Shown here: in pieces, positions 1-42,971 of the stretch
Numbering within the stretch: the first letter of the stretch is position 1
How the letters are laid out: each line of letters opens with the position of its first letter
NCBI GenBank assembly: GCA_902797265.1
Contig: CADBSF010000045.1
Coordinates: forward strand, 1-42,971
Origin: an uncultured Erysipelotrichaceae bacterium
GTDB lineage: Bacteria > Bacillota_I > Bacilli_A > RF39 > UBA660
Direction: 5' to 3'
Length of the DNA stretch: 42,971 nt
Translations under genes and position numbers: made by a program
The notes under the pieces: generated by a model
The model's input: only the letters and a program-made list of their open reading frames with translations
Told to the model about the DNA's origin: nothing
Databases searched by the model: none

Positions 1-214
1 ATTATCTGATAATTATATAGGTAGTTCCAATTGGGAATGTTGGAGATTAAGATCAAGATTTGATAATGATGAATGTATAAAATGTCCTAGTGTTATTTCA
101 TGTGGTGGTGGATGTGCAACTGGTTCATATAATATGAATGGTTCCATATTTGATATTGATAAGAATAATTGTGAATACACAAAGAAATTATTTAAAAAAA
201 TACATAATATTTAA
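1..214 (+). CDS. C-terminal end of a radical SAM/SPASM-domain protein (5' truncated by window edge)
   Basis: Frame 2 reads ...ECIKCPSVISCGGGCATGSY...NNCEYTKKLF..*, a SPASM-type CxxCxxxxxCxGGC...C motif; stop TAA 212-214. Confidence 0.85.
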   Translation, partial: LSDNYIGSSNWECWRLRSRFDNDECIKCPSVISCGGGCATGSYNMNGSIFDIDKNNCEYTKKLFKKIHNI

Positions 215-517
215 AGAATATTGCTAATAATTCTAATTTTAAAATATATTAAAATATTATTACTATTAAATAAAACTAAAAAAATATTACTATAGATAAA
301 AATGAAAAAAAATTCACATTTGAAAAATGCAGAAGATTATTAAATATAAAAAGAAAAAGTAAAACAGTTTACTTAATCCTAAATCAGCTAATATTTTATC
401 GCCTACATTAGAAAGCGGCAGTATATAGAATCGACCATGTATCGACGGAGTGGTACAAGTTGCAATTAAAGATAATATAAAAAAGAAAACAACTAACGAA
501 TCTAAATAATTATAATT

Positions 518-541
518 AAGACTAGTGTAATCTAGCCTTTT
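518..541 (+). terminator. CTAG-family hairpin (one mismatch)
   Basis: aagactag-tgtaat-ctagcctt followed by T. Confidence 0.55.
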
Positions 542-609
542 ATATTAAATGAAATTACTACAAATGATATAAATTTAATAGATTAATTAAAATGTAAAGG
601 AGTTATTTT

Positions 610-1500
610 ATGAAAAATATTAAAATTATATTTTTGATTATTATAGCTATATTAATTACTGGATGTAGTAATGAACAAAAGAAAAATAATAAAGTTACAG
701 AATATTCTCTTGATTCAGTTCATGAAGTAAATGGTAGACAAGGTATTGCGACAGATGGTAAATATTATTGGGTAAGTGGTTCAACTACTTTAACTAAATA
801 TGATAAGGATTGGAACATTGTTAAAGAGAATACTAATCCTTTTAAAGGATATGAATTAGAAGTAAATCATATCGGAGATATTGATGTGTATAATAATGAA
901 TTATATTTAGGCGTTGAATATTTTATGGATGGAGTAGGAAAAAATATACAAGTAGCAGTATATGATGGTGATACATTAGAACTAAAAAGAACATTTGAAT
1001 TTAGTGATGAAACTGGACAATTAGAATGTTCTGGAATAACAGTGGATCCAGACGGTGGATATGTTTATATGGTATCTTGGATTGATGATGAATCTAGTGA
1101 TAATATTTATATGTATGATTTAGATAGAGAAAAATATTTAGGTAAGATATTAATGGATTTTCCACCTAAATGGATTCAAGGCATAGCATATTATGATAAA
1201 AACCTATATGTTACTGCAGATGATGGGGATGCTGATGAAGATGAACCAGATAATATGTATAAAATAGAATTAGCTGAAAATATGAATACAGGTAAAGTAA
1301 CAAAAGAATATACTTTTGATGATGTAAAAAAACAAGGAGAAATAGAAGGATTAAGCTTTGATAAAAAGAATAATAAATTCTTATTACTATATAACAGAGG
1401 TGCAAGAATAGTATTAGGTATGCCAAAAGGCTTTTATGATGGATATACAGAAGAAATACATGAAGTGTATATATATAATATAGAGAACAAAAGAAACTAG
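610..1500 (+). CDS. Lipoprotein, probable beta-propeller, function unknown
   Basis: Lipobox LITGC; RBS aaggag; blade-like repeats (QGIATDGKYYWVS, GDIDVYNNELYLG, SGITVDPDGGYVYM, QGIAYYDKNLYVT, EGLSFDKKNNKFLL). Confidence 0.75.
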   Translation: MKNIKIIFLIIIAILITGCSNEQKKNNKVTEYSLDSVHEVNGRQGIATDGKYYWVSGSTTLTKYDKDWNIVKENTNPFKGYELEVNHIGDIDVYNNELYLGVEYFMDGVGKNIQVAVYDGDTLELKRTFEFSDETGQLECSGITVDPDGGYVYMVSWIDDESSDNIYMYDLDREKYLGKILMDFPPKWIQGIAYYDKNLYVTADDGDADEDEPDNMYKIELAENMNTGKVTKEYTFDDVKKQGEIEGLSFDKKNNKFLLLYNRGARIVLGMPKGFYDGYTEEIHEVYIYNIENKRN

Positions 1501-1518
1501 AAGTATTATAATTCTATT

Positions 1519-1794
1519 CCTTTTCTTATAGTAAGAAGTAGAATTCATATGAATACAACCAATAGAGGTAATTAAAGTTCTTTCTCTAGTTTCTTTTATA
1601 TTATAAGTTTCTTTTCGATATTTAGATTTTTTAAATTTATCATCAATATAATTTAAAAAATGCTCATATAGTTTTAAAGTAAACTTATCTTCAATATGTC
1701 TAATTTTACTTTCTAAATTGAATGGGGTTAAATTTTCTTTAAAAGTTTCATTGAAAGTATTAATAGCTTTGTCAATTAATAGTATAATTTCATA
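1519..1794 (-). pseudogene. ISLre2/UPF0236-type transposase N-terminal fragment with no in-frame start
   Basis: Translates YEIILLIDKAINTFNE...LYEHFLNYIDDKFKKSKYRKETYNIKETRERTLITSIGCIHMNSTSYYKKR; resembles the 'IDxx..RK..Y....RTLITxxG.I....YY' N-terminal pattern of the family. Confidence 0.7.
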
Positions 1795-1918
1795 TGGTTA
1801 AAACCTTGCTTTCGATTATTTTTGACGATTTAATTATAAAGCATTTTTTAGGTTTTAACCATTTTTATTGATTTAAAAAGAAATTGTTTATAAATCTCCC
1901 TACTTTGGAAACACTTTC
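1519..1918 (-). mobile_element. Remnant of an ISLre2-family insertion sequence (left end plus 5' part of transposase)
   Basis: Transposase-like minus-strand frame (next feature); end-like sequence ccctactttggaaacact at 1898-1915; lies just upstream of a sigmaA promoter. Boundaries approximate. Confidence 0.65.
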
Positions 1919-1934
1919 GATTAGACTTTTATTC

Positions 1935-1963
1935 TTGAAAAAAAGCGATTTATTTGTTATAAT
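1935..1963 (+). promoter_or_regulatory. sigmaA promoter
   Basis: TTGAAA-17 nt-TATAAT with extended TG. Confidence 0.8.
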
Positions 1964-1989
1964 ATATAACTGTTTAAGGGGGTGAAGAT

Positions 1990-2691
1990 ATGGCGTATAT
2001 TGAGTTTAAAAAAGTAGATAAAATCTACCAAATGGGTGAAGTTGAAATTAAAGCTTTGGATAATGCAACATTCTCAATTGATAAAGGTGAACTTGTAGTA
2101 ATAATTGGTCCTTCAGGAGCAGGTAAAACAACTTGTTTAAATATTCTTGGAGGAATGGATAATGCAACAAATGGAACAGTAATAATTGGAAATGAAACGA
2201 TTACTGATTATAATGAAAAACAACTTATTCAATATAGAAGACACGATATAGGCTTTGTCTTCCAATTTTATAATTTAATCCAAAATTTGACAGCCTTAGA
2301 AAATGTAGAACTTGCAGTACAACTTTGTAAAGACCATTTGGATCCATCAATAATATTAGATGAAGTTGGATTAAAAAACAGAAAAGATAATTTTCCTTCT
2401 CAATTATCTGGAGGAGAACAACAAAGAGTTGCAATTGCAAGAGCCATTGCTAAAAATCCAAAATTACTATTATGTGATGAGCCTACAGGAGCATTAGATT
2501 ACAAGACAGGAAAGAGCATATTAAAATTACTTGAAGAAACATCAAGAAAAGATAAAATGACAGTAATAATAATAACTCATAATTCTGCTTTAGCACCAAT
2601 GGCCGACAAAGTAATTAAGTTCAAAAATGGAAGCGTTGAAGATATCGTTATAAACAAGAATCCAGTGAGTATAGATAGAATAGAATGGTAG
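1990..2691 (+). CDS. ABC transporter ATP-binding protein (LolD/MacB-like)
   Basis: Walker [43 protein letters not shown]. Confidence 0.95.
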
Positions 2692-2692
2692 T

Positions 2693-5600
2693 GTGAAGAA
2701 TAGATTACTAACAATAAGTTTTAGAGAAATTAGAAAAAGTATTAAAAGATTTATTTCTCTACTTATTATGAGTTTCTTAGGTGTAGCCGTATTTGTAGGA
2801 TTAAGAAATACACCAGGTACAATGCTTAGATCTTTAGATAAATATTATGATGTTACTAATCATTATGATATTAAATTAGTATCTACTTTAGGTTTAACAG
2901 AAGAAGATGTAAAATCTCTAAATAAACTAGGCATTATATCATATGGCTTACATTCTAAAGATGTTATAACAAACTTCAAAAAAGGTTCTAATGTCACAAA
3001 AATAATTGGAATAAATAATAATATAAATAAATTATTCTTAAACGAAGGAACTTTTCCTAAAAATGATAATGAAATAGTTGTAGAAAAAAATATATTAACT
3101 AAAGAAGAGTTAAAAATAGGGGACTATATAGAAATAGAAAAAGATGAGTCTCTTAAATTAAATAAATTTAAAATAGTAGGTGTAGTAACAAGTCCATTAT
3201 ACTTATTTATTGGTGGAAACTCTATGACAAGAGGAAATACAAATATAGGAAATGGAAAAGTAGAATATTACTCATATGTAAATGATTCTGCATTTAAAAT
3301 GGATTATTACACAGAAATAAATATTGATATTAAAAATAATTTTATAACTTCTTCTAAAGATTATATTAACTTAGTAAATGAAAAAAGAAAGTTAATAGAA
3401 TCCATTAAAAGTGAAAGAGAAAAATCAAGATATAAAGAAATTTATGAAAAATATGATATTGAAATAAAAGAAAAAGAAGAAATTGGAAGAAGTGAATTAT
3501 CAAAAGTAGAGGATACATTAAATGAATCTAAAAATTTATTAGATAATGGATATTTAAAATTACAATCTAGTAAAGAATTATTAGATGATAAGAAGTATCA
3601 GTTAGATTATGCTCTTATTACTTTAAATAATTCAAAATTAGAAATACAAGAAAAAGAAAAATTATTAGAAAACTCTAAAATAGAGTTAGAAAAAGGAGAA
3701 AATGAACTTAAAGAACTATTAAGTTCCTATGGATTAACTCTTGATGATATAGAAACAATAAAAGATATTTTAAATGATCAAATTGTATCTAAAGAAAGAT
3801 TAAAACATATTTTTACTAATTCAGAATATAAAGATCAAATATATCAATTAATAGATGATTTCTATGATACAGATTTCTTAAATTGTTTAAAAGAATATAT
3901 AGAAACTAAAACAAAAGAATCTAAAGAAAAATTAATTGATTGTATTCCTAAAGATATAGATAATTATGATGAAATAGTTAATGATATAGAATTTTTTAGC
4001 AAGGATACATTAAGAGAAGAAATTTATTCGTCTATTCTAAGTAATGCTTATAATATTGATGATGTTAAAAATAATATTCCTGAATGCCTTTGTTGCTACG
4101 ATAATATCATTAATTTACTAGATAATTATGCTAATACAGTTATTAAAATAAAAGAATTATTTGATGCAGTCGATAAAATTAAGCAAGGTAAAGAAGAAAT
4201 CATAAACGGAGAAAGACTATTAAATGAAGGAAAAGAAAAACTAGAACAAGGATATAAAGAATATTATAATTATTTAAATCAGTATAATGATGGTTTAAGG
4301 AAATATTATGATGGATACAATGATTATAAAAATGGTCTTGCTCGATATGAGTCTGGTTATGAAGAGTACTTAAAAAATAAAGCTGATTTTGAAAATAAAA
4401 TAGAAGAGTCAAAGAAAAAATTAAGTGAAATTGAAATGACTAAATGGTTTATATATGTTCGTGGTGATGATTCAGAATATTCAAGTTTTATAGATAACTC
4501 TGATAGTGTAAAAAACCTAGCAAGTGCATTTCCAACAGTTTTCTTCTTAGTATCGATATTTATGTGTATCATGAGTATGTCAAGAATGGCTCTTGAAGAT
4601 AGAGGAGAAATAGGTATACTAAAATCTTTAGGCTTTTCTAATAAACACATTATTTTAAAATATGTAATATATTCTATATTAGCTACAATTCTAGGTAGTA
4701 TACTAGGAGGATTATTTGGATTCTATTTCTTGACATGGTTTATTTTTAAAATATATGGAATGTTATATTTTATACCATTCTTTGTATACCAATATAATAT
4801 AGGTCCATTTATAGTAGGAACAATAATTGCAATCGTTTGTATTACTGGACCATCTATATTAACAGTTAAAATAATAGTAAATGAAAAACCATTAAGTCTA
4901 TTAAGACCTCTAGCTCCAAGTAAAGGGAAAAAAATATTGATTGAATATATACCAATATGGAAAAAAATAAGTTTTTCAAATAAGATAACAATAAGAAATA
5001 TTGTTAGATACAAAAAAAGAGTTATCATGACAGTATTAGGTATTGCTGGATGTACTATATTGTTATTAACAGGTTATGGAATAAAAGATTCAATCATGAC
5101 AATTTCCGATAAACAATTTGGAGAAGTATATATAGTTGATGAAGTAGTTTATTTTGATTCTAAAGAAAAAAATATCAGTAAAATTTTAAATAATAAGTAT
5201 ATTAAAAATTATGAAGAAATTAACATACAAACGGTAAAAGTTAATAATTTTACGGCTGACTTACGTGCATTAAAAAATGATTTTAATTATGATGTTATTA
5301 ACTTAACAGATTATAAAACTCATGAAAAATTATATTTAGAAAATAATAAAGTAATAATCACAGATAAACTATCTACTGAGAACAATTACAAAGTTGGAGA
5401 TAAGATTAAGTTTATTGATACAAATAATAAAATATATAAAATAGAAATAAGTGGTGTTGCAACTAATTATGTAGGAGCTAATATCTTTATGAATATAGAA
5501 ACATATGAAAAATTATTTGAAGAATATAAACCAAATGTTGCATATATTAATTTAAATAATATTGAAGAAGAAGAAAAAGTAGCGAAAGAATTAATGAAGA

Positions 5601-6070
5601 ATGAACATATACTAAGTGTTATTTCAAAAAATTCAGCGAAAAAAAATGTAGAAGTAATTTTACAATCCTTAAACAATGTTGTATTAATTCTAGTAGTATT
5701 ATCAGGTATTTTATCATTTGTAGTTTTATATAATTTATCATATATTAATATCAGTGAAAGAAAAAGAGAAATAGCAACTCTAAAAGTATTAGGTTTTACT
5801 AATAGTGAAGTAGATAATTATATTATTAAAGAAAACTTCCTTATAACAATAATAGGTATACTAATTGGTTTAATGTTTGCAAAACCATTTGTAGATTATA
5901 TTGTTAATACAGTAGAAATAGAGTTAGTTAGATTTATTCATATCATTAATATATCAAGTTATTTATATACGTTTACATATATGATATTATTTACTTGTAT
6001 AGTAACTGTTGTTATTCATTTTACATTAAAGAAAATAAATATGAGTGAATCCTTAAAAACAGTAGAATAA
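2693..6070 (+). CDS. FtsX-like ABC transporter permease (duplicated FtsX domains, long coiled-coil insert)
   Basis: Two permease motifs (EDRGEIGILKSLGFS; ERKREIATLKVLGF), TM clusters; starts 1 nt after the ATPase stop. Confidence 0.92.
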   Translation: MKNRLLTISFREIRKSIKRFISLLIMSFLGVAVFVGLRNTPGTMLRSLDKYYDVTNHYDIKLVSTLGLTEEDVKSLNKLGIISYGLHSKDVITNFKKGSNVTKIIGINNNINKLFLNEGTFPKNDNEIVVEKNILTKEELKIGDYIEIEKDESLKLNKFKIVGVVTSPLYLFIGGNSMTRGNTNIGNGKVEYYSYVNDSAFKMDYYTEINIDIKNNFITSSKDYINLVNEKRKLIESIKSEREKSRYKEIYEKYDIEIKEKEEIGRSELSKVEDTLNESKNLLDNGYLKLQSSKELLDDKKYQLDYALITLNNSKLEIQEKEKLLENSKIELEKGENELKELLSSYGLTLDDIETIKDILNDQIVSKERLKHIFTNSEYKDQIYQLIDDFYDTDFLNCLKEYIETKTKESKEKLIDCIPKDIDNYDEIVNDIEFFSKDTLREEIYSSILSNAYNIDDVKNNIPECLCCYDNIINLLDNYANTVIKIKELFDAVDKIKQGKEEIINGERLLNEGKEKLEQGYKEYYNYLNQYNDGLRKYYDGYNDYKNGLARYESGYEEYLKNKADFENKIEESKKKLSEIEMTKWFIYVRGDDSEYSSFIDNSDSVKNLASAFPTVFFLVSIFMCIMSMSRMALEDRGEIGILKSLGFSNKHIILKYVIYSILATILGSILGGLFGFYFLTWFIFKIYGMLYFIPFFVYQYNIGPFIVGTIIAIVCITGPSILTVKIIVNEKPLSLLRPLAPSKGKKILIEYIPIWKKISFSNKITIRNIVRYKKRVIMTVLGIAGCTILLLTGYGIKDSIMTISDKQFGEVYIVDEVVYFDSKEKNISKILNNKYIKNYEEINIQTVKVNNFTADLRALKNDFNYDVINLTDYKTHEKLYLENNKVIITDKLSTENNYKVGDKIKFIDTNNKIYKIEISGVATNYVGANIFMNIETYEKLFEEYKPNVAYINLNNIEEEEKVAKELMKNEHILSVISKNSAKKNVEVILQSLNNVVLILVVLSGILSFVVLYNLSYINISERKREIATLKVLGFTNSEVDNYIIKENFLITIIGILIGLMFAKPFVDYIVNTVEIELVRFIHIINISSYLYTFTYMILFTCIVTVVIHFTLKKINMSESLKTVE

Positions 6071-6145
6071 TAAATGAATCTAATTATAGAATAGTAGCAA
6101 TTATAATACCTGTATTATTGAATATAAAAAACGATATAGAAAATG

Positions 6146-6172
6146 AAACTAGGTTATCCTAGTTTTTTCTTT
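6146..6172 (+). terminator. CTAG-family hairpin terminator
   Basis: aaactagg-ttat-cctagttt plus T tract. Confidence 0.75.
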
Positions 6173-6449
6173 TACAAGATATCGGGAATTCTTGAGATTT
6201 AATTTTAACGAATGATAAATAATAATTCCTCACAAACATTGTTGTAATTATACTTTATGACCACAAATATTTGCTTTGATGTAAGTTACTATCAAAAAAA
6301 ATATTAAGTAAAAGAACAAGGAAAAGCAGCAAAACTTCAATTAAGGAAAAACAATAAAAAGAGATTTAACGAATAAAGAGATTAGATAATAATAAATGAT
6401 ACATTTTTTAAATAATATGATATAATAATATTGAAAGGAAAAAAAAGCG

Positions 6450-6926
6450 ATGAATAAAACATTTTCATTTATGCGAGAATCTAGTACAGCAAGATTTTTT
6501 ATTCCTGCTGGTATTATTCTTATTATTTTTGGTATATTTATGTTTGTTATTAATATGAATAACCAAAATTATATTAAGACTAAGGCTACTGTTACTGATG
6601 TAGAAGAAAAACAAGAAACAACAGAAGGTAGTGAAGGAACGGAAACTACAACTATTTACAACGTGACTTTAACATATACAGTAAACGGTAAAGAGTATAC
6701 AGGAACACTTGACAATGTATCGAAGCATAAAGTAGGGGACAAAATGGACATTTTTTATGATCCAAAAGATCCTAAGAAAATCACTCAAACGAAAAGTTTG
6801 ATACTTCCTATTAGTATTATAGCGGTAGGGGTTGCCTCATTAGTAGGTGGAATCATAAGTGCAGTTAATGCGGTAAAAAAACATAATAAAATGAAAGAAC
6901 AAGAAAGGAGTTGGGCAAATGAATAA
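6450..6926 (+). CDS. Membrane protein, DUF3592-like
   Basis: TM, then beta domain (TKATVTDV..YTVNGKEY..VGDKMDIFYDPKDP), then TM; TGATATAAT at 6418. Confidence 0.75.
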   Translation: MNKTFSFMRESSTARFFIPAGIILIIFGIFMFVINMNNQNYIKTKATVTDVEEKQETTEGSEGTETTTIYNVTLTYTVNGKEYTGTLDNVSKHKVGDKMDIFYDPKDPKKITQTKSLILPISIIAVGVASLVGGIISAVNAVKKHNKMKEQERSWANE

Positions 6927-7428
6927 ATATCTATTAAAACCAAAATTAGCTACTGTAAAACAAGCTTTCTATTTAGAAGATGAAACTGGCAATATGGTAT
7001 ACGAAGGGAAAATGACTAAATTTTCACTATTTGGAGCATCACCATTTGAAATGATTAATCATATTACGAATAAGACGGAAGAACATAAAATTGGAAAAAC
7101 CATTACGATTGAACAAGGTGGGAATGATTTGATTAGTTTTATGTCTAAAAGATCTTATTTTAAGTATGATAACCAAAAGATATGGGATTATTTACATGAT
7201 TTGGGAATTAGAATTGATTCCAAACCATCAAGTGAAAAAATTGGTATGACATATGACATTTCCTTTGAAGGAAAGCCACTCGCAACAATTGCGACTAGTA
7301 GTCCAAAAGGAAAATCCCTTATTACAACAGATTTATATTATGATGTTATTTGCGAAGAAAAAGATCTTGATTTAGTATTCTTAGTTGCTTTTTCAATTGC
7401 AAAAACAGAACAAACTTTTTATAATTAA
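6919..7428 (+). CDS. Hypothetical protein, LURP-one/Tubby-C-like
   Basis: FYLEDETGNMVY..., YDISFEGKPLATI, C-terminal DLVFLVAFSI helix; overlaps upstream stop. Confidence 0.6.
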   Translation: MNKYLLKPKLATVKQAFYLEDETGNMVYEGKMTKFSLFGASPFEMINHITNKTEEHKIGKTITIEQGGNDLISFMSKRSYFKYDNQKIWDYLHDLGIRIDSKPSSEKIGMTYDISFEGKPLATIATSSPKGKSLITTDLYYDVICEEKDLDLVFLVAFSIAKTEQTFYN

Positions 7429-7448
7429 TCAAAAAAGGAGAAATTTAA

Positions 7449-8306
7449 ATGAAAAAAAAGATTATTGCTGTAGCAATCATACTTGTTATTATGATAGGGG
7501 TTACGGGATGTAGTAAAAATAATACTAAGTTGGAGGAAATAGCCAAAAGTATTAATAATTGTAAAACAGTAAAAAGTTATAAAGAATATAATTATGATTT
7601 AAAAGCATCTGTTTCCAAAGATACTTTAACTATCACAACAAAAATGAATGATACTAATTCTAAAGTTAAATTTGAATTAAAGGGAGACATTTTAAGTAAT
7701 GAAAAATTAACTACCAAAGATTTAACAACAATCCTTTTATTAATCAATGGAGTAGGAATAACAAATGGATATGAAGATGGTGAACTATCACAAAATATTA
7801 ATTCATTTTTTGAAGAGTATAAAAACTACACACTTGATAAGGAGGGTTTAGAGATTATAATTGATGAGAATAAATTATCTTTAAAGATTGATTTATCAAA
7901 GAAAATACCATTAATTGATGTTAATAAATTTTATTTAAAAGCGGATGATTTAGATATGATTCAAGAATTTATTGATAATAAAAAATATGGAAATCAAAAT
8001 GGTAAAATGGGAAATATTGCGTATAATGTCTTTGTAGGAGAAGAAGAAAGTACTATTGAAATTGGTCAAGATGAAAAATTATCAGATAGTGCATATAAAT
8101 CAATTATTACAGCATTAGAAGTAATGTATGGAGAAGAAGTTGCGAAAAAATTCCAAGAATTATATCCAAATTTTGTAGAAGAAAAAACTACAGTTGATGC
8201 ATTTACTATTGAAAAAGATTATCAACCAGAAGATAAAGATGAAAGTGTATTTAAAGATACAGAAATCGTATTAGTAACAATTAATAACAATAGTTTAAAT
8301 TCATAA
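7449..8306 (+). CDS. Lipoprotein, unknown function
   Basis: Lipobox GVTGC; RBS aaggag. Confidence 0.75.
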   Translation: MKKKIIAVAIILVIMIGVTGCSKNNTKLEEIAKSINNCKTVKSYKEYNYDLKASVSKDTLTITTKMNDTNSKVKFELKGDILSNEKLTTKDLTTILLLINGVGITNGYEDGELSQNINSFFEEYKNYTLDKEGLEIIIDENKLSLKIDLSKKIPLIDVNKFYLKADDLDMIQEFIDNKKYGNQNGKMGNIAYNVFVGEEESTIEIGQDEKLSDSAYKSIITALEVMYGEEVAKKFQELYPNFVEEKTTVDAFTIEKDYQPEDKDESVFKDTEIVLVTINNNSLNS

Positions 8307-8311
8307 TTTAG

Positions 8312-8339
8312 AAAAAGAGACTTAGTTCTCTTTTTTTTT
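8312..8339 (+). terminator. Intrinsic terminator
   Basis: aaaaagaga-cttagt-tctcttttt plus T tract. Confidence 0.75.
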
Positions 8340-8394
8340 CTAAAAAGAATAAAAGTATGTTATAATGATGATAATAAGGAAATGAGTGATTGAA

Positions 8395-10638
8395 ATGAAA
8401 AAAGGTTCTCTATTATTAATAATAATTCTAATGGTTATACCAATTTATGTTAATGCTGAAACTGTTCAAACAGGTAAATTTAAATATATGCCTGCTTTTG
8501 AAGAAGAAACAGAAGAAGTCTATTATTATAGTGATGATTATTTTAAGAATAGTGGTAAAACATATAATGAACATTTAATGGGAATGTCTTTTAATCTAGC
8601 TATTTCTACGTTTGAAATAAGAGGTTATTCCTATTCCAAAAAGTTATTAGAAGATATTGGATTTTCGAATTTTAAAGCCTATGATATGGAAGAAAAACCA
8701 ACGATAGATACCATTGGAATGGTTATTGCTCATAAAAAAGTAGATGGTAAAAATTTAATCGCAATAGCTGTTCGTGGAGAAAAGTATGATTCTGAATGGG
8801 GAAATAACTTTATTGTAGGAGAAAGTGGAGATGCCAAAGGATTTCATGATTCTAGTATTAAGGTAATGAAAAGAATAAAAGAATATATTTCAACTAATCA
8901 CTTAAAAAAAAATAAGATATGGATGGTAGGATATTCAAGAGCAGGAACGATTACGAATTTAACAGGTGTATATATGAATCAACATTTGAATGAATTTTCT
9001 GCAACAGAAGATAATCTATATTTCTATACTTTCGAATCTCCTTCAGCATCAATCGATAATACAATTTATGAAAACATTTATACCATTAGAAGTAGAAATG
9101 ATTTGATTCCTCATGTATATCCGGAAGAATGGGGTTTTTATACTAATGGTCAAGTAATAGAGATGGGAACAAGTAAAAAAATAATGACCTATAAAGGATT
9201 GGAAGTTCAAGAAGAATATGAAGAAGTAGAATTAAATGAATTTTATAATCAATTCTTCAGTTGGTTAACTTCTCGTCTTGATAGAAAAACATATTCTAAA
9301 TTTTTAGAAGGTCCTGTTAGTAAGATGTTTGATATCTATTTTTCGAAATCTCCAGACGATCGTGAAAAATTAAAAAATTTCTTTGTAGAAGATTTAAAAG
9401 CAGAAATCATGGATAACAAAGAGAATTTTAATCGAATTAAACCTTATGTATGGGCAGTCATGGGACATAACTCTGATTATTTATATCATAAAATAGTAGA
9501 TAATATAATAGATATTATGAATCAAATTCGAAATACTCCTAATTGTCAAGTTTTAACCAATGAAGAATATAATTTTCTAGTAGAATCCTTATATCCTGTT
9601 ATTCGAGTACTTGGACCTATTATAAATGATGATACAAACTATTTTGATGGGATTCAATATGAAGAAGATTATCCTAAGATAGCGGAAGATTATCTATTAA
9701 CAGATGAAGAAATGGGGACGAAATATGGTCAAGAGGATGGACGTGATATAGGTTATGATGCTGGCTTTAATGGAGAAGAGAAAAATGAAAATTCTTATGT
9801 AATACGTGATGATTATGGACCAGATTATGAAACAGCATTTGTGAATGCCTATGTAGCAACTTATAGTGAATATTATGATTTAGGTGTTTATCATAAAGAA
9901 AATTTAGGGGTAAAAGGAGAATACGATGCTAAAAAAGTAGCTTATAACTATGGATTTGATGTTGGTAGTTATGGAGAAGAACCTGACCTTGAAGATACTT
10001 ATCTATATGTTCAAGATTGGATGAATGATGATTATATTAATGCCTATAATAATACTTATATGAATGAGTATCTAAGAGGATATGCAGCTGGATTGGAAAA
10101 TCCTTTCCAAGGAGAGGAAAATATCTTTGATGCAGATTTTAAACAATTGTATCATGTATTCTCCTTAGTAAAAAATGCCAGTGAAATTATGAAACAACAT
10201 TACCCTCAAGAAAATTTGAAATTGATTCGTGAATTAGACTCCTATTATGCTCCATATGATTTAACAGAAGGTGCTAATCAAACAATTATTGTTAATGATA
10301 CTAATACTTTAACATTTAAAACAAGTGGACATTTAGAAAAACTAATAAAAGTAGAAGTAGATGGTACAGAATTAAATGAAACTGAATATGATGCAAAAAC
10401 AGGTAGTACTGTTATTACTTTAAAAAATCAATATTTAAAATCATTAAGTACTGGTTCTCATACAATGAAAATGATCTATATTGATCATGAAATAGAAACA
10501 TCTTTTATGGTAGAAAATCATACTTCAAACATTATCAATCCTAATACAAATGATGATATTGGAAATTATGTCATGATGGTAATAGTAAGTATCCTATGTT
10601 TGATAGGAACAATTATTAATCGAAAAAGACTTATCTAG
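8395..10638 (+). CDS. Secreted/surface-anchored class-3-lipase-like alpha/beta hydrolase with Gly/Tyr repeats and C-terminal Ig/X2-like domain
   Basis: Signal peptide (VNA); IAVRG, GFH, nucleophile elbow GYSRAG, YTFESP, NDLIPHV; C-terminal NPNTND + TM + basic tail. Start could be 8386 (GTG). Confidence 0.75.
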   Translation: MKKGSLLLIIILMVIPIYVNAETVQTGKFKYMPAFEEETEEVYYYSDDYFKNSGKTYNEHLMGMSFNLAISTFEIRGYSYSKKLLEDIGFSNFKAYDMEEKPTIDTIGMVIAHKKVDGKNLIAIAVRGEKYDSEWGNNFIVGESGDAKGFHDSSIKVMKRIKEYISTNHLKKNKIWMVGYSRAGTITNLTGVYMNQHLNEFSATEDNLYFYTFESPSASIDNTIYENIYTIRSRNDLIPHVYPEEWGFYTNGQVIEMGTSKKIMTYKGLEVQEEYEEVELNEFYNQFFSWLTSRLDRKTYSKFLEGPVSKMFDIYFSKSPDDREKLKNFFVEDLKAEIMDNKENFNRIKPYVWAVMGHNSDYLYHKIVDNIIDIMNQIRNTPNCQVLTNEEYNFLVESLYPVIRVLGPIINDDTNYFDGIQYEEDYPKIAEDYLLTDEEMGTKYGQEDGRDIGYDAGFNGEEKNENSYVIRDDYGPDYETAFVNAYVATYSEYYDLGVYHKENLGVKGEYDAKKVAYNYGFDVGSYGEEPDLEDTYLYVQDWMNDDYINAYNNTYMNEYLRGYAAGLENPFQGEENIFDADFKQLYHVFSLVKNASEIMKQHYPQENLKLIRELDSYYAPYDLTEGANQTIIVNDTNTLTFKTSGHLEKLIKVEVDGTELNETEYDAKTGSTVITLKNQYLKSLSTGSHTMKMIYIDHEIETSFMVENHTSNIINPNTNDDIGNYVMMVIVSILCLIGTIINRKRLI

Positions 10639-10660
10639 GAGTAATTCCTAGTTTTCTTTT
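10635..10660 (+). terminator. CTAG-family hairpin containing the stop codon
   Basis: ctagga-gtaat-tcctag plus ttttctttt. Confidence 0.7.
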
Positions 10661-10720
10661 ATTAAAATTTAAAACGATTATCAACCAGTCCATGATATAA
10701 TAAGATTGTGAGGTGTAAAA

Positions 10721-11833
10721 ATGAATCAAAATCGTGAAATAGTAGTGATTAAAACAAGTATAATCAGTATCCTTTCAAATATTCTTTTAGCGGGCTTTAA
10801 AGCATTTGTAGGATTATTAGCGAATTCTATCGCAATTATTTCGGATGCTGTAAATAATCTAAGTGATGCTTTATCAAGTATTATTACGATAGTAGGAACA
10901 AAACTAGCAGGAAAAGCACCTGATAAAAAACATCCATATGGATATGGAAGAATTGAATATATGACTTCTATGATTGTATCTGTTATCGTTTTATATGCAG
11001 GTATTACAGCATTTATCGAATCGTTTAAAAAAATCATTCATCCTGAAGTTTCTGATTATAGCATGTTAACATTAATTGTATTAATTGCTGGTATTATCAT
11101 TAAATTTACTTTAGGTATTTATGTTAAGAAAAAAGGAAAAGAAGTTAATTCTGACTCTTTAGTAGCAAGTGGTTCTGATGCGTTTAATGATGCCATCTTA
11201 TCAATTTCTGTTTTGGCTTCTGCCATAATTTATATGGTATTTCATCTAAGTTTAGAAGCCTATGTTGGTGTATTATTATCCATCTTTATTATGAAAGCTG
11301 GTTTAGAACTAATCAGAGAATCGATTGATAATATGCTCGGAGTTAGAGTAGAAAGTCATCTTGCTAGATCAATAAAAAATGAGATTGTGAAAGAAAAAGA
11401 AGTACAGGGGGCTTATGATTTAATATTAAATGATTATGGACCAGATACATATTTAGGTTCCGTTCATATTGAAGTAGCTGATACTTTATCCGTAGCTGAT
11501 ATCGATCGAATATCAAGAAATATCACAGATAATATCTTAGAAAAATATGGAGTAGTTCTACATACAATAGGAGTTTATTCCATTAATACAAAAGATAAAA
11601 AAATAATGGAAGTCAAAAAAGAAATTACGAAAATAATATTTACTCATGAAGGAATATTACAGATGCATGGTTTTTATTTTAATGAAAAAGATAAAAGAAT
11701 TAGTTTTGATATCATTATTGATTTTAAAATAAAAAACCGAGAAGAAGTCTATCAAGAAATATATGATGAAATACAAAGAAAATATAAAGGTTATCAAATA
11801 GAAATAAAATTAGATATAGATGTAAGTGATTAG
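10721..11833 (+). CDS. Cation diffusion facilitator (FieF-like) transporter with extra C-terminal domain
   Basis: SIAIISDAVNNLSD, PDKKHPYGYGRIEY, SDAFND; TGATATAAT at 10693. Confidence 0.92.
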   Translation: MNQNREIVVIKTSIISILSNILLAGFKAFVGLLANSIAIISDAVNNLSDALSSIITIVGTKLAGKAPDKKHPYGYGRIEYMTSMIVSVIVLYAGITAFIESFKKIIHPEVSDYSMLTLIVLIAGIIIKFTLGIYVKKKGKEVNSDSLVASGSDAFNDAILSISVLASAIIYMVFHLSLEAYVGVLLSIFIMKAGLELIRESIDNMLGVRVESHLARSIKNEIVKEKEVQGAYDLILNDYGPDTYLGSVHIEVADTLSVADIDRISRNITDNILEKYGVVLHTIGVYSINTKDKKIMEVKKEITKIIFTHEGILQMHGFYFNEKDKRISFDIIIDFKIKNREEVYQEIYDEIQRKYKGYQIEIKLDIDVSD

Positions 11834-11844
11834 GAGGAATTAGT

Positions 11845-12393
11845 ATGTCAATATATGATTATTCGTTAGTAGATCGAAATGGAACAAGCATAAACTTAAT
11901 AAATTATAAAGGTAAAACTTTGATTATTGTAAATACCGCAACAGGTTGTGGTTTTACTCCTCAGTATGAAGGATTAGAAGACTTATATAAAAAATATCAT
12001 GAGAAAGGATTAGAAATCATTGATATTCCTTGCAATCAATTTGGAAAACAAGCTCCAGGTAGTGATGATGAAATCCATGAATTTTGTATTTTGAAATATA
12101 ACACATCTTTTGATCAATTTAGAAAAGCAGATGTGAATGGAGAAGAAGAACTTCCTTTATTTACTTATTTAAAAGAACAAATAAAAGAAGATAAAATAAA
12201 TGGAATGAAAAATAAGATGGCTATGAAAGCAATTGAAAAAATAAGTAAAACTGCTAAAAAAGAAGGAGATATTAAATGGAATTTTACTAAATTTTTAGTA
12301 GATAGAGAAGGAAATGTAGTTGAAAGATATTCTCCAACCTATAAACCAGAAGATATGGAAGAGAAATTGAAAGAATTAATAGAAAAAGAATGA
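11845..12393 (+). CDS. Glutathione peroxidase family (Cys-type) peroxidase
   Basis: VNTATGCGFTPQY, PCNQFG, WNFTKFL. Confidence 0.95.
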   Translation: MSIYDYSLVDRNGTSINLINYKGKTLIIVNTATGCGFTPQYEGLEDLYKKYHEKGLEIIDIPCNQFGKQAPGSDDEIHEFCILKYNTSFDQFRKADVNGEEELPLFTYLKEQIKEDKINGMKNKMAMKAIEKISKTAKKEGDIKWNFTKFLVDREGNVVERYSPTYKPEDMEEKLKELIEKE

Positions 12394-12419
12394 AAGATTA
12401 GAGAATTCTAGTCTTTTTT
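12393..12419 (+). terminator. CTAG-family hairpin terminator
   Basis: aaagattaga-gaat-tctagtcttt (one G-U pair) plus T. Confidence 0.75.
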
Positions 12420-12436
12420 AGTATAAGAAAAAAATA

Positions 12437-12493
12437 TTGACTTATTTTTTCTTATCAAGTAGAATAAAATTTAAATGTTGTTATTGGATAACA
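12437..12493 (+). promoter_or_regulatory. sigmaA promoter with downstream palindrome
   Basis: TTGACT(12437)-17-TAGAAT(12460); TGTTAT-tgg-ATAACA at 12479-12493. Confidence 0.6.
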
Positions 12494-12523
12494 GGATTAA
12501 AATTATTCAGAGGGAGAAATAAT

Positions 12524-14797
12524 ATGAAGAAAATATTAATTTTTACATCTATATTCATTTTTGCATTCTTATTTTCTATTATTAATGTTTTTGCTGAAGA
12601 AGATAATATAGATGAAATAATTGCAACGATGAGTAATGAAGAAAAAATTGCTCAAATGATTATGCCAGCATTTAGAACTTATAAAGTGGGAGATAAAACG
12701 AATGTTATTAATACGGATAATATTCAAGAAATTCTTTCCGCTTATAGTTTTGGTGGAGTTATCTTATTTGCTGAGAATACAACAACTATTGAAGATACCA
12801 TGAGATTAGTGGATTTGTTACAAGAGACAAATAAACAAAATAACGGACCACAATTACTAATTTCGATTGATCAAGAAGGTGGATATGTAACTAGATTAGG
12901 AATTGGTACAGAACTACCTGGTAATATGGGACTAGCTGCAACAGATGACCCAGAGAATGCTTATGAGGCTGGAAAAATAATTGGAGAAGAATTAAGTCTT
13001 CAAGGAATTAATACCAATTTAGCTCCAGTAGTGGATGTAAATAGTAATCCAAATAATTCAGCTGATGGACTAAGAAGTTTTTCAGATGATCCTGAAGTGG
13101 TTGCTGAATATGGAGAAAAATTTATGGAAGGGTTACAAGATGAAGGAATTATTACAGCATTAAAGCATTTTCCAGGAGAAGGGGATGCTGAAGATGATCC
13201 TCATTCAGGATTAGCAACCATTAATAAAACTTATGAAGAATTAAAAAATAGTGATTTGATTCCTTTTCAAGAATTAATTAATAATGGAACAGATATGATT
13301 ATGGCTTCTCATGTACAATATCCTAATATAACAGAAGAAACTTACGTTTCAAAAAAAGATGGACAAACCTATACGGTACCTACCTCTTTATCAAAAACAT
13401 TTTTAACAGATATCATAAGAGAAGAAATGAATTTTGAAGGTGTTATTGTAACGGATGCTTTTGATATGAAAGCTATTACTGAACAATTTGAAAAAGAAGA
13501 GGCAACAATTAGAGCTATCAATGCGGGAGCTAATATAATTCTTATGCCATTTATTTATGACTATGAAAAAGAAGAACTATTGGCTTATATTCAATCTTTA
13601 GCAGCAAAGATAGGAACAGAAATAGATGAAGCTAAAGTAAATGATTCTGTCAAAAGAATTTTAACTTTAAAACAAAAAAAAGGACTATTAGAATCATACG
13701 ATGGTTCTAATATAGAAGAAAGAATCACTCAAGCAAAGAATTTAGTAAGCTCTAGAGAAAATCATGAGAAAGAATTTGAAATTACCAAAGAAGCAGTTAC
13801 GATGATTAAAAATGAGAATAATGTGTTACCATTAAATCCAGAAGAAAAAACAATTATTTTCTATGAATATGCTTCTCATTTAGCTGCTCTTGATAATGCG
13901 ATTACCTATTTACAAAGAGATGGAACTGTTATGTATCCAGAAAATATTACTATGTATAATTTCTATGATAATACAGGTCTTCCATTAGAAAAATTAGAAG
14001 AACAATTAGAAGGTTATGATAATGTAGTAATGATTCGTGCTCAATATCATAACTATGATTTAAAAGATCCAGATTTAGATAAGATGGTTGAGTTAATCAA
14101 ATATGCTCAAGGAAAAGGAAAGAAAGTAGTATTTATAGAAAGTCATTTACCTTATGAAATCATTAAATTTACAGATGCAGATGCTTTACTATTAACTTAT
14201 CTTGCTAATGGTATTCGTTTTATGATAGATGATTATGAGTCAGAAATACCAAAATATGGACCTAGTATTATTGCTGGTCTATATATGTTATTTTCTGACA
14301 AGACTAATATGAATGGAATATTACCAGTAAACATTTATAATATCGATGAGAATGAAGAATTTACAGATGAAGTAGTTTATCCGAGAGGATTTGGATTACA
14401 TTATATACAGGAATATCATATTGTAAGTGGAGATAACCAAGATTTTGATAATAATAATGATTTAGTTATTGTAGCAGATGGAAATATCGATGATTTATTG
14501 ATGATAACAATTGATGGAAATGAATTAGATGCATCAAATTATGCATTAACATCTGAAAATACCACTGTTACTTTATTCGCTAGTTATTTATCATCTCTTA
14601 ATATTGGAAGTCATACTTTAATTTTTGTTTATAAAGATGGTTCTGTTGATGCAACATTTAGTATAAAAGATTTATCAACAAATACTTCTAATCCTGCAAC
14701 AGGAGATAGGATTAATAATTATCTCATGATGTTAATCCTTAGTATAATTACTTTTATGGGAATTGGATTGTTTTTCAAAAAAAATAGAATAGACTAG
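12524..14797 (+). CDS. Surface-anchored GH3 glycoside hydrolase (beta-N-acetylhexosaminidase-like) with Ig/X2-like domain
   Basis: Start likely 12524 (RBS agggag, signal peptide VFA); SIDQEGG, LAPVVDV, RSFS, KHFPG, VTDAFDM; NPATGD + TM + KK. Confidence 0.9.
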   Translation: MKKILIFTSIFIFAFLFSIINVFAEEDNIDEIIATMSNEEKIAQMIMPAFRTYKVGDKTNVINTDNIQEILSAYSFGGVILFAENTTTIEDTMRLVDLLQETNKQNNGPQLLISIDQEGGYVTRLGIGTELPGNMGLAATDDPENAYEAGKIIGEELSLQGINTNLAPVVDVNSNPNNSADGLRSFSDDPEVVAEYGEKFMEGLQDEGIITALKHFPGEGDAEDDPHSGLATINKTYEELKNSDLIPFQELINNGTDMIMASHVQYPNITEETYVSKKDGQTYTVPTSLSKTFLTDIIREEMNFEGVIVTDAFDMKAITEQFEKEEATIRAINAGANIILMPFIYDYEKEELLAYIQSLAAKIGTEIDEAKVNDSVKRILTLKQKKGLLESYDGSNIEERITQAKNLVSSRENHEKEFEITKEAVTMIKNENNVLPLNPEEKTIIFYEYASHLAALDNAITYLQRDGTVMYPENITMYNFYDNTGLPLEKLEEQLEGYDNVVMIRAQYHNYDLKDPDLDKMVELIKYAQGKGKKVVFIESHLPYEIIKFTDADALLLTYLANGIRFMIDDYESEIPKYGPSIIAGLYMLFSDKTNMNGILPVNIYNIDENEEFTDEVVYPRGFGLHYIQEYHIVSGDNQDFDNNNDLVIVADGNIDDLLMITIDGNELDASNYALTSENTTVTLFASYLSSLNIGSHTLIFVYKDGSVDATFSIKDLSTNTSNPATGDRINNYLMMLILSIITFMGIGLFFKKNRID

Positions 14798-14817
14798 GAG
14801 ACTCTCCTAGTTTTTTT
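14793..14817 (+). terminator. CTAG-family hairpin containing the stop codon
   Basis: actaggag-act-ctcctagt plus T tract. Confidence 0.8.
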
Positions 14818-14889
14818 GTATTATAATCAATCAAAATATGATATAATGAAAAAGATGATATTATATTACGAAAGACTAGGAGAAATTTT

Positions 14890-15378
14890 ATGAAAAAATA
14901 TTTATTATTATTATTAGTTGTGTTATTAGTAATATCAGGATGTAGTAAAGAAGTTAAAACAGAAGATAATAAAACATTGTTTACTTGTACCAAAAAGGGA
15001 GTAAAAGAAAGTAGTAAAGTAACAGATGATACCTATACAAAAGATATCAAATATCAAGCTAAGTTAGATGATGATGGGAAATTATTACATTATACAACAG
15101 ATTTTATCTATTATTATGAATCAGTAGATAGATGTAATTACTATTGTGATTTAAAAACTGAATGGACTAACGATATTAATAAAAAAAATTATTCTGGATT
15201 TAAGAGAATTGTTAATTGTAATTGTAGTAAAGAAAAGAAAGTACAAGAAACAAGTGAATATGATATCAATAATCTAGATTCTTTCTTAAGAGATGATATT
15301 CAAAAAATGAATAGTGATAATACTTTTAGACTAGATGAATGGTTAGAAAAATATGAAAAAGCAGATTATAATTGCTAA
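14890..15378 (+). CDS. Cys-containing lipoprotein (paralog of 31340..31846)
   Basis: Lipobox VISGC; ends YNC; TGATATAAT at 14839. Confidence 0.75.
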   Translation: MKKYLLLLLVVLLVISGCSKEVKTEDNKTLFTCTKKGVKESSKVTDDTYTKDIKYQAKLDDDGKLLHYTTDFIYYYESVDRCNYYCDLKTEWTNDINKKNYSGFKRIVNCNCSKEKKVQETSEYDINNLDSFLRDDIQKMNSDNTFRLDEWLEKYEKADYNC

Positions 15379-15391
15379 AATAGGTGAATAT

Positions 15392-15892
15392 ATGAAGTAT
15401 ATAAAAGAAAACTTTAATTATTTATTATTTTCTTTTTTTCTAATATCCATCTTTTTTTGGTTTGTAGAGATAGGATATTCATTAATTATTAGACATAAAT
15501 TAGTTTTTCCAGGTGCTTGGTATGGGCCTTATTGTCCCATTTATGGATTTACATTCTTCATTATATATCTAGTATTTAGAAAAGAAGATCATATTCTTAT
15601 TAATATCATTAGAATTGCGATTACGGTAACAGTAATGGAATACATAATATCTTTTATTTCTGACACATTCTATCATCATATTATTTGGGATTATTCTAAT
15701 AAATTTATGAATTTAAATGGAAGAGTTTGCTTAGAAATGTCTACTATTTTTACCATTACAGGAATTCTATCAATGTATACAATTGTTCCTGTTACGAAAT
15801 ATCTTTATCAAAAATTAGAAAAAAACGTTACTTATATTAATATTATTTTAAGTATTTTTATGGCAATTGATATGATTATTACTTTAACCTAA
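15392..15892 (+). CDS. Putative ABC-transporter permease-like membrane protein (CmpB/TMEM229 family)
   Basis: GPYCPIYG, EY, WDYS...NLNGRVCL motifs; start likely 15392 (RBS aggtga). Confidence 0.8.
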   Translation: MKYIKENFNYLLFSFFLISIFFWFVEIGYSLIIRHKLVFPGAWYGPYCPIYGFTFFIIYLVFRKEDHILINIIRIAITVTVMEYIISFISDTFYHHIIWDYSNKFMNLNGRVCLEMSTIFTITGILSMYTIVPVTKYLYQKLEKNVTYINIILSIFMAIDMIITLT

Positions 15893-15972
15893 TAGGAAAT
15901 CTTTTCTTACTGTTAAAAATCATTGCTTGAGGCAACGACATGTTTCTAGTAAAGTGATTTAGTGAAAGGAGA

Positions 15973-16500
15973 ATGAATTCTATGTTAAAAGATAATTTAA
16001 AAACATTAAGAAAAAAGAAAGGACTTTCTCAAGAAGAATTAAGTAATCAATTACATGTTGTTAGACAAACAATTTCAAAATGGGAATCTGGATTATCTGT
16101 TCCAGATGCAGAAATGTTAATCATGATATCAAATTTTTTTGAAACACCAGTAAGTACGATTCTAGGAGAGAACATAGAAGAGAAGGATGAAAATGATTTA
16201 AAGATATTATCGGAAAAATTAGAAAGATTGAATGAACAATTATCCATTTATCAAAAGAAAAAGAGAACTAAAGTGATTTTATTATTAGTGATAATAGATT
16301 TTTGTTTATTATTATCACTTATCTTATTAGGACTATTAGGCAGTCCTTATCAATCATGGAATAATCAAGATTCAGAATGGATGGTTATTAAAACTTTATG
16401 GCATTCCTTTGAATGGATTTATTTTAAAGTTGCTCCAATTTTTATTATTGGAATTACAGTCATATTAGGTATCTTTTGTATTAGAAAGAATAGATTATGA
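15973..16500 (+). CDS. XRE-family HTH regulator with two C-terminal TM helices
   Basis: LRKKKGLSQEELS..LHVVRQTISKWESGLSVPD. Confidence 0.9.
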   Translation: MNSMLKDNLKTLRKKKGLSQEELSNQLHVVRQTISKWESGLSVPDAEMLIMISNFFETPVSTILGENIEEKDENDLKILSEKLERLNEQLSIYQKKKRTKVILLLVIIDFCLLLSLILLGLLGSPYQSWNNQDSEWMVIKTLWHSFEWIYFKVAPIFIIGITVILGIFCIRKNRL

Positions 16501-16524
16501 TATAATAGAAACAGGGAGTTTAAA

Positions 16525-17145
16525 TTGAGTATGGAACAATTAGAAAAAAGAATTCAAATAAATGATAATCGTATCTTAATTTATAATATTTCTAAAGGAT
16601 ATGCAAAAGATACTTATACGATTATGGAAGGATTTCTAGACAAGGGAGATGTCATAAAGACTTATACGTTATCTCAATGGGATGATTATGGTTTCAATGG
16701 ATGGGTAAATCAAGAAAAAGGGATGAATAGAATCTCTTTTGAATTTGATAAGAACCATCCCTTATACTTACCTTTCTTTCATTTATTAAATTATGATAAA
16801 GAACTATTAATAGAAGATGATGATACAATAGAAGATGATATTAATTATTTATTAGTTTATAGAAAAAATCAAAAAATATATATGGATTTCATTGATAATA
16901 TAGAAGATAATTCTTATAAAATGGAAAAATTTTATGTATTTATCAAAAATATTGGAATAGATGGTAGAAGTAAAATTGATCAGAAACAAAAAGATACCAA
17001 AAGAAGATTATTTACTTTTTTTCATGAAGTATATGAAGAATTGATGAATGATTATCAGCAGATAAGTATGGAGAGTTATTTATTAGATAATAATACGGAT
17101 GATAATTATAAAGAAATGCAAAAAGTTTTTAAAAGAAAAATTTAA
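16525..17145 (+). CDS. Hypothetical protein
   Basis: 206-aa ORF, RBS agggag, TGATATAAT overlapping the upstream stop; start 16525 (TTG) or 16531. Confidence 0.75.
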   Translation: MSMEQLEKRIQINDNRILIYNISKGYAKDTYTIMEGFLDKGDVIKTYTLSQWDDYGFNGWVNQEKGMNRISFEFDKNHPLYLPFFHLLNYDKELLIEDDDTIEDDINYLLVYRKNQKIYMDFIDNIEDNSYKMEKFYVFIKNIGIDGRSKIDQKQKDTKRRLFTFFHEVYEELMNDYQQISMESYLLDNNTDDNYKEMQKVFKRKI

Positions 17146-17220
17146 ATAAAATAGATATAGAAATACGATAAGATATGTTATAATATATTTGTTAGTAAAT
17201 ATAAGATAGAAGAAGGAGGA

Positions 17221-17964
17221 ATGATTATGGAAAATAATCAAACTAACATGGGAACGAATGAAAAGAAAAAATCTAATATTGGTCTTATTATCATTATTAT
17301 CATTTTAATATTACTCTTATTATGTACACTATGGTTTTTCTTATTGAGAGGAAAAGATAATGCAAATACCAATAATGGAAACAGTAATACGAATAGTTCC
17401 GAAAAAGCAGAGAAAAAGGATGATAAAACTACAACAAGTACAGGATATGAATATGATTACAAAGAGGGAGTATTAACTCAAATTGTAGATGAGGAAGGAA
17501 ATCCAAAACAAACAGACTTTGTCATTGATGGAATAATCCTTGTAGGTAATAGACATAATTATGCTGGTCTAGAAGCTGAATCAGAAGGAATCATAGAAAA
17601 AATAGTTTCACAAGGATATAAAAAAGAAGGTATTAATTCATCTTTCTATTTAAATGAATGGATTGAATTCTATATTGATACTAAATATAGTGGATCTGTT
17701 GATGATGTTAAGATTTTAGTTACACCACATAAAACAGTAGAAGAATTAGAAAAAATGTCTTTATCAAAATTAGAAGAATTAGCTAATGATAACGGAGGAT
17801 TTGTATTAGATTATAAGACTCCTGAAGTAGATAATTATAAATATGTGGGTAATGGATATGTAAATATGGATTATCCAGAAGGTAAATACGATATCTTGTT
17901 TACTTATAAAGGTAAATTAGCTTATTTCATAAATATAGCAGAAACAAAAGAACCTACTGAATGA
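17221..17964 (+). CDS. Membrane-anchored hypothetical protein
   Basis: Single N-terminal TM, N/S/T-rich linker, RBS aaggagg. Confidence 0.8.
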   Translation: MIMENNQTNMGTNEKKKSNIGLIIIIIILILLLLCTLWFFLLRGKDNANTNNGNSNTNSSEKAEKKDDKTTTSTGYEYDYKEGVLTQIVDEEGNPKQTDFVIDGIILVGNRHNYAGLEAESEGIIEKIVSQGYKKEGINSSFYLNEWIEFYIDTKYSGSVDDVKILVTPHKTVEELEKMSLSKLEELANDNGGFVLDYKTPEVDNYKYVGNGYVNMDYPEGKYDILFTYKGKLAYFINIAETKEPTE

Positions 17965-17970
17965 TAAGAG

Positions 17971-18000
17971 AAACTAGAGAATTCTAGTTTTTTCTTTTTT
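17971..18000 (+). terminator. CTAG-family hairpin terminator
   Basis: aaactaga-gaat-tctagttt plus T tract. Confidence 0.8.
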
Positions 18001-18230
18001 TGAATGTTTATCAAGATGCTAAGATAAAGCATAATTTTTCATAGGAAAGAAGAGAACTAATTACGAAGATTATAGAATATTTAGAAACTGTTATAGATAA
18101 TCAAGCAATTAGTAATCATATGGAAAATGAAGAACAAATAAAAGAAGAAAAAATAATATCTATCAACCAATTACGTAAAATTAAAAAAATAGATAGTTAT
18201 TTTTTATTGTATGATATAATAGATTTATAA
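18000..18230 (+). pseudogene. Probable 3' gene remnant with an internal stop
   Basis: One frame reads LNVYQDAKIKHNFS*ERRELITKIIEYLETVIDNQAISNHMENEEQIKEEKIISINQLRKIKK...; no promoter or RBS. Confidence 0.45.
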
Positions 18231-18253
18231 GTAAAATTAGAGGAGAGAATGAA

Positions 18254-19222
18254 ATGAAAAAAAGAATTTTTTATGGAATGGTAATTATGATAATTACTTT
18301 ATTTAGTATCATGCCAAAAATTGTTAATGCTGAGACAAAAGATGTATGGATTGATAATACCGTTGATAATAGTACAACGGAAGTAACTGGATTATTAATA
18401 GTTAAAAATTTGATAACAGGAGAAGAAACAACTACTACTTTATATGATGAAGTAGCAGCTTCAACTTATTCTGAAGCATCTAATCCTTCCATTTTGGTTA
18501 TGATAGATGAAGCAAAAACAACTTTAGCAACAAAAGCAAGAGAATATCAAGAAGAATTTGATGTCACAACTATTATAGTAACGGAATCTACAGGAAAAGT
18601 ATGGGATAATCGAGTATATGAAACAATTGAAGATAATGATGCTGTTTTAATTGGTGATGCTGATTATATCGGTGGTTCATATGGAGTAAGTGATCCTAAA
18701 GCAAGAACTCATATTGCATCTGGAGATTATGGAAAACAACATTTTTATCGAGTAGAAGCTTACGTTGAAATTACTGGAGAAGAGGAAAACAAACTAGAAA
18801 TATTGGAAGGAAATAAAACTTATATAAAAGGAAGCAATACCGATGTTGTTTTAATAGCTAGTGGTAGTTTAGCTGATTTAAAAGGAATTGAAATTGATAA
18901 TGGAAATCCTATTCCAGAAGAAAACATGACTTTAGCTGAAGGAAGTACTATTTTGACATTAAAAGCTGCTTTCTTAGAAGCAAGTAGTCTTGGAGAACAT
19001 ACTATTACCTTTAAATATGAAAATGGGGAAGTTGAAACAAAATTAACAATTGTTGAAAAAGAAGAAGAAAAACCAAATAATGAAGTAATAGTAGAAAACA
19101 ATACAAATAATCCTAATACAGGGGATATCATTAATCAAAATTTATTAATGTTAGGTATTAGTATCTTAGGATTTATATCATTAGGTATTTTATTAAGAAG
19201 AAAAAAGATTAGTACAATCTAA
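18254..19222 (+). CDS. Surface-anchored protein with Ig/X2-like domain, N-terminal domain unknown
   Basis: Signal peptide (VNA); GSTILTLKAAFLEASSLGEHTITFKY; NPNTGD + TM + RRKK. Confidence 0.8.
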   Translation: MKKRIFYGMVIMIITLFSIMPKIVNAETKDVWIDNTVDNSTTEVTGLLIVKNLITGEETTTTLYDEVAASTYSEASNPSILVMIDEAKTTLATKAREYQEEFDVTTIIVTESTGKVWDNRVYETIEDNDAVLIGDADYIGGSYGVSDPKARTHIASGDYGKQHFYRVEAYVEITGEEENKLEILEGNKTYIKGSNTDVVLIASGSLADLKGIEIDNGNPIPEENMTLAEGSTILTLKAAFLEASSLGEHTITFKYENGEVETKLTIVEKEEEKPNNEVIVENNTNNPNTGDIINQNLLMLGISILGFISLGILLRRKKISTI

Positions 19223-19231
19223 TCTTTTTTT
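19201..19231 (+). terminator. 12-bp-stem terminator overlapping the stop codon
   Basis: aaaaaagattag-tacaat-ctaatctttttt. Confidence 0.8.
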
Positions 19232-19301
19232 GATAAAACTATTTGTTTTTTCTTAATAATTGATATAATAGAAGTAACGAGGATTTTATATGAAAAAATA
19301 T
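19227..19301 (+). repeat. 75-bp direct repeat, copy 1 (promoter + RBS + first 4 codons)
   Basis: Matches 21015-21089 with 2 mismatches; first 51 bp identical. Confidence 0.95.
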
Positions 19302-20072
19302 ATTATTATTTTAACTTTATTTGTTCTTATGTTATTACCTATAAGGGTATTTGCATTAGAAAATGATTCGGAGAGTCAATCAAAATTTAAAATTTCAATT
19401 TCAACTGAATTGAATACTACTGATGTTGATATGTCATCATATCATTTTGATGATAGTACATCAAGATTATCAGAATCTATATCAAAAATAAGTGAATATT
19501 TGAAAAATAGTAAGATTGCAAATAACTCATTATTCAAAGATTGTGATATTGAGAATAAACTAGGAAAAGATATACCTGTTACTAGTAGTTTTGATATAAG
19601 TAGTCTTGTTACGGAAACTAATTCAGCTAAGTTTAATTTTGATGCAAACATTTCTAAAGATTCTTACAATAAACCAGTTATTGATTATGATATAAAGGGA
19701 GAAATACTATCTACGATTACAAATGATAAAAATTTATATCAAAATGCAAATTTAGACTTAAATAATGATCAACTTGGATTGGAAAATACTTTTAATAGGG
19801 TAACTACTAGTTTAGCAGGTTTCACATTTCAAGTAGATTCTAATAACAATAATAAATTCAATATCTTAACGGGATATTCCGATAGTAATAGTCATGTTTT
19901 ATTCATAGAAGATATTGATACAACATTAAATTATGGTTATTCTAATTCTCATAGAATTGCAAATCTTATTACTTATCAAGATAAATTAAATAGAAGAACG
20001 ATTTATTCTGGAGAAGATAATTTATTTTTAAATTGTATTGACAATTATCGAACAATATTAAACTATAAATGA
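19290..20072 (+). CDS. Secreted hypothetical protein
   Basis: Signal peptide ending VFA; S/N/D-rich. Confidence 0.75.
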   Translation: MKKYIIILTLFVLMLLPIRVFALENDSESQSKFKISISTELNTTDVDMSSYHFDDSTSRLSESISKISEYLKNSKIANNSLFKDCDIENKLGKDIPVTSSFDISSLVTETNSAKFNFDANISKDSYNKPVIDYDIKGEILSTITNDKNLYQNANLDLNNDQLGLENTFNRVTTSLAGFTFQVDSNNNNKFNILTGYSDSNSHVLFIEDIDTTLNYGYSNSHRIANLITYQDKLNRRTIYSGEDNLFLNCIDNYRTILNYK

Positions 20073-20145
20073 AATAACAAATATGCTAATGAAGTATAAT
20101 ATTGTTTAAAAATTTTTAATTTATTAGTTAAAAGGAGATGATTTT

Positions 20146-20928
20146 ATGATACGTTTGGGAGAACAAGAACCACTAATTAAACCGAAAGGAATGAAAGTGG
20201 AAAAAGGACAAGATAAAAATATTCAATTACCTAAAGTAGCTATTGGTGTTTTTTCAAAACATTTATTTCAAGATATCGTAGAAAAATTCAAATGTCGAGA
20301 AGTTGGTTATTTAAGTACCGCTAATCTGAATAAAAAAGTATATATTTTAGAATATAAGAAAAAACTATTTACTTTTTATATGGCAGGTGTAACTTCTCCT
20401 GTTACAGCAGGAGATATTGAAGAATTACATGCTCAAGGAGTAGAAACGGTAGTAATATTTGGAAATTGTGGTGTACTAGATTCTAGTATTGAAGATTGTT
20501 CCATTATCATTCCTAATCTTGCTTATCGAGAAGAAGGAACCAGTTATCATTATGTAGAAGCTAGTGATACCATTGAAGTTAATCCAAAATATAAAGAAGA
20601 TTTTATAAAAATATTAGATAAATATCATTTTGATTATACAATGGGAGCTACTTGGACAACAGACGCTATCTATAGAGAAACAAGAGATAAGATTAAGTAT
20701 TTTAAAAGTCTAAATGTAAAAACAGTAGAAATGGAAGGAGCAACCATTGCTGCGGTATGTAAATATTTGGAAATGGATTACTTTACCTTCTATTATGCAG
20801 GAGATAACCTAGATGGTGTGGAGTGGGATGAGAGAAGTATTAGTGAACTTACTAATATAGATAAGAAAAAAGAAGTAGCTATCTTAGCTTTAGAAATAGC
20901 TCATAAGATTAGTAAAGGAAGAGACTAG
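20146..20928 (+). CDS. Nucleoside phosphorylase (PNP/UDP family)
   Basis: FGNCGVL, AYREEGTSYHY, TWTTDAIYRET, VEMEGA. Confidence 0.92.
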   Translation: MIRLGEQEPLIKPKGMKVEKGQDKNIQLPKVAIGVFSKHLFQDIVEKFKCREVGYLSTANLNKKVYILEYKKKLFTFYMAGVTSPVTAGDIEELHAQGVETVVIFGNCGVLDSSIEDCSIIIPNLAYREEGTSYHYVEASDTIEVNPKYKEDFIKILDKYHFDYTMGATWTTDAIYRETRDKIKYFKSLNVKTVEMEGATIAAVCKYLEMDYFTFYYAGDNLDGVEWDERSISELTNIDKKKEVAILALEIAHKISKGRD

Positions 20929-20950
20929 AATGGTAGTCTTTTCTTTTTTT
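20922..20950 (+). terminator. Degenerate CTAG-family hairpin containing the stop codon
   Basis: agacta-gaatgg-tagtct plus T tract. Confidence 0.6.
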
Positions 20951-21014
20951 ATTTATAAGGAAAGTGCCTTTGCTTAAAAAAAATAAAAATGGGATAGTAT
21001 TTAAACTATCACAC

Positions 21015-21089
21015 TTTTTGATAAAACTATTTGTTTTTTCTTAATAATTGATATAATAGAAGTAAGGAGAATTTTATATGAAAAAATAT
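21015..21089 (+). repeat. 75-bp direct repeat, copy 2
   Basis: Same as 19227-19301; its ATG (21078) reads only MKKY*. Confidence 0.95.
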
Positions 21090-21246
21090 TGATATCATGT
21101 TACATCATATGATTGGAGACGAAGAAAAGGATAATGATCTATCTAAAATAGAAGATTATTCTACTTATGCTAGAAAGTATTTATTATCTCTTGGAATGGA
21201 AGAAGAAAATATTACGAAATTAATGAATCATTTATCTACTTTATAG
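21078..21246 (+). pseudogene. Deletion scar: gene start fused out of frame to a protein C-terminus
   Basis: MKKY* then, in another frame, NIDIMLHHMIGDEEKDNDLSKIEDYSTYARKYLLSLGMEEENITKLMNHLSTL*. Confidence 0.55.
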
Positions 21247-21318
21247 AAATCTAATAAAATCACTACTTTTATCATAAATATTTGAATATCTATGGTATGA
21301 TATATATGAAATGATGAA

Positions 21319-22269
21319 ATGAAGTGGGGTACTATGGTAAATTTTAAAGAATTAGATAAGAAACAACTAAAGAAGATGAAAGAAAATGAAAGAGTTGAAT
21401 ATCAATTAGAAGCATTAGAGTATTATGGAAATTTAAAAGATCAATTAGCTGACTTTAAAGATAAAGAAAAAATACATTCTTTGCTTTTAAATGTAGCGAG
21501 ATTAAATCCAACGAGAATTCATAAGTTAAATGAAATGACTTTGCCTTTTGATGAAAAAAACTGTATTTTTTCTGCTAATCATTCCAATGCTAATGATTTT
21601 ATGATATTAGCGCAGTTAATTAAAAATCATTTTTTCATTATGGCTGATTATACGATGATTAACGACCCAATCGTTGATAAATTAAATCAATTAAATGGTT
21701 GTATTTATCTCGATAGAAAATCTAAATCAAGTGGAAAGAATGCTATTTCACAAGCAATTGATGGAGTAGACCAAGGATATCATATGTTGATTTTTCCTGA
21801 AAGTACTTGGAACTTGTTTGATAAACGATTGATGTTACCTAGAAAATGGGGAGATATCATAATTGCTCAACAAACAAGCAGACCGATTATTCCTATTGGA
21901 TTGGTATATAATTCAAATAATTGTTTTGTAAAATTTGGAGAACCGTTTTATGTTAGACCAGAAGATGATATTAAGAAGTCATCAGAAGAACTAACTCATA
22001 TAATGGAAAAGTTAAGAAGTGATATTATAAATAGTTCCAAATATCAATTATTATATCAAGAGATTTCTTATGAAGAATGGTTAAAGAAAACAATCAAAAG
22101 TTATAGAAATTTTGATGTTGATTATGAAATGTCTGTTATTCGTAAAACAGATGATATTGATGAAAAAGAATTAGAAAGAATATTAACGATTGGAGAACAA
22201 GTTCATCCAGTAGAAACATTTGAAAAGAAATTGATTTATTCCAAAGTTAATTATAGGTTGAAGAGGTGA
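21319..22269 (+). CDS. PlsC-like (lysophospholipid acyltransferase family) protein
   Basis: NHSNAND (HX4D), IYLDR, IFPES, PIIPIG; start may be 21334. Confidence 0.85.
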
Positions 22270-22273
22270 AACT

Positions 22274-24268
22274 ATGCATCATTTACACTTTACGATTTGT
22301 GCATTATTTATTACCATATTTTTACTTGTAGTATTTTTATCAAAAAAGAAAATGAAAACTATTGATAATTCTATCTTTTTATCCATGTTACTATTAAGTT
22401 TAATGGATACGATACTTATGATTATTATTGTATGTATCGGATATGGATTATTGGGAACAGAAAGTCTTGCTGTTATCTGTAATAAATTAGATTTTACAAC
22501 TTATATTTTTTGGACATCTTTATTATTTATCTATAACTATAATGCGATAAAGAATAGAAATCAAAATATTAATGTAATGATTCATATTGTTACTGCAATT
22601 GATATTCTATCTACTATTATTATGTTTTTTTTGCCAATTCATTTATATAATGAAAATGGAGTTATGTACGCTTATGGGACAGCACCTATTTTTACCTATG
22701 CAATTTGTGCAATGTATGGTTTAGCATTAGTAATTTTAATTATTTTTAATATTAAAAATATTGTTTTAAAAAAAATATATCCTTTATTTGTATTAGTAGC
22801 TTTAATTATTATATCGTTAGTTGCATATAAAATTAATCCTACTATTTTAATATTACCGGCTATTGTTTCTTATTTGAATTTAATCATTTATTTTACAATA
22901 GAGAATCCAGACTTAAAATTATTAAAAGAATCAGAAATTGCTAAGGAGCAAGCTGAAAGAGCTAATCGAGCAAAATCAGATTTCTTATCTAGTATGTCAC
23001 ATGAAATCAGAACTCCTTTAAATGCTATCATTGGATTTAGTGAAGATATTCAAAGACATAAAGAATCAGCTGATTCAGAAATCGTAGAAGATGCTAATTA
23101 TATTTTGGAAGCATCTCAAACATTATTAGAGATTGTTGGTAATATTTTAGATATTAATAAAATTGAAGCAAATAAAATGGAAATTATCGAAGTAAAGTAT
23201 AATTTTGTAGAAGAAATCCAATCACTTGCTAAAATTGATGCTACTAGAATAGGAGAAAAGAATATTAATTTTAAATTAAATTTAGCTCCTGATATTCCCT
23301 ATGAATTAATTGGAGATAAAATTCATTTAAAAGAAATTATTAATAACTTAGTAACAAACGCAATTAAATATACAGAAGAAGGAGATATTGAATTAACCGT
23401 AAATTGTATTAATCAAAAAGATATCTGTAATTTAATGATTAGTGTAAAAGATACTGGTAGAGGAATTAAAGCAGAAAATATAAATAAATTATTTTCTAAA
23501 TTTGAACGATTAGATATTGAAAAGAATACTACAACAGAAGGAACTGGATTAGGATTAGCAATTACAAAAGCATTAGTAGAAATGATGGGTGGAAAGATAA
23601 ATGTTCAATCTCAATTCGGAAAAGGATCCTTATTTTTGGTACAAATTCCTCAAAAAATCAGTATTATGAATCATCCAAATCCAACTTCTAGCATAACTCC
23701 TCTAGAAATCTTAGAAGAAGATAATAAAGAGAATGAAGTGATTTCTACTGATGGAGATATTTCTTCCTTTATGAATAAAAGAATTTTAATCGTTGATGAT
23801 AACAAACTAAATATTAAAGTTGCATATAGGGCATTACAAGACTTTTCATTAGTAATAGATGAGTGTTATGATGGAGAAGAGTGTTTAAGTAAAGTTCAAA
23901 AAGGAGACGAATATGATCTCATATTAATGGATATTATGATGCCTAATATGAGTGGAGAAACGGCCCTTAATAAATTAAAAGAAAATCCTAATTTTCATAT
24001 TCCTACAATAGCTTTAACAGCAGATGCTATTACAGGAGCAAAAGAAAAATACTTAGCCGAAGGATTTGTTGATTATCTTGCAAAACCATTTAATAAAGAT
24101 CAAATAAAAGAAAAATTAGATTATATTTTTAATACGAAAAATGATAAAAAGGAAATAGAAGAGCAAGAAGATGTAAAATCTTCTCTAAAATATAATCCAA
24201 ATGTGGATCGATTTAAAGATGCAACTTCTTATATTATAGGAGAAGAAAAGGAAAATATTTCTGAATAA
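22274..24268 (+). CDS. Hybrid sensor histidine kinase (multi-TM, HisKA, HATPase, REC)
   Basis: [33 protein letters not shown]; REC VDDN..MDIMMP..ALTAD..KPF; about 7 N-terminal hydrophobic segments. Confidence 0.95.
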
Positions 24269-24318
24269 AAAGAATTATATTGGGTTATTCCTTCCTTATA
24301 TAAAAAGAAGTAAAATTT

Positions 24319-24350
24319 AGGAAAGAAAAAAGCATTTTCTTTCCTTTTTT
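24319..24350 (+). terminator. Intrinsic terminator
   Basis: aggaaagaaaa-aagca-ttttctttcct plus T tract. Confidence 0.7.
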
Positions 24351-24372
24351 AGTAGTAAAATGCTTTATTTAC

Positions 24373-24401
24373 TTTACAAAATTCCATATTTATGGTATAA
24401 T
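24373..24401 (+). promoter_or_regulatory. sigmaA promoter
   Basis: TTTACA-17-TATAAT with TG extension. Confidence 0.75.
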
Positions 24402-24433
24402 TAACACGTTTTCAAAAGAGGTGGTTAAATAAA

Positions 24434-25459
24434 ATGACACAAGATAATATATTAAGTCCAGAAATTAAATTAATTCGATCTGATGTATTCTATTTATTCT
24501 ATGAAATGATGATGCAATCGTTAAAAACAGATAATGTAAAAGATGGTTTAAATAAATCATTATTTCTATTAAGAAGACATTTAAGTTCTGGTAATATTGC
24601 TTTATTTCGTAAAAATAATGATGGAAGTTACGTATATAAGATGTCAGATAGTGGTATGACTGAGTTAATACAACCAGTTAGTTGTATTATTAATAAGACA
24701 AGTACTTTAACAAAACAAAAAGAAGTATTTGATTTAGAATTAAATTTATCAACACGATTAAAGAATATGATTTTAATTCATATTAATATAGATGATAAAG
24801 ATGATTGTATCTTATCTATATTAAATACGAAACAAGATAAAGAGTTAGAGCCTCAATTCTGGAATCGATTAAAAGATACTATGTCTATTATTCTAAAAAG
24901 AACTGCAAGTTATGAAAGAAATGTAAGAGCAATTACTACTGATATGTTAACAGGATTGGATAATAGAAATTCTTACGAAATGAGAACTCATTCTATTGAT
25001 GAGAATGATGACAATTTAGTTGTTGGAGTATTTGATTTATTCCAATTAAAACAGATAAATGATAATTATACACATACCAAAGGTGATGAGTATATCAAGA
25101 AAGCTGCTGATATATTACGAAAATATTGGCCAAAAGAAAAAGTGAAACAAGATGAAAATGGCATTGAATCTTTTCAAGAAACTGGTCACTGTGTATATCG
25201 TGTAGGAGGAGATGAATTTGTTCTTCTTACTACCGTTGAAAACTATCAATTAGCTAGTATTAAATCTTCACTAGCAACAGATGAATCACATTTGATTGAT
25301 ATCGGAATAGATGATACGATTCCACTTGGTATTAATTGTGGTATTGTTAAACATAATCCAGGGGATTATTTTAAACAGACATTTATGAGAACAGATGAGA
25401 TCATGCAAAAGGATAAAACATTAATGTATCAAAAATATAATGTTGAAAGAAGACGTTAA
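24434..25459 (+). CDS. GGDEF-domain protein with possible GAF-like N-terminus
   Basis: TDMLTGLDNR, KQINDNYTHTKGD, YRVGGDEF. Confidence 0.88.
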   Translation: MTQDNILSPEIKLIRSDVFYLFYEMMMQSLKTDNVKDGLNKSLFLLRRHLSSGNIALFRKNNDGSYVYKMSDSGMTELIQPVSCIINKTSTLTKQKEVFDLELNLSTRLKNMILIHINIDDKDDCILSILNTKQDKELEPQFWNRLKDTMSIILKRTASYERNVRAITTDMLTGLDNRNSYEMRTHSIDENDDNLVVGVFDLFQLKQINDNYTHTKGDEYIKKAADILRKYWPKEKVKQDENGIESFQETGHCVYRVGGDEFVLLTTVENYQLASIKSSLATDESHLIDIGIDDTIPLGINCGIVKHNPGDYFKQTFMRTDEIMQKDKTLMYQKYNVERRR

Positions 25460-25464
25460 TTATT

Positions 25465-25492
25465 ATACTGAGAGAAATCTCAGTATTATTTT
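25465..25492 (+). terminator. Intrinsic terminator
   Basis: atactgaga-gaaa-tctcagtat. Confidence 0.7.
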
Positions 25493-25742
25493 GTCATCTA
25501 TTATCAATGAAAATATTTGTTTTTTTGCGTTAAAATACAATCGGAGAGATGACGAAGAATGAAAATGATTAAGGATATTACATATAATAAGTATACTAGT
25601 AATTAATTATTAGGAATTGAAGGGCAAGTATAGATTATTTAAGTCTTTCCTTTCCTAAGGAATCTTCTTATACAGATTATGAGACAAAAAATACTGTAAT
25701 TGCTAGATGTTTTTATACAAACTATAATTATAATAGAAAAGG

Positions 25743-27089
25743 ATGATAAACTTGATATCAAATAATGAAGAATTAAATCATGATTTTTTTAATCATATTG
25801 ATAATATTTTAAAAATAATTCAAGCAACTAGTGAACTATTTATATCTGTTCACTTATTTGATTTGAAAGAAAATAAATTAATTCCTATAAAAACAAATGA
25901 AAGAATTAGACAATTATCAGAGAATTTTTCAAGCGCTCAAGAAATTGTTTCCTTTGTAATGGAAAATGTATCTGCACCAGAAACATTAGATTCGATAAAA
26001 GAATTTACTACATTAGAAACACTTCCTGAAAGATTAAAAGATAAAAAAATGTTATCTCAAATGTTTCAAGGAAAGTATCTTGGTTGGTGTAATACTATGT
26101 TTGTAAAACTAGATGAAGAAGTTCCACTTAGATATGTATTATGTATCGTAGAAAATGTTGATAAGGATGTTAAACGAATAAAAGCCTTAAGAAAAACAAA
26201 AAGAGAAAATTCTAAGTTAAATAGTATAGTGGATGCTTTAATGGCTGAATATACAACCGTATGTTCTGTAAATTTAGATAATGAACATGTAGAATTTTTA
26301 AGAACTAGTGAGCGATCAAGCAATGTATTAAACGAAGGAAATATGGAACCTATTTATCATAATTTAATTAATTATTATATTGATAATGGAATCTATCAAA
26401 AAGATAGGAAAGTAACCAAAGAATTCTTTTCAATTGATAATTTAAAAAGTATAAAATCAGGTGCTAGTAAATCCTTAATCTATAGAAATGAATTTAAAGA
26501 ATACGGAGAAACAAAATTAATTCGTACTGGAAAAAAGTATGTACTAATAGGTTTTTCTGAACAGAAGAAAAGAATTGAAGAAATGAAAGAAATAATCTTT
26601 ACCGATTCTTTAACGAAAGTAAAGAATAGAAAGTATTACGATGAAGAATTAGTTGCTCAAAAATGTCAAGGATTAGTGATGGCAGATATTGATTATTTTA
26701 AAACAGTTAATGATACTTATGGTCATCAAGTAGGGGATCAAGTATTAATGATGATTTCTAAAGCATTAAAATCTTGTGTTAGAAAAACAGATGAGATTAT
26801 TAGATATGGTGGAGATGAATTTATTATTTCATTTCAAGAAATAACAAAAGAAGCTTTAGAAACGTTACTAGAAAAGATGAGAGAAAAAGTGGAAAAAATT
26901 AAGATAGAAGAGTATCCAAATATTCAATTAAGTATGAGTTTTGGCGCAGTATTTGGAGATTCTATTGTAGAAAAGATGGTTACAACAGCAGATGAATCAT
27001 TATATGTTTCAAAAGAAAATAGAAATATGGTTACCATTGTACCCTATGAAGAACAAAAAGTATTAAAATACAATTTAGGAAGTAGATAA
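25743..27089 (+). CDS. Diguanylate cyclase (GGDEF with RxxD I-site), cytoplasmic sensor-like N-terminus
   Basis: DIDYFKTVNDTYGHQVGD, RKTD-EIIRY-GGDEF. Confidence 0.92.
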   Translation: MINLISNNEELNHDFFNHIDNILKIIQATSELFISVHLFDLKENKLIPIKTNERIRQLSENFSSAQEIVSFVMENVSAPETLDSIKEFTTLETLPERLKDKKMLSQMFQGKYLGWCNTMFVKLDEEVPLRYVLCIVENVDKDVKRIKALRKTKRENSKLNSIVDALMAEYTTVCSVNLDNEHVEFLRTSERSSNVLNEGNMEPIYHNLINYYIDNGIYQKDRKVTKEFFSIDNLKSIKSGASKSLIYRNEFKEYGETKLIRTGKKYVLIGFSEQKKRIEEMKEIIFTDSLTKVKNRKYYDEELVAQKCQGLVMADIDYFKTVNDTYGHQVGDQVLMMISKALKSCVRKTDEIIRYGGDEFIISFQEITKEALETLLEKMREKVEKIKIEEYPNIQLSMSFGAVFGDSIVEKMVTTADESLYVSKENRNMVTIVPYEEQKVLKYNLGSR

Positions 27090-27096
27090 TAAGTAT

Positions 27097-27119
27097 AAGA
27101 CTAGATATTCTAGTCTTTT
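27097..27119 (+). terminator. CTAG-family hairpin abutting the next promoter
   Basis: aagactaga-tat-tctagtctt, then TGATACAAT at 27121. Confidence 0.75.
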
Positions 27120-27147
27120 ATGATACAATAATATTAGGAGGGGTGTT

Positions 27148-28422
27148 ATGAAAATATGGATTCGAAATGGATATGTAATATCAATGGATGAAAAAAAAGA
27201 AATCATAACCCAAGAAGATATTGTCATTGAAAATGACATAATTCTATTTATAGGAAAAAATTATAAAGGAAGTTATGATAAAATAATAGATGCCAAAGAT
27301 AGGTATGTATTACCAGGATTAATCAATTGTCATACTCACTTAGGAATGAGTATTTTTAAAGGTACCAATGATAATTATCCATTAGACAAATGGTTAAAAG
27401 AATATATTTGGCCAATAGAAGATCAGTTAACTGATGAAGATATGTATGATACAACCTTATTATCTATCATAGAAATGATAAAAACAGGAACTACTTGTTT
27501 TAATGATATGTATTATAATTGGAAAGGAAGTATGAAAGCTTTTTCTGAAACAGGAATACGAGGAGTCTATGGAAGATGCTTAATTGGAGAAAAAGAAGAA
27601 TGGGATAAAAGAGAAAAAGATTTTGAAGAATTGTATCAGTCAAATAAAAATGATTTAATAAAATTATCGATAGGAATTCATTCTCTATATACAACAAATA
27701 TAGATTCTCTTATAAAAGGAGAACATCTTGCTACAAAATATCATTTGCCAATTCATATTCATTTATCAGAAAACAAAGAAGAAGTGAAAACTATTAAGAA
27801 TCGATATCAGATGGAACCAATCCAAGTATTAGAAAAGTATGGTTTATTAAAGCATAAGATGGTAATTGCTCATGGTACTTTTTTAAGTAAAAAGGAAATC
27901 AATTTAATTAAAGGAAAAGATATAAGTATTTGTACGAATCCTATTAGTAATTTAAATTTAGGATGTGGTATTAGTGATATTAGTAGTTATCGTAAAGAAG
28001 GTATTAATGTTTGTTTAGGTACAGATGGAGTAGGTTCTGGAAATACATTGAATCTTTTTTATCATATGAGTATGGTAGATAATTTACAAAAGGGAATCTA
28101 TCAAGATCCAACGATTATGTCAAGTTATGAAGTATTAAAAATGGCAACGATTAATGGAGCAAAAGCTTTAGGTTTAGAGAATTTCATTGGTAGTCTTGAA
28201 GTTGGAAAAAATGCTGATATCATAATACTAGATATAGATGAAATTGATAAATGTACAACAACTAATCCCATTATTCAAATAGTTCACAATGGCTGGAACA
28301 ATTATGTAGATACAACTATTGTGAATGGAAAAATTGTAATGGAAAAGAAAGAATTAAAGATGAATATTGATATCCATAAATTACAAAATAAAATGAAAGA
28401 AATTCAGGAAAGATTAAAATAA
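27148..28422 (+). CDS. Amidohydrolase, MtaD-like (methylthioadenosine/SAH deaminase family)
   Basis: LPGLINCHTH, EMIKTGTT, HIHLSE, GTDG, GSLEVGKNAD. Confidence 0.85.
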   Translation: MKIWIRNGYVISMDEKKEIITQEDIVIENDIILFIGKNYKGSYDKIIDAKDRYVLPGLINCHTHLGMSIFKGTNDNYPLDKWLKEYIWPIEDQLTDEDMYDTTLLSIIEMIKTGTTCFNDMYYNWKGSMKAFSETGIRGVYGRCLIGEKEEWDKREKDFEELYQSNKNDLIKLSIGIHSLYTTNIDSLIKGEHLATKYHLPIHIHLSENKEEVKTIKNRYQMEPIQVLEKYGLLKHKMVIAHGTFLSKKEINLIKGKDISICTNPISNLNLGCGISDISSYRKEGINVCLGTDGVGSGNTLNLFYHMSMVDNLQKGIYQDPTIMSSYEVLKMATINGAKALGLENFIGSLEVGKNADIIILDIDEIDKCTTTNPIIQIVHNGWNNYVDTTIVNGKIVMEKKELKMNIDIHKLQNKMKEIQERLK

Positions 28423-28438
28423 GAAAGGAAAGAGATAT

Positions 28439-28744
28439 ATGTTAGAAGGAAAAAAAGATAATTTTCAAAAAGAAGTTTTAGAAAGTGATAAGAGAGTATT
28501 AGTAGATTTTAATGCTGGTTGGTGTGGACCTTGTAGAATGTTAAAACCCATTCTAGAAGAGTTATCAAAAACAAGAGAAGATATCAAAATAGTATCAGTT
28601 GATATTGATGAAGAAGAGGAACTTGCTAGTGAATATCAAGTATCTGCTATTCCTTGCATTGTTCTTATGAAAAATGGAAAAGAAGAAAAAAGAAATGTTG
28701 GTTTCTTGTCACGTGAAGAATTAGAAGAATTTTTAGGAGAATAG
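28439..28744 (+). CDS. trxA: Thioredoxin
   Basis: WCGPC active site, 101 aa. Confidence 0.93.
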   Translation: MLEGKKDNFQKEVLESDKRVLVDFNAGWCGPCRMLKPILEELSKTREDIKIVSVDIDEEEELASEYQVSAIPCIVLMKNGKEEKRNVGFLSREELEEFLGE

Positions 28745-28745
28745 T

Positions 28746-29654
28746 ATGTACGATATTATTATTATAGGAGCAGGGCCTGCTGGATTAACAGCTGCCATAT
28801 ATGCCTTACGTGCCGCAAAAAAAGTATTAATATTAGAAGCAAAAGGTTATGGAGGACAAATCATAAATACTTTAGATATTGAAAACTATCCAGGAGAAGA
28901 ACATATCTCCGGATTTGATTTTGCAACCAAGTTAATGAATCAAGTAAAAAATCTAGGAGTGGAGATTCAGTATGAAAAAGCTCTAACAATAAAGAAACAA
29001 AATGATTTTTTTGAAGTTGAAACAACGAAACAATCTTATCAAGGAAAAACAGTTATTCTCGCAACAGGAACAAATACCAAAAAGTTAGGACTACCTAGAG
29101 AAGAGGAATTACTAGGAAAAGGAATTTCTTATTGTGCAACTTGTGATGGAGCATTTTATAAAAACAAAATAGTAGCGGTTGTTGGAGGAGGAAATACTGC
29201 CTTAGAAGACGCTTATTACTTATCTGATTTAGCAGAAAAAGTTTATTTAATCCATAGAAGAGATGAATTTAGAGGAGATAGAAAAACATTAGATAGATTA
29301 AAAGGAAAAAATAATGTTGAAATTATCTACCAATCTATTGTTACTAAATTAAATGGTTCATCAAAACTAGAAGGGATAGAATTGATGAATCAAGATAATA
29401 ATACTATTTCCTTAGATGTAGATGGCTTATTTATTGCAATTGGAAGAAATCCAGAAAATGATATTGTTAAAGATATAGTTACATTAGATGAAAATAACTA
29501 TATTGTTGCGGATGAGAATGGAAAAACAAATCAAGATGGAATTTTTGCTGCTGGAGATAATCGACAAAAAGAATTAAGACAATTAGTTACCGCAACAGCT
29601 GATGGAGCAATTGCTGCCGTTGAAGCAATCAAATATATAAATAATAGAAGATAA
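28746..29654 (+). CDS. trxB: Thioredoxin reductase
   Basis: GAGPAG, CATCDG, GGGNTA, HRRDEFR, FAAGD. Confidence 0.95.
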   Translation: MYDIIIIGAGPAGLTAAIYALRAAKKVLILEAKGYGGQIINTLDIENYPGEEHISGFDFATKLMNQVKNLGVEIQYEKALTIKKQNDFFEVETTKQSYQGKTVILATGTNTKKLGLPREEELLGKGISYCATCDGAFYKNKIVAVVGGGNTALEDAYYLSDLAEKVYLIHRRDEFRGDRKTLDRLKGKNNVEIIYQSIVTKLNGSSKLEGIELMNQDNNTISLDVDGLFIAIGRNPENDIVKDIVTLDENNYIVADENGKTNQDGIFAAGDNRQKELRQLVTATADGAIAAVEAIKYINNRR

Positions 29655-29699
29655 AAAGAATGATAATCTAAACATTAGATAATTGTTTATATGAAATTT

Positions 29700-29728
29700 A
29701 GAATTTGATATTTATCAAATTCTTTTTT
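29700..29728 (+). terminator. Intrinsic terminator
   Basis: agaatttgat-attt-atcaaattct plus T tract. Confidence 0.7.
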
Positions 29729-29929
29729 AAATATAATTAAAATTCTAAAGTCCAAAATGTCATATTAATGCCTAACAAAACAATAATTAGAAACATGATT
29801 AATAAATAGTAAGAAAAAAAAACAAATATGATTTAAATTAGATTTACGTATATTAAAAATAAATTATTTTGAATTGATGAAAATATTGATAAAAATATGA
29901 TATATTATAATTAAGAAAGGAAGTGTTTA

Positions 29930-30538
29930 TTGATGAGTTTAAAGAAAATTTTTAGTTTAGTAATTCCGGGAATTGCATTTTTATTATTTATTAATACATT
30001 CCTACCATTTTATTCAACATCTTGGGCTAGTGCAAATTTATGGAGAATGTCTAAGAGTATTTCGGTATTCATTTTACTAAGTGCCATTGCAGTTGCTGCC
30101 GTATATATCTTATATTTTTTGGGAATACTAAAAGAAAAATTGGTTAGTTATGGATATTTAGGAATTGGATTCCTTGGTTTATTCCATATCGCATATTTTT
30201 TCGATATTGTTGAAAACGGTTCCATTGGACTATGGTTTGGATTAATCTTATCTTTAGGATTAATTGGTTGTTCAATTGTTTGGAACTTCTTAAGTGATAC
30301 TCCATTACCTGCAAAACCAAAACCGGTTCCTCCTACCCCAATTACTCCTAATGGGATGGTTGCTCCACAACAGCCAGTAAATTCTGCACCTGTAGCTCCA
30401 GCTCCTGTTACACAACCAACTGAACCAGTAGTAACTCCAGAGCCATCTACTCCAGCTCCTGCACCTACACCAACAGTAGAAGCACCAAAAGAAATTGCTG
30501 GATATGATCCTCAAACAGGAGCACCTATTTATAAATAA
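29930..30538 (+). CDS. 4-TM membrane protein with Pro-rich tail ending GYDPQTGAPIYK
   Basis: Four hydrophobic segments then a P/A/T-rich low-complexity region. Confidence 0.8.
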   Translation: MMSLKKIFSLVIPGIAFLLFINTFLPFYSTSWASANLWRMSKSISVFILLSAIAVAAVYILYFLGILKEKLVSYGYLGIGFLGLFHIAYFFDIVENGSIGLWFGLILSLGLIGCSIVWNFLSDTPLPAKPKPVPPTPITPNGMVAPQQPVNSAPVAPAPVTQPTEPVVTPEPSTPAPAPTPTVEAPKEIAGYDPQTGAPIYK

Positions 30539-30553
30539 TCATCAATAGTAATT

Positions 30554-30586
30554 GAAAAAGGCAAATAAGTAATATTTGTCTTTTTC
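30554..30586 (+). terminator. Intrinsic terminator
   Basis: gaaaaaggcaaata-agtaa-tatttgtctttttc. Confidence 0.75.
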
Positions 30587-30608
30587 AAATTAAGAAAGAA
30601 GGAATAAA

Positions 30609-31295
30609 ATGAATGAGATAGAAAAAATCTATAAAGAAAATAATCTTCTAGTTAGAGCAATGAATATGCCTTCACTAGGTAGAAATAATAATGAAATAGT
30701 ATATGATTGTACTATTTGGACAAATGAATTTTCTTTTATGAAAAATGAATCTTTTTCTAGTGTTTCTACGACATTAATTATTTCTAATATAGGGATATCT
30801 ACCTATAAAAATATGGGTTATTTAATTGATTCTTCTAAGGCTAATTGTTTTCATATATCGAAAACAGATAGTTCTAGTTCTGGAAATAGATTAGAAGGAA
30901 ATTTTCTTGCTGGTAATCAAGATTTTCAATCAATTGCTGAATTAGCAAATTTTATTATAGAAAATAATTGGAGAGAAATGAATGAAGTTAATGCAGACTT
31001 ATCTTTAAATTCAGTAGTTGGTTTATTTATCAATAAATGTTTCAATCAAGAAAAACTACTAGAAAGAATTCTTATTGCTCAAAAATGCTTAGAAGATATG
31101 TTGGAGATTAAATATCCTATCTATTTATATGATAGTGATAAAGGAACCTTAGAAAAAATAGAATTATCAAAAGAAATTGAAGAGGAAATGATTAATCATA
31201 TGAGAACTACTCAAATGTTTTATTGGCCTGATGAATGTGAATTTCCTATCATAAAAGATATAGGAAATGAAAAAAATAAGTTAACTTTGAAATAA
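30609..31295 (+). CDS. Hypothetical protein (possible ADP-ribosyltransferase-like fold)
   Basis: 228-aa ORF with RBS aaggaa; LLVRA / SVSTTL / MNEV motifs; the fold call is speculative. Confidence 0.7.
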   Translation: MNEIEKIYKENNLLVRAMNMPSLGRNNNEIVYDCTIWTNEFSFMKNESFSSVSTTLIISNIGISTYKNMGYLIDSSKANCFHISKTDSSSSGNRLEGNFLAGNQDFQSIAELANFIIENNWREMNEVNADLSLNSVVGLFINKCFNQEKLLERILIAQKCLEDMLEIKYPIYLYDSDKGTLEKIELSKEIEEEMINHMRTTQMFYWPDECEFPIIKDIGNEKNKLTLK

Positions 31296-31339
31296 TGTGA
31301 TATAATAACAATAGATTAATGAGAAAGAGGAGAAGAAAC

Positions 31340-31846
31340 ATGAAAAAGAAATTATTAATAGTAAGTCTAGTTACTGTATCTATTTTGATGAGTACTGGAT
31401 GTAATAATAATCAAACTAAAAAATACACTTGTAAAAATAATGATTCATCAGATGGAATCCGTTATTTAACTACTTATACGATTGAATTAAATAATAAAAA
31501 GGAACCAATTAAATATATTTTAAAAGATGGATTTGGAAATTATAAGGACAATGAGGAAGCTTATAAAAAATTTTGTGAAGGATTAAAAAAAGCAGAAGAG
31601 AATAATAAAACTAAATATAGTAAAGAGGATTTAACTTATACAGTTACTTGTGATGATAAAAAGAAGGAAGCTTATTATATAGTTACTTATAATCTTTCTA
31701 ATATTAAAGATAAGACTGAATTTAGAAATATTAATACAGAAATAGAAAAATATACTAAAAAAGATGGTACATTTGATTTAGATGCTTGGAAAGAATATTT
31801 TAATACTAGTGAATCAAAAAAAGGACATTATGATTGTGATTTTTAA
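31340..31846 (+). CDS. Cys-containing lipoprotein (paralog of 14890..15378)
   Basis: Start likely 31340 (RBS gaggag); lipobox MSTGC; ends YDCDF. Confidence 0.78.
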   Translation: MKKKLLIVSLVTVSILMSTGCNNNQTKKYTCKNNDSSDGIRYLTTYTIELNNKKEPIKYILKDGFGNYKDNEEAYKKFCEGLKKAEENNKTKYSKEDLTYTVTCDDKKKEAYYIVTYNLSNIKDKTEFRNINTEIEKYTKKDGTFDLDAWKEYFNTSESKKGHYDCDF

Positions 31847-31878
31847 TTGTTATTAAATGAATAAAGGGAGAATTATTT

Positions 31879-32622
31879 ATGGATAAGAAAAAGACAAAAA
31901 ACAATAAAAATATAAAGAAAAATATAAGTAGTAAAAATATTAAGAACACTTTCAAATTATTTATAATATTGCTATTGCTAGGGATTTTCCTTATTATTGT
32001 AGGATTCTTAATGAGAGGTAAAATAGATTATAACGCAGTTTATAAAAAAGGAAATATAACAATTAAAACTTATTTAAAAGAAAAAATAATATATTATAAA
32101 GTAGAAGGTAATGGTATTTTTGTAAAAGGAGAATCTATATTAGAAGACAATAAAGTAGCATTAAAAATGATATCTGGAAATACATACTTAATCTTTAAAG
32201 AAGAAAGGATTGTTATCAAAACAGATTCTATTACTCTAAAGTCTGGAAGTTATAAAAAGACAGATGAGTATAATAAGAAAGAATTTATTCAAGATTTCAC
32301 TGGAGAACAAACGTTTTTAAAATCAGATTTTAATGGAATCTATAAAAATGATGAAAAAACTATTTACGGATACCAAAAAACGAAAAATTCAATAAGAATT
32401 CGCTTTACCTATAATAATTTATTAGCGGATTTAGTATTAGAAAAAAAAGAAGATGAAACCTATTATTTAAAACTATATGATGATGAATATACATTAAAAA
32501 TATTAAATAATTCTATGACATTATCAATAAACACAAAAGATTCATATTTAAAAGAATACGAAGATACTTATCAAAAAGAAGATATTATTGATGAAGAATC
32601 AATTGTAAATTATTTTAACTAA
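31879..32622 (+). CDS. Membrane-anchored hypothetical protein
   Basis: Lys/Asn-rich N-terminus, single TM, beta-rich repeats (GSYKK, GIYKN, DTYQK). Confidence 0.75.
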   Translation: MDKKKTKNNKNIKKNISSKNIKNTFKLFIILLLLGIFLIIVGFLMRGKIDYNAVYKKGNITIKTYLKEKIIYYKVEGNGIFVKGESILEDNKVALKMISGNTYLIFKEERIVIKTDSITLKSGSYKKTDEYNKKEFIQDFTGEQTFLKSDFNGIYKNDEKTIYGYQKTKNSIRIRFTYNNLLADLVLEKKEDETYYLKLYDDEYTLKILNNSMTLSINTKDSYLKEYEDTYQKEDIIDEESIVNYFN

Positions 32623-32638
32623 AGCAATAAAGACTAAG

Positions 32639-32666
32639 AAACACTTTTATAAGAAAGTGTTTTTTT
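32639..32666 (+). terminator. Intrinsic terminator
   Basis: aaacacttt-tataag-aaagtgttt plus T tract. Confidence 0.7.
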
Positions 32667-32706
32667 CTATTAAATAAATGATATAATAAGAGAAATGGAG
32701 GAGTTT

Positions 32707-33651
32707 ATGAAATCTTTATTAGCGATCATTATTCCTTGTTATAATGCCAAAAATACTTTATTTACTACCTTAAGTTCTATTAGTATTCAAGAGAATATTA
32801 GTAACTTTAAAGTATATTTAATTAATGATAAATCTGATTATGATTATCAAGAAGAAGTTACTATCTTTCAAGAACACTTTCCGATTGAAGAAATTCAATT
32901 AGATAAGAATTTAGGTCCTGGTGGAGCTAGAAGAGAAGGAATTTTAAAAACAAAAGAACCATATATCATGTTTATTGATAGTGATGATGTATTATATGAT
33001 GTATTTTCATTAAAAAATCTATATGAAAATATAAAAAATTATGATTTATGTATATCGAGTTTCTTATTAGAAAGAGATCATGTTAGAGTAATCAAAAAAT
33101 ATAATACAATATGGTTACATGGAAAAATATATAAACGAGAATTTTTAGAGAAATATCATATTAATTTTAATTGTACTCGTGCTAATGAAGATAATGGATT
33201 TAATCGTTTAATTCTATTATGTAAGCCTAAAATTCATTTTATAGATAATATTACTTATGTTTATAAGGATAATAAAAATTCCATTACGAGAAAAAATAAC
33301 AGAAGTTATAAAATATTTGGTTTAGAAGGATTTGTTGATAATATGATATGGGCTTTGGAAGAAGCTTTAAAAAGAGGAATTGATTCTTCTTTTATACCAC
33401 AATTAGTAACGGGAGTTTTAGTATCTATGTATTATGATTATTTATTATATAGTGATTTAGAAGAGAGTATTTATATTATTCAATATAGTAAAAAAATATA
33501 TCCTTATTATTTAAAATATCCAAAGATTTCTAAAAATGATTTAGAAAATACATTTAAATATAAAGAACAAGTATTCATAGAAGAAAATAAAAACTATGAT
33601 AAAAAGATTTCTTTTGATGAATTTTTAAGAAAGGTTGAAGACTATGATTGA
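32707..33651 (+). CDS. Glycosyltransferase family 2
   Basis: IIIPCYN, INDKS, MFIDSDD, ED; start 32707 fits RBS ggagga (32695 is the alternative). Confidence 0.9.
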   Translation: MKSLLAIIIPCYNAKNTLFTTLSSISIQENISNFKVYLINDKSDYDYQEEVTIFQEHFPIEEIQLDKNLGPGGARREGILKTKEPYIMFIDSDDVLYDVFSLKNLYENIKNYDLCISSFLLERDHVRVIKKYNTIWLHGKIYKREFLEKYHINFNCTRANEDNGFNRLILLCKPKIHFIDNITYVYKDNKNSITRKNNRSYKIFGLEGFVDNMIWALEEALKRGIDSSFIPQLVTGVLVSMYYDYLLYSDLEESIYIIQYSKKIYPYYLKYPKISKNDLENTFKYKEQVFIEENKNYDKKISFDEFLRKVEDYD

Positions 33652-34435
33652 TATCATTATACCTTGTTATAATTCTCATACTACCATTGAAAAAACTTTA
33701 AATAGTATTATAATTCAAAGCATGAAAGATAAAATTCATGTACTAATAGTAGATGATCATTCCAATCATAATTATGATTCTATATTAGCTAAATATCAAA
33801 AATATCTTCCTATTAATCAAATCTCTCTAGAATTAAACAGTGGTTCTGGGATTGCTAGAGAAAAGGGAATAGAAATAACAAATAATAAATATATCATATT
33901 TTTAGATAGTGATGATACATTTTATGATGTAGATGCGGTAAAAAATTTATATGATAAAATAGAAGAAGGATATGATGTGGTAACTTCTCAAGAATTCGAT
34001 CAAAGAATTGGTCTATTTTTATATCAAAACGGAAACTTACATGGAAAGATATATGGTAGAAGTTATTTAGAAAAAAATGATATTCATTTTAATATTTCGA
34101 GATTTCATGAAGATAATTACTTTCATAATTATGTTAGAATAAGTGGAGCTAATATAACATCTATTTCTGATACTACTTATTTTTATTCTAATAATAAGAA
34201 TTCAATCACTCAAAAGAATTATGATTCTATGAAAAATATGGATTTATATTTATCAAATCTGAAAGAACTTCTTTTAATTGCAGAAGATAGAAATTATGAT
34301 AAAGATATAGTAAGACTATATTTAGAAGAAAAACAAAGATATTTAAATAATACTTATCATAAACTACAAGAGGAAGAAAAAGATTCTTTATTAGAATTAC
34401 TAAAAAAATATAATTTAGAGTTTATTATAGATTAA
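33644..34435 (+). CDS. Glycosyltransferase family 2 (tandem paralog)
   Basis: IIIPCYN, VDDHS, FLDSDD, LHGKIY, ED; ATG overlaps upstream stop. Confidence 0.9.
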   Translation: MIDIIIPCYNSHTTIEKTLNSIIIQSMKDKIHVLIVDDHSNHNYDSILAKYQKYLPINQISLELNSGSGIAREKGIEITNNKYIIFLDSDDTFYDVDAVKNLYDKIEEGYDVVTSQEFDQRIGLFLYQNGNLHGKIYGRSYLEKNDIHFNISRFHEDNYFHNYVRISGANITSISDTTYFYSNNKNSITQKNYDSMKNMDLYLSNLKELLLIAEDRNYDKDIVRLYLEEKQRYLNNTYHKLQEEEKDSLLELLKKYNLEFIID

Positions 34436-34457
34436 ATAGAAAATAAAGGAGGTATTT

Positions 34458-35300
34458 ATGTTAGGAGATAGAGATATTCAGAATATAATGGCAGGAGGAA
34501 GACATGAGTCTCAAATAGAGGGATTGAATGAAGAAATTCAATCAAAAAACATTGTAAGTTTTTCCTATACAGGAACAGATTTTTATGTAGGAGCAAAGCG
34601 AGAAAAGAATAAAGTAAAAATTATTTGTAATGGTGGAGGAAAATATAATAGAAGAGATGGTAGTTTATTTTCTATTGTCTATGAAACAGAAGATGATTCT
34701 ATTTTTCCTCTTTTGCAACAAGTAATCGATGAAAATCATGAGACAAGAGGAAATGGTCATTGTGTTCATGTAGATGGACTTCCTGGAGGTATAGGAGATC
34801 GATTAGAAGTAGAATATGAATCGGGAGAAAAAATATATAAAAGTTCCAATCAATTTCAAACTGTGATGTTTGAGTCTTCTAAAAAATTCTATGAACTATT
34901 TCATGAATTTGTACTAAAAGAAGGATATGATTTTACAACAGCTGGATCTAATGTAAAATTATTTGATGATGCAGACTATGAATATCTACAAGGAACATGG
35001 AAAGGAACTAGTTTTGGAAGAGAGATTGTTGTTACTTTTACGGGAAATAAGGTAACAATAACGGTAGACGAAACAATAACAGATGAGAATGTAGAATATA
35101 CTATATTTCAAGGGTCAGTTGTTTCAAATCAATTAATAGAAGGAAAAGAAAAAGCAGAATCTTATCATGATTATGAATTGTTCAAAGGGGTATCTACTTT
35201 TTCAAAAAAGAATTGGTTTACTATGACTGGATATCATTTAGGTGATTCTTATTCCTCTTTTGATTTACATAATTTTGATAAAAAGAAGGAAGAAGAATAA
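34458..35300 (+). CDS. Hypothetical protein
   Basis: 280-aa ORF with strong RBS aaggagg. Confidence 0.8.
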   Translation: MLGDRDIQNIMAGGRHESQIEGLNEEIQSKNIVSFSYTGTDFYVGAKREKNKVKIICNGGGKYNRRDGSLFSIVYETEDDSIFPLLQQVIDENHETRGNGHCVHVDGLPGGIGDRLEVEYESGEKIYKSSNQFQTVMFESSKKFYELFHEFVLKEGYDFTTAGSNVKLFDDADYEYLQGTWKGTSFGREIVVTFTGNKVTITVDETITDENVEYTIFQGSVVSNQLIEGKEKAESYHDYELFKGVSTFSKKNWFTMTGYHLGDSYSSFDLHNFDKKKEEE

Positions 35301-35360
35301 ATATCATATTTTTTGAAAATGAATTTACGAGAACTTTAAATAATGATATAATAAGTTAGA

Positions 35361-37550
35361 GTGGTTATGAAAAAGAATAGTGTGATTAAAAAATTAAATT
35401 TGATAAGAGTAATATCTTGTTTAGCTGTATTATTTTATCATGTTGGTTTATTAAAAGGTGGATATCTTGCTGTATGTACCTTTTTTGTGTTGACAGGTTA
35501 TTTAGCAATCTTATCAAATCATAAGAAAGAAAATTTTTCCTTAAAAGACTATTATCTAAAAAGAATTAAAAAAATCTATTTACCTTTAATTATCGTTCTT
35601 TTTACAACAATAGGAGTATTAACAATTTTACCAAAAATCGAATATTTAAACTATAAACAAGAAGTATTATCCATATTAGGAGGATATAATAATTTTTGGC
35701 AATTAAATGCAAAATTAGATTATTTTGTAAGATATATTTCTTCTCCTTTTATGCATTTATGGTATATTGCCATTATCTTACAGTTCGAATTGTTTTTTCC
35801 AATTATTTATCTTCTTTTTCATAAAATGGAAAGAAAAGTACATAGAACTCTTCCTATCGTTGTAACATTTATGATTAGTGTTATTAGTTATATCGGTTTT
35901 TATAAATTAGTCGGAAGTAATCAATTAATGACTGCATATTATCATACTTTAACTAGATTATTTTCTTTATTTTTAGGGATGTTTATAGGATTGATTCATA
36001 CTTCTTATAAGCCATTTATTATCAAGAGTGAAATACTAGGAAACCTTCTATTCTATATTTATTTAGGAATACTTTTTGTTTTCTTTATTATAATTGACTT
36101 TCAATCTAGTTTCTTTCCTATTAGTATGTTACTTGTAACTATAATTTCTATGAGAATGATATCTTATAGTAGAATAGAAAAGAAAGAAACTTCTACTTTT
36201 GATATTCTAATCAATGAAATATCTAAGATTAGTTATGAAATCTATTTAGTACAATATCCTGTTATCTTCATTTTTCAAAATACTAAATCTATTCTTAAAA
36301 TACCTAGTATTATTGTAGTTACTTTTATTCTTTCTATTATTCTTCATAGAGTTTTTCATAAAACAAAGAAAAATAAAATCATTCAAATTCTATTATGTTT
36401 GATGCTTGTACTTACTACTATATATGGAGGAATCCAATTTATTATTAGTAAAGATAATACAAAAGAAATGAAACAATTAGAAAAAGACTTAGAAAATAAT
36501 CGATTAATTATTGAAAAAAGACAAGAAGAATTTATGAAAAGACAGCAGCAAGAACAAGATGATTGGGAATCTGTATTAAAAGATATAGAAAACAACGAAA
36601 AAGATTTGGAAAATACCGTTAGGAATTTAAATATTGTTGGTATTGGAGATTCCATTATGGAACTGGCAGTCAATGATTTGATTAAAGAATTTCCAAATGG
36701 ATATTTTGATGCAAAAACAAATAGAAGACCTAGTCAAGTAAATGCTTTATTAGAAGAGTTGAAAAGTAAAAATTTACTAAGTAATGTTATTTTATTTAAT
36801 GTAGGAACTAACGGAGAATTTTATCAAAAATATACGGATCAAATCATGGAAACTTTGGGTGATCGAATGGTATTTTGGGTAAATGCAACAAATGCAGATT
36901 ATGATGATTTTAATGATCGTTTATATGCTCTTAAAGAAAAATATTCCAATATTCATATTATTGATTGGGTGAGTGTTGCGAATGCTCATCCAGAGTATTT
37001 GATTTCTGATAAAGTTCATCCTACTGTTTATGGATGTAAAATCTATGCTCAAACGATATTTCAAGCTATTTTAAAAGATTATCAGGATGAATTAGAACGT
37101 CAAAAAGAAATCAAATTAAAAGAACATCAACAAGAAGAAGAAAAGAAGATAACTTTTATTGGAAATGATTTATTACTAGGACTTTATGAATATATGGAAG
37201 AAGATTACCCTAATGCGAAATTTATGATTGATTCTAATTTTTCTTATCAATCATTAAAGAATAAAATGAAAGAGGAAAAAATGAATCATAATCTTGTATT
37301 TGTATTTGATAAAAAGGCTGACTTAACGAGTGAAGATTATTTAAAATTATTAGAATCTTATCAAGACTATAATATTTTTATTATTGATTTAGATAATCGA
37401 ATTAAAATTAAGGAATCTAATATTAAAATTATTTCAATAAAAGAAGTCATTTTAAATGATAAAGATAATACAATTGATGGAATTCATTTAACAGAAAAGG
37501 GAAATCAACTTTTGAAAAAAATAATGAAAGAAGAAATTCCTGGAGAATAA
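35361..37550 (+). CDS. OatA-like acyltransferase-3/SGNH protein with a second degenerate SGNH domain
   Basis: FFVLTGYL, RIKKIY, HLWY, SYEIYL; SGNH GDS..GTN..DKVH; second domain FIGND..DGIH. Start may be 35367. Confidence 0.88.
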   Translation: MVMKKNSVIKKLNLIRVISCLAVLFYHVGLLKGGYLAVCTFFVLTGYLAILSNHKKENFSLKDYYLKRIKKIYLPLIIVLFTTIGVLTILPKIEYLNYKQEVLSILGGYNNFWQLNAKLDYFVRYISSPFMHLWYIAIILQFELFFPIIYLLFHKMERKVHRTLPIVVTFMISVISYIGFYKLVGSNQLMTAYYHTLTRLFSLFLGMFIGLIHTSYKPFIIKSEILGNLLFYIYLGILFVFFIIIDFQSSFFPISMLLVTIISMRMISYSRIEKKETSTFDILINEISKISYEIYLVQYPVIFIFQNTKSILKIPSIIVVTFILSIILHRVFHKTKKNKIIQILLCLMLVLTTIYGGIQFIISKDNTKEMKQLEKDLENNRLIIEKRQEEFMKRQQQEQDDWESVLKDIENNEKDLENTVRNLNIVGIGDSIMELAVNDLIKEFPNGYFDAKTNRRPSQVNALLEELKSKNLLSNVILFNVGTNGEFYQKYTDQIMETLGDRMVFWVNATNADYDDFNDRLYALKEKYSNIHIIDWVSVANAHPEYLISDKVHPTVYGCKIYAQTIFQAILKDYQDELERQKEIKLKEHQQEEEKKITFIGNDLLLGLYEYMEEDYPNAKFMIDSNFSYQSLKNKMKEEKMNHNLVFVFDKKADLTSEDYLKLLESYQDYNIFIIDLDNRIKIKESNIKIISIKEVILNDKDNTIDGIHLTEKGNQLLKKIMKEEIPGE

Positions 37551-37555
37551 TTATA

Positions 37556-37580
37556 TGATATAATAAATAAGTAAGGAGGG
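37556..37580 (+). promoter_or_regulatory. Extended -10 promoter and RBS of the Cys-rich peptide gene
   Basis: TGATATAAT 37556-37564; AAGGAGG 37573-37579. Confidence 0.8.
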
Positions 37581-37586
37581 ATAATA

Positions 37587-37736
37587 ATGGAAGAAAAGAA
37601 ATGTAATTGTGGACCAGACTGTACTTGTGGATGTCAGGAAGGAAAAGAATGTACTTGTCAAGATGAAAGTTGTATATGTGGTAATGAGTCAGAAAAGTGT
37701 GAAGACAATTGTACATGTGGATGTCATAATCAATAA
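37587..37736 (+). CDS. Metallothionein-like 49-aa Cys-rich protein (not in ORF track)
   Basis: MEEKKCNCGPDCTCGCQEGKECTCQDESCICGNESEKCEDNCTCGCHNQ; 13 Cys, no aromatic residues; own promoter, RBS and terminator. Confidence 0.85.
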   Translation: MEEKKCNCGPDCTCGCQEGKECTCQDESCICGNESEKCEDNCTCGCHNQ

Positions 37737-37737
37737 G

Positions 37738-37762
37738 AAAAGCAGAATTTATCTGCTTTTTT
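37738..37762 (+). terminator. Intrinsic terminator
   Basis: aaaagcaga-attta-tctgctttt plus T. Confidence 0.8.
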
Positions 37763-37853
37763 CATGGAGAAAAAAATTGAAAAAAGAAGAAAAATCTATA
37801 TTGTTTAAAAAAGATAACCATGTTATAATGGTAAATAGTAGGAGGAGATTGAG

Positions 37854-38270
37854 ATGAGTAAAAAAGTAGTTTTTCTATTAATTGCTATTGTATGTATTTT
37901 ATTAGCTGGATGCGCAATTTTCTCTTATGATATAGGAAAAATTCCTATTAATAAAACAGATTTTATGATTGGTCGCTGGAAATATGTCAGACAAATTACA
38001 AAAAAAGATAAAGAAGGATATATAAAAGATGCAATCATGGAAATAGATGAGAATGGAAATTGTACCTATTATGGAAAATATACAACTAATCCTGATGGTA
38101 CTGGAACAGAATTAGATTTTAATTATAGTGGGAAATGTTACTTTAATAGGATTCAAACGAAAATTAAAATGGAAAATGATAAAGCTATTATTTTAGATTG
38201 GGTAACTTATCAAAGAAGAAAAAATACAATTGTTATTGGAAATGTAGAATATTATAAAGAAAAAAAATAA
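37854..38270 (+). CDS. Probable lipoprotein, lipocalin-like
   Basis: LLAGC lipobox; MIGRWKY (GxW) motif. Confidence 0.65.
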   Translation: MSKKVVFLLIAIVCILLAGCAIFSYDIGKIPINKTDFMIGRWKYVRQITKKDKEGYIKDAIMEIDENGNCTYYGKYTTNPDGTGTELDFNYSGKCYFNRIQTKIKMENDKAIILDWVTYQRRKNTIVIGNVEYYKEKK

Positions 38271-38283
38271 AAGGATTTGTATT

Positions 38284-38640
38284 ATGAAAAGAAAAGTAAT
38301 TATGATTCTATTAGGAATCTTTCTTTGTTTGATTTGCTTATTTCTATTTCTTATTGTAACGAATAAGACTTTTTTGAAAACTGTTTATATTGGTAAGCAA
38401 AATCAAGAAATATTTATTCCTAGATTTTCTTATTTTCAAAAAGAATGTTGTTTTACGGCTGCTACATTCTTTTCGTTGAAATCTAAAAAACAATTACAAA
38501 AAGAAATAGATAACTATCTAAAAGAATTTACTTTTTTTGAGAATAATGAAACTTATGGATATCAAAAAGGAGATTTATTTATTCAAAAATATGAAATAGA
38601 AGAGTATGTTTTTTATCGAAAGATAATTATAACTTATTAA
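38284..38640 (+). CDS. Membrane-anchored hypothetical protein
   Basis: N-terminal TM, 118 aa. Confidence 0.7.
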   Translation: MKRKVIMILLGIFLCLICLFLFLIVTNKTFLKTVYIGKQNQEIFIPRFSYFQKECCFTAATFFSLKSKKQLQKEIDNYLKEFTFFENNETYGYQKGDLFIQKYEIEEYVFYRKIIITY

Positions 38641-38714
38641 AGGGTTACATTTGTAATCTTTTTTTCTTTGAAATTCATTCTTATGATATAATAGAAATAA
38701 AGACAGGTGATAGA

Positions 38715-39590
38715 ATGAATCAAACGATACTGGAAGTAAAACATTTAAAAAAATACTATGGAGATAAATTAGGAATAGAGGATGTTTCTTTTTTCCTAAA
38801 AGAAGGCGAAATCTATGGTTTTATAGGACCTAATGGTGCTGGTAAATCAACTACGATTCGTACGATTATGGGGCTTATTCAAAAAACAAAAGGAGAGATT
38901 CTTTTCCTAGGAGAACCATGGACTCAAAATGAAGGACTAAGAAAAGAAAAAATAGGCTATCTTCCTAGTGAAATTCATTTATATGATTCTATGACAGTAA
39001 AAGAAATACTAGATTATCATGAATCCTTTTATAAAAAAGATATTCATAAGAATAGAGAGATGCTTACTAAAAAATTAAAAGTACCAGAAACTAAAAGGAT
39101 TGAAGATTTATCTTTAGGAAATTTAAAAAAAGTTGGAATTATTTTAGCTTTGATGCATGAACCTGAATTAATTATTGTAGATGAACCAACTAGTGGATTG
39201 GATCCTTTAATGCAACAAGTTTTTCATAATTTATTAGTAGAAGAAAAAGAAAAAGGAGCTACTATTTTATATTCTTCTCATGATTTAAATGAAATATCTA
39301 ATATTTCAGATAGAATAGGTTTCATAAAAGATGGGAAAATAATCAAAGAAGATACGATGGATAATATTAAAAAAGATAATTATACCTATTTAACCATTCA
39401 ATCAGAAGATATTCAAAATATCAAGAAAGAATTTGATTTGAAGATTATTAAAGAAGATAATAATACAATTAAATATCTTAATAATATGGATTATAATCTG
39501 ATTATTAAAAAATTAGTAAAGTATAAGATAGAGAAATTATTAATTGAACAAATTAGTTTAGAAGAACTATTTTCTAAATATTATAAGTAG
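38715..39590 (+). CDS. ABC-2 type transporter ATP-binding protein
   Basis: GPNGAGKST, LSLGNLKK, VDEPTSGLDP, SSH. Confidence 0.93.
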   Translation: MNQTILEVKHLKKYYGDKLGIEDVSFFLKEGEIYGFIGPNGAGKSTTIRTIMGLIQKTKGEILFLGEPWTQNEGLRKEKIGYLPSEIHLYDSMTVKEILDYHESFYKKDIHKNREMLTKKLKVPETKRIEDLSLGNLKKVGIILALMHEPELIIVDEPTSGLDPLMQQVFHNLLVEEKEKGATILYSSHDLNEISNISDRIGFIKDGKIIKEDTMDNIKKDNYTYLTIQSEDIQNIKKEFDLKIIKEDNNTIKYLNNMDYNLIIKKLVKYKIEKLLIEQISLEELFSKYYK

Positions 39591-39598
39591 GTGTTATT

Positions 39599-40390
39599 AT
39601 GTTGAAGAAAGAATTTAAAGATAATTTCAAATCATTTCTTATTTGGACTACTGTATTAATTGTTATATTTTTAATTGTATATAGTGTATATCCTTTTATC
39701 ATCACAGATGATACAGTAAAGAATTTAGATGAAATGATGAAAGTATTTCCAAAAGAATTATTAAAATCATTTAATATGGATATTACAACAATTAATACAG
39801 CATATGGTTGGTTAAAGTCTGAAGGTTTTATGTTTGTCTATCTAATTGTTGGATTTTATTCTTCCTTATTAGGTTTACAAATTCTATTAAAAGAAGAAAA
39901 TGATAAAACGATAGAGTATTTAATATCTCTTCCTATCAAAAGAAATATTATAGTAAGAAATAAAATTGTTGTTAGTGTTATCTATATCTTTTCTATGATT
40001 TTCTTATTAGGAGTCTTTAATTATATTGGATTATCGTTAAGTGGAAGTTTTAATCAAAAAGAATTTTTGTTAATTAGTATTACTCCTTTGTTTGTTGCTT
40101 ATCCTTTGTTTGCTTTCAATTTGTTCTTATCTGTATTTTTACATAGAACAAAGAAAACGTTAGGGATTAGTTTAGGACTTGTTTTCTTCTTTTATATCAT
40201 AAATATATTATCAGAATTATCTACCAAAATAGATGGAATCAAATATTTTAGTATATATACATTAGCTGATATCAGAAATGTGATATCAAAATGTTCTATT
40301 AATCCTATTTGTATTGTGATTAGTTGTACGATAACAATATTATTTATTACTTTAACTTATTTATTTTATCAAAAGAAAGAATTAATATAG
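39599..40390 (+). CDS. ABC-2 type transporter permease
   Basis: Six TM segments; KEENDKTIEYLISLPIKR motif. Confidence 0.9.
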   Translation: MLKKEFKDNFKSFLIWTTVLIVIFLIVYSVYPFIITDDTVKNLDEMMKVFPKELLKSFNMDITTINTAYGWLKSEGFMFVYLIVGFYSSLLGLQILLKEENDKTIEYLISLPIKRNIIVRNKIVVSVIYIFSMIFLLGVFNYIGLSLSGSFNQKEFLLISITPLFVAYPLFAFNLFLSVFLHRTKKTLGISLGLVFFFYIINILSELSTKIDGIKYFSIYTLADIRNVISKCSINPICIVISCTITILFITLTYLFYQKKELI

Positions 40391-40404
40391 AAAGGAATTA
40401 TTAT

Positions 40405-41313
40405 ATGAATAAAAATAAGAGATATTTATGTGTTGGACATTCTACGTATGATACGACTATACCTGTTAATGAATATCCAAAAGAAAATATTAAACATCGA
40501 GTTGAATACAAAATTGAATGTGGAGGAGGACCTGCTGCAAATGGGGCTTATCTTCTAGCAAAATGGGGAATGGATGTTACGATTTGTTCCATTATTGGAG
40601 ATGATTACTATGGAGAACAAATAACGAAAGAGTTCAAAGAGATAGGTGCTGATGTTACTTATCTAGAAAAAAGAAAAGATTATCATACTTCTAGTAGTTA
40701 TATTATTGCGAATATGAGTAATGGTTCAAGGACGATTCTTACAACAAAGAAAGAAAAGATTAGAAAATTATCAAAAGAAGTTAATGAAAAAGCAGATGTA
40801 ATCTTGATTGATGGTGAACATCCAGAAACTGCTAGCGAAGTATTAGATAAGAATCCAAATGCAATCAGTGTAATTGATGCGGGAAGACTAAATGATGATA
40901 CGAAATATTTAGGAAAAAAAGTAACTTATGTAGTATGTTCAAAAGATTATGCAGAAGAATTTACGAATCAAAAAATTGGAGAAATTAATTTAGATCAATT
41001 AATGAATATTCATAAGCAATTAGAAGACTATTTTCAAACTAATATTATTATTACATTAGAAGGAAATGGAAGCTTTACAAAAATAGATAATATCTATCAA
41101 ATAATTCCAACAATTAAAGTAAGAGCGTTAGATTCTACAGGAGCAGGAGATATTTTCCATGGAGCTTTTACTTACTTTATTGGAAATGATTATTCATTAA
41201 AAGAAGCTATTCGAATGGCATCTATTACGGCTGCTATTTCAGTTACTAGGGTTGGAGCAAGATACTCTATTCCTATGTTATCGGAAGTATTAGGATATGA
41301 TAACGCTATATAG
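40405..41313 (+). CDS. PfkB-family carbohydrate kinase
   Basis: GGGPAAN, IGDDYYG, DSTGAGDIFHG; start likely 40405 (RBS aaagga). Confidence 0.92.
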   Translation: MNKNKRYLCVGHSTYDTTIPVNEYPKENIKHRVEYKIECGGGPAANGAYLLAKWGMDVTICSIIGDDYYGEQITKEFKEIGADVTYLEKRKDYHTSSSYIIANMSNGSRTILTTKKEKIRKLSKEVNEKADVILIDGEHPETASEVLDKNPNAISVIDAGRLNDDTKYLGKKVTYVVCSKDYAEEFTNQKIGEINLDQLMNIHKQLEDYFQTNIIITLEGNGSFTKIDNIYQIIPTIKVRALDSTGAGDIFHGAFTYFIGNDYSLKEAIRMASITAAISVTRVGARYSIPMLSEVLGYDNAI

Positions 41314-41551
41314 TAATTTACCAACATTAGATCTTCATGGAATCGATAGAGATTATGCTAAAATATTAATTAATGATTTTATCGAAGATAATTATCGAAT
41401 TAAGAATGAGAAAATAATAATTGTACATGGAAATGGACAAGGAATAATCAAAAAAACAACACAAGAAACATTAAAAAATAATAAATATGTAAAGGAATAT
41501 AAAATTGATAATTTTAATACAGGTATTACAGTCGTTGAACTTAAAAAGTAA
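41297..41551 (+). CDS. Stand-alone Smr (MutS2 C-terminal) domain protein
   Basis: LDLHG, IVHGNGQGIIK, NTGITVV. Confidence 0.9.
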   Translation: MITLYSNLPTLDLHGIDRDYAKILINDFIEDNYRIKNEKIIIVHGNGQGIIKKTTQETLKNNKYVKEYKIDNFNTGITVVELKK

Positions 41552-41553
41552 CC

Positions 41554-41582
41554 TTGACAAAGAAAAGGTGGAGTGCTAAAAT
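41554..41582 (+). promoter_or_regulatory. sigmaA promoter
   Basis: TTGACA-17-TAAAAT with TG extension. Confidence 0.75.
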
Positions 41583-41611
41583 AATCCTCAAATTCTGTAG
41601 GGGGTTCGTGT

Positions 41612-42121
41612 ATGTATACAGAAGACTTTGAAAAAAGAGGATATTCGATTCGAAATGTTATTTTTAAATTATTGATAGTTGTTATTTTGGCTTGGATAAT
41701 TGCTAAATTATTACCAAGATTTATCGTACCACAATGGAATCAATTAAATGGTAAAGATGATTGCAGGACAAGTAATTGTGATTCTTCTCTTAGCATGCTA
41801 TCATCACAGACTTATGTAGATAATATTGAAAGAATGAAAAATTCAGCTATATCATATTTTACAAGTGATAAATTACCTAAAGAACTAAGTGATTTTTGGA
41901 AAGTAACATTAAAAGATATGATAAATGATCATATTATAGAGGAACTGGTTGATAAAAATAATAAAGTAGTTGATCAAGAAAAAAGTTATGTTAAAATTAC
42001 CAAAATAAGTAATGGATATGTACTAGAAGTATATATAAAAGATTCAGAAAAAAGAGATTATAATATTTTTCATTTAGATCATTATCGTTATTGTAGTGAT
42101 TATTTATGTCAAAAAAGATAA
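41612..42121 (+). CDS. Membrane-anchored hypothetical protein with Cys pairs
   Basis: N-terminal TM; VTLKDMI..HII motif; C-terminal YCSDYLC. Confidence 0.75.
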   Translation: MYTEDFEKRGYSIRNVIFKLLIVVILAWIIAKLLPRFIVPQWNQLNGKDDCRTSNCDSSLSMLSSQTYVDNIERMKNSAISYFTSDKLPKELSDFWKVTLKDMINDHIIEELVDKNNKVVDQEKSYVKITKISNGYVLEVYIKDSEKRDYNIFHLDHYRYCSDYLCQKR

Positions 42122-42212
42122 TAAGTATTTGATAGGGTTCATTATTATTGTTCATTATTACTTAGTATTAACCATATATAGTTAGATTATTTGAAAATAT
42201 AATTTAAAATGA

Positions 42213-42241
42213 TTGACAAAATCCAACAATTGTAGTATAAT
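42213..42241 (+). promoter_or_regulatory. Consensus sigmaA promoter
   Basis: TTGACA-17-TATAAT. Confidence 0.85.
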
Positions 42242-42289
42242 ATGTGTACATTGATGGTATAATAGGCAACAAGTTTAGGGGGTTGAATT

Positions 42290-42709
42290 ATGAATAATAA
42301 TTATATATTTGAATACTTAGATGAAAATGATTTTAGAAAGAAAGAAAGGTCAGTAAGAAAATATAACATGCTTGCTTATAAGAAGTTAACCTTTACATAT
42401 TATCCAGAATTAAGAAAAGGAACCTTTTTAGGTAAGAAAGTAAAAGAAGATGTAAAAGCAAAAACGGAAAATTATGAATTACAATTACCTACTGATGAAT
42501 TATTTAAAAAAGTTCATGGTCCAATTATTTTACATTATACTGTTTACACAGAAAAGAATATTATCTTACTAACAAATATTACTCCAGAAGGTATATTAGA
42601 TGAAGGACATAGAGCAGAATTGTCTACTTATAAAGGAGTAATGATTTCTAAAACAAATCCAGAAAAGGATATGTTCAAAATTAATTTATTAAATATGTTA
42701 GAAAAATAG
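42290..42709 (+). CDS. Hypothetical protein
   Basis: 139-aa ORF with consensus promoter, G-rich RBS and downstream hairpin. Confidence 0.8.
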   Translation: MNNNYIFEYLDENDFRKKERSVRKYNMLAYKKLTFTYYPELRKGTFLGKKVKEDVKAKTENYELQLPTDELFKKVHGPIILHYTVYTEKNIILLTNITPEGILDEGHRAELSTYKGVMISKTNPEKDMFKINLLNMLEK

Positions 42710-42802
42710 AGGAAAGTCTTCTATTTTTTTATTCTTTTTAATATTTTTATTTTTTTCTCTTGCAAGAGAATAGAAACTATGATATTATTATTAAGTAACA
42801 AC

Positions 42803-42879
42803 GGACCCTTAGCTCAGTTGGTTAGAGCTTCCGGCTCATAACCGGGTGGTCACAGGTTCGAGTCCTGTAGGGTCCACCA
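42803..42879 (+). tRNA. tRNA with CAT anticodon, most likely tRNA-Ile2 (lysidine-modified)
   Basis: 77 nt; GGACCCT/AGGGTCC acceptor stem, CCA encoded; anticodon loop CTCATAA; resembles Bacillus Ile2 rather than fMet. Confidence 0.9.
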
Positions 42880-42887
42880 AAAATAAT

Positions 42888-42971
42888 GCGAGTATGGCGG
42901 AATTGGCAGACGCGCTAGACTTAGGATCTAGTGTCCCAGACGTGCAGGTTCAACTCCTGTTACTCGCACCA
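42888..42971 (+). tRNA. tRNA-Leu(TAG)
   Basis: 84 nt; long variable arm; anticodon arm CTAGA-CTTAGGA-TCTAG; CCA end. Confidence 0.95.

Follow-up and report, generated by a model that had tools for sequence, protein, structure and literature searches.

The analyzed window is a stretch of 42,971 nucleotides from an uncultured Erysipelotrichaceae bacterium, and the question raised by its positions 37556 to 37762 is whether a very short, cysteine-rich open reading frame in this interval is a real gene, and whether its product represents a metallothionein-like family that has not been described. The initial annotation had proposed a complete mini-unit, made up of the promoter element TGATATAAT, the ribosome site AAGGAGG, a 49-aa ORF and a terminator, which the ORF track had missed in favor of overlapping shadow ORFs. 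We located all of these elements in the sequence, and two overlapping ORFs are present. The features are as follows, with the 49-residue peptide designated P0001.

37556..37564, plus strand: TG-extended -10 promoter element TGATATAAT, read directly from the sequence
37573..37579, plus strand: Shine-Dalgarno sequence AAGGAGG, 7 nt before the ATG
37587..37736, plus strand: coding sequence of P0001, 49 aa plus TAA, 13 Cys
37602..37658, plus strand: residues 6-24 (CNCGPDCTCGCQEGKECTC), forming the complete 7-Cys module, the family's conserved and portable unit
37671..37724, plus strand: residues 29-46, the variable Cys region at the C-terminus, consisting of a CxC pair and a truncated second module (C-x3-CTCGC)
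37736..37762, plus strand: intrinsic-terminator-like hairpin, 11-bp stem and 5-nt loop
37447..37716, minus strand: overlapping ORF of 89 aa, antisense across the end of the acyltransferase gene
37609..37857, plus strand: overlapping ORF of 82 aa

Together with the two bases that precede it, the promoter element reads TATGATATAAT, which we take to be a TRTG-type -16 extension. The sequence at the -35 position (37536-37541) is a poor match, leaving a promoter that would depend on the TG-extended -10 element alone, and a two-hexamer promoter scan does not list it. In four related loci (L046, L047, L080 and L021), TGnTATAAT precedes the ribosome site by 10-25 nt, and AGGAGG-type sites stand at the same distance from the start in most stand-alone relatives of the gene. 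Judging from these signals, transcription would start at the TGATATAAT promoter, and the window gene is probably made constitutively behind this strong extended -10 promoter of its own. We rejected a Fur/PerR-type operator as the meaning of a perfect 7-1-7 palindrome, ATTATATGATATAAT (37550-37564), both because the right arm of the palindrome is the -10 element itself and because L046, L047 and L080 keep TGnTATAAT without the left arm. At the other end of the gene, the hairpin has a calculated energy of -12 kcal/mol (z = -3.17), with 1 of 200 shuffled sequences scoring as well, and its U run forms the 3' arm and continues for two further U. A terminator scan reports this hairpin on the minus strand only, because the plus-strand U run is counted into the stem; similar hairpins lie 3' of the gene in many relatives. 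No Rfam family matches positions 36500-38800 at E <= 1, and no RNA sequencing runs covering 36800-38700 are listed. The 49-aa peptide is present letter for letter in a protein collection and in the ESM Atlas, indicating that some gene caller has called this ORF.

The reading that 37587..37736 is not a gene, being instead a chance ORF or a decayed remnant, draws on its very short length, on the lack of a functional partner alongside the window copy, and on genome G029, the sole relative with a recognizable orthologue of the upstream gene, in which the acyltransferase is directly followed by another gene and no such ORF is found. However, the start, ribosome site and stop of the window copy are all intact, and a search for small-ORF homologs with conserved Cys spacing was productive. 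In a protein similarity search, 38 of 40 candidates pass E <= 0.01, the query included, leaving 37 other small proteins of 34-77 aa that have the first 24 residues in common with P0001, MEEKKCNCGPDCTCGCQEGKECTC being common to all; the source name of one of the 38 is 'hypothetical protein'. The core of the family is a portable module with 7 Cys, CxCx3CxCGCQ[ED]GKxCxC. An alignment of 29 sequences (A1) has the invariant columns C6, N7, C8, C12, G15, C16, Q17, G19, C22 and C24, every one of which is carried by residues 6-24 of P0001. C42, C44, G45 and C46 are conserved at 90% or more, and the length of the C-terminal region varies among the relatives.

We also compared the module at the codon level. 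The related loci hold 95 module copies, which represent 88 distinct DNA sequences, and over these 88 sequences the shared 19-codon module has pS = 0.95 with saturated synonymous sites, pN = 0.11 and pN/pS = 0.115, an analysis that is partly circular in that the search pattern itself dictates 10 of the 19 positions and protein similarity was the basis on which the loci were collected. Positions free of the pattern are still conserved while their codons vary synonymously, with E/D in 88 of 88 sequences, K in 86 of 88, and T in 87 of 88 using four codons. The module is under purifying selection at the protein level. At least 151 loci were confirmed in species-representative genomes. These 37 conserved relatives and the protein-level constraint indicate that 37587..37736 is more than a chance ORF, a reading so improbable that we give it practically no weight; it is a real conserved gene of a widespread unnamed family.

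The hosts of this family are gut and rumen bacteria of several phyla, Akkermansia-labelled MAGs among them. The 80 loci that we kept comprise 43 of Bacillota type, 15 alphaproteobacterial, 10 with Akkermansia/Verrucomicrobiales labels, 6 from Bacteroidota, 4 from Actinomycetota, 1 from Planctomycetaceae and 1 unclassified, these being MAG labels of which some are doubtful. One bearer, Propioniciclava tarda DSM 22130, is cultured. A tblastn search against plasmids and phages gave no match, and its low-complexity filter may have masked the query.

The make-up of the peptide is that of a metallothionein. A script count places its Cys residues at positions 6, 8, 12, 14, 16, 22, 24, 29, 31, 38, 42, 44 and 46, or 13 of 49 residues (26.5%), with five CxC pairs and CTCGC occurring twice; there is one His, at position 47, and no F, W or Y. 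The N-terminus is hydrophilic (MEEKK), which argues against a signal peptide, and no leader sequence was found in the translated ORF. Thus, the Cys and His counts, the lack of aromatics and the lack of a signal or leader are as first described, and P0001 combines the low mass (49 aa), the Cys-rich CxC pattern and the freedom from aromatics by which metallothioneins are recognized. The AlphaFold model has no secondary structure and, at a pLDDT of 59.6, is too uncertain for a fold search. Small size and high Cys content would also suit a Cys-rich peptide that is made as a precursor and then modified or secreted, either a SCIFF/ranthipeptide-like RiPP or a disulfide-rich bacteriocin, and one relative, P0048 (141 aa), starts with a signal-peptide-like N-terminus. 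Against such a precursor stand the lack of a leader or signal sequence in P0001 itself, the lack of a radical-SAM or other maturase or a dedicated exporter among the family-matched neighbors (19 window ORFs, and 150 flanking ORFs of 41 related loci), and the fusion of the module to cytoplasmic proteins, and we consider it highly improbable.

A match to an already described family was sought, and none was found in Pfam, NCBIfam (0 families), the PDB (single sequence, E <= 10; profile, E <= 1) or the literature, where we found no description of a 7-Cys module family. With a score of 0.83, the nearest named ESM Atlas cluster falls short of the level taken as meaningful. A 2026 paper on a 'thioredoxin-metallothionein chimera' (PMC13578184) was set aside as a match, since the domain it presents, in the portion of its text available to us, is SmtA-like and differs from the 7-Cys module. 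The initial annotation had judged P0001 to be more like eukaryotic metallothioneins than like SmtA. This holds for composition and for the absence of a match to PF02069 (Metallothio_Pro), which P0001 does not reach at E <= 10 and which 0 of 29 relatives reach at E <= 0.01. It does not extend to the eukaryotic profile Metallothio_5, against which P0001 has E = 3.4 and 8.3 bits, below the cut-off of 25; 2 of the 29 relatives reach E <= 0.01, and a 238-aa multi-module protein collects 31 bits with no single stretch passing. CxC copper clusters are known in eukaryotes from fungal Cu-metallothioneins, and a CxC-x4-CxC motif from CopY/Ace1-type proteins. P0001 is likewise CxC-dense, His-poor, aromatic-free and without a fold of its own, a likeness that is compositional only.

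What these proteins might bind is suggested by the genes that surround them. A CsoR-family gene lies within 456 nt on the same strand in 16 of 76 related loci and is absent beside the other 60; Pfam confirms the CsoR neighbor in 6 of the 41 loci whose flanks were scanned (150 flanking ORFs), and in L083. Three arrangements occur in three lineages: in Bacilli the order is csoR-MT, in gut Alphaproteobacteria MT-csoR and in Actinomycetes csoR-module/CopZ-copA. The 7 repressors that were aligned all retain Cys46, His71 and Cys75, a C-H-C signature whose spacing of 25 and 4 residues we take to be that of the Cu(I) ligands of Mycobacterium tuberculosis CsoR, and the operon promoters have conserved CsoR-type boxes with C5/G4 tracts, the box of Bacilli-type loci such as L011 and L016 being ATATACCCCC[TG]NATTTAC. 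CxC-rich, His-poor sequences such as P0001 are typical of Cu(I)-thioneins. Both the repressor signature and the peptide composition thus weigh against an otherwise similar explanation, in which the same class of protein is a buffer of a divalent physiological metal, Zn(II)/Cd(II) or Ni/Co, of SmtA type in function, and the CsoR-like neighbors sense something other than Cu(I). Evidence for a divalent metal comes from a CDF (Zn/Cd/Co-type) exporter directly beside the gene in L014, where the order is csoR-MT-CDF, and in L047, and from ZnuA two genes away in L077. The Bacilli-type CsoR neighbors also have an extra N-terminal Cys-Cys pair, which could give a four-coordinate site and change the metal preference.

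The fusions of the module bear on the same choice. Each of the 4 actinobacterial proteins tested has the module ahead of an HMA domain, and the module is fused to CopZ-type HMA domains inside the csoR-copZ-copA operon. This is the clearest of the fusions; in Propioniciclava tarda, behind the box ATACCCCCAAGGGGTAT, csoR is followed by a gene for four modules plus HMA and then by a P-type ATPase gene, the HMA, CPC, YN and MxxSS motifs of this pump being presumably of Cu(I) type, which argues against a divalent metal. An FKBP/SlyD-like protein has the module at the end of its His-rich tail, which is an argument in favor of a divalent metal; such a SlyD-type tail points to Ni/Zn. On balance we consider a divalent physiological metal unlikely, though of the alternatives it is the one to be taken most seriously. 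The initial suggestion of an undescribed metallothionein-like family in Bacillota is supported by these metal-related contexts (CsoR, CopZ/HMA in the cop operon, the SlyD-type tail and CDF), and also stands in that the family is conserved and has no curated family, structure or paper; it needs correcting in that the family is not confined to Bacillota.

Other fusions, to GrpE (5 of 5 tested), HisRS, YlbF-like, PNP, SIMPL and DUF4298 proteins, were also found, and those to GrpE, HisRS, YlbF-like proteins, PNP and SIMPL say nothing metal-specific. A thiol-rich redox or electrophile buffer, or a sulfur reserve, that handles no specific metal, with the module acting as a sacrificial or regulatory thiol tag, would account for the GrpE, HisRS, YlbF-like, PNP and DUF4298 fusions and for the redox-type neighbors (C_GCAxxG_C_C, nitroreductase, flavodoxin) of some loci. 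The CsoR family, moreover, includes persulfide and aldehyde sensors. Its persulfide-sensing members are not known to keep the His of the C-H-C triad, however, whereas the repressors beside these genes do. The links to HMA, CopA, CDF and the SlyD-type tail are metal-specific, and the strict spacing together with the conserved G, Q and K argues for a defined cluster geometry rather than for bulk thiols, making a metal-independent role improbable.

As the initial annotation had stated, the window copy has no metal-sensor gene adjacent to it. Pfam finds none among the 19 window ORFs from 25743 to 42709, and the 77%-complete genome to which the window belongs likewise yielded no CsoR, HMA or P1B pump. 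The neighbors are an acyltransferase/SGNH protein, two small proteins without assignment, the first of which has a lipoprotein-type N-terminus, and an ABC-2 transporter. There is no CsoR-type box at the promoter, the only GGGGTAT in the window being at 35187. The absence of a sensor is a peculiarity of the window copy, its relatives often standing beside CsoR. Within the genus, 3 of 5 CsoR-family genes directly adjoin the small gene, and two further CsoR paralogues (G066 and G022 C23) have no Cys-rich ORF within 2.5 kb. These genomes are too diverged for DNA-level synteny, and matches are limited to the coding part of the small gene, whose surroundings differ.

Coding DNA for the module is found in 7 of 46 other genomes of the genus. 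An HMA domain is present in 1 of 8 module bearers (G000 included) as compared with 28 of 39 non-bearers (Fisher p = 0.003), and in 1 of 8 bearers as compared with 10 of 16 non-bearers when genomes no more than 90% complete are considered (p = 0.03), p values that overstate the association because kin are not independent. Common descent of the genomes and gaps in their assemblies may underlie this anti-correlation. The genes that show the complementary distribution with the module are HMA-bearing and of CopZ/CopA type, which is a further point against a divalent metal.

Among known systems, the closest in character is MymT. Few bacterial metallothioneins have been characterized. The available portions of two reviews name SmtA/BmtA and MymT as characterized bacterial metallothioneins, in addition to the unrelated Csp proteins (PMC7558416; PMC11672702), and one describes MymT as a 4.9-kDa protein found as a non-annotated ORF and predicted to bind up to six Cu(I) (PMC7558416). 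MymT and the P0001 family are both tiny, often unannotated, Cys-rich and cytosolic. In pathogenic mycobacteria, the Cu(I) metallothionein MymT belongs to the regulon of RicR, a CsoR paralogue, and its control by a C-H-C repressor of the CsoR family may have a counterpart in the adjacency seen in the 16 loci; RicR is the best NCBIfam match of these CsoR neighbors, far below its cut-off. The Cys pattern of the 7-Cys module is unlike that of MymT, as are its repetition, its fusion to other proteins and its hosts, anaerobes of the gut and rumen that belong to several phyla, and the window copy lacks CsoR; NCBIfam and Pfam, neither of which gave a match for P0001, indicate no sequence relationship to MymT.

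P0001 resembles SmtA/BmtA (PF02069) in being small, bacterial and rich in Cys, with a metal-thiolate cluster expected, and a minority of P0001-family loci adjoin Zn-type transport genes. The core of SmtA/BmtA is zinc-finger-like, and its His and aromatic residues are conserved. P0001 has no such core, no aromatics and one His, and where a sensor adjoins a gene of its family it is CsoR-type, with no ArsR/SmtB-family match among the flanking ORFs scanned. Metal-binding tails are known from the C-terminal His/Cys tail of SlyD and the His/Cys-rich extension of Helicobacter GroES, and the module is similarly found as a tail or head on FKBP/SlyD-like, GrpE, HisRS, PNP and YlbF-like proteins; those tails are His-rich and of low complexity, whereas the module is a sharply conserved Cys unit that also forms a free-standing gene. 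Csp1 and Csp3 share with P0001 the proposed sequestration of Cu(I) in the cytosol by many Cys thiolates. Unlike the Csps, which are pre-folded four-helix bundles forming tetramers according to the accessible parts of the reviews (PMC7558416; PMC11672702), P0001 has 49 residues, a model without helix and no Pfam match.

The explanation that we favor, and consider reasonably probable from its sequence and genomic context, is that P0001 is a cytosolic, MymT-like metallothionein of an unnamed family, with Cu(I) favored and Zn/Cd possible. The lack of a metal gene nearby and of a CsoR-type box at the promoter of the window copy are points against it, as is the absence of a CsoR neighbor from 60 of the 76 related loci. 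We infer that P0001 is translated, is expressed constitutively and binds metal, with Cu(I) the most likely physiological metal and Zn(II)/Cd(II) binding also possible. The apo-peptide would have no fold of its own, and the thiolates of the 7-Cys module and of the six C-terminal Cys would enclose soft metal ions in polynuclear metal-thiolate clusters, thereby buffering these ions in the cytoplasm. In many relatives, expression of the small gene would be induced through a CsoR-type Cu(I) repressor. Since the assembled 77% of the window genome holds no CsoR, CopZ or P1B-type pump, sequestration may stand in for efflux in this organism. A broader proposal, possible but tentative, is that the module is a portable metal-sponge cassette of gut anaerobes, used alone, in tandem or on GrpE, HisRS, PNP, SlyD-like proteins and CopZ, and that in small-genome Bacilli it replaces CopZ/CopA efflux with a sequestration-only copper defense, constitutive here and CsoR-switched in relatives.

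The putative metal-binding family would be a third bacterial metallothionein-like family beside SmtA/BmtA and MymT, with a sharply defined module. Livestock and human guts carry high copper and zinc loads, and because gene callers and family libraries leave this protein unnamed, a sequestration protein of this kind would be missing from surveys of metal resistance in microbiomes. The fusions and the apparent trade-off with CopZ/CopA within one genus lead to testable hypotheses on how copper is handled in reduced genomes.

The gene for the 49-aa peptide P0001 is delimited by signals that can be read in the window, and the complete mini-unit proposed in the initial annotation (-10 element, AAGGAGG, 49-aa ORF and terminator) was recovered between 37556 and 37762. 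The features of the gene and its immediate surroundings are the following.

Upstream, ending at 37550: acyltransferase-3/GDSL (SGNH-type) protein of 729 aa
37556-37564, + strand: TG-extended -10 element TGATATAAT, read directly from the sequence
37573-37579, + strand: AAGGAGG ribosome site, with the ATG 7 nt further on, read directly from the sequence
37587..37736, + strand: coding sequence, 49 codons plus TAA, an open frame read from the window
37736-37762, + strand: hairpin after the stop, with a U run as its 3' arm (-12 kcal/mol, z = -3.17)
37854-38270 and 38284-38640, downstream: two small proteins with hydrophobic N-termini and no Pfam family

The promoter is absent from the list of a consensus promoter scan because its -35 position is poor, so the TG-extended -10 element is the sole basis for the promoter call. 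A perfect 7-1-7 palindrome (ATTATATGATATAAT, 37550-37564) overlaps this element. An operator role for the palindrome is disfavoured, since relatives retain the TGnTATAAT half only; it is probably just promoter. Rfam gave no matches at the gene region, and the G+C content of the gene is 34.7%, versus 25.7% for the window. By script count, P0001 contains 13 cysteines (positions 6, 8, 12, 14, 16, 22, 24, 29, 31, 38, 42, 44 and 46), a single histidine and no aromatic residues.

A search of 5.8 billion proteins produced 40 candidates, 38 of which, the query included, reached E <= 0.01. The 37 relatives are 34-77 aa long and near-identical to P0001 over its first 24 residues; one bears the source name 'hypothetical protein' and the others are unnamed. 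An exhaustive search of representatives returned 16 proteins at E <= 0.001. We aligned 29 of the 38 proteins, dropping nine that appear to be frameshifted or to begin at an upstream ATG (P0005, P0007, P0010, P0015, P0019, P0020, P0021, P0022 and P0026). The small-ORF homolog search suggested in the initial annotation thus yielded relatives with invariant cysteine columns C6, C8, C12, C16, C22 and C24; N7, G15, Q17 and G19 are also invariant in the 29 sequences. The conserved unit of the family is a seven-cysteine module, CxCx3CxCGCQ[ED]GKxCxC, present in one to six copies per relative and arranged in P0001 as follows.

Residues 6-24: full module
Residues 29 and 31: CxC pair
C38, then C42-x-C44-G-C46: truncated second module

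A pattern scan with one genome per species gave 249 stretches, of which 151 were confirmed by tblastn and 80 of these retained (L011-L090). By script, 76 of the 80 retained loci contain an ORF with the module; L045, L071, L073 and L086 gave none. Codon analysis covered 95 module copies, 88 of them distinct as DNA. TGT and TGC are used about equally at every cysteine codon of the module, and the pooled pN of 0.11 versus a pS of 0.95 gives a pN/pS of 0.115 for the 88 distinct sequences, a calculation that is circular for the 10 of 19 module positions fixed by the search pattern. The free positions 13 (E or D in 88/88), 15 (K in 86/88) and 18 (T in 87/88, through four codons) agree with the fixed ones, indicating that the constraint on the module acts at the level of protein, not DNA. 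Judged from its sequence, the P0001 ORF is a conserved gene; that it is no gene at all is hardly credible.

The best Pfam match of P0001 is Metallothio_5 alone (E = 3.4, 8.3 bits versus a cut-off of 25). This family reached E <= 0.01 in 2 of the 29 relatives, among which no other Pfam family did so. NCBIfam gave no matches for P0001 and three relatives, PDB sequences gave none with either a single sequence or a profile, and the closest ESM-Atlas clusters are named 'hypothetical protein'. By family membership tests, P0001 falls outside SmtA/BmtA, the eukaryotic metallothionein families and the Csp copper storage proteins; MymT under RicR would be comparable in its way of working. Within article texts, we found no description of the module family in the literature on bacterial metallothioneins, CsoR/MymT and copper storage, and no occurrence of four module peptide strings. 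Cytosolic Cu-sequestering proteins named in two papers include MymT, CutC, CopZ, Csps and SmtA-type metallothioneins (PMC11672702, PMC7558416), and a 'new' metallothionein domain reported in a third is 98% identical to Synechococcus metallothionein (PMC13578184). P0001 shows the remaining features of the operational metallothionein definition, metal binding being predicted. With no family in Pfam, NCBIfam or PDB and no description found in the literature, the initial proposal of an undescribed metallothionein-like family is supported.

A profile built from seven neighbouring repressors was run on every ORF of the loci. In 16 of 76 loci it placed a CsoR-family gene in the same orientation as the small gene or its fusion and no more than 456 nt away (L011, L014, L016, L018, L019, L030, L037, L052, L054, L061, L062, L067, L068, L069, L083 and L090). 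Pfam PF02583 confirmed CsoR in 6 of the 41 loci with scanned flanks (150 ORFs; two ORFs of L089 and the regions flanking L002-L006 and L069 were dropped beforehand), and also in L083. Gene order varies with lineage. In Bacilli-type MAGs csoR precedes the metallothionein (MT) gene, and its stop often lies a few bases ahead of the ribosome site of MT; in gut Alphaproteobacteria MT comes first and csoR second; actinomycetes have csoR, module-CopZ and copA in this order. Cys46, His71 and Cys75 are retained by each of the seven repressors in the alignment. Their spacing of 25 and 4 residues matches that of Cys36/His61/Cys65, which bind Cu(I) in M. tuberculosis CsoR. Among NCBIfam models RicR is the best match of the repressors, at a score far under its cut-off. 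Conserved boxes occur in the operon promoters of six Bacilli-type loci (ATATACCCCC[TG]NATTTAC), of four alphaproteobacterial loci (TATACTnTAnGGGGTATA-like) and of Propioniciclava tarda (ATACCCCCAAGGGGTAT). The next gene in P. tarda encodes a P-type ATPase of 821 aa that combines an HMA domain with the motifs CPC, YN and MxxSS, which we take to be a Cu(I)-type signature. The MT neighbourhoods point to metals, copper foremost. Akkermansia-labelled loci have a non-metal context (Band_7, unknown gene, MT, sulfatase-family gene, RmuC). At three loci a PP-loop ATPase (ATP_bind_3) and DUF362 lie just downstream of the small gene (L022 2019-3805, L023 3167-4940, L074 516-2305), and at a fourth DUF362 alone (L058 1503-2390).

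The module is also fused to larger proteins. It precedes an HMA domain in all four actinobacterial proteins tested (L061, L067, L068 and L083), GrpE in 5/5 tested, with four more alike by eye, and a membrane segment plus SIMPL domain in 3/3 tested.

L031 6001-6669, L039 1849-2532, L040 6001-6693, L043 5962-6723, L055 5992-6828: GrpE fusions
L020 5992-6861, L059 5989-6828, L075 4021-4941: N-terminal module head, hydrophobic segment and SIMPL (DUF541), gut Alphaproteobacteria
L060 5314-6078: 254-aa FKBP/SlyD-like protein whose His-rich tail has four CGCGxHHHH(H)DEG repeats and a shorter fifth, closed by the module
L103 3-1586: histidyl-tRNA synthetase with a C-terminal tail of three modules (G024, of the window's genus)

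The GrpE fusions, from Bacilli/Clostridia MAGs, have a long N-terminal extension with at least one module and further CxC repeats, and could be metal- or thiol-sensing nucleotide-exchange factors. Two other genomes (G020 and G013), both lacking HMA, have module-like matches within frames of ~500 aa, perhaps again this synthetase with a module tail. The 15 matches in a search for longer proteins include Com_YlbF (5), GrpE (3), HMA (2), DUF4298 (2) and PNP_UDP_1 (1); domain assignment was re-run on one each of Com_YlbF, DUF4298 and PNP_UDP_1. In the 141-aa variant P0048, several modules come after an N-terminus resembling that of a signal peptide or lipoprotein; judged by its sequence, this member of the family would be exported. 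For P0001 itself, a RiPP or secreted peptide is very improbable.

No metal genes were found among the 19 window ORFs scanned (25743 to 42709), and the genome of the window (G000; 1.38 Mb, 103 contigs, 77% complete) yielded neither a CsoR-family gene nor an HMA domain, bearing out the earlier remark that no metal-sensor gene is adjacent. All three of its P-type ATPases have Cation_ATPase_N/C domains and are therefore not heavy-metal pumps. The P0001 promoter has no C5/G4 box. The stand-alone relatives L046, L047, L080 and L021 have TGnTATAAT ~10-25 nt ahead of the ribosome site and no sensor, so a short-leader, probably constitutive arrangement is common among stand-alone genes. The protein at 37854-38270 has a lipoprotein-type N-terminus with an LAGC site, and an ABC-2 transporter follows the two small downstream proteins; the 37854-38640 stretch has weak DNA matches on another contig (C41) of the same genome. 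Further upstream, the genes at 25743-29654 code for a GGDEF protein, for an amidohydrolase and, at 28439-29654, for thioredoxin and thioredoxin reductase. The latter two form a thiol-redox system of the ordinary kind, which could hold the Cys-rich P0001 reduced. It is improbable that P0001 is itself a metal-independent thiol buffer.

The P0001-type gene is accessory: at E <= 1e-5 it occurs in 13 of 301 genomes from the order (with G000 counted), which belong to 11 of 127 genera, and in none of 24 genomes from other families of the class. Coding-DNA matches occur in 7 of 46 other genomes of the genus, each time in a different context; in G029 another gene lies 33 nt downstream of the orthologous acyltransferase. 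The small protein and csoR in a record labelled Muribaculaceae (L018) are identical to those of L006 from the window's Bacilli genus (G007), so some host MAG labels are doubtful. Within the genus, only one of the eight module-bearing genomes (G000, G033, G018, G022, G011, G007, G067 and G024) has an HMA match, a weak one in G018, versus 28 of 39 non-bearers, usually in a CopZ-sized frame adjoining a ~730-aa frame (Fisher p = 0.003, related genomes not being independent). Restricting the comparison to genomes of no more than 90% completeness gives 1/8 and 10/16 (p = 0.03, with the same dependence). Because of kinship and the lower average completeness of the bearers, this complementarity is a lead, not a result. 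Within the genus there are five CsoR-family genes, spread over 4 of 47 genomes, and three of the five adjoin the small gene.

Cu(I) is the favoured metal, given the signature of the CsoR neighbours, the fusion within a cop operon and the apparent trade-off with CopZ/CopA. Zinc or cadmium is a serious rival, though unlikely: CDF and ZnuA genes occur as neighbours, one fusion has a SlyD-type tail, and the Bacilli-type sensors carry an additional Cys-Cys pair. A CDF exporter directly adjoins MT in L014, after a csoR-MT pair, and in L047, which is rarer than the CsoR links; ZnuA is two genes from MT in L077. The N-terminal Cys-Cys pair is conserved, besides the C-H-C triad, in these Bacilli-type CsoR proteins, which may not be copper-specific.

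L011 5687-5986
L014 386-673
L016 1762-2079
L005 1200-1487

With Cu(I) favoured, P0001 is probably a cytosolic metallothionein with predicted metal binding. Its structure model has no secondary structure (pLDDT 59.6), which is expected of a metallothionein and not proof of one. The peptide would be unfolded by itself, its thiolates wrapping soft metal ions and folding it round them. MymT is predicted to hold up to six Cu(I) (PMC7558416); by analogy, an estimated 6-8 Cu(I), or else about 4 divalent ions, might be bound by the 13 cysteines of P0001. The family would be an undescribed metallothionein-like one, with a portable module predicted to bind metal.
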